Made by a program: the position numbers and the translations under genes
In this document: positions 1 through 64,000 of the stretch, one piece after another
Layout of the letters: each line of letters starts with the position of its first letter
Position numbering within the stretch: position 1 is the first letter of the stretch
Source: Bdellovibrionota bacterium
GTDB lineage: Bacteria > Bdellovibrionota_G > JALEGL01 > DATDPG01
Assembly (NCBI GenBank): GCA_963668355.1
Contig: OY764265.1
Location: forward strand, 1,153,317 to 1,217,316
Direction of reading: 5' to 3'
Length of the DNA stretch: 64,000 nt
The notes under the pieces: generated by a model
Told to the model about the DNA's origin: nothing
The model's database searches: none
Seen by the model: the letters and a program-made list of their open reading frames with translations, nothing else

Positions 1-706
1 GGATGACATCCAGTTTTTAGCCGGGAAAGAGCGTACGCAAGAAGAGTTTTTCCATACATTCAACGCCCTTCACGAAGCCAACAAACAAATTGTTTTAACT
101 TCGGACCGCTTTCCTAAGGAAATTCCTGATCTAGATGAGCGTTTGAGGTCTCGTTTTCAATCGGGCTTATTCTGTGACATTCAGCCTCCAGACGTAGAAA
201 CTCGTGTGGCCATCCTCAAAAAGCGGGCTGAATCGGAAAGTCTGGTTTTACCTGACGATGTAGCTCTCTTTTTGGCCAAAAAGGTGAAATCCAATATCCG
301 TGTTCTGGAGGGGGCCTTCATTCGACTAACCGCCTTTGCGTCCATTAGTCGGCGGCCCATTACGCTGGAATTGACCGAAGAGGTCTTTGGTTCCTTGGCC
401 CCTGAGGAGTCTCGGATCACCATCGAAGCCATTCAAAAACGCGTAGCGGAGTTCTTTAATCTAAACGTTGCCGATTTGAAGTCTTCCCGGCGCCACAAAG
501 TGGTGGCCCTGCCGCGACAAATTGCCATGTATCTAAGCCGAAAGCTAACTCAGGCCTCGTTTCCAGAGCTAGGGAGCCGTTTTGGTGGGAAAGATCACAC
601 CACGGTCATGCATGCCGTCCAAAAAGTCGAACGGCTTCTAGATGATGATTCTCCCCTTCGAAATTCCGTTTCTACCATCGAAAAAACGCTTACCAGTGGT
701 GTGTAA
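1..706 (+). CDS. dnaA: Chromosomal replication initiator DnaA, C-terminal part (5' end lies upstream of the window)
   Basis: Frame 2 is open from the window start (DDIQFLAGKERTQEEFFHTFNAL...); C-terminus RQIAMYLSRKLT...FGGKDHTTVMHA is the DnaA domain IV DNA-binding signature; followed by dnaN-recF-gyrB-gyrA. Confidence 0.9.
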   Translation, partial: DDIQFLAGKERTQEEFFHTFNALHEANKQIVLTSDRFPKEIPDLDERLRSRFQSGLFCDIQPPDVETRVAILKKRAESESLVLPDDVALFLAKKVKSNIRVLEGAFIRLTAFASISRRPITLELTEEVFGSLAPEESRITIEAIQKRVAEFFNLNVADLKSSRRHKVVALPRQIAMYLSRKLTQASFPELGSRFGGKDHTTVMHAVQKVERLLDDDSPLRNSVSTIEKTLTSGV

Positions 707-923
707 ACTCCATTGCTTCTTGTGGATAAATATGATTCTTATTCTCAGCTTCTGGGGAAACCACAGTTATGAATATTCAAGAAGTCCATAGGGTGTCCAT
801 TTCATACACAGGCCAAAATTTTTCTCGTCGGCCTGGAAAGGCTTTTTCCCGAGTTTTCTGCAGTTATCCCCAGGACATACTGCTACTATCTTTTATATAT
901 ACTTATATTTACTTATTTAACGG
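707..923. promoter_or_regulatory. Candidate oriC segment / dnaN upstream region with DnaA-box-like 9-mers and an AT-rich element
   Basis: TTATCCACA (perfect, minus strand) at 721-729; TCATACACA at 802-810; TTATCCCCA at 864-872; AT-rich run cttttatatatacttatatttacttatttaa at about 890-920. Confidence 0.4.
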
Positions 924-2057
924 GTGGGGGTTAGCGTGAAGATTGAATTTGATCGTGACCAATTAGCTAAGGCTCTTCAAAGAGTTGGAACGGTGGTTGA
1001 AAAGAAATCAACCATGCCTGCTTTGGGAAATGTTTTACTTGAAGCAAAAGACAAAGAATTAACGTTAACGGCAACGGATTTAGAAACCACGATCCAAAGT
1101 ACGTGTGCAGTGAAAGTTACCGAAGAGGGTCGAATTTGCATTCCAGCCAAAAGCCTTTTGGATATTGTGAAAGAGCTTCCTAACCGAACCGGCACCCTTT
1201 CTAGAACCGACAACGACTGGATGATTTTGGAAAGTGGAAAAGCTCATTTTCGCGTTGTGGGTATGGAACCCAATAAATTCCCAAAAGTTCTCAATAAAGA
1301 GGAATTTAAGTTTGAGCAAATTCGTGTGGATACCTTAAAGAAGGGTGTCGACAAAACCAGCTTTGCCATTTCCACCGATGAAATGCGCTACAACTTAAAT
1401 GGCGTTTTTGTTGAATTTAAAAAAGATGGAAAAAAACCGGAGGTTCGATTTGTCGCCACAGATGGTCATCGATTGGCCGTGATTGACCGAGAATTGAGCG
1501 ATGATGAAACCTTTCGATCTGAAAAAGGATTTATCCTTCCCCGCAAAGGCGTCATGGAGCTCAAACGTCTTTTAGGTGGATTGGAACAAAAACATATTGA
1601 AATTGCATTGACCGATTCCAATGCGGTCTTTCGAATGGAAGACATCGTCATTTTCATGCGTTTGGTGGTTGGCGAATTCCCGGATTACAGCGCGGTCATT
1701 CCCAAAGGAAATAAGAAAAAACTGAAAATGAATCGAGCCCATTTTTCCAACAGTCTCCGACGTGTTTCTTTGCTTTCAGAAGGAAAATCCAAATGCGTTC
1801 GTCTTGGCATTCGTCAAGATGGCGTTCACTTGGTGGCGAATAGTCCAGAATTGGGAGAAGCCGAGGAAGATGTGGTCGGCGAATTTACCGGTGGCGAACT
1901 GGAGATCGGATTCAACGCCCGCTATCTTTTGGATGTATTGAGCGTGATCGAAGGAGAAGAAGTGGTTTTGGAACTTGACCACGAGACCAGTCCTGGGGTT
2001 GTGCGGGTACCGGAAGAAGTCGGCTTTTTCGGCGTGATTATGCCCATGCGGGTATAA
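924..2057 (+). CDS. dnaN: DNA polymerase III beta sliding clamp
   Basis: 377-aa ORF with three-domain clamp-like length and pattern; canonical position after dnaA; GTG start at 924 (alternative GTG at 936). Confidence 0.93.
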   Translation: MGVSVKIEFDRDQLAKALQRVGTVVEKKSTMPALGNVLLEAKDKELTLTATDLETTIQSTCAVKVTEEGRICIPAKSLLDIVKELPNRTGTLSRTDNDWMILESGKAHFRVVGMEPNKFPKVLNKEEFKFEQIRVDTLKKGVDKTSFAISTDEMRYNLNGVFVEFKKDGKKPEVRFVATDGHRLAVIDRELSDDETFRSEKGFILPRKGVMELKRLLGGLEQKHIEIALTDSNAVFRMEDIVIFMRLVVGEFPDYSAVIPKGNKKKLKMNRAHFSNSLRRVSLLSEGKSKCVRLGIRQDGVHLVANSPELGEAEEDVVGEFTGGELEIGFNARYLLDVLSVIEGEEVVLELDHETSPGVVRVPEEVGFFGVIMPMRV

Positions 2058-2101
2058 GGATTCGATCCTCCTTCATGTTGAAGGAATGAGAAGAGATTTC
2101 T

Positions 2102-3199
2102 TTGAAGGTTAGTCAACTTCAGTTGGTGCAATTTCGGCTTTATTCTCGGCTGGATGTGAGCTTTTCTGACGGGTTTTCGGTGTTTTTTGGCCCCAATGGA
2201 GCCGGAAAAACCACCATTTTGGAGGCCCTTTATTTTTTAATGACGCTCAAATCATTTCGCTCATCTCGAAATACAGACCTCATAGGGACGCCTTACACAG
2301 AATGTGGCCTGAGCGCCAAGTTTGAGGATCCGTCAATTCATGCCCAAATCGAACTGAAAACGCGGGGGCAAAAAAAAGAACTCGACGGAAAAGCGATTCG
2401 AAAAACCCTCGATTTTTGCAAACATTTTTCGGTGGTGGCCCTGTGCCCAGAACACCAAGGAATCCTTTCCGGAGCCCCGGAAGAGCGGCGCAAATATTTG
2501 GATCGCGTGCTTTTTTCTCAAGAGGCACCCTACTTGAATAAAGCACAACGATATCGAAAGGCCTTAAAACATAAACAGGCGCTGCTTCGAGAAGACTTAA
2601 GCTTTGAAGCTTATAAAGATCAGGTTTCTCCGTGGAATCAAGAAATCCTCGCATTGGGCCAAGAGATGCGCCGGGCACGCAGACAAATGATCGACACGTT
2701 GACGCCGCGATTTAAAAAACATCACGGCGTGCTCTTTGAAAAGGACGAGGTCAATTTAAGCTATGAGTGTTCCACAACCCCCTTGGAAGAAGAGTTACAA
2801 GAACGAGGGCGCCAAGAATATTTCGCTAAGAGAGTGCTTTTTGGTCCCCACAGAGATGATGTGCTCATTTCATTAAGAGGGCGGAAAGCCGCTGAAATTG
2901 CGAGCCAGGGAGAGAGAGCTTCGCTGTTGCTTTCCTTAAAGCTGAGCGAAATTGAGCTGGCGGAAGAAGGTATGCGCTCCAAACCCATTTTGCTTTTGGA
3001 CGACCTGGGCGCGACATTGGACATGGGTCGAAGAGAACGGCTTCTCGATTTTCTAAAAACGGGGTCTCATCAAACACTTATCACCACGACAGAACCATCT
3101 TTAGTAGAGGTTTTGCGAGGGATGGGTTCACAAGTTCTAGAACCCCAAAAGACTTCTCTCGAAGAGGGCATTTCGATTGCACGCTGGTTGCCGGCATGA
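2102..3199 (+). CDS. recF: DNA replication and repair protein RecF
   Basis: Walker A FGPNGAGKTTILEA near N-terminus, SMC-like ABC ATPase architecture, about 365 aa, between dnaN and gyrB; TTG start. Confidence 0.92.
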   Translation: MKVSQLQLVQFRLYSRLDVSFSDGFSVFFGPNGAGKTTILEALYFLMTLKSFRSSRNTDLIGTPYTECGLSAKFEDPSIHAQIELKTRGQKKELDGKAIRKTLDFCKHFSVVALCPEHQGILSGAPEERRKYLDRVLFSQEAPYLNKAQRYRKALKHKQALLREDLSFEAYKDQVSPWNQEILALGQEMRRARRQMIDTLTPRFKKHHGVLFEKDEVNLSYECSTTPLEEELQERGRQEYFAKRVLFGPHRDDVLISLRGRKAAEIASQGERASLLLSLKLSEIELAEEGMRSKPILLLDDLGATLDMGRRERLLDFLKTGSHQTLITTTEPSLVEVLRGMGSQVLEPQKTSLEEGISIARWLPA

Positions 3200-3230
3200 T
3201 AAATCTCGCCTTCCTTTTTTGGAGTATTAG

Positions 3231-5681
<2,451 letters not shown>

Positions 5682-5691
5682 GAGGGGCGAA

Positions 5692-8160
5692 ATGGGTACG
5701 AAAGAAGCAGTCAGAGAAATTCCCCGTTCCATTGAAGAGGAAATGCGTGCGTCATACCTCGATTATGCCATGAGCGTCATCGTGGGACGTGCACTTCCAG
5801 ACATTCGCGACGGATTAAAACCCGTCCACCGGCGCGTGCTCTATGGCATGTATGACATGGGCAACACGCATAGCAAGCCTTACAAGAAATCGGCACGCGT
5901 GGTCGGGGATGTCATGGGTAAATATCATCCGCATGGCGATTCAGCGATTTACGACACGATTGTGCGCATGGCCCAAGACTTTTCTCTTCGATATCCGCTG
6001 GTGGATGGCCAAGGGAACTTTGGATCCATCGATGGCGATTCAGCGGCCGCCATGCGTTACACCGAAATTCGGATGGATCGCATAGCCGAAGAATTTCTCG
6101 AAGACATCGAAAAAGAAACGGTCAAATTTGGTCGAAACTATGATGACTCCTTAGATGAGCCGCTGGTTTTGCCTACGCGTGTTCCGAACCTGTTAGTTAA
6201 CGGATCCTCCGGAATTGCCGTTGGAATGGCCACAAACATTCCCCCACACAATCTAACCGAAATTTGCGATGGCGTGGTTTCCATGATTCGAAACCCCGAA
6301 CTTTCGGATAAAGAGCTTTTTACAACGGTTAAGGGACCCGATTTTCCCACGGGCGGCATCATTTATGGCCGAACGGGCATCAAGAGCGCGTTCACAACCG
6401 GGCGAGGAAAATTCATCATCCGCGCTCGCGCCATGATTGAGGACATGAAAAAGGGCGATCGTCAGCAGATCGTTGTCACGGAAATTCCCTATCAGGTGAA
6501 TAAAGTTCGGCTCATCGAAGCCATTGCAAATCTGGTTCGAAACAAAAAAATCGAAGGAATATCTGATCTGAGGGATGAGTCGGATCGAGATGGAATGCGG
6601 ATTGTCATTGAGCTCAAGCGAGATGCCAACTCGGCCGTAATTTTGAACCAACTGTATGCGAACACGCAAATGCAAACCTCTTTTGGCGTGATCATGCTGG
6701 GACTGGTCAACGGCCAACCCAAAGTGGTTTCACTCCGCGAGGCCATGGAAATTTTCATTGGTCACCGAAAAGAAGTTGTCATTCGACGGACCATCTTTGA
6801 CTTGCGAAAGGCCGAAGAAAAAGCCCATCTTTTGGAGGGCTTAAAAATTGCCTTGGAAAACATTGATGAGGTTATCCGAATCATCAAAAAGTCCAAAGAT
6901 CCTCATTTGGCTCGAGAGGCACTTTGTAAAAAGTTTTCATTATCCGAACGACAATCCACCGCGATTCTGGAAATGCGTCTCCAACGGTTAACCAACCTGG
7001 AACGCGATAAAATTTTAGAGGACTACAAAGCTACGCTTGAACTCATTAAGAAATATCGCGCGATTTTGGCCGATGAAAAATTGGTCTACAACATCATCGT
7101 GGATGAGTTGGAAGAGATTAAGAAAAAGTATGGTGACAAGCGATTGACCGAAATTCGAGCTCAATTGGATGAATTTTCCGAAGAAGATCTCATAGCCGAA
7201 GAAGATATGGTGGTGACGATCACGCATGCCGGATACATCAAGCGAAACCCCGTGACGATGTATCGCAACCAGCGTCGAGGTGGACGAGGGAAAATTGGGA
7301 CCGGGATCCGAGAGGAAGACTTTGTCACGTCGCTCTTTGTGACCTCAACACACGACTATCTTTTGATTTTCACAGACCGTGGGAAATTATATTGGGTCAA
7401 AGTTCACGAACTTCCCCAAGCGGGAAGAGCGGCGAAGGGAAAACCTTTGGTGAACTTGATTCGTTTGAGTCCGCAAGAAAATGTCACGGCCATTTTACCC
7501 GTTCGGGAATTTGTCGAAGGAAAGCAGATTGTGATGGCGACGAGAAAAGGCGTGATCAAGAAGACAGACCTGATGGCTTTTTCTAACCCAAGGGCGGCAG
7601 GAATCATTGCCTGTGGAATTGATGAAGGGGACCGAATGATCTCCGCCGCGATTACCGAAGGAAACTCGGAAATCTTTTTGGCCACGCGAACGGGCCAGGC
7701 CATTCGTTTTAAAGAGGCCAACGTTCGTTCCATGGGTCGGCAGGCTTACGGCGTAAAGGGCGTTGAGCTTGGAAAGGGCGATGCGGTTGTCGGCATGGAA
7801 GTGTTGACCGGCGAGGGCTTGATGTTGACAGCCACGGAGAATGGTTACGGAAAATTGACCGAAACCACCGAATACCGAACACAGAGCCGCGGCGGAAAAG
7901 GCATCATGACCATGAAGGTCACCGAAAAGAATGGCCCGGTGGTTGGGGTGGCCCAGGTTGCTAAAGATGATGATGTGATGCTCATCAGCGATCATGGAAA
8001 ACTCATCCGAACCCAGGCCAAGGGCATTTCGATCTATGGTCGGGCAACGCAGGGTGTTCGCCTCATTCATATGGAAAAGACCGAAAAACTCGTTGCATTA
8101 GCGAAAATCGTTCCCGAAGACGAAGAAGAAGCTACAGCCCCTGTTGCTGGAAACGCTTAA
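5692..8160 (+). CDS. gyrA: DNA gyrase subunit A
   Basis: 822 aa; N-terminal [31 protein letters not shown] and active-site region AAMRYTE; AGGAGG RBS. Confidence 0.97.
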
Positions 8161-8230
8161 AAAGCGCGACACCCGTCGCGCAAGAGGACTCCGAAATCGT
8201 TGTTAAGAACAGCTACGTTTAAGGGAAGCA

Positions 8231-8419
8231 AATCTGAGGAAGAGTCTCTCCGCTTCGGGTTACGTTCGCTCCAAAGACTACGATCACTGCAGGCGGGGCC
8301 CCTCGTTGTCCGCCCAGCGTCAAGCATAGCTTGCCGCAGGTCGTCTCCGTTTCCCCTACCTTCCGTTCACGAGGTCTTTGGGCTCTCTTCACAGGCGCGG
8401 AGAGACTCTTCCTCAGATT
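8231..8419. repeat. Perfect 23-bp inverted repeat pair (AATCTGAGGAAGAGTCTCTCCGC and its reverse complement) flanking a 143-bp interior
   Basis: Arm 1 at 8231-8253 and arm 2 at 8397-8419 are exact reverse complements; interior shows further imperfect complementarity (CCAAAGAC / GTCTTTGG). Confidence 0.8.
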
Positions 8420-8541
8420 CGCTTTTCGTCATGAGTAATTCTTTTATCTCGCTCCCCTCGCTTGAAATCATTCATTCAAACGGAGACACCTTTTTTGTGA
8501 GAGATGTTTTTAAAGTTACCTTGGAAATGTTGAAAGGGTGG

Positions 8542-8600
8542 CCGACAGGGAAAGGGGCTCCGAGCACTGTCGGGGCGCAGCGAGCCCCTTTCCCTGTCGG
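8542..8600. repeat. Perfect 19-bp stem hairpin (CCGACAGGGAAAGGGGCTC ... GAGCCCCTTTCCCTGTCGG) with 21-nt loop
   Basis: Exact reverse-complement arms at 8542-8560 and 8582-8600; no downstream T-tract. Confidence 0.8.
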
Positions 8601-8756
8601 TCAGGACCCTCCCACAAAATCTCCTCGGCTCACTTTATGCCCAGAACGAAACTCATGCGCGACGAATGTCGCGCATTTACGGATGTCGCGCTTTTTGAGT
8701 TTGGTTTTGAAGGAAGGGCCTTGCTTACATTTCGGATCTGGGGCAGCATCGGGGGC

Positions 8757-9551
8757 GTGAAGGTTTTTTATCTCATCATTCTTGTCAGCCTGGTTGGTTG
8801 TGCTACGGCAGACTTTCGAACCGCAGAAGAAATGGTTCGCCACCAGAAATTCTATAATGGCATAGAACTTTACCTAACCTTTGTCCGAGAGCACCCCAAG
8901 CACAGACGTGCGCCCGAAGCGTTGTTTGAAGTTGGAAATATTCAACAACTCATGTTGAACGATCACAAACAGGCCATGGCCACGTATCGAAAACTGGTCA
9001 ACAACTTTCCCATTAGCCACTACACCATCAACGCCCAACAACGAATCGCAGAGATCTACAAAACCCAACAAGCGGATTATCGTCAGGCCATCGTTGAATA
9101 CGAAAAACTCATCCAAGCTTCCCCCAAAAACCCCCAAGCGGGGAACTATCAGCTTGAGATCGCACAATGCTACACGCTCCTACACAACTACGAACAAGCG
9201 GCGATTGAATTTCAAAAACTCATCGATGAATATCCTGCCTATGGACGCCTGGACGAGGTGTTTTTTCAGGCAGGAAACAATTTTTACATCAGCGGAAAGT
9301 ATAAGGAAGCCATTCAAAGCTATGAAACGGTTTTGAGTCGATTTCCAAACTCCAATTTTCGCCCCCAAGCTCTTTTTGGAATCGGGGGGGCCTATGAGGA
9401 GATGGACCAGTTCAAAGAGGCACGCAAGTATTATGAGATGGTGGTGAAAGATTACCCCTCTCCCCAAGTCGTTCAGATTCGCTTAAAGGGTTTGTCTGAG
9501 CGAGAGAAGAAGAAGACCAAGATCGCAAAGGGCGCACATATCCGGCATTGA
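8757..9551 (+). CDS. TPR-repeat lipoprotein (YbgF/tol-pal-associated-like)
   Basis: In-frame GTG start gives MKVFYLIILVSLVGC lipoprotein signal; tetratricopeptide-like repeats follow; the longer ORF-track start at 8538 runs through the palindromes and is unlikely. Confidence 0.6.
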   Translation: MKVFYLIILVSLVGCATADFRTAEEMVRHQKFYNGIELYLTFVREHPKHRRAPEALFEVGNIQQLMLNDHKQAMATYRKLVNNFPISHYTINAQQRIAEIYKTQQADYRQAIVEYEKLIQASPKNPQAGNYQLEIAQCYTLLHNYEQAAIEFQKLIDEYPAYGRLDEVFFQAGNNFYISGKYKEAIQSYETVLSRFPNSNFRPQALFGIGGAYEEMDQFKEARKYYEMVVKDYPSPQVVQIRLKGLSEREKKKTKIAKGAHIRH

Positions 9552-10894
9552 TGGACGCCTGGTCGCCCCTTGCCACCCGATCGAATCCGTCTATACTTCA
9601 TCCTCTTATGACAACCGGCAGTCTATCGAAAGAACTTTTCAACGCATCCATGAAACTCATTCCAGGAGGTGTGAATTCCCCTGTTAGGGCTTTTCACAGC
9701 GTTGGAGGAGAACCCCTTTTCATTGAAAAAGGAAAGGGCGCCATGTTGGTGGACGCAGACGGTCAAGAATACATTGACTATATGATGAGCTGGGGAGCGT
9801 TGTTGCACGGTCACGCGCACAAAGAAATTACCGGTAAAATTGCAAAAGCTTTGGAACGAGGAACGTCCTTTGGGGCGCCAACAGGCTTTGAATTGGAATT
9901 GGCAAAATTGGTTACAGACGCCCTTCCCGCTATGGACATGATCCGGTTGGTGAACTCCGGGACGGAGGCGACCATGTCCGCCATTCGGCTGGCCCGAGGA
10001 CACACAAACCGAAAAAAGATCATCAAGTTTGATGGCTGCTATCATGGTCATGTCGACGCTCTTCTGGTTGAAGCCGGCAGCGGTGTGGCCACGCTGGGCA
10101 TTCCGGGTTCGCCGGGCATTCCGGAGGAAGTCACGGCACACACGATCAGCCTCCCGTTCAATGATTTGGAAGCGGTTCGAGAGGTCTTTCAGAAAGACCC
10201 CCAAGGTTTTGCGGCCGTGATTGTAGAGCCGGTTGCTGGAAATATGGGCGTCATCCCCCCGCAAGAAGGATTTTTACAAGGCTTAAGGACGCTTACAGAA
10301 GAGCACGGCACGTTGCTCATTTTGGATGAAGTCATGACGGGTTTTCGCGTGGCGTGGGAAGGAGCTCAAGGCATGTTTCAGGTCACACCGGACCTGACCT
10401 GTTTGGGGAAAATCATCGGTGGGGGCCTTCCGGTAGGAGCCTATGGCGGAAAACGCGAAATCATGGAAAAAATTGCGCCCGCCGGACCCATTTACCAAGC
10501 CGGGACCTTGTCGGGAAATCCCATCGCCATGGCGGCGGGAACCAAGGCCCTGAAGCTGGCCAAAGAGCCGGAAACCTACCAACGACTGGACTACCGAAGC
10601 CAATATTTAACAGACGAGCTTAAGAAGAGGGCCGATGCGGCGAAGATTCCCATGACGATCAATCGTGTGGGATCCATGTTTACCCTCTTTTTCTCTGAGA
10701 AGCCGATCACAGACCTTCAAGACGTCAAAGAGTCCAATTTGCGTCGGTTTGCTAAGTACTTCAACGCGATGCTGGAAGAAGGGGTCTATTTTCCCCCCTC
10801 CCCGTTCGAAGCTTGCTTCCTGTCAACGGCCCACGGGGAAACCACGATTGAAAAGACCCTTGCGGCGCACGAAAAAGCTCTCAAGAAATTATAA
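9548..10894 (+). CDS. hemL: Glutamate-1-semialdehyde 2,1-aminomutase
   Basis: Class-III aminotransferase pattern (IPGGVNSPVRAF, YIDYMMSWGALLHGHAH, LILDEVMTGFRVA, GKIIGGGLPVGAYGG); start may be ATG 9551 or ATG 9608. Confidence 0.9.
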   Translation: MMDAWSPLATRSNPSILHPLMTTGSLSKELFNASMKLIPGGVNSPVRAFHSVGGEPLFIEKGKGAMLVDADGQEYIDYMMSWGALLHGHAHKEITGKIAKALERGTSFGAPTGFELELAKLVTDALPAMDMIRLVNSGTEATMSAIRLARGHTNRKKIIKFDGCYHGHVDALLVEAGSGVATLGIPGSPGIPEEVTAHTISLPFNDLEAVREVFQKDPQGFAAVIVEPVAGNMGVIPPQEGFLQGLRTLTEEHGTLLILDEVMTGFRVAWEGAQGMFQVTPDLTCLGKIIGGGLPVGAYGGKREIMEKIAPAGPIYQAGTLSGNPIAMAAGTKALKLAKEPETYQRLDYRSQYLTDELKKRADAAKIPMTINRVGSMFTLFFSEKPITDLQDVKESNLRRFAKYFNAMLEEGVYFPPSPFEACFLSTAHGETTIEKTLAAHEKALKKL

Positions 10895-11058
10895 ACGCTT
10901 TCGAATGTACCGAAACGAGGATTCGGGGTGTTGCTTTGACTTACATCCGCGATCTACCTTTGGGGTTTTGGCGAAAGACGCAGACTTGAGTCTCTTGACT
11001 TAGAGGGGGTTTGCTGTAAAAACCGGCACTTTGCGAGGTCAATCCTCCCAATTTCCAT

Positions 11059-11286
11059 ATGATGAAACGTCCCAGGTTAGAGGTTGCGGCGCAAGCGTTG
11101 GAAGCCCTTCTAATGCCGGGAATCGGGCTGATCATAGGAAATGCCTTGGACGGTCGTTGGGGGAGTTCGCCTTGGGGAGCTTTGGTGGGTGCCATCCTTG
11201 GGTTGGCGGTGTCGGCCAAAATTCTCCTCCAAATCGCAAACAGAGAAGATAAACGAAGTGGAAACCAAAACGACAACGAAAATTGA
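11059..11286 (+). CDS. AtpZ/AtpR-like small membrane protein of ATP synthase operons
   Basis: 75 aa with two hydrophobic helices, immediately upstream of atpI-atpB-atpE. Confidence 0.5.
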   Translation: MMKRPRLEVAAQALEALLMPGIGLIIGNALDGRWGSSPWGALVGAILGLAVSAKILLQIANREDKRSGNQNDNEN

Positions 11287-11305
11287 TCGAGCCAATCTGG
11301 GAGTT

Positions 11306-11626
11306 ATGCTTGCCCTGGGTGTGGTGAGTGCATTCACGCTGTCCTGGGATGTGACGATCGGGCTGGTCATCGGTTGTGCCATCATGGCTTTTGATTTTTA
11401 CTTGATGCGCGTCTTGCTGAGCCAGGTATTGTTCGGGACGAGAACCTCGGCCGGCGTGTCCATGGCGTTGCTGGTAGCAAAATTTTTAGGGCTATTTGGT
11501 TTGGTCGCGCTCTGTCTGTTTTTCATTCCCATGAACTTATTTGCATTTGGTTTGGGTGCGACGGCGGTGGTTTTAACGGCAGCCATCGTGGCTATGACCA
11601 TGCAAAAGAAAGCTCAGGAGAAATAA
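11306..11626 (+). CDS. atpI: ATP synthase protein I-like membrane protein
   Basis: About 106-aa hydrophobic protein directly upstream of atpB; ATG 11306 preceded by GGGAG; ORF-track start 11141 overlaps atpZ and is unlikely. Confidence 0.5.
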   Translation: MLALGVVSAFTLSWDVTIGLVIGCAIMAFDFYLMRVLLSQVLFGTRTSAGVSMALLVAKFLGLFGLVALCLFFIPMNLFAFGLGATAVVLTAAIVAMTMQKKAQEK

Positions 11627-11629
11627 AAC

Positions 11630-12379
11630 GTGGACCACCCCTTCACATTTTTTGAACGGTATCTTCCGGGGGTAAACCACCACAACTTGCACATGGTCAC
11701 CGCAACGTTTGTGGTTCTCCTGCTCGCCTTGGCGACGGGGATTCTTTTTCCCAGACTTCGAAAAGCAAAAGAGAACATTCTTCCGGATCGAGGGTTTTCA
11801 CTCCGGAACGGATTTGAAATTTTCATGGACATGATTCGTGGTCTTTGTGAGGACATCATTGGTTCGGATGGCCGAAAATATCTCCCCTTTATTGGAACGG
11901 TATTCTTTTTCATTTTTGGCATGAACATCATCGGAATGATTCCTGGTTTTTTGCCTCCCACGGAAAACGCAGTGACGGGCGCGGCGGTTGCGACCATTGT
12001 GTTCATCGCATTTAATTATTTTGGATTTCAGGAACACGGCCTTTCTTATTTCAAACATTTTTTAGCGCCGGTTCCGATGGGAAAACAAAAAAGCATTTTA
12101 TTCACGGCGCTGTTAGTTCCCGCCATGATTGGATTGCATAGTTTGTTTGCGGCCATTGAGGTTGTTGGCATGGCGTTTCGTCCGGTCTCTTTGTCCATTC
12201 GTTTGTACGGAAACATTTTTGGGGACCACGTGGTTTTGGGAATTTTTTCGGACTTGGTCCCGTGGCTCTTCCCCATGTGTTTTATGGTCTTGGGAATTTT
12301 CGTTTCGTTTATGCAGGCATTTATTTTTATGTTGTTAACGATTGTTTACATTTCGGGAGCTGTGGCTCACGAGCATTAG
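11630..12379 (+). CDS. atpB: F0F1 ATP synthase subunit a
   Basis: 249-aa polytopic membrane protein with subunit-a C-terminal region (LSIRLYGNIFGDHVVL); GTG start. Confidence 0.9.
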   Translation: MDHPFTFFERYLPGVNHHNLHMVTATFVVLLLALATGILFPRLRKAKENILPDRGFSLRNGFEIFMDMIRGLCEDIIGSDGRKYLPFIGTVFFFIFGMNIIGMIPGFLPPTENAVTGAAVATIVFIAFNYFGFQEHGLSYFKHFLAPVPMGKQKSILFTALLVPAMIGLHSLFAAIEVVGMAFRPVSLSIRLYGNIFGDHVVLGIFSDLVPWLFPMCFMVLGIFVSFMQAFIFMLLTIVYISGAVAHEH

Positions 12380-12397
12380 GAAAGGAGCATCGGAAAG

Positions 12398-12736
12398 ATG
12401 AAAATTTTTGGTTTATTGGTCGTTGGCTTAGTGTCGTTGGTTGCAACTGCAGCATTTGCTGAAGGAGGAGCTGAAGCGGCAGCGGCTGGCGCAGCCATGT
12501 TGGGAGATGGTGCGAAACAAGCGCTCGCGATTGGTGCGGGCTTGGGTTTGGCGTTGGCGGTTTTTGGGGGCGCTTTGGGACAATCAAAAGCAACCGCCGC
12601 AGCGGTTTCGGGCATCGCTCGAAATCCAGAATCTCGAAAAGAGCTGTTCATTCCGTTCATGTTGGGACTGGTCTTCATGGAGTCTTTGGTTCTGTACATG
12701 TTCGTTATCGCCTTTTTCTTCATGCAAAAAATTTAA
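12398..12736 (+). CDS. atpE: F0F1 ATP synthase subunit c
   Basis: Helical-hairpin proteolipid with Gly/Ala-rich helix 1 and conserved carboxylate in helix 2 (LGLVFMESLVLY); preceded by GGAAAGGAG RBS. Confidence 0.88.
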   Translation: MKIFGLLVVGLVSLVATAAFAEGGAEAAAAGAAMLGDGAKQALAIGAGLGLALAVFGGALGQSKATAAAVSGIARNPESRKELFIPFMLGLVFMESLVLYMFVIAFFFMQKI

Positions 12737-12749
12737 ACGTTGGAACATA

Positions 12750-12782
12750 GGGAGGCGTTCTCTTTCAGCGCCTCCCTTTTTT
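12750..12782 (+). terminator. Rho-independent terminator-like hairpin downstream of atpE
   Basis: 8-bp GC stem GGGAGGCG / CGCCTCCC, 11-nt loop, followed by TTTTTT (12777-12782). Confidence 0.55.
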
Positions 12783-12787
12783 GTATC

Positions 12788-13906
12788 ATGACCAAGCGCG
12801 ACTATTATGAAGTGCTCTCGGTGAGCCGCGAGTCCACACAGGCAGACATCAAAAAAGCCTATCGACAACTCGCCAAGAAATATCACCCGGATTTAAATCC
12901 GGACAACGCCGAGGCCGAAGAAAAATTTAAGGAAGCCTCCGAAGCCTATGAAGTGCTTCACGATGTCGAAAAGCGTCGCGTATATGACCAATTCGGACAC
13001 GAAGGGTTAAAAGGAAGAGGGTTTCAGGGCTTCTCCGGCGTCGATGATATTTTCTCTTCTTTTGGAGACATTTTCGATTCATTTTTCGGTTTTGGCGGAG
13101 GCCGTCGGCGAGGAGGCCCACGCCGAGGGAACGATTTAGAGATGTTGGTTGAGATTTCTTTTCGAGATGCCATTTTTGGATGTCGAAAAGAAATTGAAGT
13201 CGAACGCCAAGTTTCCTGCACACATTGCTCAGGAACTGGCGCGGAGCCCGGACACGAACCTGAAAGTTGCGGCACCTGTGGCGGCATCGGTCAAGTGCGA
13301 ACGGTTCAGGGCTTTTTCTCCATGCAAACAACCTGCCCCCATTGTCGAGGAACGGGAAAATTCATTCGAGTTCCATGTAAAAACTGTCACGGTTCTGGCC
13401 GGGGCGTGGAAAAGAAACATCTGGAAGTGGATATTCCCGCCGGTGTGGATCGAGGCATGCGGGTTCGTCTTCCAGGCGAAGGGTCTGGGGGCTTGCAAGG
13501 AGGCTCTCCTGGGGACCTGTACGTTGTTCTCGATGTTGCCGAAGACGAAAATTTTATTCGAAAAGAGGAAAACATTTTTTCGCAGCTGAACATTGGCGTC
13601 GCTCAAGCCTCTCTGGGGACAGAGGTTCGCGTGGAAACGCTTGATGGACATGAGGTCGTTGAAGTGCCTCGGGGCTCTCAAAGTGGAGATGTCATTACAC
13701 TCAACGGTAAAGGCGTCCCTCGACTCCGGCGAGGAGGACGGGGGAGTCACTTTGTCGAATTACGGGTCATGATTCCAAAGAGACTCACCAGCAAACAGGA
13801 AGAACTGCTTCGTGCATTTGCCCAAGAATCTGGGGAAAGCGTATCAGCCCCGAAAGAAGGCTTTTTGGACAAACTCAAAAGCAAAAAGAAAACCAAGAAA
13901 AAATAG
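12788..13906 (+). CDS. dnaJ: Molecular chaperone DnaJ
   Basis: J-domain [13 protein letters not shown]...YHPD, Gly/Phe-rich region, four CxxCxGxG zinc-finger repeats; ORF-track start 12740 would include the terminator hairpin. Confidence 0.92.
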
Positions 13907-13914
13907 ACAGGTTT

Positions 13915-15579
13915 TTAAAGTACGTTTTTCAAAGAAAGCAATTGTTTCGGATCATTTTCCAATTGAACCCCAACGCCCACACGGGACGAACTTTTGGGCT
14001 GAGAGTAAACCACACGACCTTTAAGTAAAATTTGTCGAAAGGTGTTTGGCAGATGAATGCGAATGAAAATCGTTTCATCATTTTCAAACGTCTTTGCAGA
14101 CTCTACGTAAAGACCGCCTTGGGAAATATTTGATTCAAACTCTTTTCGAAACTCATCCATATTTCGAAAATATAGATCCACAAAGAATCGATCAGAACTT
14201 TCTTGCGGAACCTGGCCGCATAAATCAAAAGACTCCAGCTGTGAACGAACAAAGGAATCCAAGATCTTGACATTTTCTGGTGAAATATTGGTGAACTGAA
14301 AGCCAGCAAAGGGAGAGGCGTTTCGGGAAACTTCGTAAACCAATTTACCCAACCCTGAAATGGGAGGGTGGTCTTTTCCCAAGTGAAGAACGATTCCGTA
14401 CTCTCCGCCCTCTTTTTGAGGAAGACCCTTCCACTCCACCAGCATGCCACCGCGCCCTAACTCCGCGACTGCACAAGCTCCCCGAGCTTTGTCGGAAAGA
14501 TCCACCACGTCAGCCGAAATCCCAATATGTTCTGTGGAAATGCGAGGGTGTTTGCGTTGTCCAACTTGGCCGGCCAATGATTCGACGGGGCCACTGGGAA
14601 CTTTAGGAACACGCGTTCCCGCGTTGAACTCGGAAATGGCTTGAGTCCAATTTTGATCTTTGGCAATGAGTCGTCCGACGAACGCTGGAGAAAAAAGAGA
14701 CGAAGCGTCTAAAATATTCTCCAAGGGTTTTTCGCGAAATCGAATGTGAAGCAAGGCCTCTTCAAACGCTTCAACCGTTTGAAACCGCAAGGCAGGATCT
14801 CGGTGAAGGGCCTTATTGAAGAAGATTCGAAGAGAGATCTCATCCGAACGAGAACGGACGAGATTGGAACATTCAAATTTCGGAACAGTGGCATTTCGAA
14901 CTTTGGCAATGAGATCGACTTTGTTTTCAGCTTTGAAGGGAACCGTTCCGTGGAAAAGAATAAATGCAATCACACCTAAACTATAGAGGTCCGTTACGGT
15001 GGTGAGGGGACGACCTTCTAAAATGTCGGCCGGCAAATAATGGATGCGACCAAAGGGTCGCTCCAATGGATCCGTAGAGCTTTCTTGTCCGGCGCTGCCA
15101 AAATCCGTCAGGCGAAGCAAGCCCTCTCGTGTGATCATGATGTTTTCCAAAGACAGGTCGCCATGAAACAACACAGATTGCGAATTTCGGAAAATAGAGG
15201 TGTTGTGAAGATAGCGAAGGGCGGAGCAAAGCTCCTTTATAAAATAAAGCGTGAGTGACAAGGGAGGTCGGCCGTGGTCGCGACGAAAGTCGGAAACCAT
15301 TTCGTGTAAGCTTCCCGCCAATAAAAGTTCAGAAACGGCGAAAAAAACGCCATCCACTTTTCCGTGATCCAAAATTTTCAAAATATTTGGGTGATTTAGT
15401 TTTGAGGCGATTTGGATTTCACGAATAAACGAAGCGACAATGCGAGGGACCTGGGCGCGTTCCGGTTTTAAGCATTTCACTGCAAAAGACTGATTCTCGC
15501 TCATGCCCAAATAGACATGAGACAGCCCTCCCTCCCCGATTTTGGTTAACAGTGAATATTTTCCAAGCACATTACTCAT
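13915..15579 (-). CDS. Hanks-type Ser/Thr protein kinase with C-terminal PilZ-like region
   Basis: GEGGLSHVY glycine loop, AVK lysine, HGDLSLEN catalytic loop, DFG; C-terminal 250 aa contain RxxxR-like and D-x-S-x-x-G/A-like segments suggestive of PilZ (tentative). Confidence 0.75.
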   Translation of the reverse strand: MSNVLGKYSLLTKIGEGGLSHVYLGMSENQSFAVKCLKPERAQVPRIVASFIREIQIASKLNHPNILKILDHGKVDGVFFAVSELLLAGSLHEMVSDFRRDHGRPPLSLTLYFIKELCSALRYLHNTSIFRNSQSVLFHGDLSLENIMITREGLLRLTDFGSAGQESSTDPLERPFGRIHYLPADILEGRPLTTVTDLYSLGVIAFILFHGTVPFKAENKVDLIAKVRNATVPKFECSNLVRSRSDEISLRIFFNKALHRDPALRFQTVEAFEEALLHIRFREKPLENILDASSLFSPAFVGRLIAKDQNWTQAISEFNAGTRVPKVPSGPVESLAGQVGQRKHPRISTEHIGISADVVDLSDKARGACAVAELGRGGMLVEWKGLPQKEGGEYGIVLHLGKDHPPISGLGKLVYEVSRNASPFAGFQFTNISPENVKILDSFVRSQLESFDLCGQVPQESSDRFFVDLYFRNMDEFRKEFESNISQGGLYVESAKTFENDETIFIRIHLPNTFRQILLKGRVVYSQPKSSSRVGVGVQLENDPKQLLSLKNVL

Positions 15580-18067
15580 TTAAGAAAAACTGCTGAGGCG
15601 TTTTACTTCGATCCACGTCTTCCGATGTTTCTTCCGGCTCGGTGCCTTCCAAAAACGCTTCGAAGACGGGATGCTTCGTCTCTCTGGAAGCAATTTTACC
15701 ACTTTTTGGATCAATCTGCGCGAAGACCACACCAGGGGGCACCGAAAAGTCCATAATGGGCTCTTCTTCCAGCGCTTTCTTCATAAAATCCAACCAGATG
15801 GGACTTGCGGCACTTCCTCCGACCTCCAACACGCCGAGCTTCTCTGCCTGGTCGAATCCCACCCAAACTCCGGTGACGAGAGAGGGTGTAAACCCGACAA
15901 ACCAGGCATCGTGGTTGTCGTTTGTGGTCCCGGTTTTTCCAGCAGCGGGTCGATTGATGCTCTGAGCCCGTCTTCCCGTTCCTATGGAAATGACCTCCTT
16001 TAAAAGGTGGGTCATGATGTAGGCCGTTTGCGGGCGAACCGCAAAACTCGAAGGTAAGTCGGCAGAATCTTCCATTCCTCTTTGAACCGCCAGGTCGAAG
16101 GTTTGTTTTTCACGCTCCTTTTGTTCCAGAAGCTCCAGCTCAAAATCCAAAGGCAGCGTGAGACCGTCGGGAATATTCCTTTCCAAAACATTTCCGTCGC
16201 GATCCACAATCTTTTCAATGGCGGCTGGAGGAAGACGGCGACCGCTGGCTGCAAAGACCGTATACGCTGAGACCAGCTCCAAGGGTTTGACGGCCGAAGA
16301 TCCAAGAGCCAGCGAATGATCGCGAGCCAAAGGAGAGGCAATTCCGAAGCGAGAGGCGTAGTCCAACACGACATCGATGCCGATGTCTTGGACGATGCGA
16401 ACGGTGGGAACGTTTCTGGACTTGATCAAGGCCTCACGGAAGACCGTATTGCCATAAAATTTTCCTCCAAAGTTTTTTGGCTTCCACGTCAACGCCGTGA
16501 TCGGGTCATCATAGACAATGGGAGAATCCAAGAGCATGCTTGCGGCGGTGTATCCGTGGTCGATGGCTGCGGTATAGATCAGTGGCTTGAAAGCTGAGCC
16601 AGGCTGTCGAGCGGCTTGCGTAACTCGATTGAATTCACTTTTTTCAAAATCGTAGCCGCCAACCATGGCACGAATGCCTCCGTCTCTGGGGTCAATTCCC
16701 ACCAGCGCACCTTGAACTTCAGGTTCCTGGATCAGTTCGAAAAACAATTCCCCTTCTGTCAGTGGTTTTTCATCGGTTTGAATTTCCGAACTCTTCAAAG
16801 GACGAACCAACACCACGTCTCCCACCGACAAAGCTTGAGAAGGTTTTTCAATGAGACCACGTTTCCAATATTGATCCGCATTGGGCTCACGAGCCCAGGT
16901 CATGACATCCAAAGGTATGATTCCCTTCAATCGTCCGAGGTTGACATGGGTTTGAAGATTTTTGTCATCTACCTGTGTCACCAATGCACGATAATTATGA
17001 TCGACCTCCAATTCCCCCGGACCTCTCTCGGAGCGAAGAACTTCCAAATACTCTGGAAACGCTTCTTCGGTAATTTGGTTTAAGGGTCCTCGAAATCCCT
17101 GTCTTCGGTCCAAGGCCTCCAACCCTTTTCGAAGGGCCTTTCTTGCAGAACGAGCATTTCTGGCTTCAAGCGTCGTATAAATTTGTAAGCCCCCTTCCAG
17201 AACCAGCGCTTCTCCGTATTTTTCCATGACGTATCGCCGAACATGTTCCACGAAGTAAGGAGCGTATCGAAGGTTGAGTTGAGCGTTTCGAACCAAACTC
17301 AAGGGACGTTCGATTTCTTGAAGGTATTGAGCTTTTGAAATGTAGCCCTCCGCTTGCAAACGACTCAACACATAACTTTGGCGTGATTGCGCGCGATCCA
17401 AACTTCGAAAAGGGTTATCTCGGCTGGGAGCTTTGGTGAGTCCCGCCAGCATGGCGATTTCGGCCAAACTTAACGAGGCCGCATCTTTATTGAAGTAAAT
17501 TTGTGAAGCGGCTTGCACACCATACGCACCATGTCCCAAATAGACCTGGTTCAAGTAAATCTCCAAAATTTCTTCCTTGGATAGGAAGCGTTCCATTTTA
17601 TAAGCCAAAACCGCCTCTTTGGCTTTTCGCGTGTAACTTCGCTCGGGAGAAAGAAGTAAGGATTTGGCGACTTGCTGCGTAATGGTGCTGCCGCCTTGAC
17701 GCACTCTTCCCGCAAGAACATTTTTCACCATGGCTCGAAAAATGCCAGCAAATGAGATTCCACCATGTTCGAAGAACTCGGCATCTTCGGCGGAAATGAA
17801 CGCCTTAATCATGGCGGGGGGCATTTGTGCGAGGGGGAGGTACACCCTTCGTTGCCGGAAGAACTCTCCAATTTTCACCATGTCGTGGCTGTACACCTCA
17901 GAAGCGACAGGCGGCCGAAACTCTTTGAGCGACTCAATGGAGGGCAGATTCCACGCCAAATAGACGAAGGAGGAACCTCCAATGATAAAGACCACCATGG
18001 CTGGATAGACGATCCAACGAAGCTTTTTCCACAAACGTGTTCGGAACATGCGAAAGAGTGTACCCAT
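15572..18067 (-). CDS. mrcA: Penicillin-binding protein 1A (bifunctional glycosyltransferase/transpeptidase)
   Basis: GT51 motif FISAEDAEFFEHGG; transpeptidase SxxK (GSAFKP), SRN, KTG motifs; N-terminal membrane anchor. Confidence 0.9.
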   Translation of the reverse strand: MGTLFRMFRTRLWKKLRWIVYPAMVVFIIGGSSFVYLAWNLPSIESLKEFRPPVASEVYSHDMVKIGEFFRQRRVYLPLAQMPPAMIKAFISAEDAEFFEHGGISFAGIFRAMVKNVLAGRVRQGGSTITQQVAKSLLLSPERSYTRKAKEAVLAYKMERFLSKEEILEIYLNQVYLGHGAYGVQAASQIYFNKDAASLSLAEIAMLAGLTKAPSRDNPFRSLDRAQSRQSYVLSRLQAEGYISKAQYLQEIERPLSLVRNAQLNLRYAPYFVEHVRRYVMEKYGEALVLEGGLQIYTTLEARNARSARKALRKGLEALDRRQGFRGPLNQITEEAFPEYLEVLRSERGPGELEVDHNYRALVTQVDDKNLQTHVNLGRLKGIIPLDVMTWAREPNADQYWKRGLIEKPSQALSVGDVVLVRPLKSSEIQTDEKPLTEGELFFELIQEPEVQGALVGIDPRDGGIRAMVGGYDFEKSEFNRVTQAARQPGSAFKPLIYTAAIDHGYTAASMLLDSPIVYDDPITALTWKPKNFGGKFYGNTVFREALIKSRNVPTVRIVQDIGIDVVLDYASRFGIASPLARDHSLALGSSAVKPLELVSAYTVFAASGRRLPPAAIEKIVDRDGNVLERNIPDGLTLPLDFELELLEQKEREKQTFDLAVQRGMEDSADLPSSFAVRPQTAYIMTHLLKEVISIGTGRRAQSINRPAAGKTGTTNDNHDAWFVGFTPSLVTGVWVGFDQAEKLGVLEVGGSAASPIWLDFMKKALEEEPIMDFSVPPGVVFAQIDPKSGKIASRETKHPVFEAFLEGTEPEETSEDVDRSKTPQQFFLNE

Positions 18068-18262
18068 TGGGAAGATTTTTTCATGGGAGAAACACCTCAG
18101 GACGCTGAAAATCGTTGTGGGAGAGTTTTATGAGACGCAAAACCAGCCTCCAAAAGGTTGGCCGCGAAACGTCAGTAAACTGAGTAATACAGAAAGTTAG
18201 CAACAAAACGAGCGTGAAAAGCTTTCTGAAAGGGATCCTTAAGGGGGTGTAAAGATCCACGC

Positions 18263-18291
18263 TTGACAAAGCCTCGTGGCTTACATATTAC
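18263..18291 (+). promoter_or_regulatory. Candidate sigma70-type promoter upstream of the radical-SAM/tatA/tatC genes
   Basis: TTGACA (18263-18268), 17-bp spacer, TATTAC (18286-18291). Confidence 0.25.
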
Positions 18292-18323
18292 ACTGACCCA
18301 CATACCTAAATTGAGGTAAGTCC

Positions 18324-19406
18324 TTGGATTTCAAATGGAATTCGGGTTTTTTTGGTGAGTTGAAGAAGTTCGGGAGGAGAACCATGGCGGCAACGATCCA
18401 AGACATGAATGGCGATGTAGCACGTACATTGCGCTTGTCGATTACGGGGGAATGTAATTTAGACTGCTTCTATTGTAAGCCCACAGGGAGGTCCAAAGAC
18501 CTCTTCCAACCCAAAACCCCCGTCCAGCCTTCGGATGTGACGAAGTTGGTGAAAATTTTGGGAGAAAAGGGTGTTTCCAAGGTTTTGATCTCCGGGGGAG
18601 AGCCCCTGCTCCGAAAAGATGCTGCAAATTTTGTCAAATCAGCCACCGCCCATCGGGCCATTCAAGAAGTTCGCCTGGTGACGAATGGAACCTACCTGAA
18701 AGCTCACGCGGATGCTCTGCGAAAACTGGGCCTGCGTAAGGTGGACATCAATTTCGACACGTTGAAATATGAGAAATACCAGACATTGACCAAGAAAGAT
18801 GACCTCTTTCGCGTGTTGGATGGGATCGAAAAAGTCGAAAAGCTCAACTACACGTCGATTCGCGTAAATGTCTTCATGTTAAGAGGCATCAACGATGAAG
18901 AGCTTGTGGACTTCGCTCGAATGACGAAAGATCACAAAATTTATTTGCGCTTCATGGAATACGATTCGAACGGAACCCAGAAGGATTCAAAATCTGCGTC
19001 GCGCCTGTTTTTCCCGGCACTTGCCGCAAAGCGCATGATTAATAATTACCAGAAATTGGTGATGGAGCCCGAATTGGAGGGAGAGCATCCGGTTCCCGCT
19101 TTTCGATTTGTTGATGGCCTGGGGAAAATGTCCTTTTTAAGTCGCGATGAGGTGGCGAAAGAAGATTCCACGCCTCGCGTAGCCTTCAATGCGAGTGGCG
19201 TTTTCTTCAATGAGGCTGCGTCCAATCGAGGTCACGCCATTTTGGCCGACCTTCGAAGAGATGCGAAAGAAACCAAGCTCCACCGAACCATAGAGCGGGT
19301 CTTGACGCTTCACGCAGCTCCGGCGCCGAAGAAGAAAGCCAGCAAATCGGTTACGACGCTAAAAACCAAGACGACAACACGAGCTAAACGCGCGGCAAGG
19401 GCCTAA
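18324..19406 (+). CDS. Radical SAM protein, MoaA-like N-terminus but lacking the MoaA C-terminal cluster cysteines
   Basis: CNLDCFYC (CxxxCxxC) and GGEPLL motifs; no further Cys in the protein; Lys/Thr/Arg-rich C-terminal tail; possible start at ATG 18384. Confidence 0.7.
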   Translation: MDFKWNSGFFGELKKFGRRTMAATIQDMNGDVARTLRLSITGECNLDCFYCKPTGRSKDLFQPKTPVQPSDVTKLVKILGEKGVSKVLISGGEPLLRKDAANFVKSATAHRAIQEVRLVTNGTYLKAHADALRKLGLRKVDINFDTLKYEKYQTLTKKDDLFRVLDGIEKVEKLNYTSIRVNVFMLRGINDEELVDFARMTKDHKIYLRFMEYDSNGTQKDSKSASRLFFPALAAKRMINNYQKLVMEPELEGEHPVPAFRFVDGLGKMSFLSRDEVAKEDSTPRVAFNASGVFFNEAASNRGHAILADLRRDAKETKLHRTIERVLTLHAAPAPKKKASKSVTTLKTKTTTRAKRAARA

Positions 19407-19467
19407 GATATAAGCGGCCGTTCTTTCTCTCTTGAAATCGTGAGAAACGTGCTTTAATCGAGGCCTT

Positions 19468-19662
19468 GTGTTTGGCATTGGCTTTGGCGAAATTTTATTG
19501 ATCCTCATTGTGGTTCTTTTGATCTACGGACCCAACAGACTTCCCGAGTTGGCTCAGAAGGTGGGGCGCGTGATGCGAGAATTTCGAAGAGCCACCAACG
19601 AAGTGCGCGACGCATTGTCTGAAACCGATCCTACGGAAACGAAAGACTCGGATGACGCCTAA
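19468..19662 (+). CDS. tatA: Twin-arginine translocase TatA/E family subunit
   Basis: 64 aa; N-terminal TM helix then amphipathic helix and acidic tail (FGEILLILIVVLLIYGPNRLPEL). Confidence 0.8.
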   Translation: MFGIGFGEILLILIVVLLIYGPNRLPELAQKVGRVMREFRRATNEVRDALSETDPTETKDSDDA

Positions 19663-20398
19663 ACCTCCATCCATGCCCTTTTTGGCCCATCTTCAGGACC
19701 TTAGAAAATGCTTCCTTCATAGTTTCGTGGCGATTTTGGTGGGGTTTGGCGTGGCATATACTTTTCGACAAGAAGTGTTCGCCCTTCTTACCCTGCCCTT
19801 CAACGACGCCTATCGGGCGGCGTTTGACCAAGAGCCTCATATGATTACCACAGGTTTGGTGGAATCCTTCCTGGTGTATTTGAAGGTTTCCCTCCTGGCG
19901 GGGTTCTTTTTGGCCAGCCCGGTGGTGTTTTACCAGGTATGGAAATTTGTCGGGCCGGCCTTGACCCGAGGAGAACGGAAGCACGCCCTTCCGGTCGTTT
20001 TTTTAGCGACGGTGTTCTTTGTGGGAGGGGCGCTCTTTGGATATTTCGGCGTGTTTCCCCTGGGCTTTCGATTCTTTCTCGAAGTCGCGCCAGGAGATTA
20101 TGTGGAGCCCATGATTCGCATGCAGGAGTATTTTCACCTATCTTCCTGGATGCTTGTGGTTTTTGGGTTGGTTTTTGAACTTCCTCTAATGGTTCTTTAC
20201 CTCACGATCACGGGTGTAATTTCTCCGGCCGGACTCATTCGCCCCTGGCGGGCCGTTATCATTGGAATTGCGGTTGGTTCTGCCATTCTGACCCCGGCTG
20301 ACCCGGCGTCGATGTTACTGATGGCCCTTCCACTCCTCGTTTTATATGGAGTCACCGTCGCAATCGCGTTTATATTGGGACAAAGGCGCCGCAAATAA
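19652..20398 (+). CDS. tatC: Twin-arginine translocase subunit TatC
   Basis: 248-aa six-TM protein; overlaps tatA by 11 nt. Confidence 0.88.
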   Translation: MTPKPPSMPFLAHLQDLRKCFLHSFVAILVGFGVAYTFRQEVFALLTLPFNDAYRAAFDQEPHMITTGLVESFLVYLKVSLLAGFFLASPVVFYQVWKFVGPALTRGERKHALPVVFLATVFFVGGALFGYFGVFPLGFRFFLEVAPGDYVEPMIRMQEYFHLSSWMLVVFGLVFELPLMVLYLTITGVISPAGLIRPWRAVIIGIAVGSAILTPADPASMLLMALPLLVLYGVTVAIAFILGQRRRK

Positions 20399-20477
20399 TT
20401 TGCACAACCCTGAAAACTTTGATATTCGGATCTTAGAGTAGGGGAATTTACTGGGCGATTCTAAAAAGGGGGGAATC

Positions 20478-21380
20478 ATGTCCAAATCACTTCACGGCTT
20501 ATGGGTCTTGGTTTTTCTGTTCACCACCACCGCGTTCGCGGGAAACTTGTTTGAGGGAGGTCAGGAGGTCGAATTTGATCTCATCGAACCCACGGGGCCC
20601 TGCGCAGTTGTTGACGGGAAATACCCCACCGACCCGCTCTGTTATGAAATTGCTGAGGTTCAACTCACACCGCAGGTTCGTGTTCCCTTGATGGCGTTGG
20701 AATCGGCTCGAACGCCCACCCTGAGTCAACGATCCAAGGCACCCGGACGAACGGGCGGAATTCCGGGGATGCAAGAAGCCAAAGAAATCATGAATACGAT
20801 TGATTGGTTCTGGCGATTTCTGGAAAAAAACCAAGCCAAATTGGAAGTCAATACCCAAGGACGAGCCAATGCGCTTCCCACAGCGAAAGAATGTCAAAAC
20901 TGGGAGAACATGGGAGGTTGGAATCCCACGCCCAAAGCCATTCCCTATGTTTTGAGTGCAAAGAACCCCTTTGGGATTGAAGTGGTTCGTTTGGAATACA
21001 CAATTCAGTTCACGTACGGCGGGAATTGTCTTGGAAAAGGTCAATATCTTGAAAACGTCCGCCTGGTTTACGGAAATGCGTCGGCGTCGTTGTTTTTTAC
21101 CGCAGAGGTCGATGTTGAAATTGGAGACATCGTGAACTTCGGAACGTCTGAAGCCCCCATTGCCGGCCTACAAATTCTTTCTCACAATCGCGTAAAGTCT
21201 TTGGTGAAAAGCATCAATCAGTCCACGGCGTACTATGTGATGGGAAATGGAGACTTCTCTGAGGTTATGCCCCATCGTGTGATGGGAGACGAGCCTTTCT
21301 CGGCGAGGGAAGACGGATCGAAGAAAGATTCAGCCTTGGTTGGTGACGGCTACGAGCTTCTGGATCTTAGCCAACCCTAG
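20478..21380 (+). CDS. Exported hypothetical protein
   Basis: N-terminal Sec-type signal peptide (LWVLVFLFTTTAFA); no recognisable domain. Confidence 0.5.
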   Translation: MSKSLHGLWVLVFLFTTTAFAGNLFEGGQEVEFDLIEPTGPCAVVDGKYPTDPLCYEIAEVQLTPQVRVPLMALESARTPTLSQRSKAPGRTGGIPGMQEAKEIMNTIDWFWRFLEKNQAKLEVNTQGRANALPTAKECQNWENMGGWNPTPKAIPYVLSAKNPFGIEVVRLEYTIQFTYGGNCLGKGQYLENVRLVYGNASASLFFTAEVDVEIGDIVNFGTSEAPIAGLQILSHNRVKSLVKSINQSTAYYVMGNGDFSEVMPHRVMGDEPFSAREDGSKKDSALVGDGYELLDLSQP

Positions 21381-21382
21381 AG

Positions 21383-22978
21383 CTAAACATGTGTTTGGTG
21401 AGGTTGGTAGGTCCCAAAGACCTCGCGCAGGACATCTGAAATTTCTCCGACGGTCGCACGGGCTTCTGCGGCTTTGAGAATGAAGGGAACCAAATTCGTG
21501 CTTGATTTGGCTGCGCTGGCCAAATCCGTGAGCGAGCGGTGAAGGTTTGGGGCGTTCCGCTCTTTTCGAAAGCGATTCAAATCTTTGCGACGAGTGGTTT
21601 CCAAAACGGGATTCATTTTTAAGGAAGACGAAGCGGAAATTTCTTCGGTCTGGTAAGCATTGAGACCCACAACACGCCGTTCGTTCTTTTCAATTTCTTG
21701 CTGCACTTGATACGAACGTTCAGCAATGGCCTTTTGAAAATATCCCTGCTCAATGGCGCTGGCGCTTCCGCCCAGGCGATCAATTTCCTCCAAAAGGATT
21801 CGCGCGCTTCTTTCAATCCGAGTTGTCTCGTTTTCCAGGAGATAACTACCCCCTAGAGGATCCACGGTGTTAACCACGCCGGACTCCTCTGCCAGAATTT
21901 GTTGCGTACGCAGAGCCAATAAAGCCGAAGCCTCACTTGGAAGAGAAAGGGCTTCGTCGCGTGAGTTGGTATGCAAAGATTGACAGCCCCCCAGAATGGC
22001 CGCCAATGCTTGCAGAGTTACGCGAACAATATTGTTATTGGGTTGTTGGGCCGTGAGCGTGCTCCCAGCCGTTTGAACATGAAAGCGCAGCAACTTGGAG
22101 CGTTGTTTCTTGGCACCAAATGTTTCAGAAGCCATTCGAGCCCAAAGCCGACGAGCCGCACGAAATTTGGCCACTTCTTCGATGAAGTCATTGTGAGAGG
22201 TAAAGAAAAACGAAAGCTGTCCCGCAAAATCATCAAAACTTAAACCGCGCGCCAAAACGGATTTTGAATATTCTTTTGCGTTGGCCAACGTAAACGCAAC
22301 CTCTTGAACCGCATCCGATCCAGCTTCGCGTATATGATATCCCGAAATGGAAATGGGGTTCCACTTAGGAACGTGTTCGGAACAATAAGCAATCAAATCT
22401 GTGACCAATCTCAAAGAATGCGAGGGCGTATAGATATAGGTGCCGCGTGCAATGTATTCCTTGAGAACATCGTTTTGAATGGTTCCACGAAGGTCGAAAA
22501 AAGAACTTCCCTGTTTTTTGGCCAAAGCCAGATAGAAACATAAAAGAATGGCCGCCGTTGAGTTGATGGTCATGGAGGTGGAAACCTTGGAAAGCGGAAT
22601 TCCTTGGAAAAGCGTTTCCATATCTTCGAGAGATGAAATGGCGACCCCCACCCTTCCGACCTCTCCCTGCGCCATGGGGTGATCACTGTCGAATCCCATT
22701 TGAGTGGGCAGGTCAAAAGCTACAGAAAGTCCGGTTTGACCCGCAGCTAAAAGTTTTTGGAATCGTTGATTGGTTTCCTTGGCGGTTCCAAACCCAGCGT
22801 ACTGCCGCATCGTCCATAAACGCCCCCGATACATCGTGGGCTGGACGCCTCGTGTGAAGGGAAAGCTTCCCGGAAAACCGCTTTGTGAAAGTGCATCAAA
22901 GTCGGAATCCTTGGAGGCACACAAAGGAATGTCGGACCCATCGGAACGCCTTAAAAAAAGTTTGGAGTCTTTTTTCAT
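21383..22978 (-). CDS. Methylmalonyl-CoA mutase-family large subunit (substrate-binding TIM-barrel; no B12-binding domain in this ORF)
   Basis: [24 protein letters not shown] signature; 531 aa; start codon overlaps BCCP stop. Confidence 0.88.
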
Positions 22979-23487
22979 GTTGGGTCACAACCTTTTTTCA
23001 ATGAGAGAAGAAGTGCACCCGCTTCGACGGTTTCTCCTAAAATGGCGAAAAGCTCCTCGACATTTCCATCTTCTTGAGCAGAAATTTCATTTTCCATTTT
23101 CATCGCCTCAAGCACCATTAAAGGCATTCCTTTTTTTACGCGCTCTCCCTTTTTGACATGGATGCAAACCACCCGCCCAGGCATGACTGCTCGGACTTCG
23201 CCATTGACATTTGCTTTCCGCGTTCCATTCGAAGGCTTAAAACGACGCTCATCAATCCAATCCAATGAGACCGGTTGTCCATTTACCCAAAGGTCCAATG
23301 TGGACCCCTTTCGTTCGTTTAAGAAGACTTCAAAGATTTTTCCTTCTTGATTTAAGAGAAGGCCGGAAGAAAGGTTCGCTATTTGGAAGGAACGTGTCGT
23401 ATTGTTTAATGAAACAAAAACGCGGTCGCCCCTTGTTTGAACCTCCACTTCTCCAGAAAGATTTCCGTGACGAAAGAAATGTTTCAT
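22975..23487 (-). CDS. Biotin carboxyl carrier protein
   Basis: C-terminal biotinyl domain with EAMKMEN biotinylation motif; Met at 23487 forms an ATGA overlap with the biotin carboxylase stop. Confidence 0.8.
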
Positions 23488-24992
23488 AGAGAAGGACCTT
23501 TCGATTGATGGGGAAGACCCGTGAGCCACCAACCGGATTCACTTTCTTCAGCGTGTGTTGATCGCGGTGTAATCTTTGTCCCCTCCATCACATGCGCGGC
23601 AGCAATGGCCGCCATGAGTTGTTCCAGAGAGGGAGCAACCGTTGAGAAAGGAAAATGCTCCTGGATGAAAGACGTGGTCACGCGAGCGTGGACAAATTCG
23701 GAATGCGCGAGAGCCTGTTTTAAAAATGAAAGATTGGTTTTCATCCCCAGAACATGGGTTTCATTCAACGCGCGAAGAAGGCGAAGTCGAGCCTCTTCTC
23801 GTGATGCACCCCACGCCGTAATTTTTGCAAGCAGGGGATCATAAAAAACGGAAACGACAGACCCTGTTTCAACCCCTGAATCGACACGAACTCCGGGACC
23901 TAAAGGCCAGGCTAAAGATTTCACCGTTCCGGGAGAGGGGAAAAACGAATTTTCAGGGTCTTCCGCGTATAGGCGAACCTCAATCGAATGACCCTGAAGG
24001 GAAACCTCTTCCTGTTTCAGCGGAAGAGATTTCTCTTGAGCCACGCGCATTTGCCAAGCCACGAGATCTTGGCACGTGATCCATTCGGTCACGGGATGTT
24101 CAACTTGAAGACGCGTGTTCATTTCCAGGAAAAAGAAGTTTTCACTTTCATCCACTAAAAATTCCACGGTTCCCGCGCCAACATAGTGAACTGCACGCGC
24201 CAACGTTTCGGCAGCCAGAGCCAAAGCTTCATGGGTTTCGGGCTTTAAATTTGGAGCGGGAGCTTCTTCAATAACTTTTTGGTGACGTCGTTGAACCGAG
24301 CACTCTCGGTCTCCCAACGAAATGACATGACCTTGGAGATCGGAAAAAATCTGAACCTCAATATGTCTGGGACGAACCAAACATTTTTCCATGTAAAGCG
24401 TGTCATCTGAAAACGATTGTTGTGCCTCCGACTTTGCCATTTGGTATGCCGACGTTAACTCGCGCTCACAAGATACAGCGCGCATACCTTTCCCCCCTCC
24501 ACCGGCCTTGGCTTTGATCAGCACGGGAAAACCAATTTCTTGGGCGCGTTGTCGGGCATCTTCCACGGAAGATAACGGACCACTGGCGGGCAGAAGAGAA
24601 AGCCCGGCCTTTTCGGCAAGGGCTCGGGCCTGAATTTTATCTCCCATTTGCGCAATGGTTTCAGCCTTTGGGCCCACAAACACCAAACCCTCTTCTTCAC
24701 AGGCTTGAGCAAAAGAGGCGTTTTCAGACAAGAATCCGTAACCTGGATGCACGAACGTGGCGCCGCAATGTTTGGCCACCCCCACAATTCGCTCGACATT
24801 CAAATAACTTTCCGACGAGGGTGCCGGACCCACATGATAGGCTTCATGGGCCTTTCGAACATGCAGGGCTTTTTGGTCAGCTTCGGAAAAAATGGCGACA
24901 GGAAGGCATTGCAAATCTTTTAACGTGCGAGAAATTCGAACGGAAACCTCTCCACGATTGGCAATCAAAACTTTCGGAAAAGTGCCGCTCAA
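23484..24992 (-). CDS. accC: Biotin carboxylase (ATP-grasp)
   Basis: [10 protein letters not shown]-terminus, ATP-grasp glycine-rich loop, conserved C-terminal biotin carboxylase region; operon-coupled with carboxyltransferase and BCCP. Confidence 0.9.
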
Positions 24993-26560
24993 AGTGGAAT
25001 GTTCCCATGCTTCTTGGGTGGATTGTGGTCCTTTTTATTCCGCAGCATTTCGAGAGAACGAAATAATTTTTTTCGCGTTCCTGCTGGTTCAATGATTTCA
25101 TCAATGAATCCCAACGCAGCGGTTTTATATGGATTGGCAAAGGTTTCTCGATATTCCTGTGTCAACTCTTCTCTCTTGGCTTGTGGGTTTTTGGATCTTT
25201 CGAGTTCTTCTCGAAAGACGATGTTGACCGCTCCCTCGGGTCCCATGACGGCAATTTCCGCCGTTGGGTAAGCAAAGTTCAAATCTCCACGAATATGCTT
25301 GGAAGACATCACATCGTATGCGCCCCCATAAGCCTTTCGTGTGATGATCGTAATTTTGGGAACGGTTGCCTCAGCAAAGGCAAAAAGAAGCTTGGCCCCA
25401 TGCTTGATGATCCCTCCAAATTCCTGAGCGGTTCCGGGTAAAAACCCCGGAACGTCCACCCAGGTGATCAGAGGAATATTGAAACAATCACAAAATCGAA
25501 CAAAACGTGCCGCCTTCAACGAGGCATCGATGTCCAAACAACCCGCAAGAACATTGGGTTGATTCGCAACAATTCCGACGGTGGATCCGCCAATGCGTCC
25601 AAAGCCAATGACCATGTTTTGAGCAAAAGCTTCTTGGATTTCAAAAAAGTTTTTTTCATCGAGTGTGGGAACAAAAACGTCACGAATATCATAGGGCTTG
25701 GAAGGCGTTTCCGGAACGACATCATTCAACGACATTTCCACACGATCCACGGGATCCTCCGTGGCGATATGTGGAGGTCGTTCCATATTGTTCAAAGGGA
25801 GGTAAGAGAGAAGTTGGCGAATACCTCGCAGGCAGTCTTTGTCACTTGGAAACGAAAAGTGGGCCACACCACTTTGATGATTGTGGGTTTTAGAGCCGCC
25901 CAGAACCTCTTTTGTGACTTCCTCATGAGTGACGGTTTTGATGACATCGGGTCCGGTAATGAAGAGGTAACTGGTATGTTCCACCATCAGGATGAAGTCT
26001 GTGATGGCGGGAGAATAGACGGCACCCCCCGCACACGGACCCATAATGGCGGAGATTTGTGGAATGACGCCGGAGGCGAGGGTGTTGCGCAAGAAAATAT
26101 CGGCATAGCCTCCGAGACCCTCAACACCTTCGTGAATGCGAGCCCCACCCGAATCATTTAACCCAATGACCGGAGCCCCCACCTTCATGGCCAGGTCCAT
26201 GACTTTGCAGATTTTTCTGGCGTTGGCGCCTGAGAGAGACCCACCAAAAACCGTGAAGTCTTGGGCAAAGACAAAGACCTGCCGTCCCTCCACCAAGCCT
26301 TGTCCGGCGACAACGCCATCTCCGGGAATTTTCTTTTGGCTCATTCCAAAATCGGTGCATCGATGCTCAACGAACCGATCGATTTCTTCGAACGTTCCTT
26401 CATCCAAAAGGAACTCCACGCGCTCCCGAGCCGTGAGTTTTCCGCTCTTGTGTTGTTTTGCAACTCGCACCTCTCCACCTGCGCGCTCAGAGGCCTCGAC
26501 GCGTTCTTTGAAAAGGTTGAGGGATGATCGGGAATCCTGATCCGTTTTGGGCATGGGCAT
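24989..26560 (-). CDS. pccB: Propionyl-CoA carboxylase beta chain / methylmalonyl-CoA carboxyltransferase
   Basis: 523 aa with two crotonase-like carboxyltransferase halves; first gene of the carboxylase-mutase operon. Confidence 0.9.
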
Positions 26561-26623
26561 CTTACTTAGACGGATGACCTCAAAATGTCTAATAATTGTG
26601 GAAAACCCTTGGCCGGGAGGGAA

Positions 26624-27316
26624 TTATTTATCGTAGATCGAGCAATCGTCTCGATTCTCAATCAGAGTCATCCAATTGAAAGTATCTTTTTCAGGAGTTT
26701 CATATCGAAAGGAACACATGACGAACGTGGGATATTTCTCCTCGTCACATTGATACTCGTATTCCACGCGACCCAAAGAAATCAAATCCGCCGGCGTCGG
26801 GAAAGGGGCCTTGGAGGTGATTCGGATTTCTTTGTGAAATCGCCACACCTTGGACAGTTCACAGGTTTGCCCAGGATATTTTTCGGTCAAGAGGTCCAAC
26901 GCGATTTCCCGGCGTTCGGGCGTGTCGGATTGGGAATAAATTCCTGGAATCTGAAAATAAACACTGTTGAGAAACCAACAACGAGCTCCGGTTTCATCGT
27001 TTACGTAATACGCATCATTGGTGGTGCAGTAAAAAGGGGCGTAGACGGTTCCAAACTCTTTATCCTGGCATTGAACGGTGAACGAAAACCCATTGGGAGA
27101 GCGTCGATCTCCATGTTCTAATTCGTCCCAAACCACGGAACAATCTGACTTTCCACCCAGTGCATTGGCATAACGGCGAGCCTCTTCCGTACAAGAACGC
27201 CACTCATTTTCATATAATTGTTGATAACGATTCAGGGCCTCACTCGTTGGGCTGAAGGCCAAAAAAAGACCCCAAACCAAAAGAAAAGAACCGAATATGG
27301 TCTTGGTGCGTTTCAT
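26624..27316 (-). CDS. Exported cysteine-rich hypothetical protein (paralog A)
   Basis: Signal peptide; shares with the 27440-28186 product the blocks VYAPFYCT, SDTPERREIALDL, FPTP, YEYQC and seven aligned Cys. Confidence 0.6.
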   Translation of the reverse strand: MKRTKTIFGSFLLVWGLFLAFSPTSEALNRYQQLYENEWRSCTEEARRYANALGGKSDCSVVWDELEHGDRRSPNGFSFTVQCQDKEFGTVYAPFYCTTNDAYYVNDETGARCWFLNSVYFQIPGIYSQSDTPERREIALDLLTEKYPGQTCELSKVWRFHKEIRITSKAPFPTPADLISLGRVEYEYQCDEEKYPTFVMCSFRYETPEKDTFNWMTLIENRDDCSIYDK

Positions 27317-27439
27317 CTTGGATTCCGGAGATGGCTTCTAACACCAACTAACGCGCCCCGTCAAACCGAATTTTTAACATCTGAAAATGGGCTACGGTTA
27401 AGCAAAATGATCCATGCCTTGGGTTTGCAGAAGTTTACT

Positions 27440-28186
27440 TTAATGGAGTTGGCAGAAATTAAAATCTTCGGTGAAGGCAAACAATTGATCTTCTTCGGTT
27501 TCTCTTGGGTTCTGAGAATTGGCCCTGATCCGATCCCCGCCCGTTTCGACGTCTAAGCTTTCTTCTTGAGATTCTTTAAAAAGGTAAAAACATCGAATGT
27601 GAATAGACTTAGGCTCGCCCTCACATTGATATTCATAATCCACATCGCCAAGCTTTTCGAGCTGAGAAGGAGTTGGGAAGGGAGGAAATTTGGAAATGCG
27701 GATTTCATAGTGGGAATAAAGAACCCGTTGGAAATGACATGCTTCATGCGGAAAATGCTGCTCAACCAAATCAAGGGCCAATTCACGACGTTCCGGCGTG
27801 TCCGAAGGCCAGTACACACCGCTAAGAAAGAAGCGTCCCGCTCCGCCAATCCAGCAGTGGGCCTTTTTTTCTTCCTGAAAGCTGAAATTTTTCTCGGCTG
27901 TGCAAAAGATGGGTGCGTAGACATCTCCATAAGAATCATCCATGCACTGAACGGTGAACCACATGCCACGCTTAGATGAGTTCAGCAAATACTCGGATTG
28001 ATCCCAGACGATTTTACAATGGGATAAGCGGTCAAAGGAGTTCGAAAAATGCAAAGCCTCGTCCCGATAGATCCCTCTCAAGGCGGAGAGATCAAGCTGG
28101 GCGGGCTCAGCCAAAACCGAAAGCGCGAAGGTCCATAGGCCGACGAAGAGAAAAAGGACCGCAGGTCTGGAGAAAGACAGTTTCAT
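27440..28186 (-). CDS. Exported cysteine-rich hypothetical protein (paralog B)
   Basis: Signal peptide; same conserved blocks as paralog A; acidic C-terminal extension. Confidence 0.6.
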   Translation of the reverse strand: MKLSFSRPAVLFLFVGLWTFALSVLAEPAQLDLSALRGIYRDEALHFSNSFDRLSHCKIVWDQSEYLLNSSKRGMWFTVQCMDDSYGDVYAPIFCTAEKNFSFQEEKKAHCWIGGAGRFFLSGVYWPSDTPERRELALDLVEQHFPHEACHFQRVLYSHYEIRISKFPPFPTPSQLEKLGDVDYEYQCEGEPKSIHIRCFYLFKESQEESLDVETGGDRIRANSQNPRETEEDQLFAFTEDFNFCQLH

Positions 28187-28322
28187 ACAAATTGGCCTGA
28201 AAACCGCCTTCTACCATCGCCTAACGCAAAACGTCAATTTCTATTTTTCACACCCCTCTTATGTGCGCCGGAAGAGGATAGGGCGTATAAATCAACCCAG
28301 AGGGAGTCGACTTAACCTATTT

Positions 28323-28348
28323 TTAAGAATTCATTTATAAGTTCTTAA
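28323..28348. promoter_or_regulatory. Candidate operator palindrome in a divergent promoter region
   Basis: TTAAGAA (28323-28329) N12 TTCTTAA (28342-28348) in the AT-rich interval between divergent genes. Confidence 0.2.
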
Positions 28349-28387
28349 TACTTCACAGATATATCTGGGTTCGCAAGGTAGATATTT

Positions 28388-29488
28388 ATGTCGAAGGGGG
28401 ACTCTAAAAAAATTCTACTTACACTCTTTGGAGTGGCTTGTCTCTATCCGCTTTCCGCCTCTGCAAATCTTTACACTCAGCTTCGCGATACGGTTGTTCC
28501 TCAAGCCAAAGTGGTTCCGGCCGTTCAAAGCGAAATCGGTCGAACGGCTCGGCAGTTAACAGCCATTTCAAACCGATATGAGGCTGCCGGAATTTTTCCC
28601 CATGACATGGGCGATGTTTTCAAAAATGCTTTCGCAGGTGGGCGCATTCAAGGACATCAACCCAAATTTTCCCAAGCGTTTAGTCGATACGGAAAGTCCA
28701 TCGGCTTTGAAACTTCAAATGGGTTTTCCTTTTTGGTTCCCTCTTTTGAACGAAGGGGAACGCTCCCGTTTGAAAAATGTGAAAATGGCCCCTCCCTCTC
28801 CGATCTTTTGATGCATGTAGCTCAAATTGAGACAGGGGATGCGAAGGCCGAACTCGAGGAAATTCACTTTGTCCACACGCCTGAAATGTCTGCATCTACC
28901 GCAAGCATTCTGTACGCCGCTGAATATTGTTCTTCGGATCGTTTGGTTTATGCAAGTGCAAATGGCGAAATGAAAGACTTGGTCGAGCGGGTGCGAAGAG
29001 TCATGGGAAGAAATCCCAAGCGGCCCCTTGGAAATGAAGCCGTCATCCCAGAGCGCCTAATCTCGGCGCTTGAAAGTGTGTATCAGTTGCAAGAGATACA
29101 GGTTCCTGATCTCGAAACCTACGACCGATTTTCCGGCTTCGACTTTTCCGAGAGTGGCACCATGCAGGACGTTGTGGATATGGCCATGGATTATCTAGAG
29201 GAAGTGAGCCGTTTGCTGGAAGAGGTGAGTTCTCCCTCTATGGATGCTTCTCGCAGTTATCGAAAAACGAGGACGTATTTAGAAATCGTCGCTCCGGCCA
29301 TGTTGACGACGATTGAGTCCAAGTATCGAACCTTGTTATCGATTCGAAATCCTGAAATCGCCCCCAGCGTGCAAAAATTTCGAAAATTTCGCCAGAAACA
29401 TAATCGTCTCATGGATCATCTCACGGAACATCGCCGTGTTCAGTGGAATGACTTTCTGCGTGGCGTTTCCCTCCACCCCCAAGGGTAA
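28388..29488 (+). CDS. Exported hypothetical protein
   Basis: 366 aa; signal peptide ILLTLFGVACLYPLSASA; no recognisable domain. Confidence 0.55.
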   Translation: MSKGDSKKILLTLFGVACLYPLSASANLYTQLRDTVVPQAKVVPAVQSEIGRTARQLTAISNRYEAAGIFPHDMGDVFKNAFAGGRIQGHQPKFSQAFSRYGKSIGFETSNGFSFLVPSFERRGTLPFEKCENGPSLSDLLMHVAQIETGDAKAELEEIHFVHTPEMSASTASILYAAEYCSSDRLVYASANGEMKDLVERVRRVMGRNPKRPLGNEAVIPERLISALESVYQLQEIQVPDLETYDRFSGFDFSESGTMQDVVDMAMDYLEEVSRLLEEVSSPSMDASRSYRKTRTYLEIVAPAMLTTIESKYRTLLSIRNPEIAPSVQKFRKFRQKHNRLMDHLTEHRRVQWNDFLRGVSLHPQG

Positions 29489-29518
29489 AAAGAGCATAAA
29501 TATTAGGTTGTTGTAAAA

Positions 29519-32500
29519 ATGAAACGGGTCGTAAAGGAGAGGTTGGCTTTTATGACGCAGTGTGGTAAACCGCGCTCGAATCAAGGGACTATGCTAAGGG
29601 TGAGGTTTAAAAAGATAATTCTATTTTTTGTGGTGGTCTTGGGACTGCCTTGCTTGGCCGTGGCCAGTCAGGCCCCCAAATCCATTCCGGATGAAGGTCG
29701 CCTTACGAAAGAAATTTCCATTGAACGCTTCAACGGAGCGACGAAAGTCGTCATTGCTCCGGATTTATTACGAAAATGGGACGGAAAACTCACGGAGGAC
29801 AGCAAACTCGTCTTGGCGGAGGTCCTTATTTATCGGAAGCGAACCGTACAAATCCTTCTCGAAGCCCTGGATCGCCTACGATTCTTGGCCTTAGCCTTGG
29901 GAGAAACCGCATACCAAGACCCTTCCTTAGCCATGCCGGACGATTTGGCCATGGTCCTAGACCGCGCGTTTGATCCACGTCAATTTGGTGATCTCATGGG
30001 AGGCGTCGGTTGGCTCCGTAATCCGCTTGCCCAAGGCGCGGAGTTTGATCCCGTGGTCATGGATGCATTTTGGCGAGATATTCTGGAGCGGTCTATCGGA
30101 GTGGTCCATCGAGAATCACAAAAAGCCTTTTACGAACGCTACCGCGGAGTGGATGAGGTCATTGATGAGTCGGTGAGCTTGGAGGAAAACCTAGGTGAGT
30201 ATTGTCGCCGCACGCGCGATGAAATCGATCAATCCAAGGCGGTCTCACAATCCATCGAAGCGAGAAACCAAGAGGCCAGGACGCTGCTCTATGACATCGA
30301 TGGAAATGCCTACGAAGGAGAGCGACTTCTTTTTACGCCCCTTCATTATGGCAAGACCTTTCTTCCCAATGAAATTTATCGCGAGAAGGTTCGCCCCATT
30401 CTTCGGGACATCAATACGCTTCGACAATACCCGGGCAAGGGTCGAGATGATGGCTACTTGGCCAACTTCTTTGTCGCGTTGGCCCTCAATGAATTGTCGG
30501 AGAAGCATGGTTTCGATATACGCCTGGCGACGGAGAGTCAGCCGCGCTCCAGTTTGATCTGTGCGGCGTGGGATGAAATTCCCTTTGATCAACTCGACGA
30601 CGAATTTTTTGTCCGAAATTCGGAGCATTTTCGGACAGCTTTTCTGGCGGCAATTCAAGAGGCCATCCGCCTGCATCAACATGTATTGGTGTACTTATTG
30701 GATTTACATGCGCCTTCCCGCTTTGGCGGCGTCGTCTCGTTTGCTCAATCCGTTACCCGGACCATCAGTCGCGTGTTTAAAAACGACTACCTGCCTTACC
30801 CAGACAACCCCCTCGACATTATCCAAAAACTCTCCGTTCTGGCTGCCATCTTCCAGGGGGCACCCGATCTCATGGAAGAAGTCAGGGCCGAGAATCCAAT
30901 GGATAAAGTCTCCTGGGAAAATTTGCAGAACTGTCTCCGAGAGGAATTTGAGCAATACCAAGTTCGCTTGGAGGGTGATGAACGTCTCAAAGCGTTTAAC
31001 TCGATTGGTTATGTGGGCATGGCCGCCACCATGGTTACCCGGTCTTGGATTCCCACGATTATCATGGTTGTGAATGATGCCTTCATTACGTTTACGATCA
31101 CACGTCCTCGAATGCACTATCGGCAGAATTTGACGAAGTTGTATCAGTCCATGTTTTTGAATGTTGACCCCCAATGGGTCCTGGCCAACGAAGCAAAAAT
31201 AAAACTGGATGTGCATGACCACGCGGACAAACTTCGCGACTTGGTCGTTTTAGACGCTCAAGCGTCCCAAGAATTTCGAAATGCCTGTGGCTGGATGCTG
31301 GGGTTCGGAACGTTCTGGGCCTTTCGAGGCATCAAATGGTTCAATGGCATGTGGCGCTGGGTTCAGGGTGCCGTCAGTCCGGAAAAATATATTGTGAGTT
31401 CGGGATCCAATATGTTCGAACTTCGCAAGGAAGTCATGCGCACGGTCAAAGCCATCTATCAACTTTTTGATGAAAAAATGCTTGTGGACGGAAAGGGCCG
31501 GCGAATTGAAGTCATTGGGGCTTTTCGTAAACAAGGCTGGTGGAAAGAGGTTTGGGAAAGAGCCTATTCTTTCATACCCAATGATCTCACGATCATTCAA
31601 CGCGAGTTTCCTCAAGTCTATCGAAGGTTAGCCCGAGAGTTTAGAAAACTTCACTTACATATAGAGAATCCGGAAGACATCACAAAGTTTTTGGCCCACC
31701 ACGAAAAGGGAGAAGGGTTTTCCCTTTGGTCCCTGGCACAAGAACTCAAATTGGCTAGCCGTGCGGATATCGAAGATTGGGCACGTCGCATGGATAGCTC
31801 GGACGTGGAAGATTTCATCCAACATGCGGGCCAACGTGTGGAAGGAAGAGTTCGCTTCAATCAACTTCACAAACTTCGGATTCGTCGCGAGGGATTTCGA
31901 ATAAAAATCGAGGCGCCCAGAATGCCTGCGCCACCTCTTCAGCCGGCATCCACGGCACAGCAGGCACGGAACAGTCAAAATGTTTTGGCAACGCTCAACG
32001 AAAGATACCAGGTCGCACGCAGACAATTGGCAGCGGACCTTAAAGGTCTCAAAGTTTATGCAGAAGCGGAAGATGATGTCGTCGGGCGCGCGGGAGAATA
32101 TCATTTTAAGAAAAAAGAGATTCAACATGTTCACAATATTCAAAAGACACTTCGGGATTTAGAACACTTATTGGATCCGGTTACCCGCCATAGAGATCGA
32201 AGCGCCCCTGGGGTGGAGCGCACAGCAAAACTTCTCCTTGCCATTGGTAGACCCTTTGAAAAACCCGTTCATGCCAGCCAAGAATTTGTATTTCAAGCCG
32301 TTAGAACCATGTCCGCTTGGATCGGCGTTTATCTTGACCTCAGCCTCGCCATGCGCATGAAGCGCATGATCCCTCCAGGAGCACTTTCTCAAGTGATGAG
32401 AAATGCCATTGCGCAAAAAGTTGAGCGTGTGCCGGGGCTACGACCGTTTGCCGATGCTGTACGCAAAGGAAAGGATTGGATCACCGTAGGCAAAGATGGA

Positions 32501-33415
32501 ATCGCGAGTGGAATCGCCAAGGCCGATGACGTGGCCGAGGAGTTCGCTCGAAAAAAATGGAAACTCAATATTGATGAAAGTTTTGTTTCTACATTTATTG
32601 GAGACAGCGTCATTCTCGGATTGATCACCGGATTTGTGGGTGATCGCCTGTATCGTATGGGAGAAGTAACGTGGCAAAACCGAAGCGATGGGTATGGGGC
32701 GGCACTAAGTGAAGGTGCGGATGCTTTGCTCGTTAATCCCTTCAATTTGGGGGATGCTCACGAGGGGGAAGAGACGAGAATCAACCTTGTTACGGGCATG
32801 GTGCGTCGTGCGTACACCACGTTTTTCATGACTTCGGCCTTAAGTTTTCGAAAGAAAATGATGTGGGTCAACCTGGGTGGCGCCGCAGTTGAAGGCCTCA
32901 CCACCGCCGCGACCAACCTCTACGGTCTTACACATGGCGATGACGCCCTTGACTTCGAGGATGCCCTGGCAACATTGGTTTCACCCGAATGTCTCATCGC
33001 CATCGCCAAGCGCTTAAACCTTGGGTACATCTACAACAACTTCTACGCCCTGTGGCATAAGCAAGCCTATTGGAAAGTCCGACACGCCATGCGCAGTCCC
33101 ATGATGAATCGTTCGATGTACGACGTGTTTGTACTTCGTCTGGGCTGGTCAACCGTCTTAGGCAAGGCAGGATTCACCGGTGCAACTCATTTGTTTGATG
33201 CGCCAGGGGAATGCGCTCCGGTGGACCACCCGTTTGAAGAACTTTCGGTCAAGGGTAACGACCCTCGCATGAGCTTTGCGTTCCAACAAACCGCAGACGA
33301 ATTGGATGCTTTGACGATCAACGATTGGATGGATTTGCAAGAAGAACTCGAAGCCGAAGGCGTAGAAATTGATGAAACATTGGGCATGGAAGAGTTTGAG
33401 GGAGACGTCGAATGA
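29519..33415 (+). CDS. Large exported hypothetical protein (1298 aa)
   Basis: N-terminal hydrophobic signal/anchor (IILFFVVVLGLPCLAVA, likely start near 29591); Gly/Ala-rich hydrophobic segments near C-terminus; acidic tail; no known catalytic motif found. Confidence 0.6.
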   Translation: MKRVVKERLAFMTQCGKPRSNQGTMLRVRFKKIILFFVVVLGLPCLAVASQAPKSIPDEGRLTKEISIERFNGATKVVIAPDLLRKWDGKLTEDSKLVLAEVLIYRKRTVQILLEALDRLRFLALALGETAYQDPSLAMPDDLAMVLDRAFDPRQFGDLMGGVGWLRNPLAQGAEFDPVVMDAFWRDILERSIGVVHRESQKAFYERYRGVDEVIDESVSLEENLGEYCRRTRDEIDQSKAVSQSIEARNQEARTLLYDIDGNAYEGERLLFTPLHYGKTFLPNEIYREKVRPILRDINTLRQYPGKGRDDGYLANFFVALALNELSEKHGFDIRLATESQPRSSLICAAWDEIPFDQLDDEFFVRNSEHFRTAFLAAIQEAIRLHQHVLVYLLDLHAPSRFGGVVSFAQSVTRTISRVFKNDYLPYPDNPLDIIQKLSVLAAIFQGAPDLMEEVRAENPMDKVSWENLQNCLREEFEQYQVRLEGDERLKAFNSIGYVGMAATMVTRSWIPTIIMVVNDAFITFTITRPRMHYRQNLTKLYQSMFLNVDPQWVLANEAKIKLDVHDHADKLRDLVVLDAQASQEFRNACGWMLGFGTFWAFRGIKWFNGMWRWVQGAVSPEKYIVSSGSNMFELRKEVMRTVKAIYQLFDEKMLVDGKGRRIEVIGAFRKQGWWKEVWERAYSFIPNDLTIIQREFPQVYRRLAREFRKLHLHIENPEDITKFLAHHEKGEGFSLWSLAQELKLASRADIEDWARRMDSSDVEDFIQHAGQRVEGRVRFNQLHKLRIRREGFRIKIEAPRMPAPPLQPASTAQQARNSQNVLATLNERYQVARRQLAADLKGLKVYAEAEDDVVGRAGEYHFKKKEIQHVHNIQKTLRDLEHLLDPVTRHRDRSAPGVERTAKLLLAIGRPFEKPVHASQEFVFQAVRTMSAWIGVYLDLSLAMRMKRMIPPGALSQVMRNAIAQKVERVPGLRPFADAVRKGKDWITVGKDGIASGIAKADDVAEEFARKKWKLNIDESFVSTFIGDSVILGLITGFVGDRLYRMGEVTWQNRSDGYGAALSEGADALLVNPFNLGDAHEGEETRINLVTGMVRRAYTTFFMTSALSFRKKMMWVNLGGAAVEGLTTAATNLYGLTHGDDALDFEDALATLVSPECLIAIAKRLNLGYIYNNFYALWHKQAYWKVRHAMRSPMMNRSMYDVFVLRLGWSTVLGKAGFTGATHLFDAPGECAPVDHPFEELSVKGNDPRMSFAFQQTADELDALTINDWMDLQEELEAEGVEIDETLGMEEFEGDVE

Positions 33416-35925
33416 AATATCTTAAACTCACCTTGATCGTGGTTTCCGTTCTTATTGGATGTACCTATGTCCAGAGTGTTGATGCACGCCCTCGTGCAAA
33501 TCGTCAAACGGAAGCCGAAAAAGTCGGAGGTCTTTATCCCCTTACCCCCGAACTTCGTAGCCAGATCTCCACACTCATTGGCATGGCTAGATTTGGTTTG
33601 GGATATAAAAACACAGCCATTCATACTTCGGTCACGAACCCTGCCACGAATCCGTCCTACTACAATGATCTTCTTTATGGCGCCGTACACGCAGGAAGCG
33701 CTGTGCGCGTGCCCAACCGCATCAAAGAGCCCACGCTCTATCATATCAACCATCTCCGACAGGATCTGGGTGCCGAGTATGAGTTGCTGTATTGGAGCGA
33801 AGAAGCGCGCAAGCTTGGCTTCATCACCTCCGTGCGAATGTTAAAGGAATCAGAGGAATATCTTTGGGCGTCGAAGGCCGATCAGCAAGCCATGGAACTG
33901 AACTTAGCCAATCAATATGCCGTTTCTACGGTTCCCAGAGTCACTGAAGCTTTGGAAGAGGTGCGGAAGACAGCTCGCTACGCGGAAGCGGTTGAACGCG
34001 ACGATAAAGGCAGAATCGCTCAATTGGAACTTTGGACGCGTATCAATGCTCTGTATGCGATTTTGCAAGAAACCCGAGCCTATCAAAAAGCACCCAGCTG
34101 GAAGCAGAAAGCCATGGAAGAATTGATTCTGGCCAAAGAGCGCCAAGGTCTCATGAGTGCTTTCCTTCACTTTCGCATTCCCATGTTTCAAATTCCGGTG
34201 GACGGTCTTTCCTCGAATGAAATCGAGGAACTTCTCTTGGAAATGAATCAGGCTTTTCCAGAACACCACCCCTATGTGTTTGAGGTGAAGGATGGTGTGT
34301 TTCAAGGTTGGTTAGATTTAACCGAGCTTTTGCTCATGCGTTCGATGCTGTATCGCACGCGTCTTCCTTGGGAAGACAACACGCTCTCGGAAACATCCGA
34401 TCTCCCGGTGCTGGACCAAATCGCTTTGGGATCGACCCTCACGCACCAAGCGGTCCACATGACCGCGCCCATTCTACAGAATTGGGCGCAAGGTGTGGTC
34501 GCAACGACAACGGCAGCGGACCTTGCGGCATACGAAGGAGCGAGCAGCGCCATTCAATTTTTGGGAGATCGCTATCGTGAAATGCCTCTGCGAGCGCGCA
34601 CTGGAATGTTGGCGCGGACCCTGGTTCCCCGCTTGCCAATATTGAAAGGGCTCTATCTGGAGAATGCGGAGTGGGCCAAGATTGCGGCGGCCATATTTAC
34701 TCGCGCGCAGAAAGAAAGCACGAAAGCCGCGGCGGGGTTTGTTACCACCAAACTCAAGGCCCTGGGAGGCGTAGCCTTACGAAATTCAGCCCTTTTTGGT
34801 CTGGCACTGGTAATTGCGATAGATGCCTATCAGGTCTACCGCGCCGGCCAAGACGCTGGCTCGCCTCAAATGCAAGCCGAGGCGTTTGGAAACTTAGCCG
34901 TTCATTTGGCTGAAGGATTTGGGGCAAGCATGCTCATCAAGGCTTTAGCGGGCGCGGAAATGGTTCAAGTTACGGCAGGTATGGGTTTGGCCCAAGCAAC
35001 GGGTGCGATGCTCACGGCCGCCCTCACCAATCCCGTAACCTGGATCATTGTTCTGGGAATTGTCGCGACGGAAGTGATTCAGCGAAACTGGTATCCGGAC
35101 ATGATTACAATTGGCGTGGTTCGTCAATATGGACAGGCCTTTTTTGCCGATATGTGGAGAACCGTAGCGGACGACTTAATTCGCAGCAAAATCTGCGGAC
35201 GAAACCTTGTGATGGAGCAGTGGCAAAAGAAAGTATGTCTTAAGAAAGAGGAAGGCGGAGATTGGGAGCCTCGCACGTTTTCCTTTTTGGATTATCGCGT
35301 TCCACCTCAGGCCTTCATGGAAATGAACCCAGAGCAGCAGCGAGAAAACCGACGGCTGTATGTCTTGGACTTGGACCATTTTGAGGGATCCGTGGAAGAA
35401 ATCCTTACCTATCCTCCCATTGATCGAGCGGAAGCCTTAGACACTTTAGTAAAGGGCTATGCCGTGGCCTATTTAGAGCGGATGTTTTTCACGCTTCAAT
35501 TCCTAGGAGATGTCAACGTGAACCACTTTAAAGGACTCTTCGAAGAGATTGGTTTGTTGGCTTCGTCTGCTTCAATCGTTCCGGTCGATTTTGAGACGCA
35601 TGTGGCCAAATACGAGACGAAGGACCGCCTAGAAGTAAGAAGCGCGCTGCAGACCGAGCTGGAAGAGTTTGTGGGGCGCGCCGAGGGGCTCGAAAAAGAG
35701 TACGGTCGAAACCTTGTCTTCGGGTCGATTTCCGATGATATGATGCGGCGTTTGACTGGCTTGACGGATGAAGCAATTCTTGTTTTAGAGAACTGCTTTG
35801 ACCTCGAAGGCGAAGATGGGGAAATGCGTGCACGAAAACCTTGTATTCCCACGCCAATTGAGGAAAAAGCCTTGGAAGCTTTGTACGAACAAAGAGATCA
35901 AACAGAGCGGCACTGGTTGAAATAA
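33412..35925 (+). CDS. Large hypothetical lipoprotein (837 aa) with central Gly/Ala-rich hydrophobic helices
   Basis: Lipobox-like LIGC signal; ATGA overlap with upstream gene; central segments (GFGASMLIKALAGA, AGMGLAQATGAMLTAALT) resemble glycine-zipper membrane helices. Confidence 0.6.
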   Translation: MKYLKLTLIVVSVLIGCTYVQSVDARPRANRQTEAEKVGGLYPLTPELRSQISTLIGMARFGLGYKNTAIHTSVTNPATNPSYYNDLLYGAVHAGSAVRVPNRIKEPTLYHINHLRQDLGAEYELLYWSEEARKLGFITSVRMLKESEEYLWASKADQQAMELNLANQYAVSTVPRVTEALEEVRKTARYAEAVERDDKGRIAQLELWTRINALYAILQETRAYQKAPSWKQKAMEELILAKERQGLMSAFLHFRIPMFQIPVDGLSSNEIEELLLEMNQAFPEHHPYVFEVKDGVFQGWLDLTELLLMRSMLYRTRLPWEDNTLSETSDLPVLDQIALGSTLTHQAVHMTAPILQNWAQGVVATTTAADLAAYEGASSAIQFLGDRYREMPLRARTGMLARTLVPRLPILKGLYLENAEWAKIAAAIFTRAQKESTKAAAGFVTTKLKALGGVALRNSALFGLALVIAIDAYQVYRAGQDAGSPQMQAEAFGNLAVHLAEGFGASMLIKALAGAEMVQVTAGMGLAQATGAMLTAALTNPVTWIIVLGIVATEVIQRNWYPDMITIGVVRQYGQAFFADMWRTVADDLIRSKICGRNLVMEQWQKKVCLKKEEGGDWEPRTFSFLDYRVPPQAFMEMNPEQQRENRRLYVLDLDHFEGSVEEILTYPPIDRAEALDTLVKGYAVAYLERMFFTLQFLGDVNVNHFKGLFEEIGLLASSASIVPVDFETHVAKYETKDRLEVRSALQTELEEFVGRAEGLEKEYGRNLVFGSISDDMMRRLTGLTDEAILVLENCFDLEGEDGEMRARKPCIPTPIEEKALEALYEQRDQTERHWLK

Positions 35926-35957
35926 ATCCGAAGAAAAAGAAAAACAAAGGAAATGAA

Positions 35958-37013
35958 ATGAGTCTCCCGGTTACGATCACTAATCTTACGAAGCGTTTTA
36001 ATGACCATGTGGCGGTAAATGATATCTCGTTAACCATTCCTCAAGGCCAGTTATTCTTTTTATTGGGACCTTCGGGATGTGGAAAAACCACGCTTCTTCG
36101 ATCGGTGGCAGGCTTTGCCAAACCCGAAGAAGGAACCATTCACTTCGGAGACAAAGACATCACGAATGTCGCTCCCCACAAACGAAATTGCGGATTCGTT
36201 TTTCAAAACTATGCACTTTGGCCGCATATGACGGTTTTTGACAATGTAGCCTATGGATTAAATGTCCGAAAAATGACCAAGGCCGATGTTCAGGAGAAAG
36301 TCCAATTGGCTCTTAAAATGGTGCGATTGGAAACGTTGTGTGATCGAAAACCCACGCAGCTTTCGGGAGGCCAACAACAGCGCGTCGCACTCGCGAGAGC
36401 GTTAGTGATTACGCCGGACGTTCTGTTATTGGATGAACCGTTGAGCAATTTGGATGCAAAACTTCGATTGGAAATGCGAGATGAAATTCGTCGGATTCAT
36501 TCGGAAACAGGAATTACGACCATCTACGTCACGCATGAACAAAAGGAAGCCTTAAGTTTGGCTCAGCAAGTGGCCATCATGAATTTGGGAAAGATCGAAC
36601 AGCTCGGAGCCCCTAAGGATTTATACTTCAATCCAGCCAATGAGTTTGTCGCCAACTTCATTGGTGAAACAAATATGCTCAAGGGATCGCTCGAAGATTC
36701 AAAGCATGTGTGCCTGCCCTTTGGAACGTTGGAGGTCCCCATTTTTTCCGGCCCCACGGAACAGGATGTAAAAGTTTCTGTACGCCCTGAATCCGTACGG
36801 ATTCACTCCTCCAAGAAAGAGGGGAAAAATATTTTTTCCGCCACGGTTGAAAATGCCATCTATCTGGGTGAACACGAACAAGTTTGCTTGAATCTTTCGG
36901 ACGGAACGTCGCTAAAAGTCCTTGCGTATGATCCCGGAGGAAACACGCATCATGAAGGTGAATCCGTCTGGCTTGAGATTCCTTCGACCTCTGTTCGGGT
37001 TTTTGCCTCGTGA
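35958..37013 (+). CDS. ABC transporter ATP-binding protein (PotA/FbpC-type importer ATPase)
   Basis: Walker A GPSGCGKTT, ABC signature LSGGQQQRVALARA, Walker B LLLDEP, C-terminal regulatory domain. Confidence 0.9.
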   Translation: MSLPVTITNLTKRFNDHVAVNDISLTIPQGQLFFLLGPSGCGKTTLLRSVAGFAKPEEGTIHFGDKDITNVAPHKRNCGFVFQNYALWPHMTVFDNVAYGLNVRKMTKADVQEKVQLALKMVRLETLCDRKPTQLSGGQQQRVALARALVITPDVLLLDEPLSNLDAKLRLEMRDEIRRIHSETGITTIYVTHEQKEALSLAQQVAIMNLGKIEQLGAPKDLYFNPANEFVANFIGETNMLKGSLEDSKHVCLPFGTLEVPIFSGPTEQDVKVSVRPESVRIHSSKKEGKNIFSATVENAIYLGEHEQVCLNLSDGTSLKVLAYDPGGNTHHEGESVWLEIPSTSVRVFAS

Positions 37014-38383
37014 ACAAGAAAGTCGCATTGGCCGGATTAGGGTTGGCCCTTTTTGCCCTTTTGGGACTGCCTTTTTTTCTTACACCCAAGGTTGATCAGG
37101 TTGTGGCCGACAAAGAACTCATTGTCATTACGCCTCATTGGGAAGGGATCAAATATGAGTTTGATCGAGGGTTTCGGGAGTATTGGAAAGAAAAGACAGG
37201 AGAGACCGTCAAGGTTCAATGGTTGGATGTAGGGGGCGGAACAGATGCATTAAAGTTTGTTTTGGGACAATTTCGAAACAATTCGGAAAGTATCGGCGTC
37301 GATATGTTTTGGGGAGGAGGCGTAGACCCCTTTGAACTCATGAAAGAAAAGGGCCACTTAGAACCTTTCAAAGTTTCGGAAAAACAAATTCAACGAATTC
37401 CTCGGAGGCTTTTCGGTTACAATTTATATGCTCCAAACTTTGAATGGTACGGAACCGTCATTTCAGGGTTTGGCATCATTTATAATAAAAAAGTTTCTGA
37501 GCTTTTGGGTTTTCCGATGCCCACGACCTGGGAAGATTTGGCCCGACCCGAAGTGTTTTCTTATATTGGAACCGGTGATCCCGCCAATAGTTCAACATCT
37601 CATGTGATGTATGAATTCATTCTTCAGGGGTATGGATTTGAAAAAGGTATGGACGTGATCACACGCATGGCGGCGAATGCCAGGCGATTCGACAAACACT
37701 CCAGCAATGTTTCGCGAGAGGTGGCCTTGGGAGAAGTCGCCTACGGAATCTCCATTGATTTTTATGCGGGGGCGGCCATAGCCGAGGCCGGTGCCGACAA
37801 GTTGGGGTTCGTATATCCGAATCGACTCACCGTCGTGAATCCGGATCCCATTGCCATTTTAAAAGGAGCGCCCCATCCCAAGTTGGCCCGAGAGTTTTTG
37901 AAATACGTTCTTTCCGATCAGGCACAACGCCTTTGGTTTTTGCCCAAAGGTTCTCCGGGGGGACCTGCAAAGTACAACCTCATGCGTGTTCCCATTTTAA
38001 AAGATCTTATTGAAAAGGAAGCTCAAAACTCTTCGATGACTTACAACCCGTTTTTGATTGAGGGGACACTGGATTACAAACAAGATTTTGGCTCAAAACG
38101 TTGGACAATTCTGAATGATTTTTTGCGAGCCGCGTTAATCGATACGCATCAAGATTTGGTGGATGCCTGGAAGGCCATCCGAAAACTGCCAGAAAAGCAA
38201 AGAGAACCTTGGATTGAACGCATGACGCACCCGTTGGTGACGGAGAAAGAAATGTTTGAGTTGGCCGAAGGCTCCTGGAAGAACGCGGAATATCGAAACA
38301 ACACGCGAACCGAATGGACGAAAGCTTACCGAAAGCGTTATCAAAAAATTGAGGATGAGTTGAACCGAGGAGGGCACAAATGA
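37010..38383 (+). CDS. ABC transporter periplasmic substrate-binding protein (Fe3+/thiamine/polyamine-type family)
   Basis: N-terminal signal/anchor; 457 aa; translationally coupled to ATPase and permease. Confidence 0.75.
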   Translation: MNKKVALAGLGLALFALLGLPFFLTPKVDQVVADKELIVITPHWEGIKYEFDRGFREYWKEKTGETVKVQWLDVGGGTDALKFVLGQFRNNSESIGVDMFWGGGVDPFELMKEKGHLEPFKVSEKQIQRIPRRLFGYNLYAPNFEWYGTVISGFGIIYNKKVSELLGFPMPTTWEDLARPEVFSYIGTGDPANSSTSHVMYEFILQGYGFEKGMDVITRMAANARRFDKHSSNVSREVALGEVAYGISIDFYAGAAIAEAGADKLGFVYPNRLTVVNPDPIAILKGAPHPKLAREFLKYVLSDQAQRLWFLPKGSPGGPAKYNLMRVPILKDLIEKEAQNSSMTYNPFLIEGTLDYKQDFGSKRWTILNDFLRAALIDTHQDLVDAWKAIRKLPEKQREPWIERMTHPLVTEKEMFELAEGSWKNAEYRNNTRTEWTKAYRKRYQKIEDELNRGGHK

Positions 38384-40149
38384 AGTCCTTCAAATTAACA
38401 CCGAGCCTTGCATTATTCTATGCGGTCATCGGTTCGTACTTCGGCCTCTTTTTGGTCTGGCCGGTGTTAAGCATGACGGCGAATGCGTTTTTTTTGGAGG
38501 GAGAATTTTCTCTAACCTTTTTAATGTCGATTTTTAATGATCCCGCTCTTTCCATGACCATCCTTCGCTCTCTGTGGATTGGTTTTGCGGTCACGTTTGC
38601 CACGCTTTTAATCTCCCTGCCCTTGGCCTATGCCTGCTCTCGCCTCTCGTTTAAGGGAAAAGCGTTTTTGCAGGCCCTCACACTTGTTCCCCTTATTTTA
38701 CCTCCCTTTGTGGGCGCGCTGGGCATGCGTCAGTTTTTTGCCCGCTTTGGAAGTGTGAACCTTCTCCTCATGCAAATGGGAATCATTGATCAACCCATCG
38801 ACTGGTTTGGAGATATGGGGTTTTGGGGTGTGGTGTTCTTGGAAGCCATTCATTTGTATCCCATCATGTTTTTGAATTTGACCAGCGCGTTGGCCAATAT
38901 TGATCCGGCCATGGAAGAAGCGGCACAGAGCCAAGGGGCGGGTCCGTGGAAAATTTTCCGAAGTATTACATTTCCACTCACGTTACCCGGCTTTTTTGCC
39001 GGAGCCTCGATTGTGTTCATTTGGGCGTTCACCGACTTGGGGACACCGCTCATGATGGGGTATCGCCAAGTTGCACCCGTACAAATTTTTCAGAAAATCA
39101 CGGAGATCGAAAATAATCCTCAGGGGTATGCACTGGTCTTGGTGGTGTTGGTGGTCACGGCCTTGACCTTTGTTCTTAGTGGAAAGCTAGTTCAGAAAAA
39201 TGAATACGCCATGATTTCCAAAGGAGGGGCGGGAACACGAGCCCGAAACGTCGGATGGTTTGGTCATATTGGGTTGTATGCACTCTTCCTGGGCGTCTTT
39301 TTCATGTCGGTTCTTCCCCACATCGGCGTCATTTTAAACTCTGTGCGAGATTCTTGGTTCATGACCATTTTGCCGGAGAGCTATACGATGGGCCATTGGG
39401 AAAAAATCCTCTCCCATAACATCACGCTTCCCAGCATCATGAATTCCATCAAGTACAGCTTCTTCTCCACCATTTTGGATGTGGTTTTAGGCGTGTGGTT
39501 GGCCTATATGATCGTTAGGAAAAAAGTATGGGGTTCAAAAATCTTAGATGCCATGGCCATGTTGCCCTTGGCGCTTCCAGGAATTGTTCTGGCTTTTGGA
39601 TTCCTTGGATGCTTCATCGGATGGGATGCCCCGGCCAATGCCTTTCTCTCCTTTGTTTTGGCTCCGTTTTATGGAGGAAGGGAACAAGTCCCTTATTTTG
39701 TGATTTTTGATCCGAAAGTGAACCCCATGGTTCTTCTCATCATCGCGTATTCCGTTAGACGCATTCCCTTCATTGTTCGTTCGGCCGCTGCAGGATTTCA
39801 ACAGGTCAGTCATACGTTTGAAGAAGCCTCGGCCAGTTTGGGAGCCAACCCAGCGTACACCGTCCGAAAAATCACGATTCCTTTGATCAGCTCCAACTTG
39901 GTGGCTGGCGTTTTGCTGACGTTCATTTTTGCCATGTTGGAAGTGTCCGACAGTTTGATTCTGGCGTTTCGAGAAGAAACCTATCCCATTACCAAAGCCA
40001 TTTATTCTTTGGCCATGCGATTGGGTGACGGACCCTTTGTGGCTTCGGCGCTGGGTGTGTGGGGCATGCTCCTTCTCACCTGTGGTTTGTTGATCTCGTC
40101 CATTTCCATGGGATCCAAACTCGGCCAGCTCTTTCGCGCGTCTGGGTAG
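38380..40149 (+). CDS. ABC transporter permease, duplicated (two fused transmembrane domains, FbpB/SfuB-like)
   Basis: 589-aa polytopic membrane protein with two permease repeats. Confidence 0.8.
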   Translation: MKSFKLTPSLALFYAVIGSYFGLFLVWPVLSMTANAFFLEGEFSLTFLMSIFNDPALSMTILRSLWIGFAVTFATLLISLPLAYACSRLSFKGKAFLQALTLVPLILPPFVGALGMRQFFARFGSVNLLLMQMGIIDQPIDWFGDMGFWGVVFLEAIHLYPIMFLNLTSALANIDPAMEEAAQSQGAGPWKIFRSITFPLTLPGFFAGASIVFIWAFTDLGTPLMMGYRQVAPVQIFQKITEIENNPQGYALVLVVLVVTALTFVLSGKLVQKNEYAMISKGGAGTRARNVGWFGHIGLYALFLGVFFMSVLPHIGVILNSVRDSWFMTILPESYTMGHWEKILSHNITLPSIMNSIKYSFFSTILDVVLGVWLAYMIVRKKVWGSKILDAMAMLPLALPGIVLAFGFLGCFIGWDAPANAFLSFVLAPFYGGREQVPYFVIFDPKVNPMVLLIIAYSVRRIPFIVRSAAAGFQQVSHTFEEASASLGANPAYTVRKITIPLISSNLVAGVLLTFIFAMLEVSDSLILAFREETYPITKAIYSLAMRLGDGPFVASALGVWGMLLLTCGLLISSISMGSKLGQLFRASG

Positions 40150-40287
40150 GGTTTCTCCTCTGAAGCCTTGCTTTCAACACATTGTTTTTAAAGGAAAAAT
40201 CGTATAGAAGGCTCCGTCCCACAAAGGGTGTAATTTTTTCCCACAAAAATAACGCACCGTGCTATATGACCGTGGGAAAAGGAGTAA

Positions 40288-43200
40288 TTGGCGGGGAAGT
40301 TTCGTATGAAGACCAGAGATCTGTTGACCAAGGTGTTGTTTTCTTTCCTTTTTGGGCTTTTGGCTTTTTCAGGACAAAGCTTTGCCCAACCGGTATGGCC
40401 ACATTATTTTCAAAATCTTCACCCGAAGGTTTCCTCCACCGAAACCCAATATCTTCTGAGAGAGTTTGCCGATGAATGTGCGGCCCTGGACGTTCTCGGC
40501 TCTCAGCGCTACATCAGTTGGCAAAATCGCGGGACCTCAAGAAAAGATCGAGCGTTGGAGGAAGAATTCGATCAAGCTTTTGAAGAGCTCAAACAATTGA
40601 GTTTTGACATCGTTGATCGCCTGGAGCCCTCCGAACTTTTTCTTTTGCTTCAACAATTTCCGTCTCTGGCCTCGCGCTTGGGAATTCCACAATACGCACA
40701 CAATTTGGTTTCGATGGTCAGCATCGGGAGACCCAAGTTCGGAATTGGCGAACTGGAAAAATTCGTTCGCCATCGCACGCTCGTGCGCTTTCTGGAATTT
40801 TCGGAGGAGGAAGATCCCGAATTTGTCGCGTGGCTCTTAGAGATGTTGATCAAGGCGGAGGCCCATTGGGAGTTGTATGGGAATCTTCTAGCGCGAATGG
40901 ATGCTCTTGAAAGTCAGCGGCAGTACTTGGGCTATACGAACGATGAAAAAATAGACGAATTGAGAAGACACACCGAGTTTTATCAAAAGGCAAAGCCTCA
41001 ATTGGCTAGAGAAATTTTGGAATTGAAAAGGGCGACCGATCATCCCCGTTATGAAGCGTGGTTGAATTTGGCGCAAACCTATTTAGATGAATCTCCGGAC
41101 CTTCCGCAAAACATCGGTGAAGGTTTTGGTCTCCCTTTCTATTATGGTTTTCGTTCGGGCTTAGACAGTCTGGCCAGCGTCTTCCATCGTTTTGTTCTGA
41201 AAGATCCAAAGAAAGCCAGTGAAGCGACACATAATGCCGTCAAGTGGCACGAGCGCGCGTTTGCCAGCTCTCATTATTCTGGACTTCGTATGGACCGGCT
41301 TTTAAAGGGCGCAACCTTCCGTCCCGAAAACAGCCCCACTTTAGTTGGCGCAGGGGCCTCTGAAACTTTTTTGGGCGTTTTTGCTTGGCTGGGAACCGCA
41401 AGCGGTCACATCATGGAAGGGGATATCGGACAAGGGGCCAAGGTTCTTTTCATTGATTTTGCCGATGGGCTGTTTTCGTTGGCGGCGGCGCGCGACGACT
41501 TTGTCGAAGACTGGGCCGAGGTCGCTCAAATGCGATTGCAGGCGCAACTCATTGAGGATGAAACGATTCGTCAAGAAAAGATCATTCAAGCCGGCCAAAT
41601 GGCCTTGGCCAATCGACAAAACGGATATTTCAATCCCCATTATTCCGCGCCTTATGCCATCGGTGCGGTGATGGGAGCCAAAAAGGCATTTCGTTTGATG
41701 GTGGTTCCAATTCGATATCTTCGCTCTTTAAATCCTCGGATTCAGGAAGCCCAAGCCCGAGCAGGGCTGGAAACTTCTTCACGAGGAGGTCAGGGTTTTG
41801 AATGGAAACCCTTAGACGAACAGTCTCGAATACAAGTAGAAAGCCTCATTGAAAGTCTCCGAAAATCTGAAAATGCGGAATTGCAGGCCTTGATCCAAAA
41901 TGTGGAAAAAGGCGAACCTCCAGCCGGTCTATTTCCGGATGAAGGCGGAAGCGCAGCTCCTTCTCTTTCGCCACGCCGAGGAAGTGGCGGAGGTGGACCC
42001 GCAACGCTCGTCGAGTCTCGTCCCACGACGGGCTCACAAACTTCCACATCAACCTCTGTGGGTCAAAGCGCACGCACCCTTCAGCCATCACAGCCCTCTC
42101 CCTCCCAAGGGCCGGTCGCCCAGATTCAAACTCCGACGCAAATCGCTCAAGGTCTCGTCGTCGGAAATGTTGAACTCTTACATGCGAATGAAAATGAAGG
42201 TGAGGAAACCAGCGGGGAGGAAAGCTCATCGGAATTCATTGAACGTTTAACGCGCGAAGTTCGTGAATTACAGAAGCGATTGTTCGATTTCATTCCAGCT
42301 CTGGCTGAAACATTCGGCAGCTTTGAAAACTGGGTTCTGAAAGGCATGCCCCTACCTAGAGAAAGCGAGTTGCATGTTCGAGAAATTCGTCGCTCGATTC
42401 AATTGCCACCTCCTTCTCCCGAGACTATTCCCGATCAACTCATCTTCAACTCGCCAGAATATTTTCGTTGGCTTTTTACAGCCGTCGAAGCCTTAGACAA
42501 AGCCGAGCAAGAAGCTCTAACCGACGCGCTTCAAGGGCTAAACCTCATGACGGAGAGGGGCGGAGATGTCGCGTCCGACGCCACGCGCTTAAGTCAAATT
42601 TTTCAGGGTGTTTCAACCCTCAACTTAAGCGACTTTGATGGAACTCGTTCGCGCCTAGAAGATTTGGGAGAAGCGCGCAATACAGAAGTCGATCAACGCG
42701 CGGAAGAACTCCATGAACTGGAAGCCAACTTGGGCCTACATACGGTAAAAGTTTCGGGAAGACCGCTGGTTTGGCCGGAAATAGGATTGCTTGGTAGTTC
42801 TCAGGCCTCTCCACCACTCGCCATTGGAGAAGCCGGAGCGGCCATGGCTATTGATGGTGTGCCCTCGGAAGAATATCAAGGCTTCATTGATCAGCGTTCA
42901 GGTTTCAATCGTAGTGAACTCGATTTACAAATTCGCATTTTACTCTCGGCCATGGTGTTGCACGGCGAGTTTTTGGAAGCCTGGCGGCCTCAAGCTCAAA
43001 ACGGAGTGACACACAAAATTGCCTATGACGTTAAGCTCAAAGATGACAGCGACGGCGAAACGATTTTAAAACTTCAATTATGGCTTCAGGAAGTCGTAGG
43101 TGAGCGTGCCAAAGTTGTGCAAAGCCATTTCATTGAAGCTGAAAATGTAGGCCATAAAAATGTTTATCGCATTGACATCGTTCCGGGGGATAAAGCCGAC

Positions 43201-52583: not shown

Positions 52584-53087
52584 CTATTGAGAGCGGGTTG
52601 AAAAGGTAATCGTGCGGCAGGGAGCCGTGTTTTTCGAAGAGGCTCTCGTTAGAATGCGGCCCGAAAGACTTCCATCTTCATTGAGGCGAATCCATAAATC
52701 CTGGCAGACGGTTGAGCCCTTGTTGATGTGGCAAGGGATTTGTTGCCATTGGTTTGGTGTTAGTGTGGTTTCCAGAACGCTTGGTTCCAGGAGGGCCTCT
52801 CCAAGGAGTTTTCCGCCGTTGTCATGGGTGCGAACTGTCAGGTGAAGGCCATTATCCAGATCAGCAAGGATAAACTCCAGCAAACCCTCGTGGTGCACAA
52901 CCTGTCCCCCCGCTTTCCAATCGTCTCCTGGGGCGTATAGCTGCGTGGTTTCGCACCTTCCTGCGATGCCGTGTTGCATGCCCTCAAGGCTAAGGAGGGC
53001 TTCTTCGATGGTTAGATCTTCAGCAATAGCGAGCCTTGGGATTAAAAGTCCTATGCTTACCACCACACCCAGAAAGAATTTGTTCAT
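52584..53087 (-). CDS. Small exported hypothetical protein
   Basis: 167 aa with signal peptide FLGVVVSIGLLIPRLAIA; upstream of the SSF transporter on the same strand. Confidence 0.45.
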   Translation of the reverse strand: MNKFFLGVVVSIGLLIPRLAIAEDLTIEEALLSLEGMQHGIAGRCETTQLYAPGDDWKAGGQVVHHEGLLEFILADLDNGLHLTVRTHDNGGKLLGEALLEPSVLETTLTPNQWQQIPCHINKGSTVCQDLWIRLNEDGSLSGRILTRASSKNTAPCRTITFSTRSQ

Positions 53088-53375
53088 TGCCCTGTCCTTT
53101 AAAAATTAATGCTTCGCGTCAGGCTGGACTTTATACCTCATCTGGAGCCTCGAAAGAAAGGTTCAAGGGGAGATTTTTTGAAAAAAATTTTGGGCCACCG
53201 TGTAGAAATTTCGAAAAATTCGTAAACTTTAGTTGTCGTTTAAGATATTAAAATAAAAAGATAAATTTGGTTATTGCTTTAAAAACGTGTTTTTTGTTAC
53301 ACTAAAGCTGCACCCCCGAAGGTTGCTCCAGGAGGCGGGACCCAGATTTTCTGGGTTTGGAGTGTCATCGGGTTT

Positions 53376-53412
53376 GGGGTGGGCTCCCTCCCGGGCCCAC
53401 CCCCTTTTTTTT
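53376..53412 (+). terminator. Strong Rho-independent terminator on the plus strand with no plus-strand CDS upstream
   Basis: GC stem GGGGTGGGC(TC) / (GG)GCCCACCCC with short loop followed by T8 (53405-53412). Confidence 0.55.
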
Positions 53413-53613
53413 GCTCACAGCAAAAAACTTGGGAACGGCTAATTCGCCGCATATCTTCGTTAGAGCCCTTCGCTCGGTCCTCACGTACCGCGCAAGTACG
53501 CTGCGGTCGTTTTTCGTTTTCCGCCTTGATCTGCACCAAAATAGCTCGTTTCGTAGTTGTTCAAAGAAGACGCGTGAGCGTTTCTCCCGGGTTTTTCCTC
53601 CGAAAAAAGTTTT

Positions 53614-55050
53614 CTAAAAACGTAAGCTTGTTGTCAAAAAGATTTCGTGGAGTTGGATTTTTGCGTCTAGGTCGTTGGTTTCGGTTTCTTGGCGAAACGC
53701 ATACTGAAGGGCGCAAGAGAGGTTTCGGATCGGGTAGTAAAACGCATGGGCTCGGAGCGACCACTCTTTCTCCGTGGTTCGAGGTGCGGATGTAGGAGAA
53801 AGGTCTTGCCAGGCGTCACGCTCATTGCCTTCGAGGGTTCCTCCCATCTCCAGGCGAAACTCCCCATCTCGGAAATTTCTTCCCATCAAAAGATCTATGC
53901 CCGTGTTGAATCCACGATAATTGTCGATGAGGTCCGCTTGAATTCGTAGATCAAAATCGGAATCAAAGAGTTGGGGGTCACGATAGCCTACGGTGTATTT
54001 GATTTGGTTTTGGTCATCAAAGGTGCGTTTCATGTATTGGATGGCGCCAAAGACATAATTGCGATCAAAAATCCGAAACATGATCTGATCTCGAACACCA
54101 TAGTAGTACGCGTCAGTGACTTGAGCCCCTCCCAATAACGTGGAGTTAAAGAGGGGATCGCTGGAAGGAAGAATGGTCGAGAGATTTGAGGCATCAAACT
54201 GAAGAACGCGCCACAAGTTGAGGGAAAGCGTGTTGGTGAAGCTGGGTTGAGGTCGGGTAATCACCGATAATTGACCCAGTCGAAAGGCTGCGACTCCAGC
54301 AACATCTGCTTCCACCAAGCCAGAAAGACTCCATCGCGCATTGAAGTCGTAGGTACCTTGAGCAAATGCGGTCATGCGATCCAAACTCTTCTTGAACCAT
54401 TGGGCGTGAAGCGCGACATCTCCTCGAAAAGCGTTTCCTCGATACGAAGCATACACACCTGAAGTGAGGTAATCCAAAGAGAAGGGCTCACTCCGATACG
54501 CGCTTCCCAAGTAGCCAACTTGATTTCTCAAGTCATTGGCGAATCCGCCGAATAAACCAAGGCTCACACGATTGGAAGAGTGATAGACCAAACGAAGGCC
54601 ATCTACGCGAGCCCCTCCGGCTTCATACATGCGTTGGCGTCCCACCCATAAATCCAGTGATTTTGCGATGGAGGGAAGCTCCAAGCTGGCTTCGTAAAGT
54701 TGGTGCCGCCCCGCATTCGAAAATGAAAAGGTGGAATTTTTTTCTCCAATATTGAAATAGCTTCGTCCTTTGAAATGAAAAGTGCCGTCCTGTGAAGCAT
54801 TTTCACCAAAGAGTTTGGAAATTTTGGTTCGAAGGCCCAGCGAGAAAAGGCTGTACTGATCTTGAATATAATTGTTTCCGTAAAGATCGTCGGCCTGGAA
54901 GTTGGCTTGGCTCGAGACATTGTTTCGTAGATGCCAAAAACCCATATCCACATTGCCTTTGAATTCGGCCGCGTGAAGAGGAGCATGCGCGGCAAAAAGG
55001 AGCGCCCCTCCCAACAGGCCCAGAGCTCGAAGGGTTCCCCGTTTCTTCAT
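53614..55050 (-). CDS. Outer-membrane beta-barrel protein (porin-like), third gene of cytochrome operon
   Basis: Signal peptide LRALGLLGGALLFAAHAPLHA; alternating amphipathic beta-strand pattern; C-terminal ...TSLRF aromatic terminus; ATGA start/stop overlap with the cytochrome gene. Confidence 0.7.
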   Translation of the reverse strand: MKKRGTLRALGLLGGALLFAAHAPLHAAEFKGNVDMGFWHLRNNVSSQANFQADDLYGNNYIQDQYSLFSLGLRTKISKLFGENASQDGTFHFKGRSYFNIGEKNSTFSFSNAGRHQLYEASLELPSIAKSLDLWVGRQRMYEAGGARVDGLRLVYHSSNRVSLGLFGGFANDLRNQVGYLGSAYRSEPFSLDYLTSGVYASYRGNAFRGDVALHAQWFKKSLDRMTAFAQGTYDFNARWSLSGLVEADVAGVAAFRLGQLSVITRPQPSFTNTLSLNLWRVLQFDASNLSTILPSSDPLFNSTLLGGAQVTDAYYYGVRDQIMFRIFDRNYVFGAIQYMKRTFDDQNQIKYTVGYRDPQLFDSDFDLRIQADLIDNYRGFNTGIDLLMGRNFRDGEFRLEMGGTLEGNERDAWQDLSPTSAPRTTEKEWSLRAHAFYYPIRNLSCALQYAFRQETETNDLDAKIQLHEIFLTTSLRF

Positions 55051-57128
55051 GGTTTTGCCGGCCTCCATCCAAATGTGAAGTGGCAGGTTTCACAGGTGAT
55101 GGGTGCGCCCACATGACCGGTGATCGTGGCATCGAAGTCCTTGGCATGACAGAAGTGACAATCTTGCGGTAAGCCGCCAAAAATTCGATTGGCATGACAT
55201 TGGTTGCAATCCAAGAAGCGGTGGGCTCCCGAGAGGTCAAAGCCCGTTTGGGAGTGTCGGAAGGTGGTGGGGAGCCAAGCTTGTTGGTTGTGACATTGCC
55301 AACACGTTCGCCCAAAGGAATTCATATGGGGGTCGAGATGGCAAGCCGCGCAGTCCGTTCGGGAGGTGCGAACGTTTTCCGTGGCATTGTGGCAGGCCGT
55401 GCAATCCATTTGATCATGAACTCCACCCAACGAAAATTCGCCAAAATCATGAAAGCCTCCTTTTCGAACGGAGAAGCCTTCAAAGACATGACAACGCTCA
55501 CAATTGGTTCCAAACGTTCCATCATGAACATCCCGGTGACAAGACGAGCATTCGCTGGATTCAAACTTGTATTGATAATCTTTATGGCATTGATTGCAGG
55601 CCAGCTTTCGATGTTGTCCTCTTAAGTTAAACCTGGAACCTCGCTCATGATCGAATTCGATGTCGTTGAAGGCAATGGGCGCATGGCATCGCATGCATTC
55701 AATTCCAAGTTCTCCCTTGTGGAAGTCCGTGTGGCAATTTTGGCAAAGGGTGTCGATGCCGGCATAGCGGCCATTCGAGTGACAATCCGCACAGGGTACG
55801 TTTTGGTGTTTTCCAACCAACGGAAAACGGGATTGCCGATTGTGGTCGAAGGTCAGGTTTTTAAATGCAGAGAACGTATGACAGGATGCACAGGTTTTCT
55901 TTCCAAATTGTCCTTTATGTACATCGATGTGACAGTAGGAGCAGTCCGGATTTTGATTAAGCCAGCGATACTTGGCGTCTGCATGACATTGGCCACAGGG
56001 AACGACCTTATGTTTTCCTTCGAGTTTGAACCGCGCATCTTTTTCATGGTTGAACTTCAAGAACTTCCAGCCGTCTTCAATATGGCAGCTCTTGCAAGTT
56101 TTCTTTTCGGTCCAGAGAATTTCGAATTGATTTCCATGGGGGTTATTGTGACAGCCGCTGCATTGAGAAAAGTTTTTCATTTTTCCAATGACAGGGCCGT
56201 GACACCTCACGCACGTCACATAGTTATGTTCGCCTCGTAAAGGAAAGGCAGTTTTACTGTGGTCAAACTCACCCTTTCCTTTAGGGGTGATCGCTCGCCA
56301 AGAACGCGTGTGATGACATTTCTTGCAATCTTTTCCCAGCTTTCCCTTGTGGGGATCTACGTGGCAATTGCTACATCGTTTGAACGGGGTGGGTTTCCAG
56401 AGTTTGTTTTTGTGACACGCGTAACAATCGACCGGTTTATGTTTCCCGGTGAGAGGATATTTCGTGTCTCTATCGTGATCAAACGGGAGCCGGGCTAAAA
56501 TGGGGGACCATTTCGAAGTGTTGTGACATTTTTCACATAAGGTGAACGATTGGGTTTTGGACTTATGAATGTCCTCGTGACAAGACGCACATTTAGAGGG
56601 GGTGTTGATGTAAGTTCGTGTGTTGGTTTTACGGCCGGTTTTTACATGGCGGCGTTTGGCTTTGTGGCAGTCCTCACATTGCGCAGTGACGTGTGCACCA
56701 TCCAACGGCCAGTCGGTTTCGTCGTGATGAAAGGAAAGGCGCGTTAAACCCATCAAATCATAATCCAAGCCTTTGTGATCACTGTGGCATTCGATGCAGG
56801 TTCCTTCAACACGCGCATGGTATCCCTTGTCCTTGGAAACCAGAGAGGCGATTTCGGTATGGCAGTCGAGGCATTTTTGGTCAGGGACACCTTTTGCGGT
56901 GGCGTGGCAATCGGTACACTTGCTCAAGCCTTCCAGCTCTTGGTGGGCTTTGGCCAAAGGACCGGGATTTAGAAGCCCTCCGAAGTCAAGCTGGGCCCTT
57001 GCCGGTGACGCTGTCGCCAGAAATCCAAAAATGGCCGCAATGATTATGTGTCCCCGAAATCTCAAAAACATCCCCAAGTGAACTAAAACGATACCCGGAA
57101 TCGTCCAATTGGCGAAATTTTCAATCAC
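55047..57128 (-). CDS. Multiheme cytochrome c with 27 CxxCH motifs (about nine triheme c7-like repeats)
   Basis: 27 CxxCH motifs counted in the translation; signal peptide MFLRFRGHIIIAAIFGFLATASPARA (alternative start near 57071); recurrent FDH / GxH distal-His spacing. Confidence 0.9.
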   Translation of the reverse strand: MIENFANWTIPGIVLVHLGMFLRFRGHIIIAAIFGFLATASPARAQLDFGGLLNPGPLAKAHQELEGLSKCTDCHATAKGVPDQKCLDCHTEIASLVSKDKGYHARVEGTCIECHSDHKGLDYDLMGLTRLSFHHDETDWPLDGAHVTAQCEDCHKAKRRHVKTGRKTNTRTYINTPSKCASCHEDIHKSKTQSFTLCEKCHNTSKWSPILARLPFDHDRDTKYPLTGKHKPVDCYACHKNKLWKPTPFKRCSNCHVDPHKGKLGKDCKKCHHTRSWRAITPKGKGEFDHSKTAFPLRGEHNYVTCVRCHGPVIGKMKNFSQCSGCHNNPHGNQFEILWTEKKTCKSCHIEDGWKFLKFNHEKDARFKLEGKHKVVPCGQCHADAKYRWLNQNPDCSYCHIDVHKGQFGKKTCASCHTFSAFKNLTFDHNRQSRFPLVGKHQNVPCADCHSNGRYAGIDTLCQNCHTDFHKGELGIECMRCHAPIAFNDIEFDHERGSRFNLRGQHRKLACNQCHKDYQYKFESSECSSCHRDVHDGTFGTNCERCHVFEGFSVRKGGFHDFGEFSLGGVHDQMDCTACHNATENVRTSRTDCAACHLDPHMNSFGRTCWQCHNQQAWLPTTFRHSQTGFDLSGAHRFLDCNQCHANRIFGGLPQDCHFCHAKDFDATITGHVGAPITCETCHFTFGWRPAKP

Positions 57129-57156
57129 AAAAGAAGAAAAGAAATCTTTAGTGAAA

Positions 57157-59127
57157 TCACCAGTTTGTGAAAAGAATGAGGTTCTTCAAAATGTGACCGA
57201 CGGCGATCATCATCATGATCCAAGCGAAGGGTCGATGAACCGTTCGCCAAAGGGCAAAAAGTCTGGACGTTACATTTAATAGAGCCGCGTTTCGTTGCAG
57301 GCGGATTTGGCTTTTCAGCAAATCCAGGAAGACGTGAACTTGGCGACCTTGAATTTTGATTTCTGAAGGAAGGCGAAGTCGGTAGGTCCACAGCATGACC
57401 CATGTACGGATGACCGAACGAATCAAAGACCAAAAGGTTGGATTCAGGCGCGCATCTTCGGTGGCCGTTTGAACAATCTTTTTCACAAAAGCCTTTTGCG
57501 CATCGGACTGACCCAAAAGGGCGCCTAATTTTTGCGTCAGAGCTTCATCTTCTTCTTCAATGTCCCGCATGCGCAGTTCAGTCCCTGCAACCCCACGCGG
57601 TATGATTTGATAGAGGAACCGTCCGAACAGTCCACTTAAAACCACCAGTCCCAAGGCCACGATCCCGAAAGAACTGGGCTGGAAGGGAAAGACAAAAGCC
57701 GTGTGAAAGAGGATCAAAACCGATCCAAAAAATCCGCAGAAATTGTGAAAATCCAACCAGGCGGGTTCTCGGCCCAAATACTTAAAGAGGCGTGGAAACT
57801 GTTTCCGCAAGGGGTAGGCTAAGCTTCCCATGATCAGAAGAAAGCCCAAGTTTCCATAGAAGTTACAAAGTTTGGAGCCTCGAGAAAATTCCAAAACCGC
57901 ATCTGAGGGGAGCCAGCCCCAGGCCTTCATGAGAAGAAGCAACGAGACGTCCGGGGATTTGGTGAGGGCAAAGGCTTCCCACGCCAGAAAGAGCGTTCCC
58001 ACAAAGGCTAAGAAAACATATGTTTTTTGCAGAGCCAAATCGAACCAATTCCTCTGCAAAAGACTGTCCATGGGTTTCTGAACGCCTTTCCCGGCTCCCA
58101 GAATTCGGGGATCTTCCAGAAGTTCCGAAGCTTCTACCTCCAGAATCGCACCCGTGGGGCAATTGGCGACGCAGGCAAGATCATCAAACCCATCACAGTG
58201 ATTGCATTTGTCCGCGATGAACTTGGGTTTGACCTTTTTATGGGGATCGAGGAAACGAGAAAACACAGGAAGTGTGGGCTCAACCTTGTGCATGAGGATG
58301 GCTCCATACTGACAAGCCGTGGCACAGGCCGAGCAGCCGATGCAATTGTCCAAAATTTCCACCTCACCCGTTTGTCGGTTGAACACCACAGAATCCACAG
58401 GGCAAGAGGGGATGCACGCGGGGTAGAAGCAAGTCAGGCAGCTTTTGGCAAAGTCCAGAACGCCAAACCGGGCATACCCCCGTTCAATTCGTTGAAACCC
58501 GTGCCGTTCTTCACAGGAGGTGTAGCAAATATTGCATTCGATGCATTTGTCCATTTGGGTGATTTTCACGCGAGAGCCTTGCGTGAGTTCGGTTTGGATC
58601 AAGAATTCAAGCGCGGACCGAGAATGTTTATCCTCACTGAACGTCCGGTTTCGATAGTCGACGCGATCGGCAAGTTTTTTTAAGTCATCCTTAAAGCCGG
58701 GTTGAATCTCGGCCAAGCGCTGAAGGTCTTGTCGGGAAACGACCAAGAGTTCTACCGCCGTGATGGCAGTGGCCTTCGTGGCCACTTGTCCCCGCCAGGA
58801 GAACGCCTTATCTACAAAAAAATCGCCTTTTCGGAGAAAATTGAGCGGTTTTTGACGTGCCTCCTCGTCAAATCCTGAGATTTGCAGTTGTCCTTGCAGA
58901 AGGAAAAAGAAGTATGAGAAAACAGCCTCTCGTTTGGGAAGTTCCAGAACGGTCTCTCGGGCGGGATAGCTGCATCGATACACGCGGCCATCCAGGTGGC
59001 GCAATGAAGCCCCTGGGACTTTGCGAAACAAGCGCAAGCGTTTCAAGTCCTCTGAGGTGGCCAGAGGAAAAGAAAGGGGCTTGGATGCCTGTTGCGAAGT
59101 TGGTTTTAAGGGCATACGTTTTCCCAT
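57157..59127 (-). CDS. Membrane-bound iron-sulfur protein: cNMP-binding-like N-terminus, two 2x[4Fe-4S] ferredoxin domains, C-terminal polytopic membrane domain
   Basis: Cys clusters CIECNICYTSC, CLTCFYPACIPSCP, CIGCSACATAC, CNHCDGFDDLACVANCP; N-terminal Crp-like beta-roll pattern; four to five hydrophobic helices at C-terminus. Confidence 0.8.
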   Translation of the reverse strand: MGKRMPLKPTSQQASKPLSFPLATSEDLKRLRLFRKVPGASLRHLDGRVYRCSYPARETVLELPKREAVFSYFFFLLQGQLQISGFDEEARQKPLNFLRKGDFFVDKAFSWRGQVATKATAITAVELLVVSRQDLQRLAEIQPGFKDDLKKLADRVDYRNRTFSEDKHSRSALEFLIQTELTQGSRVKITQMDKCIECNICYTSCEERHGFQRIERGYARFGVLDFAKSCLTCFYPACIPSCPVDSVVFNRQTGEVEILDNCIGCSACATACQYGAILMHKVEPTLPVFSRFLDPHKKVKPKFIADKCNHCDGFDDLACVANCPTGAILEVEASELLEDPRILGAGKGVQKPMDSLLQRNWFDLALQKTYVFLAFVGTLFLAWEAFALTKSPDVSLLLLMKAWGWLPSDAVLEFSRGSKLCNFYGNLGFLLIMGSLAYPLRKQFPRLFKYLGREPAWLDFHNFCGFFGSVLILFHTAFVFPFQPSSFGIVALGLVVLSGLFGRFLYQIIPRGVAGTELRMRDIEEEDEALTQKLGALLGQSDAQKAFVKKIVQTATEDARLNPTFWSLIRSVIRTWVMLWTYRLRLPSEIKIQGRQVHVFLDLLKSQIRLQRNAALLNVTSRLFALWRTVHRPFAWIMMMIAVGHILKNLILFTNW

Positions 59128-59243
59128 TATAGGGAATGCTTGAGAAACTTGACAGAGGATTGATCCGATTTCATCTTTGATTTCAGCATGATTGGCGATG
59201 AGCCAAAAAGGAATGGAACGAAAGGGTTAAAGCAGGTGAGAAA

Positions 59244-59966
59244 ATGATCGAAGTAAATCAGCTAACCAAAAAGTATGGAGAAATTCATGCCGTAGATGGC
59301 GTCTCGTTCAAAGTTGATGACGGAGAAATTCTTGGTTTTTTAGGACCAAACGGAGCTGGCAAGACCACCACCATGCGCATTTTAACGGGGTTCATTCCTC
59401 CCTCATCGGGAACGGCGGTTGTGGCGGGCCACGACATCCAAGTCGAACCCCTGGAGGTCAAAAAACGAATCGGCTATTTGCCGGAAACCCCTCCGCTTTA
59501 CACCGACTTAAGCGTGTCGGCCTATTTGAATTTTGTGGCCAAAATCAAACAGATTCCTTCCGAAAAGAGAGCTGAGCGCTTGGACTGGGTATTGGAACAA
59601 TGTGGGTTGAAAGATGTGCACAAGCGCGTCATCCAAAATCTTTCGAAAGGATATCGCCAGCGCGTGGGTTTGGCACAAGCCATCATTCATGAACCAGAGG
59701 TCTTGATTTTGGATGAGCCGACGGTCGGGTTGGATCCGGCTCAAATCCGGGAAATTCGAGAGCTGATCAGAAAGTTGTCGGAAAACCACACCATTATTTT
59801 ATCCACACATATTCTTCCAGAAGTGACGCTGATCTGTAATCGGGCTGTGATCATCAATCGCGGAAAAATTGTGTTGGAAGGCACCGTATCTGAGCTTACG
59901 GCGGAGAAAAATTTGGAAGAGGTTTTCGTCGACCTGGTTTCAAAAGGCGAAACAACCGAAGCTTAG
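59244..59966 (+). CDS. ABC transporter ATP-binding protein (ABC-2 / GldA-like)
   Basis: Walker A GPNGAGKTT, signature LSKGYRQRVGLA, Walker B ILDEPT. Confidence 0.9.
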   Translation: MIEVNQLTKKYGEIHAVDGVSFKVDDGEILGFLGPNGAGKTTTMRILTGFIPPSSGTAVVAGHDIQVEPLEVKKRIGYLPETPPLYTDLSVSAYLNFVAKIKQIPSEKRAERLDWVLEQCGLKDVHKRVIQNLSKGYRQRVGLAQAIIHEPEVLILDEPTVGLDPAQIREIRELIRKLSENHTIILSTHILPEVTLICNRAVIINRGKIVLEGTVSELTAEKNLEEVFVDLVSKGETTEA

Positions 59967-59983
59967 GCTAGAAGGAGAAGGAC

Positions 59984-60769
59984 ATGTCAACGACTTGGGC
60001 CATCATTCAGAAAGAAATTAAACATTATTTCGTATCTCCCATCGCCTACGTGGTGATGATGATTTATCTCACGCTGTCGGGGTATTTCTTTTTCGTGGGG
60101 CTGAATCGATTCAGTCATGTGTATAGCGAGGCCAAAAATTCCATGCGGTTTTATCAAAATCCGCAGATCCTGGAACACATCAACCTGAATGAGATTGTGA
60201 TTGCACCGGCCTTGTTCAATATGATTTTTGTGTTTCTCTTCCTGTTGCCCTTGATCATGATGCGATCCTTTGCCGAAGAGAAAAGGGCTCGTACAGATGA
60301 ACTTTTAATGACATCCCCCATCACGACGGGACAACTCGTCATGGGTAAATTCATCGGCTCCATACTTTTCATTCTGGTTTTGATTCTGCCCACGCTGATC
60401 TATCAAGGATTTCTTTTTTATTATGCTTCCCCCGAGTGGGGGCCCGTGTTTACGGGGTATGTCGGCGTAATTTTATTTGCGATGGCAGGTGTTTCCATCG
60501 GTCTGTTTGCCTCCTCGTTGACTGAAAATCAAATCATCGCAGCGGTCATTACCTTCGTGATTTTGCTATTCATGTTCATCATCAATTTTATTGGGCAAGC
60601 CGAGGGGACCTTTTTGTACGACATTGTTCGGTACCTTGCAGTAGCCGAGCATATTCAAAACTTACTCATGGGTGTGATCGACACAAAAGATCTAGCGTAT
60701 TTTTTAAGCATCATTCTTTTGTTTTTGTTCATGACCAAACGATCTGTGGAATCGTTCCGTTGGAGATAG
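59984..60769 (+). CDS. ABC-2 family permease (GldF-like)
   Basis: 261-aa six-TM protein directly downstream of the ATPase. Confidence 0.8.
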   Translation: MSTTWAIIQKEIKHYFVSPIAYVVMMIYLTLSGYFFFVGLNRFSHVYSEAKNSMRFYQNPQILEHINLNEIVIAPALFNMIFVFLFLLPLIMMRSFAEEKRARTDELLMTSPITTGQLVMGKFIGSILFILVLILPTLIYQGFLFYYASPEWGPVFTGYVGVILFAMAGVSIGLFASSLTENQIIAAVITFVILLFMFIINFIGQAEGTFLYDIVRYLAVAEHIQNLLMGVIDTKDLAYFLSIILLFLFMTKRSVESFRWR

Positions 60770-60776
60770 GAGGACG

Positions 60777-62534
60777 ATGATGAACGTATTATTTCAATGT
60801 TTGGGAATTACTGGATTAATCATGCTGCTCTATGGCCTTTTGGCCTTTGCAGTGACTCCCGTTGCTTCCGTTTTCTTTTGGGTTTTGGTGATTTTGGGAA
60901 CGCTCTTGATCTTAACCTTTGTCATCAAGTCTTTGTCTCGGCGTTGGCAGTTGGTCACGGCGTCCTTTGTGGGCCTAAATGGCATTTGGATTTTTCTTTC
61001 TTTTGGAGAGAAGTTGGGCTTCTGGGATGAGTTAGACTGGCGCTATCTTTTAATTGGGGCGTTTGTTCTCAATGTCATTTTTGTGGTTGCGGCCAGAAAG
61101 TTTTTGAAAGACCTGTTTGAAAAACGAGCCGTTCAACATGGTGCCAATGCCATTGTGTATTCCTTGATCTTTTTGGCCACTCTGGTGGTTTTAAATATTT
61201 TTGCCGTCGACGTGAATCGCAAATGGGATTTTACCGAAAGCTCCATCAATACGCTGAGCCAGCAATCTGTTGACCTTCTCAATCGTCTGGATGCTCCTTT
61301 GAACATCTATGTATTCGTAGATGATCAATATCCGGACAAACCACGCCTGAAAAAATTGCTCGGAATGTATGAATTTGAATCCGATAAAGTGAACGTTGAG
61401 TTTTTGGACCCGGATCGAGAACGTCATCTGGCCGAAAAATACAAGGTGCAGAATGGCCAACTCGTTGTGGAGTATAAAAATCAGTCGCACATCACCCAAG
61501 GAACCAACGAAGAAGGGATTACGCAGGCCATTTTGAAAGTGGCTGACAAAAGAGATGCGACGATCTGCTTCGTTCAGGGTCACGGAGAGTTGGGCATCGA
61601 TAGCGAAAATGATGATCCACGAAGCCTCTCCGCCGTCAACGGAGGTCTTGAAAACGAGGGATATACCACCAAAGTCGTCAACAATATTACGGGGGGTATT
61701 CCTCAAGATTGTTCGATTCTGACGATTGCCGGCCCCACCCAAATGTATACGCCGGATGAAGTGAAGTCGGTGGAGAACTTTTTGGCCGGGGGAGGAAAGG
61801 CCATGATCCTTTTGGATCCAAACATCCCCAATCCAAAATTGAATCCAAAAACCTTCCATATTTTGCCGACGGGATTGGAACAAACGCTCAAGAAATGGGG
61901 CGTGTTGGTTGGGCAAAACTTCATTCTGGAAAAACATTTGGAGCTTTTGCGTGGAATGACGGTGGGTCTGACCGTTATGGCACGGAACTATGGAAATCAC
62001 CCCATTGTCGATCCTTTAAAAGGACGACAAACGGTGTTCCAAAATGTTCAATCCATCCAAAAGAACAAAGATTTTTCCGGAACCGCGCTTGAAATCATTT
62101 CAAGTGCAAAGGGAGATTTGAGCTGGGCGGAACAAAACATTGACCGTCTTTTAAAAGAAGGCGCGGCAGAACCGAATGCTGGAGAGCTGAAAGGGCCTGT
62201 GCCGTTTGCTGTTGCGGTTGAAAAGGATATGAAAGGGAAAGATGAATTGGATGAAAGGCAAACGCGCATTCTCGTCATCGGCGATGCGGATTTCGCCTCC
62301 AATGGAATGGTGACCTCTTATGAGTTCAATTTTGACCTTTTCTTAAATGGTTACAATTGGCTTTCCGGACAGAAAGAAAGCATCACCATTCGTCCAAAGC
62401 GTCTTCGGGCTTCAGCCATCGAACTAACTCCGGAACAATCTCTTCGGATTTTTCACATTGCGATTGTTGGCATCCCCATGCTGGTTCTCATCTTTGGCAT
62501 GAACCTTTGGTGGTGGCGCAGACGAAAGGGGTAG
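60777..62534 (+). CDS. GldG-like ABC-transport auxiliary protein
   Basis: 585 aa with N- and C-terminal membrane anchors and large extracytoplasmic domain; gene order ATPase-permease-GldG. Confidence 0.7.
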   Translation: MMNVLFQCLGITGLIMLLYGLLAFAVTPVASVFFWVLVILGTLLILTFVIKSLSRRWQLVTASFVGLNGIWIFLSFGEKLGFWDELDWRYLLIGAFVLNVIFVVAARKFLKDLFEKRAVQHGANAIVYSLIFLATLVVLNIFAVDVNRKWDFTESSINTLSQQSVDLLNRLDAPLNIYVFVDDQYPDKPRLKKLLGMYEFESDKVNVEFLDPDRERHLAEKYKVQNGQLVVEYKNQSHITQGTNEEGITQAILKVADKRDATICFVQGHGELGIDSENDDPRSLSAVNGGLENEGYTTKVVNNITGGIPQDCSILTIAGPTQMYTPDEVKSVENFLAGGGKAMILLDPNIPNPKLNPKTFHILPTGLEQTLKKWGVLVGQNFILEKHLELLRGMTVGLTVMARNYGNHPIVDPLKGRQTVFQNVQSIQKNKDFSGTALEIISSAKGDLSWAEQNIDRLLKEGAAEPNAGELKGPVPFAVAVEKDMKGKDELDERQTRILVIGDADFASNGMVTSYEFNFDLFLNGYNWLSGQKESITIRPKRLRASAIELTPEQSLRIFHIAIVGIPMLVLIFGMNLWWWRRRKG

Positions 62535-62536
62535 TC

Positions 62537-64000
62537 ATGGGAAAAGAGTGGATTCGTGTCGGCGTAGCCTTTCTAATCTTGGTGGGTGTGACGCTTTTTG
62601 TGTCCAACCACAAGAAAAAGAAATTTGAAAAACTGGAACAAGAGGATGCCAAAGCCAAAATCGTTCAATTGGAATCCAAAAGCATTCATCGTGTGGATGT
62701 TGTCACAAAGGATGAAACGGTGGTTTTGCTTCGGCGTGAGAAAAAGGATGACACCTTTTTGGATCGGTGGGCCCCTCTGTCGGAAGAGTTTTTGAACGTT
62801 TCAAACTGGTGGATCAAATCGCCCAAAGAGGCTTTGGCGGACCGAACCGGAATTGAAACACTGCTTTCACATCTGGATCACTTAGAAAGCAAGAAGGTGA
62901 TTGATGAGAAGGGGGAGCGTTTAAAGGAATACGACCTGGACCAGCCCCCGGTGATTCTCCGTTTGTATACGCAGACGAAAGGGAAACCAGATGAGACTCT
63001 CCTCGTTGGAGCGAAGAACGCCTCGGGGACAGGGCTTTATCTGAAAACAAGCACCTCCCCTCGAATTGTTTTGGCAGGGATGGAACTCAATTATCTCAAA
63101 GAGCGGACGCTCTATGATTGGCGCATGAAGGAAATTTTCGGCTTTAAGAATAAGTACGATGTTCAGTCTCTGAAATTAACGACAGGACCTCGGGTGGCGG
63201 GGGCATCTTTCTTTGCGACCCAAAAAGACCGGCACTGGTTTTTGGAAAAGCCGAAAAGACTTCCGGGGGATGATGCCGTGTTGGATCAATTGGTGGCGGT
63301 TGTCAAAGATCTGCGTGTGAAGGAGTTTGTCAGCGAGAACGCCAAGGCCGATTTAAAAAAGTATGGATTTGATCATCCCATGATTCAAATGGACATCGAT
63401 CTTAAACGAGATCAAGAAGCCGCCGTTCGCACGTTCCTGTTTACCGAATCCAAGAATCACCCGGATTTATTGGTGCAGCGTGTGGGTTTTCCTCAAATTT
63501 ACGCCATTGAAAAAAGCGAAAAAGATAAGTTGTTGAAGGTTTTTTCAGATTTGGTGAGTAAACGACCGTATAAAATTTCGGCCTCTGACGTCACGAAAAT
63601 TTCGGTGACCACCGCCCAGGAGAATATGGAATTTGAGAAAGAAGAGGGTGTTTGGAAATTGGTTAAGCCGACTTTGGACTTGGCCAATAATGAGGAAGTA
63701 AAAAGGCTTCTTCAAAAAGTCGTGGCGTTCAAAGCTACGGCGTATGAACCGAAAGCGCCCCCAAAGAGTAAAAAACTCTATTTGGATGTTCTCCTGACAA
63801 CGGACAAGGAAACTCATCGGGCCGTCTTTACAGAGTCTGCCAAAAAGACCGATTTATGGCTCTACGCTGAAAATCCCCAGAGAGCCTATCGCATTGCCAA
63901 GAGTGCTGTGGCGTCGGTTTCCTCCATACTCAAGGCTGCCAGGGAACATCGAATGGTTCCGATGGATCTGGAACATATTTCTTCCTTTCAAATGAAAGAT
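62537..64000 (+). CDS. Hypothetical membrane-anchored protein, 3' end beyond window (DUF4340-like position after GldG)
   Basis: ATG at 62537 gives MGKEWIRVGVAFLILVGVTLFV...; frame 2 stays open to position 64000, so it is absent from the closed-ORF track. Confidence 0.6.
   Translation, partial: MGKEWIRVGVAFLILVGVTLFVSNHKKKKFEKLEQEDAKAKIVQLESKSIHRVDVVTKDETVVLLRREKKDDTFLDRWAPLSEEFLNVSNWWIKSPKEALADRTGIETLLSHLDHLESKKVIDEKGERLKEYDLDQPPVILRLYTQTKGKPDETLLVGAKNASGTGLYLKTSTSPRIVLAGMELNYLKERTLYDWRMKEIFGFKNKYDVQSLKLTTGPRVAGASFFATQKDRHWFLEKPKRLPGDDAVLDQLVAVVKDLRVKEFVSENAKADLKKYGFDHPMIQMDIDLKRDQEAAVRTFLFTESKNHPDLLVQRVGFPQIYAIEKSEKDKLLKVFSDLVSKRPYKISASDVTKISVTTAQENMEFEKEEGVWKLVKPTLDLANNEEVKRLLQKVVAFKATAYEPKAPPKSKKLYLDVLLTTDKETHRAVFTESAKKTDLWLYAENPQRAYRIAKSAVASVSSILKAAREHRMVPMDLEHISSFQMKD

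What the first reader, a model, noticed from the sequence alone, without database searches (positions are those of the whole stretch)
8161..8756. About 600-bp non-coding interval after gyrA packed with long perfect palindromes: candidate structured ncRNA or MITE-like element
A perfect 23-bp inverted repeat (8231-8253 / 8397-8419) flanks a 143-bp interior that is itself partly self-complementary, giving a roughly 190-nt imperfect hairpin followed by CGCTTTTCG. A second perfect 19-bp stem lies at 8542-8600 and a small hairpin GCGCGAC-ACCC-GTCGCGC at 8164-8181. ATGTCGCGC recurs at 8664 and 8681. Perfect arms this long are unusual in a core gyrA-flanking region.
Basis: seen in the sequence. Interest (0 to 1): 0.5.

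Follow-up and report, generated by a model that had tools for sequence, protein, structure and literature searches.

The report
Multi-copy rod-hairpin non-coding element after gyrA
The 600-base gap after gyrA is one copy of a previously undescribed non-coding element, present at least three times in this bacterium's genome, whose roughly 200-base hairpin keeps its base pairing while the paired sequence changes, which points to a functional structured RNA (or DNA hairpin) rather than chance palindromes.

Summary
The two long inverted repeats are the only ones of their size in 64 kb. The interval has no native coding signal and matches no Rfam family.

Relatives (GyrA 74-78% identical or less) have gyrA adjacent to, or overlapping, a TPR lipoprotein gene, or carry unrelated genes there. 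So this interval is a lineage-specific insertion.

Translating the spurious 186-codon frame of the interval and searching protein databases found two annotated "proteins", P0121 and P0122. Both sit on a 2,922,492-bp contig, the same length as the contig carrying this window's GyrA. They are translations of two further copies.
- Copy 2 shares 8159-8541 and 8600-8696, roughly 94% identical by my estimate, with unrelated flanks.
- Copy 3 shares only the rod hairpin.

Across the three copies the 28-34-bp closing helix changes sequence: six compensated positions in copy 2, all positions in copy 3. It stays complementary in the same register. The 143-149-nt interior is conserved.

The pattern favours a structured RNA and is the reverse of a MITE. 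Hairpin 2 is specific to this copy. The function, the transcribed strand and the way the element spreads remain unknown. The DNA of the other copies could not be read.

The parts
5692..8160 (+). gyrA. The stop codon TAA is at 8158-8160, and its last two A's are the first two bases of the element's A-run.
   Evidence: an 822-aa ORF, 100% identical to P0001, with Pfam DNA_topoisoIV and DNA_gyraseA_C domains.
8159..8696 (.). Repeat unit shared with copy 2 (about 538 bp here, about 520 bp without the 17-bp duplication). It is bounded by the perfect 12-bp terminal inverted repeat AAAAAGCGCGAC / GTCGCGCTTTTT, which extends to 21 nt at 90% (8156-8176 / 8679-8699).
   Evidence: P0121 matches 8161-8571 (85%) and 8600-8677 (96%, in another frame). 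The flanks differ: ATGC|AAAAAGCG in copy 2 against GCTT|AAAAAGCG here.
8164..8181 (-). T0: a 7-bp G+C-rich hairpin (loop ACCC) followed on the minus strand by TTTTT (8163-8159). This is an intrinsic-terminator pattern for leftward transcripts. On the plus strand no U-tract follows it.
   Evidence: it is the only intergenic strict terminator pattern in 64 kb. It is conserved in copy 2 (KARHPSR identical).
8182..8222 (.). Linker between T0 and the rod. It is conserved in copy 2, with one visible change at 8210.
8223..8427 (.). Rod 1, a hairpin of about 205 nt. It consists of a closing helix, an internal loop of about 14 x 14 nt, a second helix and an apical domain. It is the unit shared by all three copies.
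   Evidence: MFE -98 / -104 kcal/mol, z about -7 to -8; same helix register in copies 2 and 3.
8226..8253 (.). Left arm of the closing helix. Its sequence varies between copies.
   Evidence: Changes at 8230, 8231, 8237, 8241 and 8244 in copy 2. Entirely different and A/T-rich in copy 3.
8397..8424 (.). Right arm of the closing helix. Its sequence varies between copies.
   Evidence: The changes at 8406, 8413 and 8419 in copy 2 each lie opposite a changed left-arm base.
8254..8396 (.). Conserved interior (143 nt; 149 nt in copy 3). It contains helix P2 (CCAAAGAC 8271-8278 / GTCTTTGG 8374-8381) and the apical loop ATA (8326-8328). The best-conserved blocks are 8296-8319 (GPLVVRPA frame) and 8332-8367 (CRxSSPFPLPxV frame).
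   Evidence: one visible change against copy 2, in the apical loop; copy 3: the core blocks are retained and P2 is 12/13 compatible.
8428..8538 (.). A+T-richer spacer. It is conserved in copy 2 with 4 visible changes (8474, 8481, 8482, 8489). No consensus promoter was found.
8539..8603 (.). Hairpin 2: 22-nt arms (perfect over 19 bp) with a 21-nt loop. It is specific to this copy.
   Evidence: Copy 2 has about 60 nt of unrelated sequence here with no significant hairpin potential. Only junk microRNA-model matches were found in Rfam.
8604..8654 (.). Right-hand conserved segment shared with copy 2.
   Evidence: P0121 residues 150-175 match 8600-8677 at 96%.
8655..8696 (+). T1 region. It holds a hairpin ATGCGCGAC-GAAT-GTCGCGCAT (8655-8676), a 17-bp tandem duplication (8662-8678 / 8679-8695) giving a second GTCGCGC (8685-8691), and TTTTT (8692-8696). 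Copy 2 lacks the duplication and has the canonical plus-strand terminator form GCGCGAC-GAAT-GTCGCGC-TTTT.
8757..9551 (+). TPR / YfiO-like outer-membrane lipoprotein gene. It is the ancestral immediate neighbour of gyrA.
   Evidence: and synteny.

Best explanation
The interval is one copy of a lineage-specific, non-coding, multi-copy element.

Its core is a rod-shaped hairpin of about 205 nt (8223-8427). The rod has a long, essentially perfect closing helix of 28-34 bp, an internal loop of about 14 x 14 nt, and a conserved apical domain of about 115 nt. Selection acts on the pairing of the closing helix, not on its sequence, and on the sequence of the interior. That is the signature of a structured RNA; a hairpin used in single-stranded DNA would fit less well.

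In this copy and in copy 2 the rod sits inside a cassette of about 520 bp (8159-8696) that carries a minus-strand terminator pattern at its left end (T0) and a plus-strand one at its right end (T1). The cassette was inserted, or duplicated, exactly at the gyrA stop codon. This split a gyrA / TPR-lipoprotein gene pair that is contiguous in relatives.

Inferred working model, not shown:
- The plus strand is transcribed by read-through from gyrA, because T0 has no U-tract on that strand.
- The rod folds, and its perfect helix serves as a double-strand-specific (RNase III-type) processing or stabilising stem. This would release or protect the conserved RNA of about 145 nt.
- T1 ends the transcript.
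- In this copy the 17-bp duplication separates the T1 hairpin from its U-tract. That would weaken termination and let the downstream lipoprotein gene still be expressed.

Shown: the anatomy, the multi-copy status, the compensatory evolution, the lack of coding signal, and the insertion relative to relatives. Inferred: RNA as the working form, the strand, RNase III processing and terminator leakiness.
For: 1. Non-random structure.

2. Not coding.
- The 186-codon frame scores -0.12 bits/codon. Real genes score +0.25 +/- 0.07 and off-frames -0.24 +/- 0.08.
- There are no Pfam hits.
- The frame shifts between copies 1 and 2 after 8541.

3. More copies in the same genome.
- P0121 (183 aa) is 82-85% identical to the translation of 8161-8571 and 96% identical to 8600-8677.
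- P0122 (151 aa) is 50% identical over 8248-8427.
- Both are recorded on a contig of 2,922,492 bp, as is the window's own GyrA, P0001.

4. Compensation in copy 2.
- All three visible right-arm changes (8406, 8413, 8419) lie opposite visible left-arm changes (8244, 8237, 8231). The probability of this by chance is 0.003.
- Two of these pairs are forced by the codons to go from A-T to G-C.
- The A.C mismatch at 8230/8420 becomes G-C.
- The reconstructed copy 2 rod folds at -100 to -111 kcal/mol, against -98.3 for copy 1. Chimeras with the changes on one arm only fold at -85.7 and -93.9.

5. Copy 3.
- Back-translation scored as log-odds gives a gapless 33-pair stem of 32.7 bits. Shuffles give 17.0 +/- 1.8, with a maximum of 22.3.
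- At the homologous positions 31 of 32 pairs are compatible, +24.3 bits, while shifting the register by 1-3 gives -5 to -34.
- The inner end of the helix falls at the same position, 8253/8397, in all three copies.
- The interior lengths, 143 and 149 nt, agree with a 2-codon insertion.

6. The arms diverge faster than the rest between copies 1 and 2: 9 changes in 62 nt against 6 in 319 nt, Fisher p = 1e-4.

7. It is an insertion. L086, L087 and L013 have gyrA adjacent to or overlapping the lipoprotein gene, and other relatives carry unrelated genes there.

8. T0 is the only intergenic strict terminator pattern in 64 kb. Copy 2 has the undisturbed T1.
Against: - There are no expression data, and no sigma-70-like promoter in 8000-9000 on either strand.
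- The strand is unresolved. G.U-type mismatches favour neither strand, and both strands fold equally well.
- The arms are perfect Watson-Crick with no G.U pairs. That suits a DNA-level palindrome, or arm-to-arm correction by template switching (PMC8794818), as well as it suits RNA.
- The DNA of copies 2 and 3 was never seen. Their sequences are inferred from annotated ORF translations, so silent changes are invisible and some pair states are only 'compatible'.
- No relative of the element was found outside this genome. The genome and metagenome probes were made from the arms, which turned out to be the variable part.
- Hairpin 2 is not conserved.
- The sharp ends of the unit shared by copies 1 and 2, which coincide with a terminal inverted repeat, point to mobility, and the RNA model does not explain that.
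Confidence: 0.55

Rival explanations
1. Non-autonomous transposable element (MITE-like). The 8159-8696 unit, or the rod alone, is a transposon derivative moved in trans by a transposase encoded elsewhere. The hairpins are by-products of terminal and subterminal repeats. This reading partly overlaps with the best explanation, because a mobile cassette can also encode a structured RNA.
For: - It is multi-copy and non-coding.
- It is inserted at a junction that is tight in relatives.
- The unit shared by copies 1 and 2 ends sharply at a perfect 12-bp terminal inverted repeat, with unrelated flanks.
- Its size is within the range reported for bacterial MITEs, and bcr1-type repeats also show compensatory changes (PMC3184786).
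Against: - There is no target-site duplication at the rod or at the 538-bp unit (sequence).
- The rod's arms are the least conserved part and lie inside the shared unit, so they cannot be transposase-binding termini.
- Copy 3 shares the rod but not the cassette ends.
- There is no transposase, integrase or reverse transcriptase in 64 kb.
- Only three copies are known.
Confidence: 0.25
2. 6S-like RNA. The rod mimics an open promoter and sequesters RNA polymerase. The closing helix is free to vary, the central bubble is conserved, and paralogues exist, as with 6S-1 and 6S-2.
For: - The shape is a rod of about 205 nt with an internal loop of about 14 x 14 nt flanked by G+C-rich helices.
- The closing helix covaries and the interior is conserved.
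- There is more than one copy.
Against: - No match to Rfam 6S or related models, even at E <= 10 in a 251-nt search.
- The bubble lies 31 nt from the end, with a 115-nt apical arm, so it is not central.
- Perfect 28-34-bp helices are not typical of 6S, by my own recollection.
- It is absent from this position in all relatives.
- Three copies in a 2.9-Mb genome would be unusual.
Confidence: 0.07
3. Invertible DNA switch. The perfect inverted repeats flank a 143-bp segment that flips by recombination and controls the downstream lipoprotein gene.
For: Perfect arms of 23-28 bp flank a short segment in an intergenic region, upstream of a surface lipoprotein gene.
Against: - The arm sequences differ between copies, so one site-specific recombinase could not serve them all.
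- The interior is itself folded back on the same axis: P2 and the apical helices are compatible in copy 3.
- There is no promoter-like site inside.
- There is no recombinase gene in 64 kb.
- The lipoprotein start is 330 nt and several hairpins away.
Confidence: 0.04
4. Incidental palindromes, ordinary terminators, or a real protein-coding gene (the 186-codon frame, annotated as a protein in the other copies).
For: - Terminator-like hairpins are expected after gyrA.
- An open frame of 186 codons is unusual for non-coding DNA.
- The annotators called ORFs over copies 2 and 3.
Against: - The structure is far beyond chance.
- There are paralogous copies with compensatory changes.
- Codon usage is non-coding-like.
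- The C-terminal third is in different frames in copies 1 and 2.
- There are no Pfam hits and no homologues outside this genome.
Confidence: 0.03

Closest known systems
bcr1 and similar small dispersed repeats of the Bacillus cereus group (as reviewed in PMC3184786)
   Same: A non-coding intergenic repeat with a few to many copies per genome. It folds into a long double-stranded rod, and compensatory changes between copies keep the structure. Its genomic distribution is not conserved between relatives.
   Different: bcr1 is about 155 bp and is flanked by 5-bp direct repeats. Here there is no target duplication, the rod is about 205 nt inside a cassette of about 520 bp, only 3 copies are known, and there is no sequence similarity.
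MITEs with long terminal inverted repeats (Correia / CREE, ERIC, RUP)
   Same: Short, non-coding, palindromic, inserted next to gene ends, and able to form long RNA hairpins. Some carry terminators or are cut by RNase III (the RNase III point is from my own knowledge).
   Different: In MITE families the terminal repeats are the conserved part and the core varies, and insertions make target duplications. Here the arms vary, the core is conserved, and no duplication is seen.
6S RNA (Rfam RF00013)
   Same: A rod-like RNA of about 200 nt with a large internal loop between helices. The closing helix is conserved in pairing rather than sequence. Paralogues occur in some genomes.
   Different: There is no covariance-model match. 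The helix is perfect and long, the loop is placed asymmetrically, and no RNA polymerase link has been tested.
RNase III processing stalks that flank rRNAs and some sRNAs (established knowledge, not tested here)
   Same: A long complementary 5' and 3' flank, whose sequence drifts but stays paired, encloses a conserved functional RNA.
   Different: No evidence of cleavage. The enclosed 143-nt RNA matches no known stable RNA.
SPRITE, the Rho-independent-terminator-like repeat of Streptococcus pneumoniae (PMC3184786)
   Same: A repeat element whose ends look like intrinsic terminators and which sits after genes.
   Different: SPRITE is about 105 bp and is essentially just the terminator. Here terminator-like hairpins bracket a structured body of about 500 bp.

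Membership tests
Any Rfam 15 family (including 6S, SRP, Y RNA, OLE, ROOL, HEARO, raiA) | Covariance-model score at or above the family's gathering threshold | tested here: not met
   No hit at gathering score in the 64-kb window. At E <= 10, only microRNA or snoRNA noise on hairpin 2 and the arm.
6S RNA | Rod with a central bubble flanked by closing and terminal helices | tested here: inconclusive
   The MFE and centroid folds show an internal loop of about 14 x 14 nt, but it lies 31 nt from the 5' end, with a 115-nt apical arm.
6S RNA | Binds sigma-70 RNA polymerase holoenzyme and templates product RNAs | not testable with these tools
   Needs biochemistry or small-RNA sequencing.
MITE / non-autonomous TIR transposon | Terminal inverted repeats at the ends of the repeated unit | tested here: met
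   The unit shared by copies 1 and 2 ends in AAAAAGCGCGAC ... GTCGCGCTTTTT, which is perfect over 12 bp and 19/21 over 21 bp. The long 28-nt arms are internal, not terminal.
MITE / non-autonomous TIR transposon | Target-site duplication flanking the element | tested here: not met
   No direct repeat of 2-10 bp at 8226/8424, 8223/8427, 8231/8419 or 8159/8696. The copy 2 flanks (ATGC... / ...CNATH) also do not match each other.
MITE / non-autonomous TIR transposon | Inverted repeats conserved among copies (the transposase binding sites), with a more variable core | tested here: not met
   The rod arms carry 9 visible changes in 62 nt against 6 in 319 nt elsewhere. They are completely different in copy 3, while the core is kept.
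MITE / non-autonomous TIR transposon | Several copies per genome and no transposase gene inside | tested here: met
   At least 3 copies on the 2,922,492-bp contig. There is no coding signal.
MITE / non-autonomous TIR transposon | A cognate autonomous IS with the same ends | not testable with these tools
   The rest of the genome is not retrievable. There is no transposase in the 64-kb window.
IS200/IS605-derived palindrome-associated elements | Subterminal hairpins at both ends, no terminal inverted repeats, no target duplication, and the same tetra- or pentanucleotide 5' of every copy | tested here: inconclusive
   The ends carry the same 7-bp-stem hairpin, and there is no duplication. However, the A-run / T-run arrangement is inverted-symmetric, and the 5' flanks differ (GCTT against ATGC).
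Intrinsic (Rho-independent) terminator, for T0 and T1 | G+C-rich hairpin immediately followed by a U-tract | tested here: met
   T0 on the minus strand has a 7-bp stem with 6 G-C pairs, a 4-nt loop and TTTTT. T1 in copy 2 has the form GCGCGAC-GAAT-GTCGCGC-TTTT. In copy 1 a 17-bp duplication interrupts it. Function is untested.
Invertible promoter switch (inverton) | Both orientations of the IR-flanked segment present in a population, and a cognate invertase | not testable with these tools
   No reads are available. There is no recombinase in the window. The arms differ between copies.
Retron msr-msd | a1/a2 inverted repeats flanking the ncRNA, with a reverse transcriptase gene immediately downstream | tested here: not met
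   Inverted repeats are present, but the next gene is a TPR lipoprotein, and there is no reverse transcriptase in 64 kb.

The most novel reading that the evidence does not exclude
The rod is the founding member of a new class of bacterial rod-shaped RNAs. In this class a conserved core of about 145 nt is presented on a long, perfectly paired helix whose sequence diverges faster than its surroundings. Either the helix sequence itself is a programmable specificity element, for example a double-stranded precursor cut into small guide-like RNAs. Or the rod is a new kind of polymerase- or protein-sequestering RNA, carried on a self-insulating mobile cassette with a terminator at each end.
Probability: 0.1. 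Interest if true: 0.75.

Novelty: new member of a known kind. Interest (0 to 1): 0.5.

Why it matters
If it holds, this adds a new structured non-coding family in a poorly sampled lineage related to Bdellovibrionota. The closest GyrA in public data is only 78% identical.

The family is supported by compensatory evolution between paralogues, not only by a predicted fold. It has an unusual split of constraints: pairing without sequence conservation in a very long helix, and sequence conservation in the enclosed core.

It also shows how an insertion can break a conserved gyrA / lipoprotein gene pair, and how a small duplication may have disabled the element's terminator to keep the downstream gene expressed.

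On the practical side:
- It flags two annotated "hypothetical proteins" as probable artefacts.
- It shows that translating spurious frames is a workable way to find hidden copies of non-coding elements when the DNA cannot be searched.

Tried and rejected
- **Rfam.** The window at gathering score, 7000-10000 and 8200-8450 at E <= 10, and six relatives' loci all gave nothing relevant. There are no tRNA or tmRNA genes.
- **Arm 21-mer as a probe.** It found nothing in genome contigs, metagenome contigs or viral contigs.
- **Hairpin 2 arm in metagenomes.** The one hit, L088, is a chance match with no partner arm.
- **Interior probes.** These could be run only against viral contigs, with no hits.
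- **BLAST searches.** blastn of the interval against plasmids and phages found nothing. It also found nothing against the window and all fetched loci apart from itself.
- **Conserved ncRNA downstream of gyrA in relatives.** Rejected. The apparent inverted repeats in L013 and L002 lie inside coding sequence or are not structured. Relatives lack the interval.
- **Decayed remnant of the SIR2 / MsrP / MsrQ genes found at this junction in L081.** Rejected. tblastn found nothing.
- **oriC or DnaA-box cluster.** Rejected. There are no boxes in the interval.
- **Real protein.** Rejected.
- **Six-frame concatenated protein query.** It failed, with 8000 candidates and none scoring, and used the last protein search.
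- **Retrieving the DNA of the source genome or of copies 2 and 3.** All were 'not on record'.
- **Conservation of hairpin 2 in copy 2.** An ad hoc score gave p = 0.03. The log-odds score gave p = 0.61. I treat hairpin 2 as not conserved.
- **First back-translation hairpin scores.** They were too permissive and were discarded.
- **P0123** (952 aa, repetitive) is a low-complexity chance match.
- **Literature searches** for Bdellovibrio MITEs or sRNA repeats found nothing relevant.
Full report
**1. Observation**

The interval 8161-8756 lies between the gyrA stop codon (TAA, 8158-8160) and the GTG start of a TPR / YfiO-like lipoprotein gene at 8757. That start is fixed by alignment to the orthologue of the closest relative and by a lipobox signal peptide.

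- Arms 8226-8253 / 8397-8424: 28 nt with one mismatch, perfect over 23 bp, 143 nt apart.
- Arms 8539-8560 / 8582-8603: 22 nt, perfect over 19 bp, 21 nt apart.
- GCGCGAC-ACCC-GTCGCGC at 8164-8181.

ATGTCGCGC recurs at 8666 and 8683, two bases from the quoted positions. These copies belong to a 17-bp tandem duplication.

- A second GCGCGAC-N4-GTCGCGC hairpin at 8657-8674.
- An outer inverted repeat, 8156-8176 / 8679-8699 (19 of 21), that closes the whole interval.
- An unbroken 186-codon frame.

The two long repeats are the only ones of at least 18 nt within 400 nt in the 64-kb window. None occurs in the six closest relatives' loci. Chance expectation for the arm sequences is essentially zero. 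The fold energies are 7-12 standard deviations below shuffled sequence on both strands.

**2. What it is not**

- No Rfam family matches, at gathering score or at E <= 10. That includes 6S, SRP and the large structured RNAs. There are no tRNA or tmRNA genes.
- The long open frame is not a native gene. Its codon score is -0.12 bits per codon, against +0.25 +/- 0.07 for the window's genes and -0.24 +/- 0.08 for off-frames. No ORF in the interval hits Pfam.
- There are no DnaA boxes and no sigma-70-like promoter.
- There is no remnant of the genes that sit at this junction in a relative.
- Nothing similar turns up in plasmid or phage collections.
- The 64-kb window encodes housekeeping functions: the dnaA 3' end, dnaN, recF, gyrB, gyrA, ATP synthase subunits, dnaJ and others. 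It has no transposase, integrase or reverse transcriptase.

**3. Context in relatives**

The window's GyrA is identical to a database protein on a 2,922,492-bp contig. The next best GyrA is 78% identical, and named hits point to Bdellovibrionota-like MAGs.

In relatives the order gyrB-gyrA-TPR lipoprotein-aminotransferase is conserved. gyrA and the lipoprotein gene are adjacent or overlapping in L086, L087 and L013. Other relatives carry unrelated insertions at exactly this junction:
- SIR2 + MsrP + MsrQ in L081.
- MsrP + MsrQ in L085.
- Two large unknown ORFs in L084.
- A minus-strand gene in L001.

The interval is therefore a lineage-specific insertion at a recombination-prone junction. It is not a conserved gyrA-associated RNA.

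**4. The key result: more copies in the same genome**

The source genome's DNA could not be fetched. So I translated the spurious 186-codon frame and searched the protein collection.

The single hit, P0121 (183 aa), lies on a contig of the same length, 2,922,492 bp. It is 82-85% identical to the translation of 8161-8571. In another frame it is 96% identical to 8600-8677.

A profile search of 1.84 billion representatives added P0122 (151 aa), also on that contig. It matches only 8248-8427.

Both are gene calls laid over further copies of the element. Neither maps anywhere else in the window or in the 88 fetched loci.

Copy 2 begins to match at the A-run 8159-8163 and stops after GTCGCGCTTTT. 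Its flanks are unrelated: ATGC|AAAAAGCG against GCTT|AAAAAGCG here. Copies 1 and 2 therefore share a discrete unit of about 520 bp, whose ends are the perfect 12-bp inverted repeat AAAAAGCGCGAC / GTCGCGCTTTTT. Copy 2 lacks the 17-bp tandem duplication, so its right end is a canonical terminator, GCGCGAC-GAAT-GTCGCGC-TTTT.

**5. Compensatory evolution**

I mapped the amino-acid differences back to codons. Fourteen codons differ visibly between copies 1 and 2 over 8161-8541, involving 15 nucleotide positions. Nine positions fall in the closing helix (62 nt) and six in the remaining 319 nt (Fisher p = 1e-4). From these visible changes I estimate about 94% nucleotide identity.

Pairs in the helix obey i + j = 16650.
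- The three right-arm changes (8406, 8413, 8419) lie exactly opposite the left-arm changes 8244, 8237 and 8231. The probability of this by chance is 0.003.
- For 8237/8413 and 8231/8419 the codons force a change from A-T to G-C.
- The A.C mismatch at 8230/8420 becomes G-C.
- The reconstructed copy 2 rod is as stable as copy 1 or more so (-100 to -111 against -98.3 kcal/mol). Placing the changes on one arm only costs 4-13 kcal/mol.

The 143-nt interior has a single visible change, in the apical loop (8327).

For copy 3, I scored the back-translation as a log-odds of Watson-Crick pairing.
- The score recovers the known arms of copy 1 from its amino-acid sequence alone, which serves as a control.
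- It finds a gapless 33-pair stem of 32.7 bits. Shuffled peptides give 17.0 +/- 1.8, with a maximum of 22.3.
- Threaded onto copy 1's structure at homologous positions, 31 of 32 closing-helix pairs are compatible (+24.3 bits). Every shift of register by 1-3 gives -5 to -34 bits.
- The arm sequence is entirely different and A/T-rich.
- The helix ends at the same inner position, 8253/8397, in all three copies.
- The interior is 149 nt, matching a two-codon insertion near the apical loop.
- Helix P2 (8271-8278 / 8374-8381) and the apical helices are also compatible in copy 3, with weaker scores.
- Two interior blocks, 8296-8319 and 8332-8367, are conserved in sequence.

Copy 3 does not share the cassette flanks.

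**6. Interpretation**

The pattern has three parts: a long helix that is conserved in pairing and register but free in sequence, a conserved enclosed core, and conserved linkers.

This is what a structured nucleic acid under selection looks like. It is the reverse of a MITE family, where the terminal repeats are the constrained part. The long arms also lie inside the unit shared by copies 1 and 2, and no target-site duplication exists at any plausible boundary. I therefore favour a structured RNA element.

Two points keep a mobile origin alive:
- The cassette of about 520 bp has sharp ends that coincide with a terminal inverted repeat.
- Its presence here is an insertion.

A mobile origin and an RNA function are not exclusive. 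Known small repeats such as bcr1 combine mobility, transcription and compensatory changes (PMC3184786). Arm-to-arm correction by template switching could also keep arms perfect at the DNA level (PMC8794818). However, it would not explain the conserved interior.

**7. Proposed mechanism (inferred)**

T0 is a terminator pattern only on the minus strand. It is the only intergenic strict terminator pattern in 64 kb. T1 is a terminator pattern on the plus strand. Transcription in either direction would therefore stop as it leaves the cassette.

On the plus strand, gyrA transcripts would pass T0 and fold the rod. In all three copies the rod's 3' arm is followed by a T-rich stretch. The transcripts would then end at T1.

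A perfect 28-34-bp RNA helix is a natural substrate for a double-strand-specific nuclease such as RNase III. It is also a natural end-protecting stem. This rests on established knowledge and was not tested.

In copy 1 the 17-bp duplication moves the T1 hairpin 17 nt away from its U-tract. That plausibly weakens termination, so the lipoprotein gene, formerly coupled to gyrA, can still be read.

The strand is not resolved, because wobble-type mismatches favour neither strand.

**8. Hairpin 2**

Copy 2 has about 60 nt of unrelated sequence in place of 8542-8599. It shows no significant hairpin potential under the log-odds test, whereas copy 1's own peptide scores 30 bits. An earlier ad hoc score (p = 0.03) is not robust. 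Hairpin 2 is a copy-specific perfect palindrome of unknown origin. It may be a template-switch product.

**9. Limits**

- The DNA of copies 2 and 3 was never read, so silent changes are invisible.
- Copy number beyond three is unknown. Only copies over which a gene was called in the matching frame can be found this way.
- No expression data exist.

**10. Verdict**

This is a real, non-random, multi-copy, non-coding structured element that matches no Rfam family. I file it as a new member of the broad class of dispersed structured repeats and sRNA-like elements. Its function is unknown. Interest is moderate.

Noticed in passing
window 143-923: The window starts inside dnaA: 143-706 is the DnaA C-terminal domain. 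A perfect DnaA box (721-729, minus strand) and a one-mismatch box (864-872) lie in the dnaA-dnaN gap. Boxes with at most 1 mismatch are enriched in the window, 26 against about 10 expected. oriC is probably in or near 707-923.
   Followed up: partly
L081 12473-14650; L085 8456-10150; L084 8591-13994; L001 12464-13450: The gyrA / TPR-lipoprotein junction is a hot spot for unrelated insertions in relatives: SIR2 + MsrP + MsrQ, MsrP + MsrQ, two large unknown ORFs, and a minus-strand gene. L081 also carries a VapB / PIN toxin-antitoxin pair between gyrB and gyrA (9347-9927).
   Followed up: partly
whole window: A strict intrinsic-terminator pattern (perfect stem of at least 6 bp plus a T-run) occurs only twice in 64 kb, and once intergenically (T0). 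Convergent genes abut or overlap with no hairpins between them. This genome appears poor in canonical terminators.
   Followed up: partly
window 62535-63544 and 53088-53613: Two other long stretches (about 1 kb and 526 bp) have no convincing ORF. They have no Rfam hit, no long inverted repeats, and no similarity to the element.
   Followed up: partly
P0121 and P0122 (other loci of the source genome, not in the window): The public annotation of the source genome-aa and 151-aa proteins across the other copies of the element. They have no domains and no homologues outside the genome, and their frame is not kept between copies. They are probably annotation artefacts.
   Followed up: yes
window 8161-8760: The 186-codon frame through the element is the same frame as gyrA, so a read-through of the gyrA stop codon would add about 200 residues. 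This is probably coincidence. The frame is not conserved past 8541 in copy 2.
   Followed up: partly
window 8343-8352 / 8478-8487: There is a perfect 10-nt complementarity between the rod interior and the spacer. Copy 2 changes 8481 and 8482 with no visible change on the other side, so the complementarity is probably chance.
   Followed up: yes
window 29519-35925, 40288-46539 and 48877-50901: Several very large ORFs (1298, 837, 2083 and 674 aa) have no Pfam domain or only one.
   Followed up: no

Follow-up and report, generated by a model that had tools for sequence, protein, structure and literature searches.

An orphan pair of exported, cysteine-rich bacterial paralogs with a possible two-module cystatin-like design

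Two adjacent genes of unknown function, set between a metabolic operon and a group of large exported proteins, encode small secreted proteins that resemble each other. What kind of proteins are they, do they have relatives elsewhere, and what might they do outside the cytoplasm? We addressed these questions by a computational analysis of the locus and of the 64-kb stretch of DNA around it, hereafter called the window. The two proteins are real, paralogous gene products with export signals, aligned cysteines and a conserved block upstream of each gene. We propose, tentatively, that they are exported binders related in architecture to inhibitors of the cystatin-like fold class.

A duplicated gene pair and its conserved upstream block

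The two open reading frames, denoted A and B, fall precisely where the original prediction had placed two neighbouring minus-strand genes of about 230-250 aa, and a similar block of 45 nt precedes each of them:

26624..27316, minus strand: coding sequence of paralog A, 230 aa, exported, 9 Cys (ORF list, BLASTP, coding signature)
27440..28186, minus strand: coding sequence of paralog B, 248 aa, exported, 8 Cys (ORF list, BLASTP, coding signature)
27335..27379, minus strand: promoter-like block upstream of A, TGTTAAAAATTCGGTTTGACGGGGCGCGTTAGTTGGTGTTAGAAG, ending 18 nt before the ATG
28208..28252, minus strand: promoter-like block upstream of B, TGTGAAAAATAGAAATTGACGTTTTGCGTTAGGCGATGGTAGAAG, ending 21 nt before the ATG

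The suspected paralogy was confirmed by pairwise alignment with BLASTP, in which A and B are 39% identical (58% positives) over 171 residues, ungapped, with an E-value of 2e-47. At the DNA level, their most conserved motifs form direct repeats with a constant spacing of 876 bp, and this constant offset is the footprint of a tandem duplication. Identity between the two genes at the first, second and third codon positions is 0.53, 0.66 and 0.32, respectively, and pN is 0.42, below a saturated pS of 0.79. These values indicate that A and B are genuine coding genes, that they have evolved under purifying selection and that the duplication is old. A tblastn search of the 64-kb window revealed no third copy or fragment.

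Downstream of A, on the same strand, are genes for a carboxyltransferase, a biotin carboxylase, a biotin carrier and a methylmalonyl-CoA mutase, all of cytoplasmic metabolism. One may ask whether A and B could be spurious or decaying reading frames, or else a functional part of this propionyl-CoA carboxylase/methylmalonyl-CoA mutase operon. A distance of 63 bp separates A from the carboxyltransferase gene, and neither this interval nor that between B and A holds a convincing terminator, as no structure scored better than those of shuffled sequences. In addition, both genes are devoid of a Shine-Dalgarno motif. However, about half of the genes of the window likewise lack such a motif when the starts of the listed ORFs are used, and protein-level conservation, intact frames, signal peptides, cysteines and upstream blocks have all been retained in A and B. 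As for the operon, we see no plausible role for exported, disulfide-containing proteins next to biotin enzymes of the cytoplasm; read-through from A into the carboxylase/mutase genes is possible but functionally implausible. We consider this explanation, in either form, very improbable.

The two upstream blocks are identical at 31 of their 45 positions, a score that was reached by none of 2000 shuffles. This contrasts with the synonymous sites of the two genes, which are randomised, and with the sequences farther upstream than the block, which are unrelated. The consensus of the block is TGTnAAAAAT-N5-TTGACG-N4-GCGTTAG-N7-TAGAAG, and the motif is found at these two sites alone in the 64-kb window; in particular, it does not precede the divergently transcribed gene for a 366-aa protein described below. 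The block contains a -35-like hexamer, TTGACG, and a weak -10 element, TAGAAG. A sigma-70 scan of the minus strand called no canonical promoter, and there was no convincing match to the sigma-54, sigma-28 or ECF consensus sequences. With ends 18 and 21 nt before the start codons of genes that lack a Shine-Dalgarno motif, the block would fit a promoter in which TTGACG is the -35-like element and the leader is short. As it has been kept before each copy, each paralog appears to own a maintained, probably co-regulated promoter.

Export signals, cysteines and predicted fold

Both N-termini have the organisation of signal peptides, and structure prediction suggests that two modules follow in each chain:

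27236..27316, minus strand: signal peptide of A, aa 1-27, MKRTKTIFGSFLLVWGLFLAFSPTSEA, rule-based prediction of an SPase I cut after SEA
28109..28186, minus strand: signal peptide of B, aa 1-26, MKLSFSRPAVLFLFVGLWTFALSVLA, rule-based prediction of an SPase I cut after VLA
26930..27235, minus strand: module 1 of A, aa 28-129, with Cys42 in helix 1 (AlphaFold, pLDDT below 60)
26627..26929, minus strand: module 2 of A, aa 130-230 (predicted)
27806..28108, minus strand: module 1 of B, aa 27-127, with helix 33-49 and strands 54-63, 74-83, 87-96 and 110-113 (AlphaFold, pLDDT mostly 45-75)
27443..27805, minus strand: module 2 of B, aa 128-248, with an SDTPERRE N-cap and helix 131-144, and strands 150-163, 177-188, 195-205 and 238-247 (predicted)

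In both proteins, Lys or Arg residues within the first seven positions form a basic n-region, which is followed by a hydrophobic core of 16-19 residues; in B, the hydrophobic segment 7-29 has a Kyte-Doolittle score of 2.16. Small residues occupy positions -3 and -1 of the cleavage sites (SVLA/EP in B and TSEA/LN in A, the slash marking the cut). The claim that the two proteins carry signal peptides thus holds by a rule-based reading, in which sequence inspection and a hydropathy scan both point to export by the Sec machinery and cleavage by signal peptidase I. A sequence scan of A and B detected no lipobox, twin-arginine motif or CxxC. The predicted mature proteins are acidic and rich in aromatic residues, with about 203 aa, 24 kDa and a pI of 4.75 for A, and about 222 aa, 26 kDa and a pI of 4.9 for B.

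Cysteines are found at positions 42, 59, 83, 97, 113, 152, 190, 201 and 225 of A and at positions 57, 81, 95, 111, 150, 188, 199 and 245 of B. Seven aligned cysteines had been anticipated, and seven are indeed present in the ungapped core of the A/B alignment. An eighth, close to the C-terminus, aligns as well if an acidic insertion of 22 residues is allowed in B. Cys42 of A is an extra residue with no counterpart in B.

AlphaFold was run on full-length B and on A minus its signal peptide, with the alignment of the two sequences as input. Both models are of low confidence overall (mean pLDDT of 56.8 for B and 53.2 for A), and both present the same order of elements, namely a helix, three long strands, a short fourth strand, a linker, a second helix, another three long strands and a strand at the C-terminus. 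In the A and B models alike, pLDDT rises to 80-87 in the second helix and in the core strands of module 2, and it is lower in module 1. In B, module 1 contains Cys 57, 81, 95 and 111 and module 2 contains Cys 150, 188, 199 and 245, and the acidic insertion of 22 aa precedes the C-terminal strand 238-247. The placement of the cysteines is equivalent in the two predicted modules, with one at the start of strand 1, one at the end of strand 2, one on strand 3 and one on strand 4. A secreted, disulfide-stabilised extracytoplasmic fold that arose by tandem duplication, as proposed in the original prediction, fits all the measurements. As for the disulfides themselves, we infer the pairs 57-81, 95-111, 150-188 and 199-245 (B numbering), which the geometry of an antiparallel meander would allow. 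The models also suggest, at the level of topology only, an internal duplication of the module within each chain; BLAST of the halves and hhalign of the half-profiles (probability 0.07%) gave no sequence support for an internal repeat.

When the A and B models were compared with the PDB using Foldseek, nothing significant was returned. Among the non-significant matches, phytocystatin scaffolds, NTF2, latexin and fetuin-B were recurrent, with alignments of 70-93 residues that correspond to one module. We take nearly all these recurring matches to belong to a single SCOP fold class, the cystatin-like one. This fold consists of a helix packed on a curved antiparallel sheet, and a helix-plus-sheet resemblance of the cystatin type is suggested by the low-confidence models of both paralogs. 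A cystatin-like fold class with a two-module layout is moderately supported by these models.

The cystatin-like fold class comprises many inhibitors of proteins, cystatins, latexin, fetuin-B and PepSY among them, and also non-inhibitors such as NTF2 and VirB8. A and B might be NTF2-, VirB8- or PepSY-like periplasmic scaffolds or binders of small ligands or lipids, maybe retained in the inner membrane by an uncleaved signal anchor. This is unlikely, in our opinion. NTF2-like domains form a cone-shaped alpha+beta barrel of about 120-140 aa, whereas the predicted modules of A and B have one helix and 3-4 strands each in about 75-100 residues, below the usual size of that cone. Furthermore, no SnoaL, NTF2 or PepSY HMM matched at E <= 1, no type IV secretion genes are found near A and B, and the -3/-1 cleavage sites are good in both signal peptides.

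Conservation between the paralogs is unevenly distributed over the predicted fold. Strands 2 and 3 of module 1 are 64-100% identical, and so are the SDT cap with helix 2 (SDTPERRE.ALDL) and strand 2' (YEYQC). The PFPTP loop, which is the first hairpin of module 2, has 54% identity, and the remaining loops and strand 3' have 0-20%. In the models, the PFPTP loop would be topologically equivalent to the first inhibitory hairpin of cystatins, and together with the helix cap it might constitute a candidate functional surface.

Genomic neighbourhood and search for relatives

On its upstream side, the pair borders large exported proteins, as had been noted before:

28388-35925, plus strand: genes of three orphan exported proteins of 366, 1298 and 837 aa, divergent from B across 201 bp
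28323-28348: 26-nt near-palindrome, TTAAGAATTCAT-TT-ATAAGTTCTTAA
28356-28367: perfect 12-nt palindrome, CAGATATATCTG

Of the three, the 366-aa protein carries a signal peptide. The 1298-aa protein, the start of which is probably Met25, has a signal peptide and a further hydrophobic segment near residues 1022-1041, and the 837-aa protein combines a lipobox (LIGC) with two further hydrophobic segments. The genes of the latter two overlap by ATGA at 33412-33415. Searches of Pfam, NCBIfam, PADLOC and the PDB with these three proteins gave no match and no lead to a target or partner, and no relative of the 1298-aa protein was returned by a word-index search, an insensitive method. Both palindromes precede the 366-aa gene, at a distance of 20-65 nt; they may be operators and are distinct from the block of the paralogs.

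It is conceivable that A and B are accessory or structural partners of the 366-, 1298- and 837-aa proteins in a lineage-specific envelope or surface assembly. The divergent genes share the 201-bp intergenic region, and five exported orphans are gathered in one 9.3-kb block (26624-35925) of native-like composition. Nevertheless, the link is positional only, and the block of the paralogs is missing before the 366-aa gene, which has different palindromic elements. Such a partnership appears doubtful to us, and the genomic context as such neither supports nor contradicts a functional link.

The base composition and codon-position GC of this 9.3-kb block match those of core genes. Scans of the window for tRNA genes and Rfam families yielded nothing, and no mobile-element family turned up in those larger ORFs that were scanned. 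Nothing thus marks the 9.3-kb block as foreign.

The window starts with the origin-region genes dnaN, recF, gyrB and gyrA, which allows some placement of the genome. The closest GyrB sequences are 70-76% identical and come from MAGs that are unlabelled or labelled 'Pseudomonadota'. The nearest informatively labelled ones are from Bdellovibrionales (68% and 63%), Bdellovibrionota (66%) and Oligoflexia (64%), little above Binatia (62%). We regard a Bdellovibrionota/Oligoflexia-like affiliation as tentative, and the mechanism proposed below does not depend on predation. A relative with 70% GyrB identity, GCA_964397255.1 (L081), is syntenic from dnaA to dnaJ; the comparison spans positions 1-13906 of the window and 1-22451 of L081, so that it ends about 13 kb before A and B. 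In this stretch, vapBC genes between gyrB and gyrA, a SIR2 gene and Oxidored_molyb/Ferric_reduct genes are present in L081 and missing from the window. Relatives of the carboxyltransferase downstream of A are at most about 70% identical and are spread over many phyla.

Several other genes of the window deserve mention in their own right. Two further small orphans with signal peptides and 4 Cys each, of 300 aa (20478-21380, plus strand) and 167 aa (52584-53087, minus strand), have no family match and are unrelated to A and B by BLAST. At 40288-48647 is found a 2083-aa protein whose N-terminus is signal-like and which contains a weak HAD-IIB-like region and, in addition, a GT4 glycosyltransferase domain of the sucrose-phosphate-synthase-like type. 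Convergent with its gene is that of a 703-aa fusion between a GT4 glycosyltransferase and a phosphoribulokinase/uridine-kinase-like domain, and both architectures are unusual. A Ser/Thr protein kinase with a C-terminal PilZ domain, of the c-di-GMP-binding type, is encoded at 13915-15579 (minus strand), beside a class A penicillin-binding protein. Finally, the segment 53614-59127 (minus strand) encodes a 693-aa multihaem cytochrome with c7/c3-type repeats. Its flanking neighbours are a 656-aa protein that combines 4Fe-4S clusters with a cyclic-nucleotide-binding domain and a 484-aa orphan that has a signal peptide.

Relatives of A and B were sought in a broad set of resources. The two proteins matched 0 families at E <= 1 in Pfam-A (hmmscan), NCBIfam, PADLOC and PHROGs, and a sequence profile search of the PDB yielded 0 matches at E <= 10. 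An exhaustive HMMER search with the A+B profile covered about 15 billion proteins through 1.84 billion representatives, and its only two hits were A and B. No relatives were detected by nucleotide and pattern scans of GTDB species-representative genomes or by two scans of JGI metagenomes, one of which used a codon-degenerate DTPERRExALDL pattern. Viral contigs, plasmids and phages, to which pattern scans and tblastn were applied, yielded none either. A word-index search of 5.8 billion proteins returned the query alone; since it missed the 39%-identical paralog, it is insensitive, and its self-only results are weaker than they look. The window proteins that were looked up all belong to one contig of 2,922,492 bp and are singletons at 90% identity, except for one spurious cluster mate of the 837-aa neighbour. 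This 32-aa ENA peptide (P0006, found in L085-L087) has no BLAST similarity to the neighbour and lies beside transposase genes, and it was discarded.

The paralog count is thus two, whether established by exhaustive profile search in any genome or by tblastn in the window, and at current sampling A and B appear to be a true orphan family of two members. The profile is made of two sequences only and has limited reach. As the nearest genomes are also distant, fast-evolving exported relatives could lie out of its range. None of the libraries and databases searched revealed homology to a characterised housekeeping periplasmic family, a finding that would have refuted the original prediction, and its label of 'unknown function' is still accurate. 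A and B represent a new sequence family, probably with a familiar architecture.

Proposed function and comparison with known systems

Tandem copies of a small secreted protein had suggested an effector, inhibitor or immunity-like role. This receives indirect support only, in that the low-confidence models resemble a fold class with many inhibitors; on the other hand, we found no inhibitor motif, target gene or informative neighbour. Of the roles listed, one is that of secreted effectors or toxins directed against prey, competitors or a host and evolving fast in an arms race. The duplication is old (saturated dS) and the pair is nevertheless orphan, which would be compatible with rapid divergence. 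In addition, among the labelled GyrB relatives, the nearest come from MAGs of Bdellovibrionales, Bdellovibrionota and Oligoflexia, and these groups are known for predation. However, the GyrB placement is weak, labelled Bdellovibrionota at 63-68% being barely above Binatia (62%). A and B contain no toxin or enzyme motif, and no secretion-system gene or immunity-gene partner is nearby. In the pairwise comparison, pN is lower than pS, so that positive selection is not apparent at this resolution. We regard an offensive role as quite unlikely.

The reading that we prefer, tentatively and with less than even confidence, is that A and B are exported, disulfide-stapled two-module binders that inhibit extracytoplasmic hydrolases or shield against them. 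The binding or inhibitory role and the class of target are what we infer here from the locus as a whole. According to this proposal, A and B, as old tandem duplicates, would each be transcribed from their own retained 45-nt promoter-like block. They would cross the inner membrane via Sec and, once cleaved by signal peptidase I, be set free in the periplasm or the medium as acidic proteins of 24-26 kDa. Each protein would be composed of two consecutive cystatin-like modules, a helix plus an antiparallel sheet, in a latexin-like arrangement, and two disulfides would probably pin each module. A and B might then serve as extracytoplasmic protein-binding modules, most likely as tight-binding inhibitors of hydrolases that are secreted or periplasmic, or as protective, immunity-like partners of such enzymes. 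In module 2, the invariant SDTPERRE/ALDL helix cap and the PFPTP hairpin loop would together make up the functional surface shared by the paralogs, and the diverged loops might endow them with different specificities. The most specific version of this idea is a previously unseen, lineage-restricted family of disulfide-stapled two-module cystatin-like proteins that act, in an under-sampled Bdellovibrionota/Oligoflexia-like bacterium, as paralog-specific inhibitors or in self-protection against secreted hydrolases, under a dedicated promoter element; we regard it as unlikely.

If true, it would describe a bacterial counterpart of the latexin/cystatin inhibitor design without traceable sequence ancestry, and if both fold and role are right, the pair would give a handle on the control of extracellular enzymes in a lineage that has been poorly sampled. 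Secreted hypothetical proteins confined to one lineage are common in isolated genomes, and A and B open no long-standing question. They nevertheless form a clean orphan family, with two members, none elsewhere in about 15 billion proteins, under selection and with a conserved regulatory element of its own, and they are a tractable target for structure determination and partner fishing.

Of the known systems with which A and B can be compared, tandem PepSY proteins (PF03413; YpmB, YpeB and M4 peptidase propeptides) are comparable in layout, but PepSY modules are shorter and do not have the A/B cysteine pattern, and no PepSY HMM matched. NTF2-like and VirB8-like domains are usually single, larger, composed of several helices and often membrane-anchored, and A and B have no SnoaL/NTF2 match. 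Cystatins (Pfam PF00031, MEROPS I25) include the secreted type 2 proteins and the multi-domain fetuins and kininogens, and the multi-domain members are likewise comparable in layout. They differ from A and B in that their cysteines are on different strands, and the cystatin HMM has no match in the pair. Cystatins are defined by the motifs QxVxG in the first hairpin loop and PW in the second (PMC2784779), neither of which was found in A or B by a regular-expression scan. Given that these motifs are absent and that no Cystatin, Latexin, PepSY or NTF2 HMM matches, A and B should not be filed in those families.

As for the proposed role, Bd3460 of Bdellovibrio offers a precedent, as this exported inhibitor shields its producer from its own secreted hydrolases (PMC4686830). 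The analogy is at the level of concept only: the fold of Bd3460 is of the ankyrin-repeat type and its gene adjoins that of the endopeptidase it targets, whereas A and B have a different predicted fold and no adjacent target gene. In their predicted overall design, A and B resemble latexin/TIG1 (PF06907, MEROPS I47, PDB 2bo9). The order H-E-E-E-(E) is predicted twice in each chain, with low confidence for module 1, and latexin is a protein of about 220 residues with two topologically equivalent cystatin-like subdomains (PMC2212644). One module only superposes (80-92 residues), and there is no sequence similarity and no Pfam match at E <= 1. In latexin, a cytosolic protein of vertebrates, the two cysteines do not form a disulfide (PMC2212644), whereas A and B, which are bacterial and exported, contain 8-9 cysteines, eight of which are conserved between them.

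Follow-up and report, generated by a model that had tools for sequence, protein, structure and literature searches.

TssM/IcmF proteins of the T6SS are about 1100-1300 amino acids long and have a few transmembrane helices, which lie between a cytoplasmic domain and large helical periplasmic domains, and smaller partners, periplasmic proteins or lipoproteins, are encoded in the operon of the TssM/IcmF gene. The module described here consists of three consecutive genes (A, B and C) in the window, by which the whole 64-kb stretch of analysed DNA is meant. It resembles the TssM/IcmF arrangement in the size class of protein B, in the predicted transmembrane and domain layout of that protein, and in the operon with smaller exported partners. 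In contrast to TssM/IcmF, B matches neither IcmF/TssM nor any other machine component in Pfam or NCBIfam, has no NTPase motif (Walker A was searched for in B and none was found), and starts with a predicted cleavable signal peptide. In addition, no other secretion-system genes are located near the module.

The ClyA-family toxins (AhlABC, SmhABC, NheABC, Hbl and MakABE) are, like this module, made of three co-encoded and mainly alpha-helical proteins. The hydrophobic head, which is the part that interacts with the membrane, consists of two adjacent Gly/Ala-containing helices in AhlB and AhlC, and AhlB has a mass of about 36 kDa (PMC6602965). Adjacent Gly/Ala hydrophobic helices are also present at residues 491-532 of B and 491-562 of C. 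However, no sequence or profile similarity to ClyA/HBL/Nhe-type families was detectable, and the proteins have 366, 1298 and 837 residues, compared to about 36 kDa each in the ClyA family. B also differs in having more hydrophobic helices and a positive-inside pattern that points to the inner membrane of the producer, and the module is chromosomal, syntenic and apparently vertically inherited.

The initial annotation had pointed out a near-MACPF string, YGLTHG, in B. These residues (1135-1140, inside the C-terminal domain) do not fit the MACPF signature used ([YW]G[TS]H[FY]...GG), and the string occurs only in the B protein of the window, being absent at the aligned site in the three full-length homologues. 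No Pfam match to a MACPF domain was found in B, and the low-confidence model shows the region as helix, so membership in the MACPF/CDC group was rejected. An AsmA/TamB-like identity was rejected as well, since no AsmA/DUF490-type Pfam or NCBIfam match was found and the B model is almost all helix, at low confidence. Homology to a housekeeping family of the AsmA or Lpt type had been named as a finding that would speak against the initial annotation; no family match was obtained, and alpha-helix makes up nearly the whole of the low-confidence models.

Operon layout and relatives of the module

An ORF check within the window recovered the three genes for exported proteins exactly as they had been called (Table 1). 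The length of B refers to its longest ORF, and the true start is likelier to be at 29552 (M12) or 29591 (M25) than at 29519. At a GC of 48-50%, ORFs as long as A, B and C are not chance ORFs; the GC of the module is average. The ATGA overlap that had been described for the last two genes is present, shared by the stop of B and the start of C, with a GAGGGAG ribosome binding site just 5' of it. The imperfect palindrome upstream of gene A has 12-nt arms that are 83% complementary, and on its sequence it could be a candidate operator. The signal sequences attributed to all three proteins were likewise confirmed, as each opens with an n-region and then a hydrophobic h-region, and signal sequences were found in all A, B and C homologues after the short gene calls of genome L084 were extended. 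Our data indicate that the three genes are a real operon-like unit and encode exported, mostly helical proteins. No internal kinship among A, B and C was found by BLAST or hhalign.

Two tandem Cys-rich paralogues are located upstream of the module and have no match in Pfam, NCBIfam, PADLOC or PHROGs. A functional tie to them was rejected because they are absent at the other loci.

An exhaustive HMMER search returned four B relatives (P0008-P0011), full-length homologues among them; P0007 was rejected as a repeat artefact. The full-length B family has four members including that of the window, and conservation statistics drawn from it are thin. The module was defined as a small exported protein followed by a protein of about 1250 aa and an overlapping protein of about 570-840 aa, each homologous across genomes. 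This arrangement was found in the window and, with the same A-B-C order, in three other genomes (L081, L084 and L085), which makes four genomes in total. The overlap of B and C is kept in two of these genomes, as TTGA in L081 and over 8 nt in L085. Homologue lengths are 338-368 aa for A, 1225-1315 aa for B and 672-766 aa for C. Homology across the relatives has E values of 2e-33 for A and of 1e-40, 1e-12 and 4e-4 for C, and the A protein of the window joins the A family with 11.2 bits, compared to a maximum of 4.2 among 500 shuffles.

The module proteins are 19-30% identical, whereas neighbouring genes are 40-72% identical; the four B proteins are mutually about 22-36% identical. The module lies inside a partly syntenic chromosomal block, and the flanking genes common to the loci, to which the higher identities apply, encode PBP1a, a radical SAM protein, carboxylases and a multihaem cytochrome. 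Because of these shared flanks, the average GC, and the lack of plasmid and phage relatives in tblastn searches, inheritance of the module looks vertical. The sole taxonomic label among the relatives is 'Pseudomonadota bacterium'. The carriers look poorly sampled, and the module looks restricted to a deep, barely sampled lineage.

Searches of A, B and C against Pfam, NCBIfam, PADLOC and PHROGs gave no family match. Nothing was returned from Pfam at E<=1 for the three proteins and their homologues, and PHROGs gave noise only (E>0.03); a phage or anti-phage defence system was rejected because there was no PADLOC or PHROG match. PDB sequences were searched with single queries and family profiles, and no match was obtained. 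A word-indexed search of 5.8 billion clusters recovered no sequence other than B itself when B, C and the B alignment were used as queries. A genome-contig scan with B found nothing, the same scan with the neighbouring carboxyltransferase gave matches of at most 71% identity in many phyla and no synteny, and two metagenome scans yielded no relatives. AlphaFold2 gave a pLDDT of 37.8 for C alone and of 36.8 for B with a five-sequence alignment, and the models are unusable; DSSP assigned the B model almost entirely to helix, at low confidence. The Foldseek comparison that had been proposed was run on these models against PDB, and no match below an E value of 0.5 was found. The empty family-library and PDB searches bear out the earlier view that the proteins have no recognisable domains, and by these sequence comparisons A, B and C are new protein families with no link to a described family.

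Table 1. Features of the A-B-C locus, with positions in the window.
Feature	Position	Strand	Remarks
Imperfect palindrome TTAAGAATTCAT/ATAAGTTCTTAA	28323..28348	.	about 40 nt 5' of gene A
Gene A, putative exported accessory protein	28388..29488	+	366 aa; predicted signal peptide, residues 1-26 (SASA/NL)
Degenerate zincin-like motif D139-L-L-M-H143 in A	28802..28816	+	aligns with HEILH (L081) and HEIEH (L084)
Gene B, large core protein	29519..33415	+	1298 aa; homologues P0008-P0011, collinear alignment
B predicted signal peptide, residues 25-49	29591..29665	+	MLRVRFKKIILFFVVVLGLPCLAVA/SQ
B N-terminal domain, residues 58-490	29690..30988	+	predicted periplasmic; net charge -21
B Gly/Ala-rich hydrophobic helical hairpin, residues 491-532	30989..31114	+	invariant G500, D520, A521
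B hydrophobic helix H3, residues 585-612	31271..31354	+	acidic upstream and basic downstream flank, 4/4 homologues
B middle region, residues 613-1017	31355..32569	+	helical, variable, basic; predicted cytoplasmic
B hydrophobic helix H4, residues 1018-1042	32570..32644	+	K/R-rich flank before; invariant D1019 and D1042-R1043 frame the helix
B conserved C-terminal domain, residues 1043-1250	32645..33268	+	predicted periplasmic; invariant Cys1158, Cys1232
B/C ATGA stop/start overlap	33412..33415	+	translational coupling
Gene C, partner of B	33412..35925	+	837 aa; predicted signal peptide, residues 1-22
Invariant G40-L41-Y42 within GGLYP (39-43) of C	33526..33540	+	start of mature C
C Gly/Ala-rich hydrophobic block, residues 441-562	34732..35097	+	helices 491-562 conserved
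C conserved C-terminal domain, residues 563-760	35098..35691	+	acidic in 3/4 members

Conserved features of the three proteins

The signal peptide of B has equivalents in P0009, P0010, P0011 and the extended L084 ORF. The N-terminal domain is the part of B that is richest in invariant residues, and its Cys229 and Cys348 are both kept in three homologues and both lost in the fourth. The middle region of the B protein in the window contains no Cys. Hydrophobic segments had been reported near the C-terminus of B, and they were found there as H4 and a further segment at residues 1087-1132. The hairpin at residues 491-532 and the helix at 585-612 had gone unmentioned.

In protein A, Cys181 is invariant in the family alignment, and a second Cys, three columns away from Cys131 of the window protein, is present in the A proteins of L081 and L084. 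Taken together, the positions of Cys in A and B suggest periplasmic domains with disulfide bonds. In the block of the A family where conservation is strongest, the L081 and L084 homologues read IAHEIxHxxQ, while HExxH is absent from the A proteins of the window (DLxxH) and of L085. Neither the first His nor the catalytic Glu of HExxH is present in the window protein, which thus does not qualify as a zincin. When the L081 segment was compared with Pfam, the matches were sub-threshold, to PF13699 (eCIS_core, formerly DUF4157; E 0.12, 13 bits, cut-off 22) and to PF13203 (DUF2201_N; E 0.17, 11.9 bits, cut-off 23.2). The likeness of the L081 segment to these HExxH zincin-like domains is at the level of the motif; the scores are far under the curated cut-offs, and the motif is missing in the A proteins of the window and L085. 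The claim that the proteins have no catalytic motif holds for HExxH and Walker A in the window, and has to be qualified for GxSxG, of which there is one trivial occurrence in A (GKSIG, residue 102) that is not conserved. The GVAC sequence of A misses the lipobox consensus [LVI][ASTVI][GAS]C.

C had been described as an 837-aa lipoprotein. The C protein of the window does contain a sequence, LIGC (Cys17), that fits the lipobox consensus, which makes it a candidate lipoprotein. This is not a family trait, as the signals of the other three C proteins are of the SPase-I type, with no Cys in the signal region. Of the residues in GGLYP, Pro43 is shared by three of the four C proteins. The Gly/Ala-rich hydrophobic block that had been noticed in C was also found in our analysis; hydrophobic, Gly/Ala-rich sequence extends over about residues 361-560, G514 and G531 are invariant within it, and Glu555, which closes the last helix, is the same residue in each of the four aligned sequences. 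The C-terminal domain contains the invariant residues T566, R583, W604, A684, L695, G699, L715, R739, L746 and E749.

Predicted membrane topology and competing readings

The distribution of charge was compared along the four B proteins. In all of them, the N-terminal domain has a net charge of -1 to -21, the flank before H3 is acidic and the flank after it is basic, the middle region has a net charge of +7 to +22 (+20 in the window), and the flank before H4 is K/R-rich. At the level of sequence, the acidic N-terminal domain, the marginal helices and the basic middle region follow the positive-inside rule in four of four B proteins. The hydrophobic block of C, which lies between mostly acidic domains, carries +9 to +12 in three C proteins out of four; the C protein of the window itself has no net positive charge in this block.

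The reading that we favour, at somewhat less than an even chance, is an integral inner-membrane complex of B and C with A as a periplasmic accessory; we infer its topology, the physical B-C(-A) association and any activity. In this model, A, B and C would be exported by Sec, and B would become a polytopic protein of the inner membrane after cleavage of its signal peptide. The acidic, disulfide-containing N-terminal domain of about 430 aa would reside in the periplasm, and the Gly/Ala-rich hairpin with its invariant Asp would dip into the membrane. The third helix would then cross to the cytoplasm, where the basic helical domain of about 400 aa would follow, and the fourth helix would return the chain to the periplasm for the conserved C-terminal domain with its invariant Cys pair. 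The start/stop overlap would allow C to be made in step with B, and C would be anchored in the same membrane by its Gly-rich helices and expose two periplasmic domains. A would be a small accessory protein of the periplasm with a zincin-like ancestor, with HExxH intact in two relatives and dead here. The B-C complex may serve as a scaffold or a sensor, or as a transducer across the inner membrane.

The energetics of the helices bear on how far this membrane placement can be trusted. By a simplified Hessa sum, the internal helices have values of about 0.5-7 kcal/mol and are marginally hydrophobic, compared to mostly 2.5 kcal/mol or less for true transmembrane helices of the same genome; the translocon might therefore fail to retain them. 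These intermediate scores would suit soluble periplasmic or outer-envelope proteins (structural or adhesive) with the helices buried in the core, the C protein of the window being a lipid-tethered lipoprotein. The cleavable-looking signals of A, B and C, their Cys pairs and the canonical LIGC lipobox of C speak for this reading, and even methylmalonyl-CoA mutase, used as a soluble control, contains a window of 1.9 kcal/mol. However, low-energy windows (at most 6 kcal/mol) occur in the module proteins at several times the frequency in soluble controls of the same genome, and these windows and the hydrophobic helices coincide with conserved columns of the alignment. The asymmetric charge on either side of H3 and H4 is kept in four B proteins of low mutual identity (about 22-36%), an invariant Asp lies within a hydrophobic helix, and the lipobox is missing from the three other C proteins. 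On balance, soluble or outer-envelope proteins are a rather unlikely explanation, and the earlier idea of membrane association through Gly/Ala-rich helices gains support. Points against the membrane model include the lack of net positive charge in the hydrophobic block of the C protein of the window and the lipobox of this protein, which would be unusual for a polytopic membrane protein; the basic charge of the B middle region could also stem from a non-cytoplasmic cause.

Marginal hydrophobicity would also let the helices escape stop-transfer during Sec export, as would be needed if B and C were secreted alpha-helical pore-formers that insert into the membrane of a target (prey or competitor), with A in a processing or accessory role, similar to the ClyA-family tripartite toxins. 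This extends the pore-forming, prey-directed interpretation of the initial annotation. It fits the shared orientation of the three genes and the helical nature of their exported products, the Gly/Ala-rich helix-loop-helix segments in B and C that are comparable to the head of AhlB/AhlC (PMC6602965), the HExxH in A homologues, and the fast divergence relative to neighbouring genes (19-30% compared to 40-72%), which is common at conflict interfaces. The interpretation is weakened by the charge pattern (four of four B proteins and three of four C proteins), since a conserved positive-inside pattern has no rationale in a secreted toxin, and for a mobile toxin by the syntenic chromosomal site, the average GC and the lack of plasmid and phage relatives. 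No sequence or profile link to any pore-forming toxin family was found, the masses (92 and 145 kDa) differ widely from those of the comparator components (about 36 kDa), the MACPF-like string is not conserved, and no immunity or secretion-system gene is conserved beside the module. We consider secreted pore-formers unlikely.

Directly 3' of C there is an ABC importer, which comprises an ATPase (35958-37013), a binding protein and a permease. The gap between C and the ATPase gene is 32 nt with no predicted terminator-like site, and a similar importer adjoins the module in L081, as might be expected if the module worked with the importer, for example in substrate capture or processing. However, the L081 importer genes run on the opposite strand and adjoin the other end of the module, with only 24-44% identity, and the importer is absent around the module in L084 and L085. 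A role for the module in this import is therefore very improbable.

Returning to the inner-membrane B-C complex, a more specific and distinctly speculative version, to which we give little chance of being right, is a new envelope machine. D520 of B would be an ion-binding site, and ion flow, or a cytoplasmic signal received through the basic domain of about 400 aa, would be turned into work by the large periplasmic domains, with a zincin-type A in some lineages. Such a machine would have no homology to the Mot/Tol/Exb stators or to known secretion or transport systems.

Implications for bacterial envelope systems

The labels MACPF-like and lipoprotein pore-former were dropped as unsupported. 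The practical lesson is that the word-indexed search called these genes orphans, while exhaustive HMMER searching combined with gene context revealed a conserved module. If the complex is real, the catalogue of bacterial envelope systems would grow by three protein families together with a conserved operon.

Gene structure and conservation of the A-B-C module

The three open reading frames of the initial annotation, here called genes A, B and C and together the module, were confirmed at their exact coordinates on the plus strand, as was the ATGA shared by the B stop and the C start (33412-33415), which is preceded at seven bases by a GAGGGAG ribosome-binding site. The predicted N-terminal signal sequences also held, with a basic n-region and then a hydrophobic h-region in all three proteins. 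B more plausibly starts at 29552 or 29591 than at 29519; the later start yields MLRVRFKKIILFFVVVLGLPCLAVA|SQ. The GC content over the module region (0.48-0.51) is like that of the remaining window. The intergenic region between A and its divergent neighbour contains an imperfect palindrome, TTAAGAATTCAT/ATAAGTTCTTAA (28323-28348), about 40 nt ahead of A, that may be a binding site for a regulator.

Coordinates of the module genes, the upstream paralogues and the charged regions of B
Feature	Location	Strand	Description
Gene A	28388-29488	+	ORF, 366 aa
Gene B	29519-33415	+	ORF, 1298 aa
Gene C	33412-35925	+	ORF, 837 aa
Cys-rich paralogue pair	26624-27316 and 27440-28186	-	small exported proteins, 8-9 Cys each
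B N-terminal domain	residues 58-490		net charge -1 to -21, four B proteins
B flank before H3			acidic, 0-3 K/R, 3-4 D/E, four B proteins
B flank after H3			basic, 3-4 K/R; D/E none in three relatives, 3 in window B
B middle region	residues 613-1017		366-405 aa, net charge +7 to +22, four B proteins
B flank before H4			K/R-rich, 5-10 K/R with 6-8 D/E, four B proteins

A word-indexed search of 5.8 billion clusters returned only B itself for B and nothing for C. An exhaustive HMMER search with B, covering 1.84 billion representatives, revealed four real relatives, namely P0008 (1280 aa), P0009 (1225 aa), P0010 (1243 aa) and the 203-aa fragment P0011; a further match, P0007, was rejected as a repeat artefact. 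Identity between B and its three long relatives is 22-23%, and the alignments are collinear all the way from signal peptide to C-terminal domain. Three contigs of other genomes (L081, L084 and L085) have a common layout: a gene of approximately 340-370 aa (a range that uses the longer ORF of L084) comes first, then the B homologue, then a gene of approximately 670-770 aa that overlaps it. The overlap of B and C reads ATGA in the window and TTGA in L081, and spans 8 nt in L085. The C-like protein of L081 matched that of L084 at E 1e-40, that of the window at 1e-12 and 2.5e-9, and that of L085 at 4e-4. The A-like proteins of L081 and L084 matched each other at E 2e-33, and their profile scored 11.2 bits with window A (maximum of 500 shuffles, 4.2) and 6.3 bits with L085 A (shuffle maximum, 2.6). 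A-B-C is a conserved three-gene module, and because it is conserved in four genomes, including that of the window, the finding is better supported than could be known at the initial annotation.

The deposited calls of the module genes in L084 look 5'-truncated, and longer ORFs recover the signal peptides and the N-terminal motif of C. At this locus (GCA_043804515.1, JAZDIZ010000148.1, 8807-15539), the ORF for C, when extended to start at 13521, runs about 320 nt into the 3' end of B, and the long tail of B is not conserved; this suggests a frameshift or an assembly error in the MAG.

Inheritance and chromosomal neighbourhood

Several flanking genes are common to the window, L081 and L084: those for PBP1a, a radical-SAM enzyme, carboxylase, methylmalonyl-CoA mutase, and a multihaem cytochrome plus the gene next to it. 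The module therefore lies in a chromosomal block of partial synteny, close to the origin of replication (dnaN, recF, gyrB and gyrA at 924-8160). The shared flanking genes are 40-72% identical, compared to 19-30% for A, B and C. The plasmids and phages searched contained no module relatives; together with the partial synteny and the average GC content, this argues for vertical inheritance accompanied by rapid divergence.

The upstream Cys-rich paralogues were rejected as conserved partners, being missing around the module in three related loci. This tandem pair (39% identity, E 5e-46) is divergent from gene A, has no family match in any library, and consists of singletons in a 15-billion-protein set. 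The multihaem cytochrome c and its 470-515-aa partner, the latter with no Pfam match, are found in the window (53614-57128, minus strand), L081 (17426-20973) and L084 (17121-20644) at 57-59% and about 40% identity, respectively, and lie 1.6-3 kb from the module in L081 and L084 and 18 kb in the window. In L081 (GCA_964397255.1), the genes for biotin carboxylase and carboxyltransferase, direct neighbours in the window, are separated by a two-gene insertion (2390-3461); an AbiEii toxin domain gene (2793-3461) is preceded there by a small gene without a Pfam match (2390-2821), possibly its antitoxin.

Elsewhere in the window, a 2083-aa ORF (40288-46539, plus strand) has a GT4 glycosyltransferase region limited to about residues 1240-1590, and its N-terminal part of more than 1200 residues has no Pfam match; the convergent gene (46536-48647, minus strand) joins a paralogous GT4 to a PRK/zeta-toxin-like P-loop kinase domain. 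A Ser/Thr protein kinase carries a fused C-terminal PilZ (c-di-GMP-binding) domain (13915-15579, minus strand). At 59244-62534 (plus strand), an ABC-2 ATPase, its permease and a DUF7088-containing ABC_transp_aux protein are encoded side by side, a layout resembling that of GldA, GldF and GldG in gliding bacteria.

Sampling of the lineage is very thin: even GyrA, GyrB and carboxyltransferase, like all other housekeeping proteins tested and present in the collection (MCM, TatC, PBP1a and others), were singletons at 90% identity in a set of 15 billion proteins. For the window carboxyltransferase, the best matches in GTDB representatives were only about 70% identical and scattered over many phyla, two metagenome scans gave no further module relatives, and the sole taxonomic label among the relatives was 'Pseudomonadota bacterium'. 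The source organism is without a close sequenced relative.

Protein anatomy and proposed arrangement

Searches of Pfam, NCBIfam, PADLOC and PHROGs with A, B and C gave no meaningful match, PDB searches with single sequences and family profiles gave none, and the three proteins showed no kinship to one another. The AlphaFold2 models of C alone (mean pLDDT 37.8) and of B residues 58-1257 with a five-sequence alignment (mean pLDDT 36.8) were unusable, and Foldseek against the PDB returned nothing for them at E <0.5. As the sole structural hint, these low-confidence models are nearly all helix, in contrast to the beta-rich AsmA/TamB type, which had been named initially as a possible refutation and was rejected.

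HExxH and Walker A are absent from A, B and C, as first reported, but one trivial GxSxG occurs in A. Two A homologues contain IAHEIxHxxQ, in a segment with only sub-threshold Pfam matches (PF13699, E 0.12; PF13203, E 0.17), and window A has DLLMH at the HExxH site; if the ancestor was a zincin, window A would be catalytically dead. The supposed MACPF resemblance of YGLTHG in B is refuted because no homologue carries the string, and the lipobox behind the naming of C as a lipoprotein is present in window C but unique to this genome.

The cysteine pattern of A and B suggests disulfides, and hence oxidising extracytoplasmic domains. Cys 1158 and 1232 in the B C-terminal domain are invariant, while the pair 229/348 in the N-terminal domain is kept in three homologues and missing from the fourth. 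Cys181 of A is invariant, and L081 and L084 have a second Cys 3 columns off window Cys131.

The hydrophobic Gly/Ala-rich block of C (about residues 361-560) and the C-terminal hydrophobic segments of B (1018-1042, helix H4, and 1087-1132) were found as described, and B has others at 491-532 (a hairpin) and 585-612 (helix H3). G500, D520 and A521 of the hairpin are invariant, and H4 is bracketed by invariant D1019 and D1042-R1043. A simplified Hessa scale, calibrated with proteins from this window, places the B and C internal helices at about 0.5-7 kcal/mol and true TM helices mostly at <=2.5, while soluble controls have only about 0.6 windows at <=6 kcal/mol per 1000 aa. The helices are thus marginal in hydrophobicity and conserved in position. 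It is unlikely that they are core helices of soluble periplasmic or outer-envelope proteins. In three of the four C proteins the hydrophobic block has a net charge of +9 to +12, and it is flanked by mostly acidic domains; the charge layout of B and C reads as the positive-inside signature of integral inner-membrane proteins.

A toxin leaving the cell would have no need for this pattern, and the secreted, membrane-inserting pore complex of the initial annotation appears rather improbable. The tripartite ClyA-family toxins offer its closest working analogy, with three helical proteins that are encoded in one operon and each bear a hydrophobic head of two helices (PMC6602965), but membership fails on sequence and on size. 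The downstream ABC importer is adjacent to the module but is not a conserved partner, and a functional tie between them is very doubtful; other possibilities are equally remote. Our tentative preference is that B and C would form a complex in the inner membrane, both with large periplasmic domains and B with a basic helical domain on the cytoplasmic side, and that A would be a periplasmic accessory.

Since the searches linked A, B and C to no described family or system, they are, by this evidence, categorically new as protein families, with a tiny membership from four genomes. The interpretation of the module now leans away from a prey-directed pore-former and towards a lineage-specific envelope complex of the inner membrane.

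What the first reader, a model, noticed from the sequence alone, without database searches (positions are those of the whole stretch)
53100..53613. Orphan plus-strand intrinsic terminator in a 0.5-kb gap between minus-strand genes: candidate small RNA
A strong GC stem plus T8 terminator (53376-53412) reads on the plus strand, but the nearest plus-strand CDS ends about 2.5 kb upstream. A TTGCTT-N18-TACACT promoter-like sequence (53274-53303) would give an approximately 100-nt transcript with an internal hairpin CCCAGA-TTT-TCTGGG (53341-53355). It could alternatively act as a bidirectional terminator.
Basis: seen in the sequence. Interest (0 to 1): 0.45.

Follow-up and report, generated by a model that had tools for sequence, protein, structure and literature searches.

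The report
Conserved small RNA gene beside porin-cytochrome operon
The orphan terminator closes a roughly 100-nt non-coding RNA gene with its own promoter, and the same RNA sits next to the same outer-membrane porin/multihaem-cytochrome operon in two distantly related uncultured bacteria, so it is most likely a real, undescribed small RNA, though not a new kind of element.

Summary
A hairpin at 53376-53403 (11 bp, 9 G-C pairs, dG -24.3) followed by T8 reads on the + strand. It lies in a 526-nt gap between two minus-strand genes, 2.5 kb from the nearest + strand CDS, and is stronger than the best site in any of 30 shuffled windows.

The small-RNA reading is supported by comparison. A covariance model of 53305-53412 hits two metagenomic loci, L001/L002 and L147. 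In both, the hit lies just 3' of the orthologous porin gene (42% and 38% identity).

All three copies share:
- an extended -10 motif, TTTGTTAnnnT;
- a ~100-nt RNA that folds independently into the same long hairpin, with a 5'-side bulge carrying GAGGCGGG;
- a G+C-rich terminator.

On the three-sequence alignment, 96% of pair cells are paired and 16 of 30 pairs change on both sides.

In both relatives the RNA is co-oriented with the porin gene. In the window it is inverted. The hairpin has no U-tract on the minus strand, so it is not a canonical bidirectional terminator.

No Rfam family matches. No target was found, and expression is untested. Verdict: a new family of an ordinary kind, of moderate interest.

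The parts
53241..53256 (+). Upstream A+T-rich block TAAGATATTAAAATAA, about -69 to -54 from the predicted start. Possible UP element or regulator site.
   Evidence: It aligns in register with TAAGATACTAATATAA in L001. Anchored on the predicted +1, the ungapped identity is 38/72 at offset 0 and 20-28 at other offsets. 19 of 2000 shuffles reach the alignment score. The block is not present in L147.
53274..53279 (+). -35-like hexamer TTGCTT.
   Evidence: The aligned position in L001 is TTGACA, a perfect -35, with the same 18-nt spacer.
53293..53303 (+). Extended -10 region TTTGT-TACACT (TGn plus TACACT).
   Evidence: TTTGTTA is invariant in all three loci: window TACACT, L001 TACCCT, L147 TAAAAT. 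It lies 37-40 nt upstream of GAGGCGGG in each.
53310..53412 (+). Predicted transcript, ~103 nt. The start is inferred as 7 nt after the -10; the end is in the T8 run.
   Evidence: Covariance model R1 of 53305-53412 hits L001 7477-7580 (23.7 bits) and L147 3624-3723 (21.5 bits). G+C is 67%, against 25% in the 135 nt upstream and 48.7% for the window. No + strand ORF ends before the terminator.
53315..53372 (+). Stem-loop I. Outer helices 53315-53319/53368-53372 and 53325-53330/53358-53363; inner hairpin 53339-53346/53350-53357 with loop UUU.
   Evidence: MFE and centroid folds. L001 and L147 fold independently into the same architecture. On A8, helices 1-3 have 11 of 19 pairs changed on both sides.
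53331..53339 (+). Eight-nt 5'-side bulge GGAGGCGG, carrying the conserved motif GAGGCGGG (53332-53339). Candidate seed or protein-binding site.
   Evidence: GAGGCGGG is invariant in all three RNAs. It sits immediately 5' of the inner hairpin and 40-45 nt upstream of the terminator stem. It is predicted unpaired in all three independent folds. The 8-mer occurs only once on both strands of the 64-kb window.
53376..53412 (+). Intrinsic terminator: 11-bp stem, loop CCUCCC, then C and U8.
   Evidence: The stem shows compensatory changes among the three loci, with 5 of 11 pairs changed on both sides. The loop sequence is not conserved (UAAACC-like in L001, GUGG-like in L147).
53614..55068 (-). Porin-like outer-membrane protein gene. 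It is the last gene of an operon encoding a cNMP-binding/4Fe-4S protein, a 27-haem cytochrome and this porin. It is the conserved neighbour of the RNA and here converges on it.
   Evidence: It has a signal peptide and a C-terminal Phe. Homologues were found, and synteny of the three-gene cluster is shown. The cytochrome was identified and has 27 CxxCH motifs.
52584..53087 (-). 167-aa ORFan with a signal peptide. It is transcribed divergently from the RNA's promoter region and is not part of the conserved module.
   Evidence: There is no homologue among 5.8 billion proteins and no Pfam or NCBIfam hit. Its own frame scores best on codon usage, but weakly.

Best explanation
53310-53412 (+) is an independently transcribed small non-coding RNA gene of about 100 nt. 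It belongs to an undescribed family that travels with a gene cluster encoding a cNMP-binding/Fe-S protein, a multihaem cytochrome and a porin.

Shown by sequence and comparison:
- a sigma-70-type promoter with an extended -10 (TTTGT-TAnnnT);
- a long hairpin whose 5'-side bulge displays the invariant G-rich octamer GAGGCGGG;
- a short linker and a strong intrinsic terminator.
All of these are conserved in order, spacing and structure in three genomes whose porins are only 38-45% identical. The helix sequences have drifted through compensatory changes.

Inferred mechanism:
- the RNA acts in trans as a riboregulator;
- the exposed GAGGCGGG bulge is the contact surface and pairs with C/U-rich stretches of target RNAs;
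- the 5' hairpin and terminator give the RNA stability;
- its fixed position beside the operon suggests a role connected with that respiratory, extracellular-electron-transfer-like module.

In the two relatives its terminator also ends the porin operon. In the window the module is inverted, so the RNA converges on the operon.
For: Terminator.
- It is real and beyond chance.
- No + strand CDS or small ORF could use it.

Homologues.
- Model R1, built from the window alone, found L001/L002 7477-7577 (E ~8e-4 in 653 kb) and L147 3624-3723 (E ~4e-5 in 17 kb). Both lie in the intergenic region directly 3' of the porin orthologue.
- L001 and L147 share 23/27 identical bases across GGGTGTCT..GAGGCGGGGCTAG.
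- In the reciprocal test, an nhmmer profile built from L001+L147 alone gives 53331-53412 as the top hit in the window.
- GAGGCGGG occurs once in 128 kb, at exactly the expected distance from the terminator.

Structure.
- Independent MFE folds of the three RNAs give the same architecture, with the motif in a 5'-side bulge.
- On alignment A8, 96.3% of cells are paired and 16/30 pairs change on both sides. 0/500 shuffles reach this, and the slid controls give 28-60% paired with 0-5 double changes.
- G.U pairs are conserved in all three, which would be C.A on the other strand.

Promoter.
- TTTGTTA is invariant at the same distance in all three loci.
- The window and L001 upstream regions align in register (38/72 identities at offset 0; p about 0.01).
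- Other intergenic regions of the window show sigma-70-type TTGACA/TAnnnT promoters.

The RNA body is a 67% G+C island set in 25% G+C DNA.
Against: - No expression data exist for any member.
- There are only three sequences, and alignment A8 was fitted to the model's structure, which inflates the pair counts.
- Much of the CM score comes from the terminator. The unrelated atpE terminator alone scores 19-20 bits with R1 and R3.
- The body-only model R2 gives L001 only 10.6 bits (E 0.5 in 13 kb, although it is the top hit and in the right place). It does not find L147 at all.
- The nhmmer reciprocal hit has E 0.27.
- The window promoter matches the consensus at only 7/12, and the A+T-rich region holds many equally weak matches.
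- No complementary site (CCGCCTC) and no favourable duplex was found in the neighbouring operon's mRNAs in any of the three loci. A duplex scan against 40 translation-start regions in the window was no better than shuffled controls. The base-pairing mechanism and the link to the operon are therefore inference only.
- The element is absent next to more distant porin homologues.
Confidence: 0.6

Rival explanations
1. The element is an operon 3'-end module, not a regulator. Ancestrally it is the 3' UTR of the porin operon: a stabilising or processing hairpin plus the operon's terminator. In the window a local inversion has left it as an orphan that may be transcribed weakly or not at all.
For: In L001 and L147 the element is co-oriented with the porin gene, and its terminator is the only one behind that gene. 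The porin operon in the window has no canonical terminator of its own. No trans target was found.
Against: The inverted copy in the window still has the extended -10 motif, the bulged hairpin with intact pairing, the invariant octamer and a perfect terminator. That is unexpected for a relic at this divergence (porin 38-45% identity). A promoter-like TTGACA-18-TGT-TACCCT sits between the porin stop and the RNA in L001.
Confidence: 0.15
2. It is the same independently transcribed RNA, but it works by binding a protein or the ribosome rather than by base pairing with mRNAs. The exposed GAGG-containing bulge resembles a Shine-Dalgarno sequence.
For: The invariant part is a short, structurally presented motif in a bulge. 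No complementary targets were found nearby. GAGG is the Shine-Dalgarno core, and genes in this window use AGGAG-type sites.
Against: There is only one motif copy per RNA. The CsrA-type A(N)GGA consensus is not conserved: L001 and L147 read CGAGG and UGAGG. No candidate binding protein is linked to the locus.
Confidence: 0.12
3. It is an insulator against divergent or pervasive transcription. The A+T-rich promoter region of the 167-aa gene fires in both directions, and the terminator merely stops antisense transcription from running into the convergent porin operon. The short RNA has no function of its own.
For: The 25% G+C region 53170-53304 holds many weak promoter-like sites on both strands. 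A second, weaker + strand terminator-like hairpin follows at about 53482-53520.
Against: This does not explain why the RNA body, its structure and the octamer are conserved in relatives. There the neighbours differ, the element is co-oriented with the porin gene, and the 167-aa gene does not exist.
Confidence: 0.06
4. It is a bidirectional or minus-strand element. The hairpin ends the minus-strand porin operon, or it belongs to a long 5' leader of the 167-aa gene.
For: The hairpin is equally stable on the minus strand (-25.1 kcal/mol). The minus-strand RNA 53620-53340 folds with z = -4.6. The operon otherwise lacks a terminator.
Against: On the minus strand the hairpin is followed by AAACCCGAUGA, with no U-tract. 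The same genome uses a canonical U-tract terminator after atpE. Conserved G.U pairs and the T-run put the conserved structure on the + strand. The models match the minus strand only through the near-palindromic stem (11.8 bits). Rfam finds no leader or riboswitch.
Confidence: 0.04
5. It is a chance resemblance. The orphan terminator is a relic, and the matches in L001 and L147 are ordinary operon terminators with fortuitous upstream similarity.
For: Terminator-only matches reach 19-20 bits. Body-only and sequence-only tests are individually non-significant.
Against: Several independent features coincide in the one intergenic region next to the orthologous gene. An exact GAGGCGGG lies 40-45 nt before the terminator; the expected chance of the 8-mer falling in a 16-nt slot is about 2e-4. 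An exact TTTGTTA lies 37-40 nt before that. The upstream regions align in register (p about 0.01). The MFE architecture is the same in all three.
Confidence: 0.03

Closest known systems
Intergenic 'orphan promoter / orphan terminator' small RNA genes, as predicted and then detected in Sinorhizobium meliloti and Staphylococcus aureus (PMC2573895, PMC2790875, PMC2330248)
   Same: A co-oriented promoter-terminator pair 40-500 nt apart in an intergenic region, neither belonging to a flanking CDS. A ~100-nt RNA with a 5' hairpin and a classical terminator. Structure is conserved while helix sequences vary (for the criteria; here).
   Different: No Northern or RNA-seq detection here. The lineage is an undersampled, probably uncultured one. 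The family has no Rfam model.
Staphylococcal Rsa RNAs and RNAIII with unpaired UCCC / C-rich motifs that bind Shine-Dalgarno sequences (PMC2790875)
   Same: Similar size and layout. The window RNA has CCUCCC in its terminator loop, which would fit that mechanism.
   Different: The C-rich loop is not conserved in L001 or L147. The conserved unpaired motif is G-rich (GAGGCGGG). That is closer to the G-rich regions noted for RsaI in the same paper than to the UCCC class.
3'-UTR-located sRNAs with their own promoter that share the mRNA's terminator, such as DapZ and MicL of enterobacteria (from my own knowledge, not checked here)
   Same: In L001 and L147 the RNA lies directly behind the porin gene, is co-oriented with it, and its terminator is also the operon's terminator.
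   Different: The promoter lies in the intergenic spacer rather than inside the upstream CDS. In the window the whole module is inverted, so it cannot be 3'-UTR-derived there.
Bidirectional intrinsic terminators between convergent genes
   Same: A strong G+C-rich hairpin placed between convergent transcription units, here the RNA (+) and the porin operon (-).
   Different: Only one strand has the U-tract. The upstream flank is GGGTTT, not an A-tract.
Rfam RF02241 Xoo2 (Xanthomonadaceae sRNA), the best Rfam score in the region
   Same: A small 5' hairpin plus terminator, of similar length.
   Different: 17 bits against a gathering score of 45, E = 1.4, and the similarity is essentially confined to the terminator. 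It is not a member.
[quoted passage not shown]
   Same: [quoted passage not shown]
   Different: The porin matches no Pfam or NCBIfam model. The cluster has a single 27-haem cytochrome and a cNMP-binding Fe-S membrane protein. Membership of Pcc was not tested. No small RNA has been reported with such clusters in the searched literature.

Membership tests
Intrinsic (Rho-independent) terminator | G+C-rich stem of at least 5-6 bp with a short loop | tested here: met
   11 bp, 9 of them G-C, loop of 6 nt, dG -24.3 kcal/mol.
Intrinsic (Rho-independent) terminator | U-tract immediately 3' of the stem | tested here: met
   C followed by T8 at 53404-53412. It is stronger than the best site in any of 30 window shuffles.
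Intrinsic (Rho-independent) terminator | Transcripts actually end there | not testable with these tools
   No Term-seq or RNA-seq data are available.
Bidirectional intrinsic terminator | U-tract after the hairpin on both strands (an A-tract 5' of the stem on the reference strand) | tested here: not met
   The 5' flank on the + strand is GGGTTT, so the minus-strand RNA continues AAACCCGAUGA.
Independent intergenic sRNA gene | Own promoter at a suitable distance upstream, not attributable to a flanking CDS | tested here: met
   TTGCTT-18-TGT-TACACT. The extended -10 TTTGTTA is invariant in three loci at a fixed distance, and L001 has a perfect TTGACA at the aligned -35. This is sequence-level evidence only.
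Independent intergenic sRNA gene | No coding potential | tested here: met
   No + strand ORF ends before the terminator, and there is no ATG in 53300-53375. Codon scores of overlapping ORFs are at noise level. The only mini-ORF in L001 (M-F-P) is not conserved.
Independent intergenic sRNA gene | Conserved secondary structure supported by compensatory changes | tested here: met
   96.3% of cells paired and 16/30 pairs changed on both sides. 0/500 shuffles reach this, and slid controls are far lower. Independent folds agree. Caveat: only 3 sequences, and the alignment was fitted to the model.
Independent intergenic sRNA gene | Detectable stable transcript | not testable with these tools
   No transcriptome data.
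Any Rfam 15 family (including 6S, SRP, tmRNA, RNase P, riboswitches, Xoo2, SorY) | Score at or above the family's gathering threshold | tested here: not met
   No gathering-level hits in the whole window. The best hits in the intergenic region are 17-18.5 bits against thresholds of 45-111. Nothing covers the homologous elements in L001 or L147 except a 18.5-bit rli40 match (gathering score 100, E 0.8) on the opposite strand, overlapping the L147 terminator. There is no tRNA or tmRNA.
C-rich (UCCC) loop sRNAs of the RsaE/RNAIII type | Conserved unpaired C-rich motif able to pair with Shine-Dalgarno sequences | tested here: not met
   The window's terminator loop is CCUCCC, but the loop differs in L001 and L147.
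CsrB/RsmZ-type protein-sponge RNAs | Many repeated A(N)GGA motifs in loops or single-stranded regions | tested here: not met
   One conserved motif per RNA, and it reads CGAGG or UGAGG in the relatives, with no GGA.
Riboswitch or transcription attenuator | A co-oriented gene downstream of the terminator | tested here: not met
   In the window the next gene downstream on the + strand side is the convergent porin gene. There is no Rfam cis-regulatory hit.
3'-UTR-derived or 3'-UTR-embedded sRNA | Lies in the 3' UTR of, and co-oriented with, the upstream gene, sharing its terminator | tested here: not met
   This is met in L001 and L147. In the window the element is on the opposite strand to the porin gene.

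The most novel reading that the evidence does not exclude
The RNA is a dedicated riboregulator, or a combined terminator and regulator, of a porin/27-haem-cytochrome electron conduit in a deeply branching, largely uncultured lineage. It has stayed physically linked to that operon across divergence that has erased most protein identity, and it tolerates inversion. Its G-rich bulge would contact C-rich sites in respiratory or envelope mRNAs, or in another sRNA. That would give a first handle on post-transcriptional control of extracellular electron transfer outside the model Proteobacteria.
Probability: 0.2. Interest if true: 0.55.

Novelty: new member of a known kind. Interest (0 to 1): 0.42.

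Why it matters
- It turns a sequence-only hunch into a comparative case for a new small RNA family in a lineage with almost no sequenced relatives and no known riboregulators.
- It flags a conserved partnership between that RNA and an operon that looks like an outer-membrane electron conduit.
- If the RNA is expressed, its invariant octamer gives a precise mutational target.
- The inverted copy in the window is a natural experiment. It separates the RNA's own function from its role as the operon's terminator.
- The finding does not change any general concept. Promoter-plus-terminator sRNA genes are commonplace.

Tried and rejected
Searches that found nothing.
- Rfam at gathering level on the whole window, and at E<=10 on the intergenic region: noise only. 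ARAGORN found no tRNA or tmRNA.
- Synteny via the adjacent Na+/solute symporter in genome contigs: 80 loci at 58-70% identity, none syntenic, and no similarity to the intergenic region. The closest symporter (74%, L146) is not syntenic either.
- The 167-aa neighbour has no homologue at all.
- A metagenome DNA scan seeded with the inner hairpin (CCCAGATTTTCTGGG..T6): 63 hits, all chance, matching only the seed.

Ideas tested and dropped.
- A Bacteroidetes-type -7 promoter (TAAATTTG at 53262). TAnnTTTG is not enriched in the window, and other intergenic regions show TTGACA/TAnnnT promoters.
- An anti-Shine-Dalgarno terminator loop (CCUCCC) as the functional site. It is not conserved.
- Fur, FNR, CRP, sigma-54 and RpoE-like site scans. 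Nothing stands out near the promoter. TTGATCTGCACCAA at 53526 is one of about eight equally good FNR-like matches.
- Target search. Full-length duplexes against 40 translation-start regions were no better than shuffled controls. There is no CCGCCTC in the operon mRNAs of any of the three loci. Motif-region duplexes with operon start regions sit at the background median.
- A 13-nt inverted repeat between 53063-53075 and 53348-53360. The mRNA and the RNA carry the same-sense sequence, and only 7 bp could form, with a base-paired arm. Treated as chance.

Weak or negative model tests, reported as weaknesses.
- The body-only model R2 gave weak (L001) or no (L147) detection.
- Models R1 and R3 found no member in L148-L155 and no second copy in the window.
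Full report
**1. The observation**

- A perfect hairpin GGGGTGGGCTC/CCTCCC/GGGCCCACCCC lies at 53376-53403, followed by C and T8 (53405-53412). It has 11 pairs, 9 of them G-C, and dG -24.3 kcal/mol.
- TTGCTT-N18-TACACT lies at 53274-53303.
- CCCAGA-TTT-TCTGGG lies at 53341-53355.
- The site sits in the 526-nt gap between two minus-strand ORFs, 52584-53087 and 53614-55068. This is the longest intergenic region in the window.
- The nearest + strand CDS ends at 50901.

I folded the 42 nt upstream of every T>=6 run on both strands. This site is the most stable in the window. The best site in each of 30 dinucleotide shuffles of the whole window reached only -12.6 to -20.7. Terminator-like sites in general are no more frequent than in shuffles. 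The only other canonical terminator follows an atpE-like ORF (12749-12777). So this organism uses classical terminators sparingly, and this is its strongest in 64 kb.

**2. What it is not**

- Rfam 15 has no gathering-level match anywhere in the window. In the intergenic region there is only noise: Xoo2 at 17 bits against a threshold of 45, SorY, and a CRISPR repeat.
- There is no tRNA or tmRNA.
- No + strand ORF ends before the terminator, and 53300-53375 has no ATG. Codon-usage scores of the overlapping ORFs are at noise level.
- No co-oriented gene lies downstream, so it is not an attenuator or riboswitch.
- On the minus strand the hairpin is as stable (-25.1) but is followed by AAACCCGAUGA rather than a U-tract. 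It therefore lacks the defining feature of a bidirectional terminator.

**3. Context**

- It is preceded by a c7-type multihaem cytochrome with 27 CxxCH motifs and by a cNMP-binding/4Fe-4S membrane protein.
- A GldA/F/G-like ABC transporter is transcribed divergently.
- The cluster resembles porin-cytochrome clusters (PMC4245776), but I did not test membership.
- On the other side lies a 167-aa secreted ORFan with no homologue among 5.8 billion proteins, followed by a Na+/solute symporter.
- The source genome (a 2.92-Mb contig) has no close relative in the collections. The symporter's best matches are 70-74% identical, come from Calditrichota, KSB1 and other FCB-group MAGs, and are not syntenic.
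- Other intergenic regions show sigma-70-type TTGACA/TAnnnT promoters and AGGAG ribosome-binding sites. TAnnTTTG is not enriched. A Bacteroidetes-type promoter reading was therefore dropped.

**4. The comparative evidence**

*First homologue.* A covariance model built from the window sequence alone (R1, 53305-53412 with its MFE structure) was run over 653 kb of fetched loci. It hit only L001/L002, the one metagenomic relative that shares the three-gene cluster (porin 42% identical). The hit is at 7477-7577, 96 nt after the porin stop (22.5 bits, E ~8e-4).

*More porin homologues.* An exhaustive HMMER search with the two porins found about ten more homologues. Their contigs could be looked up.

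*Second homologue.* One of these, L147 (porin 38% identical to the window's), has a 493-nt gap after the porin gene. R1 hits it at 3624-3723 (21.5 bits, E ~4e-5 in 17 kb).

*Absences.* Loci with more distant porins (<=36% identity) have no hit with R1 or with the three-sequence model R3. Some have no spacer at all (L148/149, L150). Others have unrelated sequence (L151-154, L155).

**5. What the three copies share**

- (a) TTTGTTA, an extended -10 (TGT + TACACT / TACCCT / TAAAAT). It lies 37-40 nt upstream of the conserved octamer. L001 has a perfect TTGACA at the aligned -35, with the same 18-nt spacer as the window.
- (b) A ~100-nt RNA. Each folds independently into a 5' tail, a long hairpin whose 5' side carries an 8-9-nt bulge, an inner hairpin, a 1-3-nt linker and a G+C-rich terminator with U6-8.
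- (c) The invariant octamer GAGGCGGG. It lies in that bulge, immediately 5' of the inner hairpin and 40-45 nt before the terminator stem.

L001 and L147 share 23 of 27 bases across GGGTGTCT..GAGGCGGGGCTAG.

The window and L001 also align upstream. When both are anchored on the predicted +1, ungapped identity is 38/72 at offset 0 and 20-28 at other offsets. 19 of 2000 shuffles reach the score. The best local alignment between the two whole intergenic regions is exactly this promoter block.

On the model-guided three-sequence alignment:
- 96.3% of pair cells are standard pairs;
- 16 of 30 pairs change on both sides;
- 0 of 500 column shuffles reach this;
- sliding the partners by 1-3 columns drops pairing to 28-60%, with 0-5 double changes.

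Several G.U pairs are present in all three sequences. They would be C.A mismatches on the opposite strand. Together with the T-run, this fixes the transcribed strand as + in the window.

**6. How solid the homology is**

There are real weaknesses.
- The terminator dominates the CM score. The unrelated atpE terminator alone scores 19-20 bits.
- A body-only model (R2) gives L001 just 10.6 bits (E 0.5 in 13 kb), although it is the top hit and lies exactly upstream of the terminator. It misses L147.
- A sequence-only profile of L001+L147 finds 53331-53412 as the top hit in the window, but at E 0.27.
- There are three sequences, and the alignment leans towards the model.

Against that, several independent features coincide in the one intergenic region beside the orthologous gene.
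- GAGGCGGG occurs once in 128 kb of window sequence, at the predicted distance from the terminator. The chance of the 8-mer falling in a 16-nt slot is about 2e-4.
- TTTGTTA lies at the predicted distance before it.
- The upstream regions align in register.
- The fold architecture is the same in all three.

I put the probability of true homology at about 0.85-0.9.

**7. Orientation**

In L001 and L147 the RNA is co-oriented with the porin gene, and its terminator is the only one behind that gene. In the window the whole module (upstream block, promoter, RNA, terminator) is inverted, so the RNA converges on the porin operon.

Two things follow.
- First, in the window no upstream gene can supply transcription. 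The retained promoter motif and intact structure therefore argue that the RNA is a self-contained transcription unit and not merely a 3' UTR.
- Second, the porin operon in the window has lost its canonical terminator. Its transcripts either stop inefficiently at the U-less hairpin or read through antisense to the RNA. I could not test either.

**8. Mechanism**

*Shown:* promoter-like motif, structure, invariant unpaired octamer, terminator, and conserved linkage to the operon.

*Inferred:* the RNA is expressed and acts in trans, with the G-rich bulge as the contact surface.

I found no support for a target in the neighbouring operon.
- The complement CCGCCTC is absent from the operon mRNAs in all three loci.
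- Duplex energies of the motif region with the operon's translation-start regions sit at the background median.
- A window-wide duplex scan was no better than shuffled controls.

The C-rich terminator loop (CCUCCC) looked like the UCCC loops of staphylococcal Rsa RNAs (PMC2790875). It is not conserved, so that idea was dropped.

A protein-binding or ribosome-binding role for the GAGG-containing bulge remains open. The CsrA-type repeated GGA pattern is not present.

**9. Comparison with known systems, and verdict**

By kind, this is a classical intergenic small RNA gene. It is the sort found by 'orphan terminator plus orphan promoter' screens (PMC2573895, PMC2790875, PMC2330248). In the relatives its position recalls 3'-UTR sRNAs that have their own promoter.

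By family, it matches nothing in Rfam 15. No paper in the library links small RNAs with porin-cytochrome clusters.

I rate it a new member of a known kind. It is well supported as a conserved element. It is probable but unproven as an expressed riboregulator. Its function is unknown, and its persistent association with the electron-conduit-like operon is the most interesting lead. Interest is moderate (0.42).

Noticed in passing
window 53482-53520 (+): A second, weaker terminator-like hairpin on the + strand: ACGUACCGCGC..GCUGCGGUCGU followed by UUUUCGUUUU. It lies about 100 nt downstream of the main terminator and could be a back-up terminator or chance.
   Followed up: partly
window 53135-53179 (+): A third + strand hairpin plus T6 (dG -12.8) just upstream of the A+T-rich promoter region. 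It lies inside the presumed 5' leader/promoter region of the 167-aa gene, on the opposite strand.
   Followed up: no
window 53182-53193 and 53422-53433: Imperfect 12-nt direct repeats, AAAAAATTTTGG and AAAAAACTTGGG. They bracket the whole inverted module (upstream block, promoter, RNA, terminator). They might mark the rearrangement boundaries or be chance in A/T-rich DNA.
   Followed up: no
window 29364-29391 and 53195-53222: A 28-nt direct repeat, 86% identical (CCAsCGTGyAraAATTTCGAAAAwTTCG), containing the palindrome TTTCGAAA. One copy lies at the 3' end of ORF 28388-29488, the other in the intergenic region upstream of the RNA promoter. It may be a regulator site.
   Followed up: no
window 52584-53087 (-): The 167-aa ORF has a signal peptide and an AGGA ribosome-binding site but no homologue among 5.8 billion proteins and no domain hit. 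Its codon score is lower than that of typical genes in the window. It may be a lineage-specific or recently acquired secreted protein.
   Followed up: partly
window 53614-59127 (-); L001 1837-7380; L148 1-4422; the P0124 contig: A conserved three-gene cluster found only in a handful of metagenomic contigs. It encodes a cNMP-binding/4Fe-4S membrane protein with ferric-reductase/cytochrome-b-like helices, a ~650-690-aa multihaem cytochrome (27 CxxCH here), and a ~470-aa porin-like protein with no Pfam or NCBIfam model. In several of these contigs it is followed by acyl-CoA carboxylase genes.
   Followed up: partly
L155 3760-3925 (+): Behind a more distant porin homologue (29% identity) there is a different promoter-terminator unit of about 120 nt (TTTACA-17-TATGAT). 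It has an unpaired UUUCCUCCUUU and no GAGGCGG, and it does not match the models. An A+T-rich block (ATAATTAATATAT) is shared with L001's upstream region. This may be a diverged or replaced small RNA at the same position.
   Followed up: partly
window 12399-12786 (+): An atpE-like (F0 c-subunit) small ORF, not listed among the ORFs of >=150 aa. It is followed by the window's only other canonical intrinsic terminator (12749-12777) and then a dnaJ-like gene.
   Followed up: partly
window 8226-8253 / 8397-8424 and 8539-8560 / 8582-8603: Two long, nearly perfect inverted repeats (28 nt at 96% and 22 nt at 95%) within or near ORFs 8200-8760 and 8538-9551. A minus-strand terminator-like hairpin lies at 8181-8164. 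Their nature was not examined.
   Followed up: no
window 56522-56537: A perfect CRP-type palindrome, TGTGACATTTTTCACA, inside the cytochrome gene. It most likely arises from Cys-His (TGT CAC) codons of haem-binding motifs, read on both strands, and not from a regulator site.
   Followed up: no

What the first reader, a model, noticed from the sequence alone, without database searches (positions are those of the whole stretch)
53614..59127. Three-gene operon for a membrane Fe-S protein, a 27-heme cytochrome c and a beta-barrel outer-membrane protein: candidate trans-envelope electron conduit
On the minus strand a polytopic membrane protein with four [4Fe-4S] motifs, an exported 27-heme c-type cytochrome and a porin-like beta-barrel are tightly linked (28-nt gap, then ATGA overlap at 55047-55050). 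This parallels the logic of porin-cytochrome conduits (MtrAB/PioAB/MtoAB and Geobacter Pcc) but with a single very large cytochrome and an unusual Fe-S/cNMP-binding inner-membrane partner instead of a CymA- or NapC-type quinol dehydrogenase. I do not recognise this composition as a described module.
Basis: partly seen in the sequence, partly recalled or inferred. Interest (0 to 1): 0.8.

Follow-up and report, generated by a model that had tools for sequence, protein, structure and literature searches.

The report
Three-gene trans-envelope cytochrome wire candidate
A predatory-lineage bacterium (Bdellovibrionota) carries a conserved three-gene set whose proteins could together carry electrons from the cytoplasm to the cell surface; it is an unstudied, compact relative of the predicted PCC3/PCC4 "porin-cytochrome" clusters of iron-oxidising bacteria.

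Summary
Three tightly linked minus-strand genes encode the following.

- **A (57157-59127):** a degenerate cNMP-like domain, four [4Fe-4S] motifs (16 invariant Cys) and a five-helix membrane domain.
- **B (55047-57128):** an exported cytochrome with exactly 27 CXXCH, built from nine triheme c7-like units.
- **C (53614-55050):** a predicted 22-strand, plug-less outer-membrane barrel whose start overlaps B's stop (ATGA).

This is the di-heme-b signature of the conserved inner-membrane protein of the predicted PCC3/PCC4 clusters (He et al. 2017). A aligns to the separate Fe-S protein (7e-25) and membrane protein (2e-9) of a PCC4-like cluster, so it is a fusion of the two.

The A-cytochrome-barrel set recurs in 12 loci (Bdellovibrionota, Myxococcota and others). 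The heme count is 27 in all five intact Bdellovibrionota copies and 26-30 elsewhere.

Best reading: an envelope-spanning electron conduit running Fe-S chain, two hemes b, a periplasm-long 27-heme wire and the barrel. Direction and substrate are unknown, and nothing is experimentally verified, here or for PCC3/PCC4. It is a new variant of a known, predicted-only kind.

The parts
57157..59127 (-). Gene A: inner-membrane Fe-S / di-heme-b protein, 656 aa. The database entry P0003 starts 4 codons later and is 652 aa.
   Evidence: ORF; Pfam. About 44 homologues, mostly labelled Bdellovibrionota, at 47-59% identity. Alignment A4.
58633..59070 (-). A residues ~20-165: CRP-like cNMP-binding fold, degenerate. 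It reads FFVDK...QVAT where CRP has FIGE...RSA.
   Evidence: Pfam cNMP_binding 9.1e-10. Foldseek top hits are CRP/GlxR. The alignment with E. coli CRP and PCC4-like CNB domains shows that the Gly-Glu and Arg of the phosphate-binding cassette are lost.
58123..58572 (-). A residues ~186-335: four-cluster ferredoxin domain with 4 x [4Fe-4S] motifs, predicted to be cytoplasmic.
   Evidence: 16 invariant Cys. Sub-threshold NCBIfam hits to DmsB, HydN, NrfC, QrcC and DsrO. Structural hit to HycB 7z0s_B. No signal or Tat motif, and a K/R-rich N-terminus (read directly from the sequence).
57160..58056 (-). A residues ~358-656: five-helix membrane domain carrying W457-x3-H461-x13-H475 on TM3, S498-G-x-x-G502 on TM4 and W627-x3-H631-x13-H645 on TM5. 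Predicted to bind two bis-His hemes b.
   Evidence: Helices in the AF2 model. His and Gly are invariant and Trp is >=90% conserved in 18 sequences. Sub-threshold Ferric_reduct hits in 14/18 members and DUF4405 hits in 13/18. The motifs are identical to the PCC3/PCC4 inner-membrane protein signature.
55047..57128 (-). Gene B: exported 27-heme cytochrome c. Alternative start at Met20 = 57071. The predicted mature protein starts at Q46 = 56993.
   Evidence: 27 CXXCH. Nine triheme units with three conserved extra His each, so all hemes can be bis-His. Pfam Cytochrome_C7. Weak PDB profile hits to HmcA 1z1n, the nine-heme 1ofw and GSU1996 3ov0.
53614..55050 (-). Gene C: outer-membrane 22-strand beta-barrel, 478 aa from M7. 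The ORF extends to 55068.
55047..55050 (-). ATGA overlap of B's stop and C's start (translational coupling).
   Evidence: Sequence. The same 4-nt overlap occurs in L004, L005, L006, L088 and L091.
59126..59155 (-). Sigma-70-like promoter match (CTGTCA-18-TATAAT) immediately upstream of A.
   Evidence: This is a consensus match only and is not enriched over shuffles.
53376..53403 (.). GC-rich 11-bp hairpin about 210 nt downstream of C. It has an A-run on the operon strand and a T-run on the plus strand, and marks the end of the unit.

Best explanation
The three genes encode a dedicated electron conduit that spans the whole cell envelope.

1. In the cytoplasm, A's chain of four [4Fe-4S] clusters exchanges electrons with an unidentified soluble partner.
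2. The chain hands electrons to two bis-His hemes b stacked across the inner membrane in A's ferric-reductase-like five-helix domain. This would be an electrogenic step that need not involve quinone.
3. On the periplasmic face the electrons enter B, a rod of nine triheme c7-like units carrying 27 bis-His hemes. B would be roughly 25-30 nm long if it is as extended as the 12-heme, 12-nm GSU1996 (own knowledge). That is long enough to cross the periplasm.
4. B's far end is held in or against the 22-strand plug-less barrel C. This gives electrons access to the cell surface, or to acceptors or donors that enter the barrel.

Shown here: the cofactor motifs and their invariance, the barrel model, the gene coupling, the conserved co-occurrence of the three genes, and homology of A to the Fe-S and membrane proteins of a PCC4-like cluster.

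Inferred: cofactor loading, topology, physical contacts between A and B and between B and C, and the direction of flow. I lean about 60:40 towards outward flow, that is, disposal of cytoplasmic reducing power to extracellular Fe(III), Mn(IV), humics or similar. The reason is that every centre is of a low-potential type (ferredoxin-like clusters, bis-His hemes). Inward flow, as proposed for PCC3/PCC4 in iron oxidisers, is not excluded.
For: Cofactor motifs:
- 16 Cys and 4 His are invariant across 18 A homologues down to 24% identity.
- A carries W-x3-H-x13-H twice plus SGxxG, which is the PCC3/PCC4 inner-membrane protein signature.
- 14/18 family members give sub-threshold Ferric_reduct hits and 13/18 give DUF4405 hits.

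Homology to a PCC4-like cluster:
- A residues 73-331 align to the Fe-S protein of L021 at 7e-25.
- A residues 417-510 align to L021's separate membrane protein at 2e-9.

The cytochrome:
- 27 CXXCH in nine regular triheme units with three spare conserved His per unit.
- About 24 residues per heme. He et al. link a low residue-to-heme ratio to wire-like cytochromes.
- The heme number is 27 in 5/5 intact Bdellovibrionota orthologues at 50-57% identity, and 26-30 in distant ones. This suggests a length constraint.
- The literature already proposes that 21-27-heme periplasmic cytochromes span the periplasm.

The barrel:
- 22 strands, no plug, signal peptide and terminal Phe.

Linkage:
- The B-C ATGA overlap recurs in at least five other loci.
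- The A-cytochrome-barrel set is present in every locus with enough flank. These were reached both from A homologues and from distant barrel homologues, and include loci with entirely different flanks: L005, L009, L010, L090 and the P0045 contig.
Against: - There is no experimental datum for this cluster or for PCC3/PCC4, which were still described as 'functionally unverified' in 2025.
- No cytochrome-in-barrel model could be computed.
- There is no extracellular cytochrome in the window, so contact with solid minerals is not obvious.
- No cytoplasmic donor domain is present. The Pyr_redox domain of PCC4-like relatives is absent.
- In four relatives A is separated from the cytochrome-barrel pair by two opposite-strand genes, so strict co-transcription is not conserved.
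- The A model has only moderate confidence (pLDDT 72.8, pTM 0.45).
- Outward electron flow from the cytoplasm would dissipate rather than build membrane potential, so the physiological benefit is unclear.
Confidence: 0.6

Rival explanations
1. A and B form a Tmc/Hmc-style transmembrane redox complex: a periplasmic multiheme cytochrome, a membrane cytochrome b and a cytoplasmic Fe-S module. It would link periplasmic redox reactions or an electron-storing 'capacitor' cytochrome to cytoplasmic metabolism. Under this reading the barrel only lets a soluble substrate in, or helps assembly, and conducts no electrons.
For: The best solved-structure and NCBIfam similarities of B are to 16-heme HmcA (1z1n, 3.1e-5; NF045713, 1.9e-4). 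The A architecture, Fe-S plus heme b, parallels TmcBC/HmcEF (own knowledge). The barrel has no detectable relation to MtrB. The window has no extracellular cytochrome.
Against: The barrel gene is translationally coupled to the cytochrome gene and co-occurs with it in all 12 loci, including loci reached from distant barrel homologues. The barrel family is tiny and was found only in this context. A plain substrate porin would not be expected to stay so strictly linked. The conserved 26-30 heme count fits a spanning distance better than a storage role.
Confidence: 0.2
2. C is a dedicated export or anchoring channel, and B is displayed outside the cell as a long monomeric 'nanowire'. A would then feed it through some other periplasmic carrier.
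For: Long 27-heme monomeric wires predicted to be extracellular are reported in Desulfuromonadia. The most conserved barrel residues lie at the predicted extracellular rim, while the periplasmic turns are least conserved. Locus L009 has a second 27-heme paralogue after the barrel gene, resembling a periplasmic plus extracellular pair.
Against: B has a plain Sec signal peptide and no lipobox or known secretion signal. No other periplasmic cytochrome is encoded in the cluster, apart from a 6-heme extra gene in L004 only. The strictly conserved heme number is easier to explain by the fixed width of the periplasm.
Confidence: 0.12
3. The three genes are merely neighbours with unrelated functions.
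For: None beyond the absence of experimental data.
Against: The three genes co-occur in 12 loci across at least two phyla with unrelated flanks. The 4-nt overlap is retained.
Confidence: 0.02

Closest known systems
PCC4 putative porin-cytochrome cluster, subgroup II (He et al. 2017, PMC5566968); PCC4-like examples seen here are L021 and L043
   Same: A porin gene sits next to periplasmic multiheme cytochrome genes and there is no extracellular cytochrome. The inner-membrane protein has five TM helices, SGxxG on TM4 and W-x3-H-x13-H on TM3 and TM5. An Fe-S protein is encoded directly upstream of it, and the two were annotated as a single gene in Oceanospirillum beijerinckii. Window A is sequence-homologous to both parts (7e-25 and 2e-9).
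   Different: PCC4 has three cytochromes of 4, 5 and 10 hemes rather than one of 27. In the PCC4-like loci L021 and L043 the Fe-S protein also carries an N-terminal Pyr_redox (FAD/NAD(P)H) domain and canonical cNMP domains. Here the Fe-S and membrane parts are fused, there is no FAD domain and the cNMP domain is degenerate. The putative porins of L021 and L043 were not matched by the barrel profile. The hosts are Proteobacteria and Planctomycetes, not Bdellovibrionota or Myxococcota.
PCC3 putative porin-cytochrome cluster of Sideroxydans, Leptothrix and others (He et al. 2017; Hoover et al. 2023)
   Same: It has a very long periplasmic cytochrome (21-27 hemes, low residue-to-heme ratio, repetitive) proposed to span the periplasm. 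It also has a porin and an inner-membrane protein with the same di-heme-b motif signature.
   Different: PCC3 has a second, extracellular cytochrome of 10-35 or more hemes. Its inner-membrane protein is about 300 aa with no Fe-S or cNMP domain. Sequence homology of the PCC3 proteins to B and C was not testable here.
MtrAB / MtoAB / PioAB porin-cytochrome complex
   Same: The general logic is the same: a periplasmic multiheme cytochrome gene is coupled to an outer-membrane barrel gene, and in the solved Mtr complex (6R2Q) the cytochrome is sheathed by the barrel.
Geobacter c7-polymer 'heme nanowire' cytochromes: GSU1996 and GSU0592 (12 hemes) and GSU2210 (27 hemes)
   Same: They are built from tandem triheme c7-type units. 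GSU2210 also has 27 hemes. B matches Pfam Cytochrome_C7 and gives a weak profile hit to GSU1996 (3ov0, 1.8e-3).
   Different: The sequence relationship is only remote, and no NCBIfam model other than a weak HmcA hit matched B. Here all hemes appear to be bis-His. The Geobacter proteins are regarded as free periplasmic proteins and are not reported to have a coupled barrel and Fe-S/heme-b partner (own knowledge; the GSU2210 gene context was not checked).
Tmc/Hmc transmembrane redox complexes of sulfate reducers, and the NOX/STEAP/MsrQ ferric-reductase-domain proteins
   Same: A cytoplasmic redox module is coupled to two transmembrane hemes b and on to a periplasmic or external acceptor. Tmc and Hmc use a multiheme c3-type cytochrome as the periplasmic partner (own knowledge).
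   Different: These are different protein families. Tmc and Hmc use NarI/HdrE-type cytochrome b and CCG-type Fe-S proteins. NOX and STEAP use FAD/NADPH domains and six TM helices. None has an outer-membrane barrel.

Membership tests
PCC3/PCC4 inner-membrane protein (He et al. 2017) | Five transmembrane helices | tested here: met
   The AF2 model has helices at 361-390, 419-443, 454-476, 484-508 and 617-652. The K/R-rich 444-453 loop and the 509-616 region fit an N-in topology.
PCC3/PCC4 inner-membrane protein (He et al. 2017) | W-x3-H-x13-H on TM3 and again on TM5 | tested here: met
   W457/H461/H475 and W627/H631/H645. The His are invariant and the Trp >=90% conserved in 18 sequences.
PCC3/PCC4 inner-membrane protein (He et al. 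2017) | SGxxG on TM4 | tested here: met
   S498-G499-L-F-G502. Both Gly are invariant, and Ser is replaced by Thr in two sequences.
PCC4 subgroup II cluster | An Fe-S (pfam13247-type) protein encoded directly upstream of the inner-membrane protein | tested here: met
   Present as a fusion. Fer4_11 and other Fer4 hits. BLASTP of A against the L021 Fe-S protein gives 7e-25, and against the L021 membrane protein 2e-9.
PCC4 cluster | Three periplasmic cytochromes with 4, 5 and 10 hemes | tested here: not met
   The cluster has a single 27-heme cytochrome, and no other CXXCH-rich ORF exists anywhere in the window.
PCC3 cluster | An extracellular multiheme cytochrome in addition to the periplasmic one | tested here: not met
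   The window, L001, L005, L006, L088 and L090 have only one large cytochrome gene. L009 has two.
PCC3/PCC4 cluster | A beta-barrel porin gene adjacent to the cytochrome gene | tested here: met
   22-strand AF2 barrel with an ATGA overlap to the cytochrome gene. Homology to the PCC3/PCC4 porins themselves was not detected for L021 and L043 and was otherwise not testable.
MtrAB/MtoAB/PioAB | MtrB/PioB-family porin (Pfam MtrB_PioB; 26 strands in 6R2Q) | tested here: not met
MtrAB/MtoAB/PioAB | Decaheme MtrA-family periplasmic cytochrome | tested here: not met
   B has 27 hemes in c7-like triheme units. The only MtrC/MtrF-related match is a sub-threshold domain hit at 0.008.
TonB-dependent or other plugged transporter | N-terminal plug domain inside a 22-strand barrel | tested here: not met
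   The strands begin at residue 29, directly after the signal peptide. There are no Plug or TonB_dep_Rec Pfam hits.
Ferric reductase domain superfamily (Pfam PF01794) | Profile match above the curated threshold | tested here: inconclusive
   The window protein scores 15.1 bits against a cutoff of 28. 14 of 18 family members give sub-threshold hits (best 1.2e-4), and DUF4405 hits occur in 13/18 (best 8.5e-6). The His spacing matches. No PDB sequence relative was found.
Cyclic-nucleotide-binding domain (functional cNMP sensor) | Phosphate-binding cassette with the conserved Gly-Glu and Arg-Ser/Thr (CRP G71/E72, R82/S83) | tested here: not met
   The fold matches, but the cassette reads F-V-D-K ... 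Q-V-A-T throughout the Bdellovibrionota family. PCC4-like relatives keep F-G-E ... R-x-A. Ligand binding itself is not testable here.
Geobacter c7-polymer cytochromes (GSU1996 type) | Tandem triheme c7-type domains | tested here: inconclusive
   Nine regular triheme units and a Pfam Cytochrome_C7 match at 8.6e-31. The profile hit to 3ov0 is only 1.8e-3, and no NCBIfam model other than a weak HmcA hit matched B.

The most novel reading that the evidence does not exclude
This may be a minimal, quinone-independent 'hard-wired' conduit made of three polypeptides and 33 redox centres (4 Fe-S, 2 heme b, 27 heme c). It would connect cytoplasmic metabolism directly to the cell surface. The strictly conserved 27-heme cytochrome would act as a molecular ruler spanning the periplasm. 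The module is confined to uncultured Bdellovibrionota and Myxococcota, lineages known for predation rather than metal respiration, so they may exchange electrons with minerals, humics or even prey cells.
Probability: 0.3. Interest if true: 0.85.

Novelty: new variant of a known kind. Interest (0 to 1): 0.6.

Why it matters
If it works as inferred, the cluster extends extracellular-electron-transfer machinery into Bdellovibrionota and Myxococcota, which no paper in the searched library links to such a module.

It also offers the most compact version yet of the still-untested PCC3/PCC4 idea: three genes with the cytoplasmic Fe-S module and the di-heme-b membrane module already fused. That makes one long-standing open point directly testable, namely how electrons cross the inner membrane in these clusters and whether quinones are bypassed.

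The invariant heme count of 27 gives a concrete handle on the 'periplasm-spanning wire' hypothesis. A three-gene cytoplasm-to-surface wire would also be attractive for engineering electroactive strains.

Tried and rejected
- **Word-indexed protein search for the barrel.** The single-sequence search and the 5-sequence profile search each returned only 2 hits. The exhaustive HMMER search was needed and found 19 representatives.
- **Genome-contig scan with the A alignment.** Only one close Bdellovibrionota-type locus was returned, so it says nothing about taxonomic frequency. It did, by luck, supply the PCC4-like loci L021 and L043 and the Myxococcota loci.
- **Foldseek of the full A model against PDB.** CRP-type cNMP domains dominated the results and no membrane-domain match appeared in the top 50.
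- **Sequence searches against PDB.** A's membrane domain and the barrel profile both found nothing.
- **Rfam.** The gathering scan of the whole window found nothing, and the E-value scan of the 527-nt downstream spacer found nothing meaningful.
- **TonB-dependent receptor or plugged transporter.** Considered and rejected, because there is no plug.
- **MtrB/PioB membership.** Considered and rejected, because there is no sequence signal.
- **Periplasmic, Tat-exported Fe-S domain.** Considered and rejected. There is no signal or Tat motif, the N-terminal cNMP fold is a cytoplasmic type, and the positive-inside pattern fits an N-in topology.
- **The downstream 167-aa secreted protein (52584-53087) as a fourth component.** Considered and rejected. 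It lies beyond a 527-nt gap and a hairpin and is not conserved in other loci.
- **The look-up of encoding contigs with the window's own protein.** It found no record.


Full report
**1. The observation**

The region holds three consecutive minus-strand ORFs: A (57157-59127, 656 aa), B (55047-57128, 693 aa) and C (53614-55068, 484 aa).

B contains exactly 27 CXXCH motifs and no variant motifs. All 54 of its Cys lie in those motifs, and it has 60 His.

A has four ferredoxin-type Cys motifs. It matches Pfam cNMP_binding and many Fer4 families.

C matches nothing in Pfam or NCBIfam.

The A-B gap is 28 nt if B starts at the GTG. Homologue N-termini suggest that Met20 (57071) is the real start. That start gives a classical signal peptide, MFLRFRGHIIIAAIFGFLATASPARA|QLDF, and an 85-nt gap.

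C most likely starts at M7 (55050), which agrees with the 478-aa database entry P0001. This creates the ATGA stop/start overlap with B.

A sigma-70-like match lies just upstream of A. No terminator-like hairpin on the operon strand lies between the genes.

**2. Host and conservation**

The exact proteins occur once each, on a 2.92-Mb contig. The A family has about 44 clusters at 47-59% identity. Where labelled, they are named Bdellovibrionota, Bdellovibrionales or Oligoflexia, and all are metagenome-assembled genomes.

Every A homologue with enough flanking DNA is accompanied by a large c7-type cytochrome and a 440-504-aa protein with no Pfam match:
- L001, L004, L006, L088 and L089, from Bdellovibrionota-type genomes;
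- L005, from a 'Myxococcales' MAG at 28% identity with entirely different flanks;
- the P0045 contig;
- L009, from a 'Proteobacteria' MAG;
- L010, from Kofleriaceae.

Searching from the other side gave the same result. Two distant barrel homologues (P0058 and P0062, E 3e-8 and 2e-4) also sit directly after a cytochrome with 30 and at least 22 hemes. In L090 an A-like protein carrying the same motifs lies upstream.

The cytochrome/barrel 4-nt overlap recurs in L004, L005, L006, L088 and L091.

The divergent gliding-type ABC transporter next to A is conserved only within Bdellovibrionota, so it reflects relatedness rather than function.

In L006, L008, L088 and L089, two small opposite-strand genes separate A from the cytochrome-barrel pair. 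The invariant core is therefore the cytochrome-barrel pair with A nearby. A strict three-gene operon is one arrangement among several, and it is the one seen in this window.

**3. Protein A**

An alignment of 18 homologues down to 24% identity shows 16 invariant Cys in four motifs:
- CX2CX2CX3C,
- CX2CX4CX3C,
- CX2CX2CX3C,
- CX2CX7CX3CP.

This is the pattern of four-cluster ferredoxins. There are sub-threshold NCBIfam hits to DmsB, HydN, NrfC, QrcC and DsrO and a structural hit to HycB.

Four invariant His lie in transmembrane helices, H461/H475 and H631/H645. Each pair is spaced H-x13-H and preceded by W-x3. An S-G-x-x-G motif lies on the helix between them.

The AF2 model (pLDDT 72.8) has five membrane helices. 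There is no signal or Tat motif, the N-terminus is K/R-rich, and the 444-453 loop is positively charged. These features place the cNMP and Fe-S domains in the cytoplasm. They also pair H461 with H631 near the cytoplasmic face and H475 with H645 near the periplasmic face. That is a two-heme-b transmembrane wire.

Pfam gives consistent but sub-threshold support across the family. Ferric_reduct hits occur in 14/18 members and DUF4405 hits in 13/18.

The cNMP-like domain has the CRP fold. However, it has lost the Gly-Glu and Arg of the phosphate-binding cassette, reading FFVDK...QVAT. It is probably not a cyclic-nucleotide sensor (inference).

**4. Protein B**

The 27 hemes fall into nine units of about 66 residues. 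The consensus is F-x-H ... L-x-G-x-H-x4-CxxCH-x~14-CxxCH-x-D-x-H-x-G-x-x-G-x2-3-CxxCH. Each unit therefore supplies three extra His for its three hemes, so all hemes can be bis-His.

There are about 24 residues per heme, which is denser than MtrA.

Sequence relatives with solved structures are only remote: HmcA 1z1n at 3.1e-5, the nine-heme 1ofw, and GSU1996 3ov0 at 1.8e-3.

The heme count is 27 in all five intact Bdellovibrionota orthologues despite only 50-57% identity. It is 26-30 in the distant clusters.

The C-terminal unit is clearly the most conserved. It is 57% invariant, against 30-42% for the other units. This suggests a docking surface at that end.

**5. Protein C**

With a 17-sequence alignment, AF2 gives a confident 22-strand barrel (pLDDT 82.5, pTM 0.75). 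The barrel starts right after the signal peptide and ends in Phe, with no plug.

The family is tiny, with 19 representatives at E<1e-3 among 1.84 billion proteins.

Mapping conservation onto the model places the near-invariant residues (G137-R138, D150-G151, G169, D224-R225, R342, D345) at the ends of strands facing the predicted extracellular rim. The periplasmic turns are the least conserved part. This is unusual for an outer-membrane protein and hints at a functional site at the outer mouth. The inference assumes the canonical topology with both termini in the periplasm.

**6. Relation to what is known**

He et al. 2017 (PMC5566968) predicted two porin-cytochrome cluster types in iron oxidisers.
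- **PCC3:** a porin, an extracellular cytochrome, a 21-27-heme periplasmic cytochrome and a ~300-aa inner-membrane protein.
- **PCC4:** a porin, cytochromes of 4, 5 and 10 hemes and an inner-membrane protein. [quoted passage not shown]

The defining signature of that inner-membrane protein is five TM helices, SGxxG on TM4 and W-x3-H-x13-H on TM3 and TM5. The C-terminal domain of A has exactly this signature.

Two loci from my genome scan fit the PCC4 description: L021 (Rhodospirillales MAG) and L043 (Pseudomonadales MAG). They encode 4-, 10- and 5-heme cytochromes and a separate 272-291-aa membrane protein. In L021 that protein has both W-x3-H-x13-H motifs and SGxxG. They also encode an 810-853-aa protein made of Pyr_redox, two cNMP domains and Fer4.

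A aligns to the L021 Fe-S protein over residues 73-331 (7e-25) and to its membrane protein over residues 417-510 (2e-9). So A is a fused, FAD-less version of the PCC4 cytoplasmic and membrane module.

The cytochrome here (one 27-heme c7 polymer) and the barrel (22 strands, no detectable homology to the L021/L043 candidates) differ from PCC4, and so does the host phylum. PCC3 remains 'functionally unverified'.

Literature searches found no description of such a cluster in Bdellovibrionota.

Functionally, the A-B pair also resembles the Tmc/Hmc complexes of sulfate reducers, and A resembles NOX/MsrQ-type ferric-reductase-domain proteins (own knowledge). Family membership is not supported for either.

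**7. Mechanism and verdict**

The best-supported explanation (confidence about 0.6) is an envelope-spanning conduit: a cytoplasmic Fe-S chain, two hemes b, a periplasm-length 27-heme rod and the barrel.

Direction and substrate are open. Low-potential cofactor types make me favour outward electron disposal. The PCC literature favours inward flow from Fe(II).

The main rival (about 0.2) is a Tmc/Hmc-like periplasm-to-cytoplasm redox complex in which the barrel is not conductive.

The finding is real, conserved and interesting. It is a new variant of a predicted kind rather than a categorically new system, and everything functional remains to be shown.

Noticed in passing
window 53285-53412 (+), in the 527-nt spacer downstream of gene C: A structured plus-strand element ends in an 11-bp GC hairpin followed by T8, which is a canonical terminator on the strand opposite the operon, yet no plus-strand gene lies upstream. 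MFE is -54.5 kcal/mol with z = -2.49. There is no Rfam match (best was Xoo2, E 0.92). It could be a small RNA convergent with the operon's end.
   Followed up: partly
L009:9823-16435; L010:1-5073: In Myxococcota-like relatives the module is elaborated. L009 has cytochrome (26 hemes), barrel (624-aa ORF) and a second cytochrome (27 hemes). L010 has a second barrel-like gene (464 aa) upstream of a 28-heme cytochrome and the barrel. These arrangements resemble a periplasmic plus extracellular cytochrome pair.
   Followed up: partly
C-termini of the cytochromes in L005, L009, L010 and L091: The non-Bdellovibrionota cytochromes carry an extra Cys-containing C-terminal tail: GGFPRESICR (twice in L009), ARLGRQSLCR, GSGCGVCEVNGR and VVCGECESSR. 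The Bdellovibrionota proteins lack it and end in FTFGWRPAK. It could be a sorting, lipidation or metal-binding tag.
   Followed up: no
L006:10009-11634, L088:9018-10330, L089:9041-10227, L008:8456-9166: Two small opposite-strand genes encoding secreted proteins with no Pfam match (one is Peptidase_C92 in L089) are inserted between A and the cytochrome gene in several relatives. A is therefore not always co-transcribed with the cytochrome-barrel pair.
   Followed up: partly
L004:10174-10728: One relative has an extra 184-aa, 6-heme c7-type cytochrome gene between A and the 27-heme cytochrome gene.
   Followed up: no
window 59244-62534 (+), and the equivalent positions in L001, L004, L006, L088 and L089: A divergently transcribed ABC system is conserved next to gene A in all Bdellovibrionota loci but not in the Myxococcota loci. 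It comprises an ATPase, an ABC-2 permease and a GldG-like ABC_transp_aux protein, followed in relatives by DUF4340, DUF1844 and ClpB. This is probably lineage synteny rather than a functional link.
   Followed up: partly
window 53617-55050 (-), barrel model: The near-invariant barrel residues cluster at the predicted extracellular rim, while the periplasmic turns are the least conserved part. This is the reverse of the usual pattern in outer-membrane proteins.
   Followed up: partly
window 143-8160 (+): The window opens with what look like the C-terminus of dnaA, then dnaN, recF, gyrB and gyrA, judged from ORF sizes and N-terminal sequences. GC skew is positive in most 2-kb bins and the cumulative skew rises across the window. 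The cluster therefore lies about 50 kb from the probable replication origin.
   Followed up: no
window 13915-15579 (-): A Ser/Thr protein kinase is fused to a C-terminal PilZ (c-di-GMP-binding) domain, an uncommon combination.
   Followed up: no
window 28388-40149 (+): Three signal-peptide proteins (366, 1298 and 837 aa) have no Pfam match. They are followed by an ABC importer: a 351-aa protein that reads like an ATPase (not scanned against Pfam), a SBP_bac_6/SBP_bac_1 binding protein and a double BPD_transp_1 permease. The layout is reminiscent of ferric-iron-type uptake systems.
   Followed up: no
window 40288-46539 (+): A 2083-aa protein whose only recognisable domain is a single glycosyltransferase group 1 domain at residues 1450-1586. 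It is convergent with a 703-aa GT4 protein.
   Followed up: no
L011:2-5456 (Nitrospirae MAG): A 903-aa ORF whose C-terminal part matches the barrel family (1.2e-27) lies upstream of a protein with two cNMP domains and Fer4, with no cytochrome gene in between. The contig is too short to see the rest of the locus.
   Followed up: no
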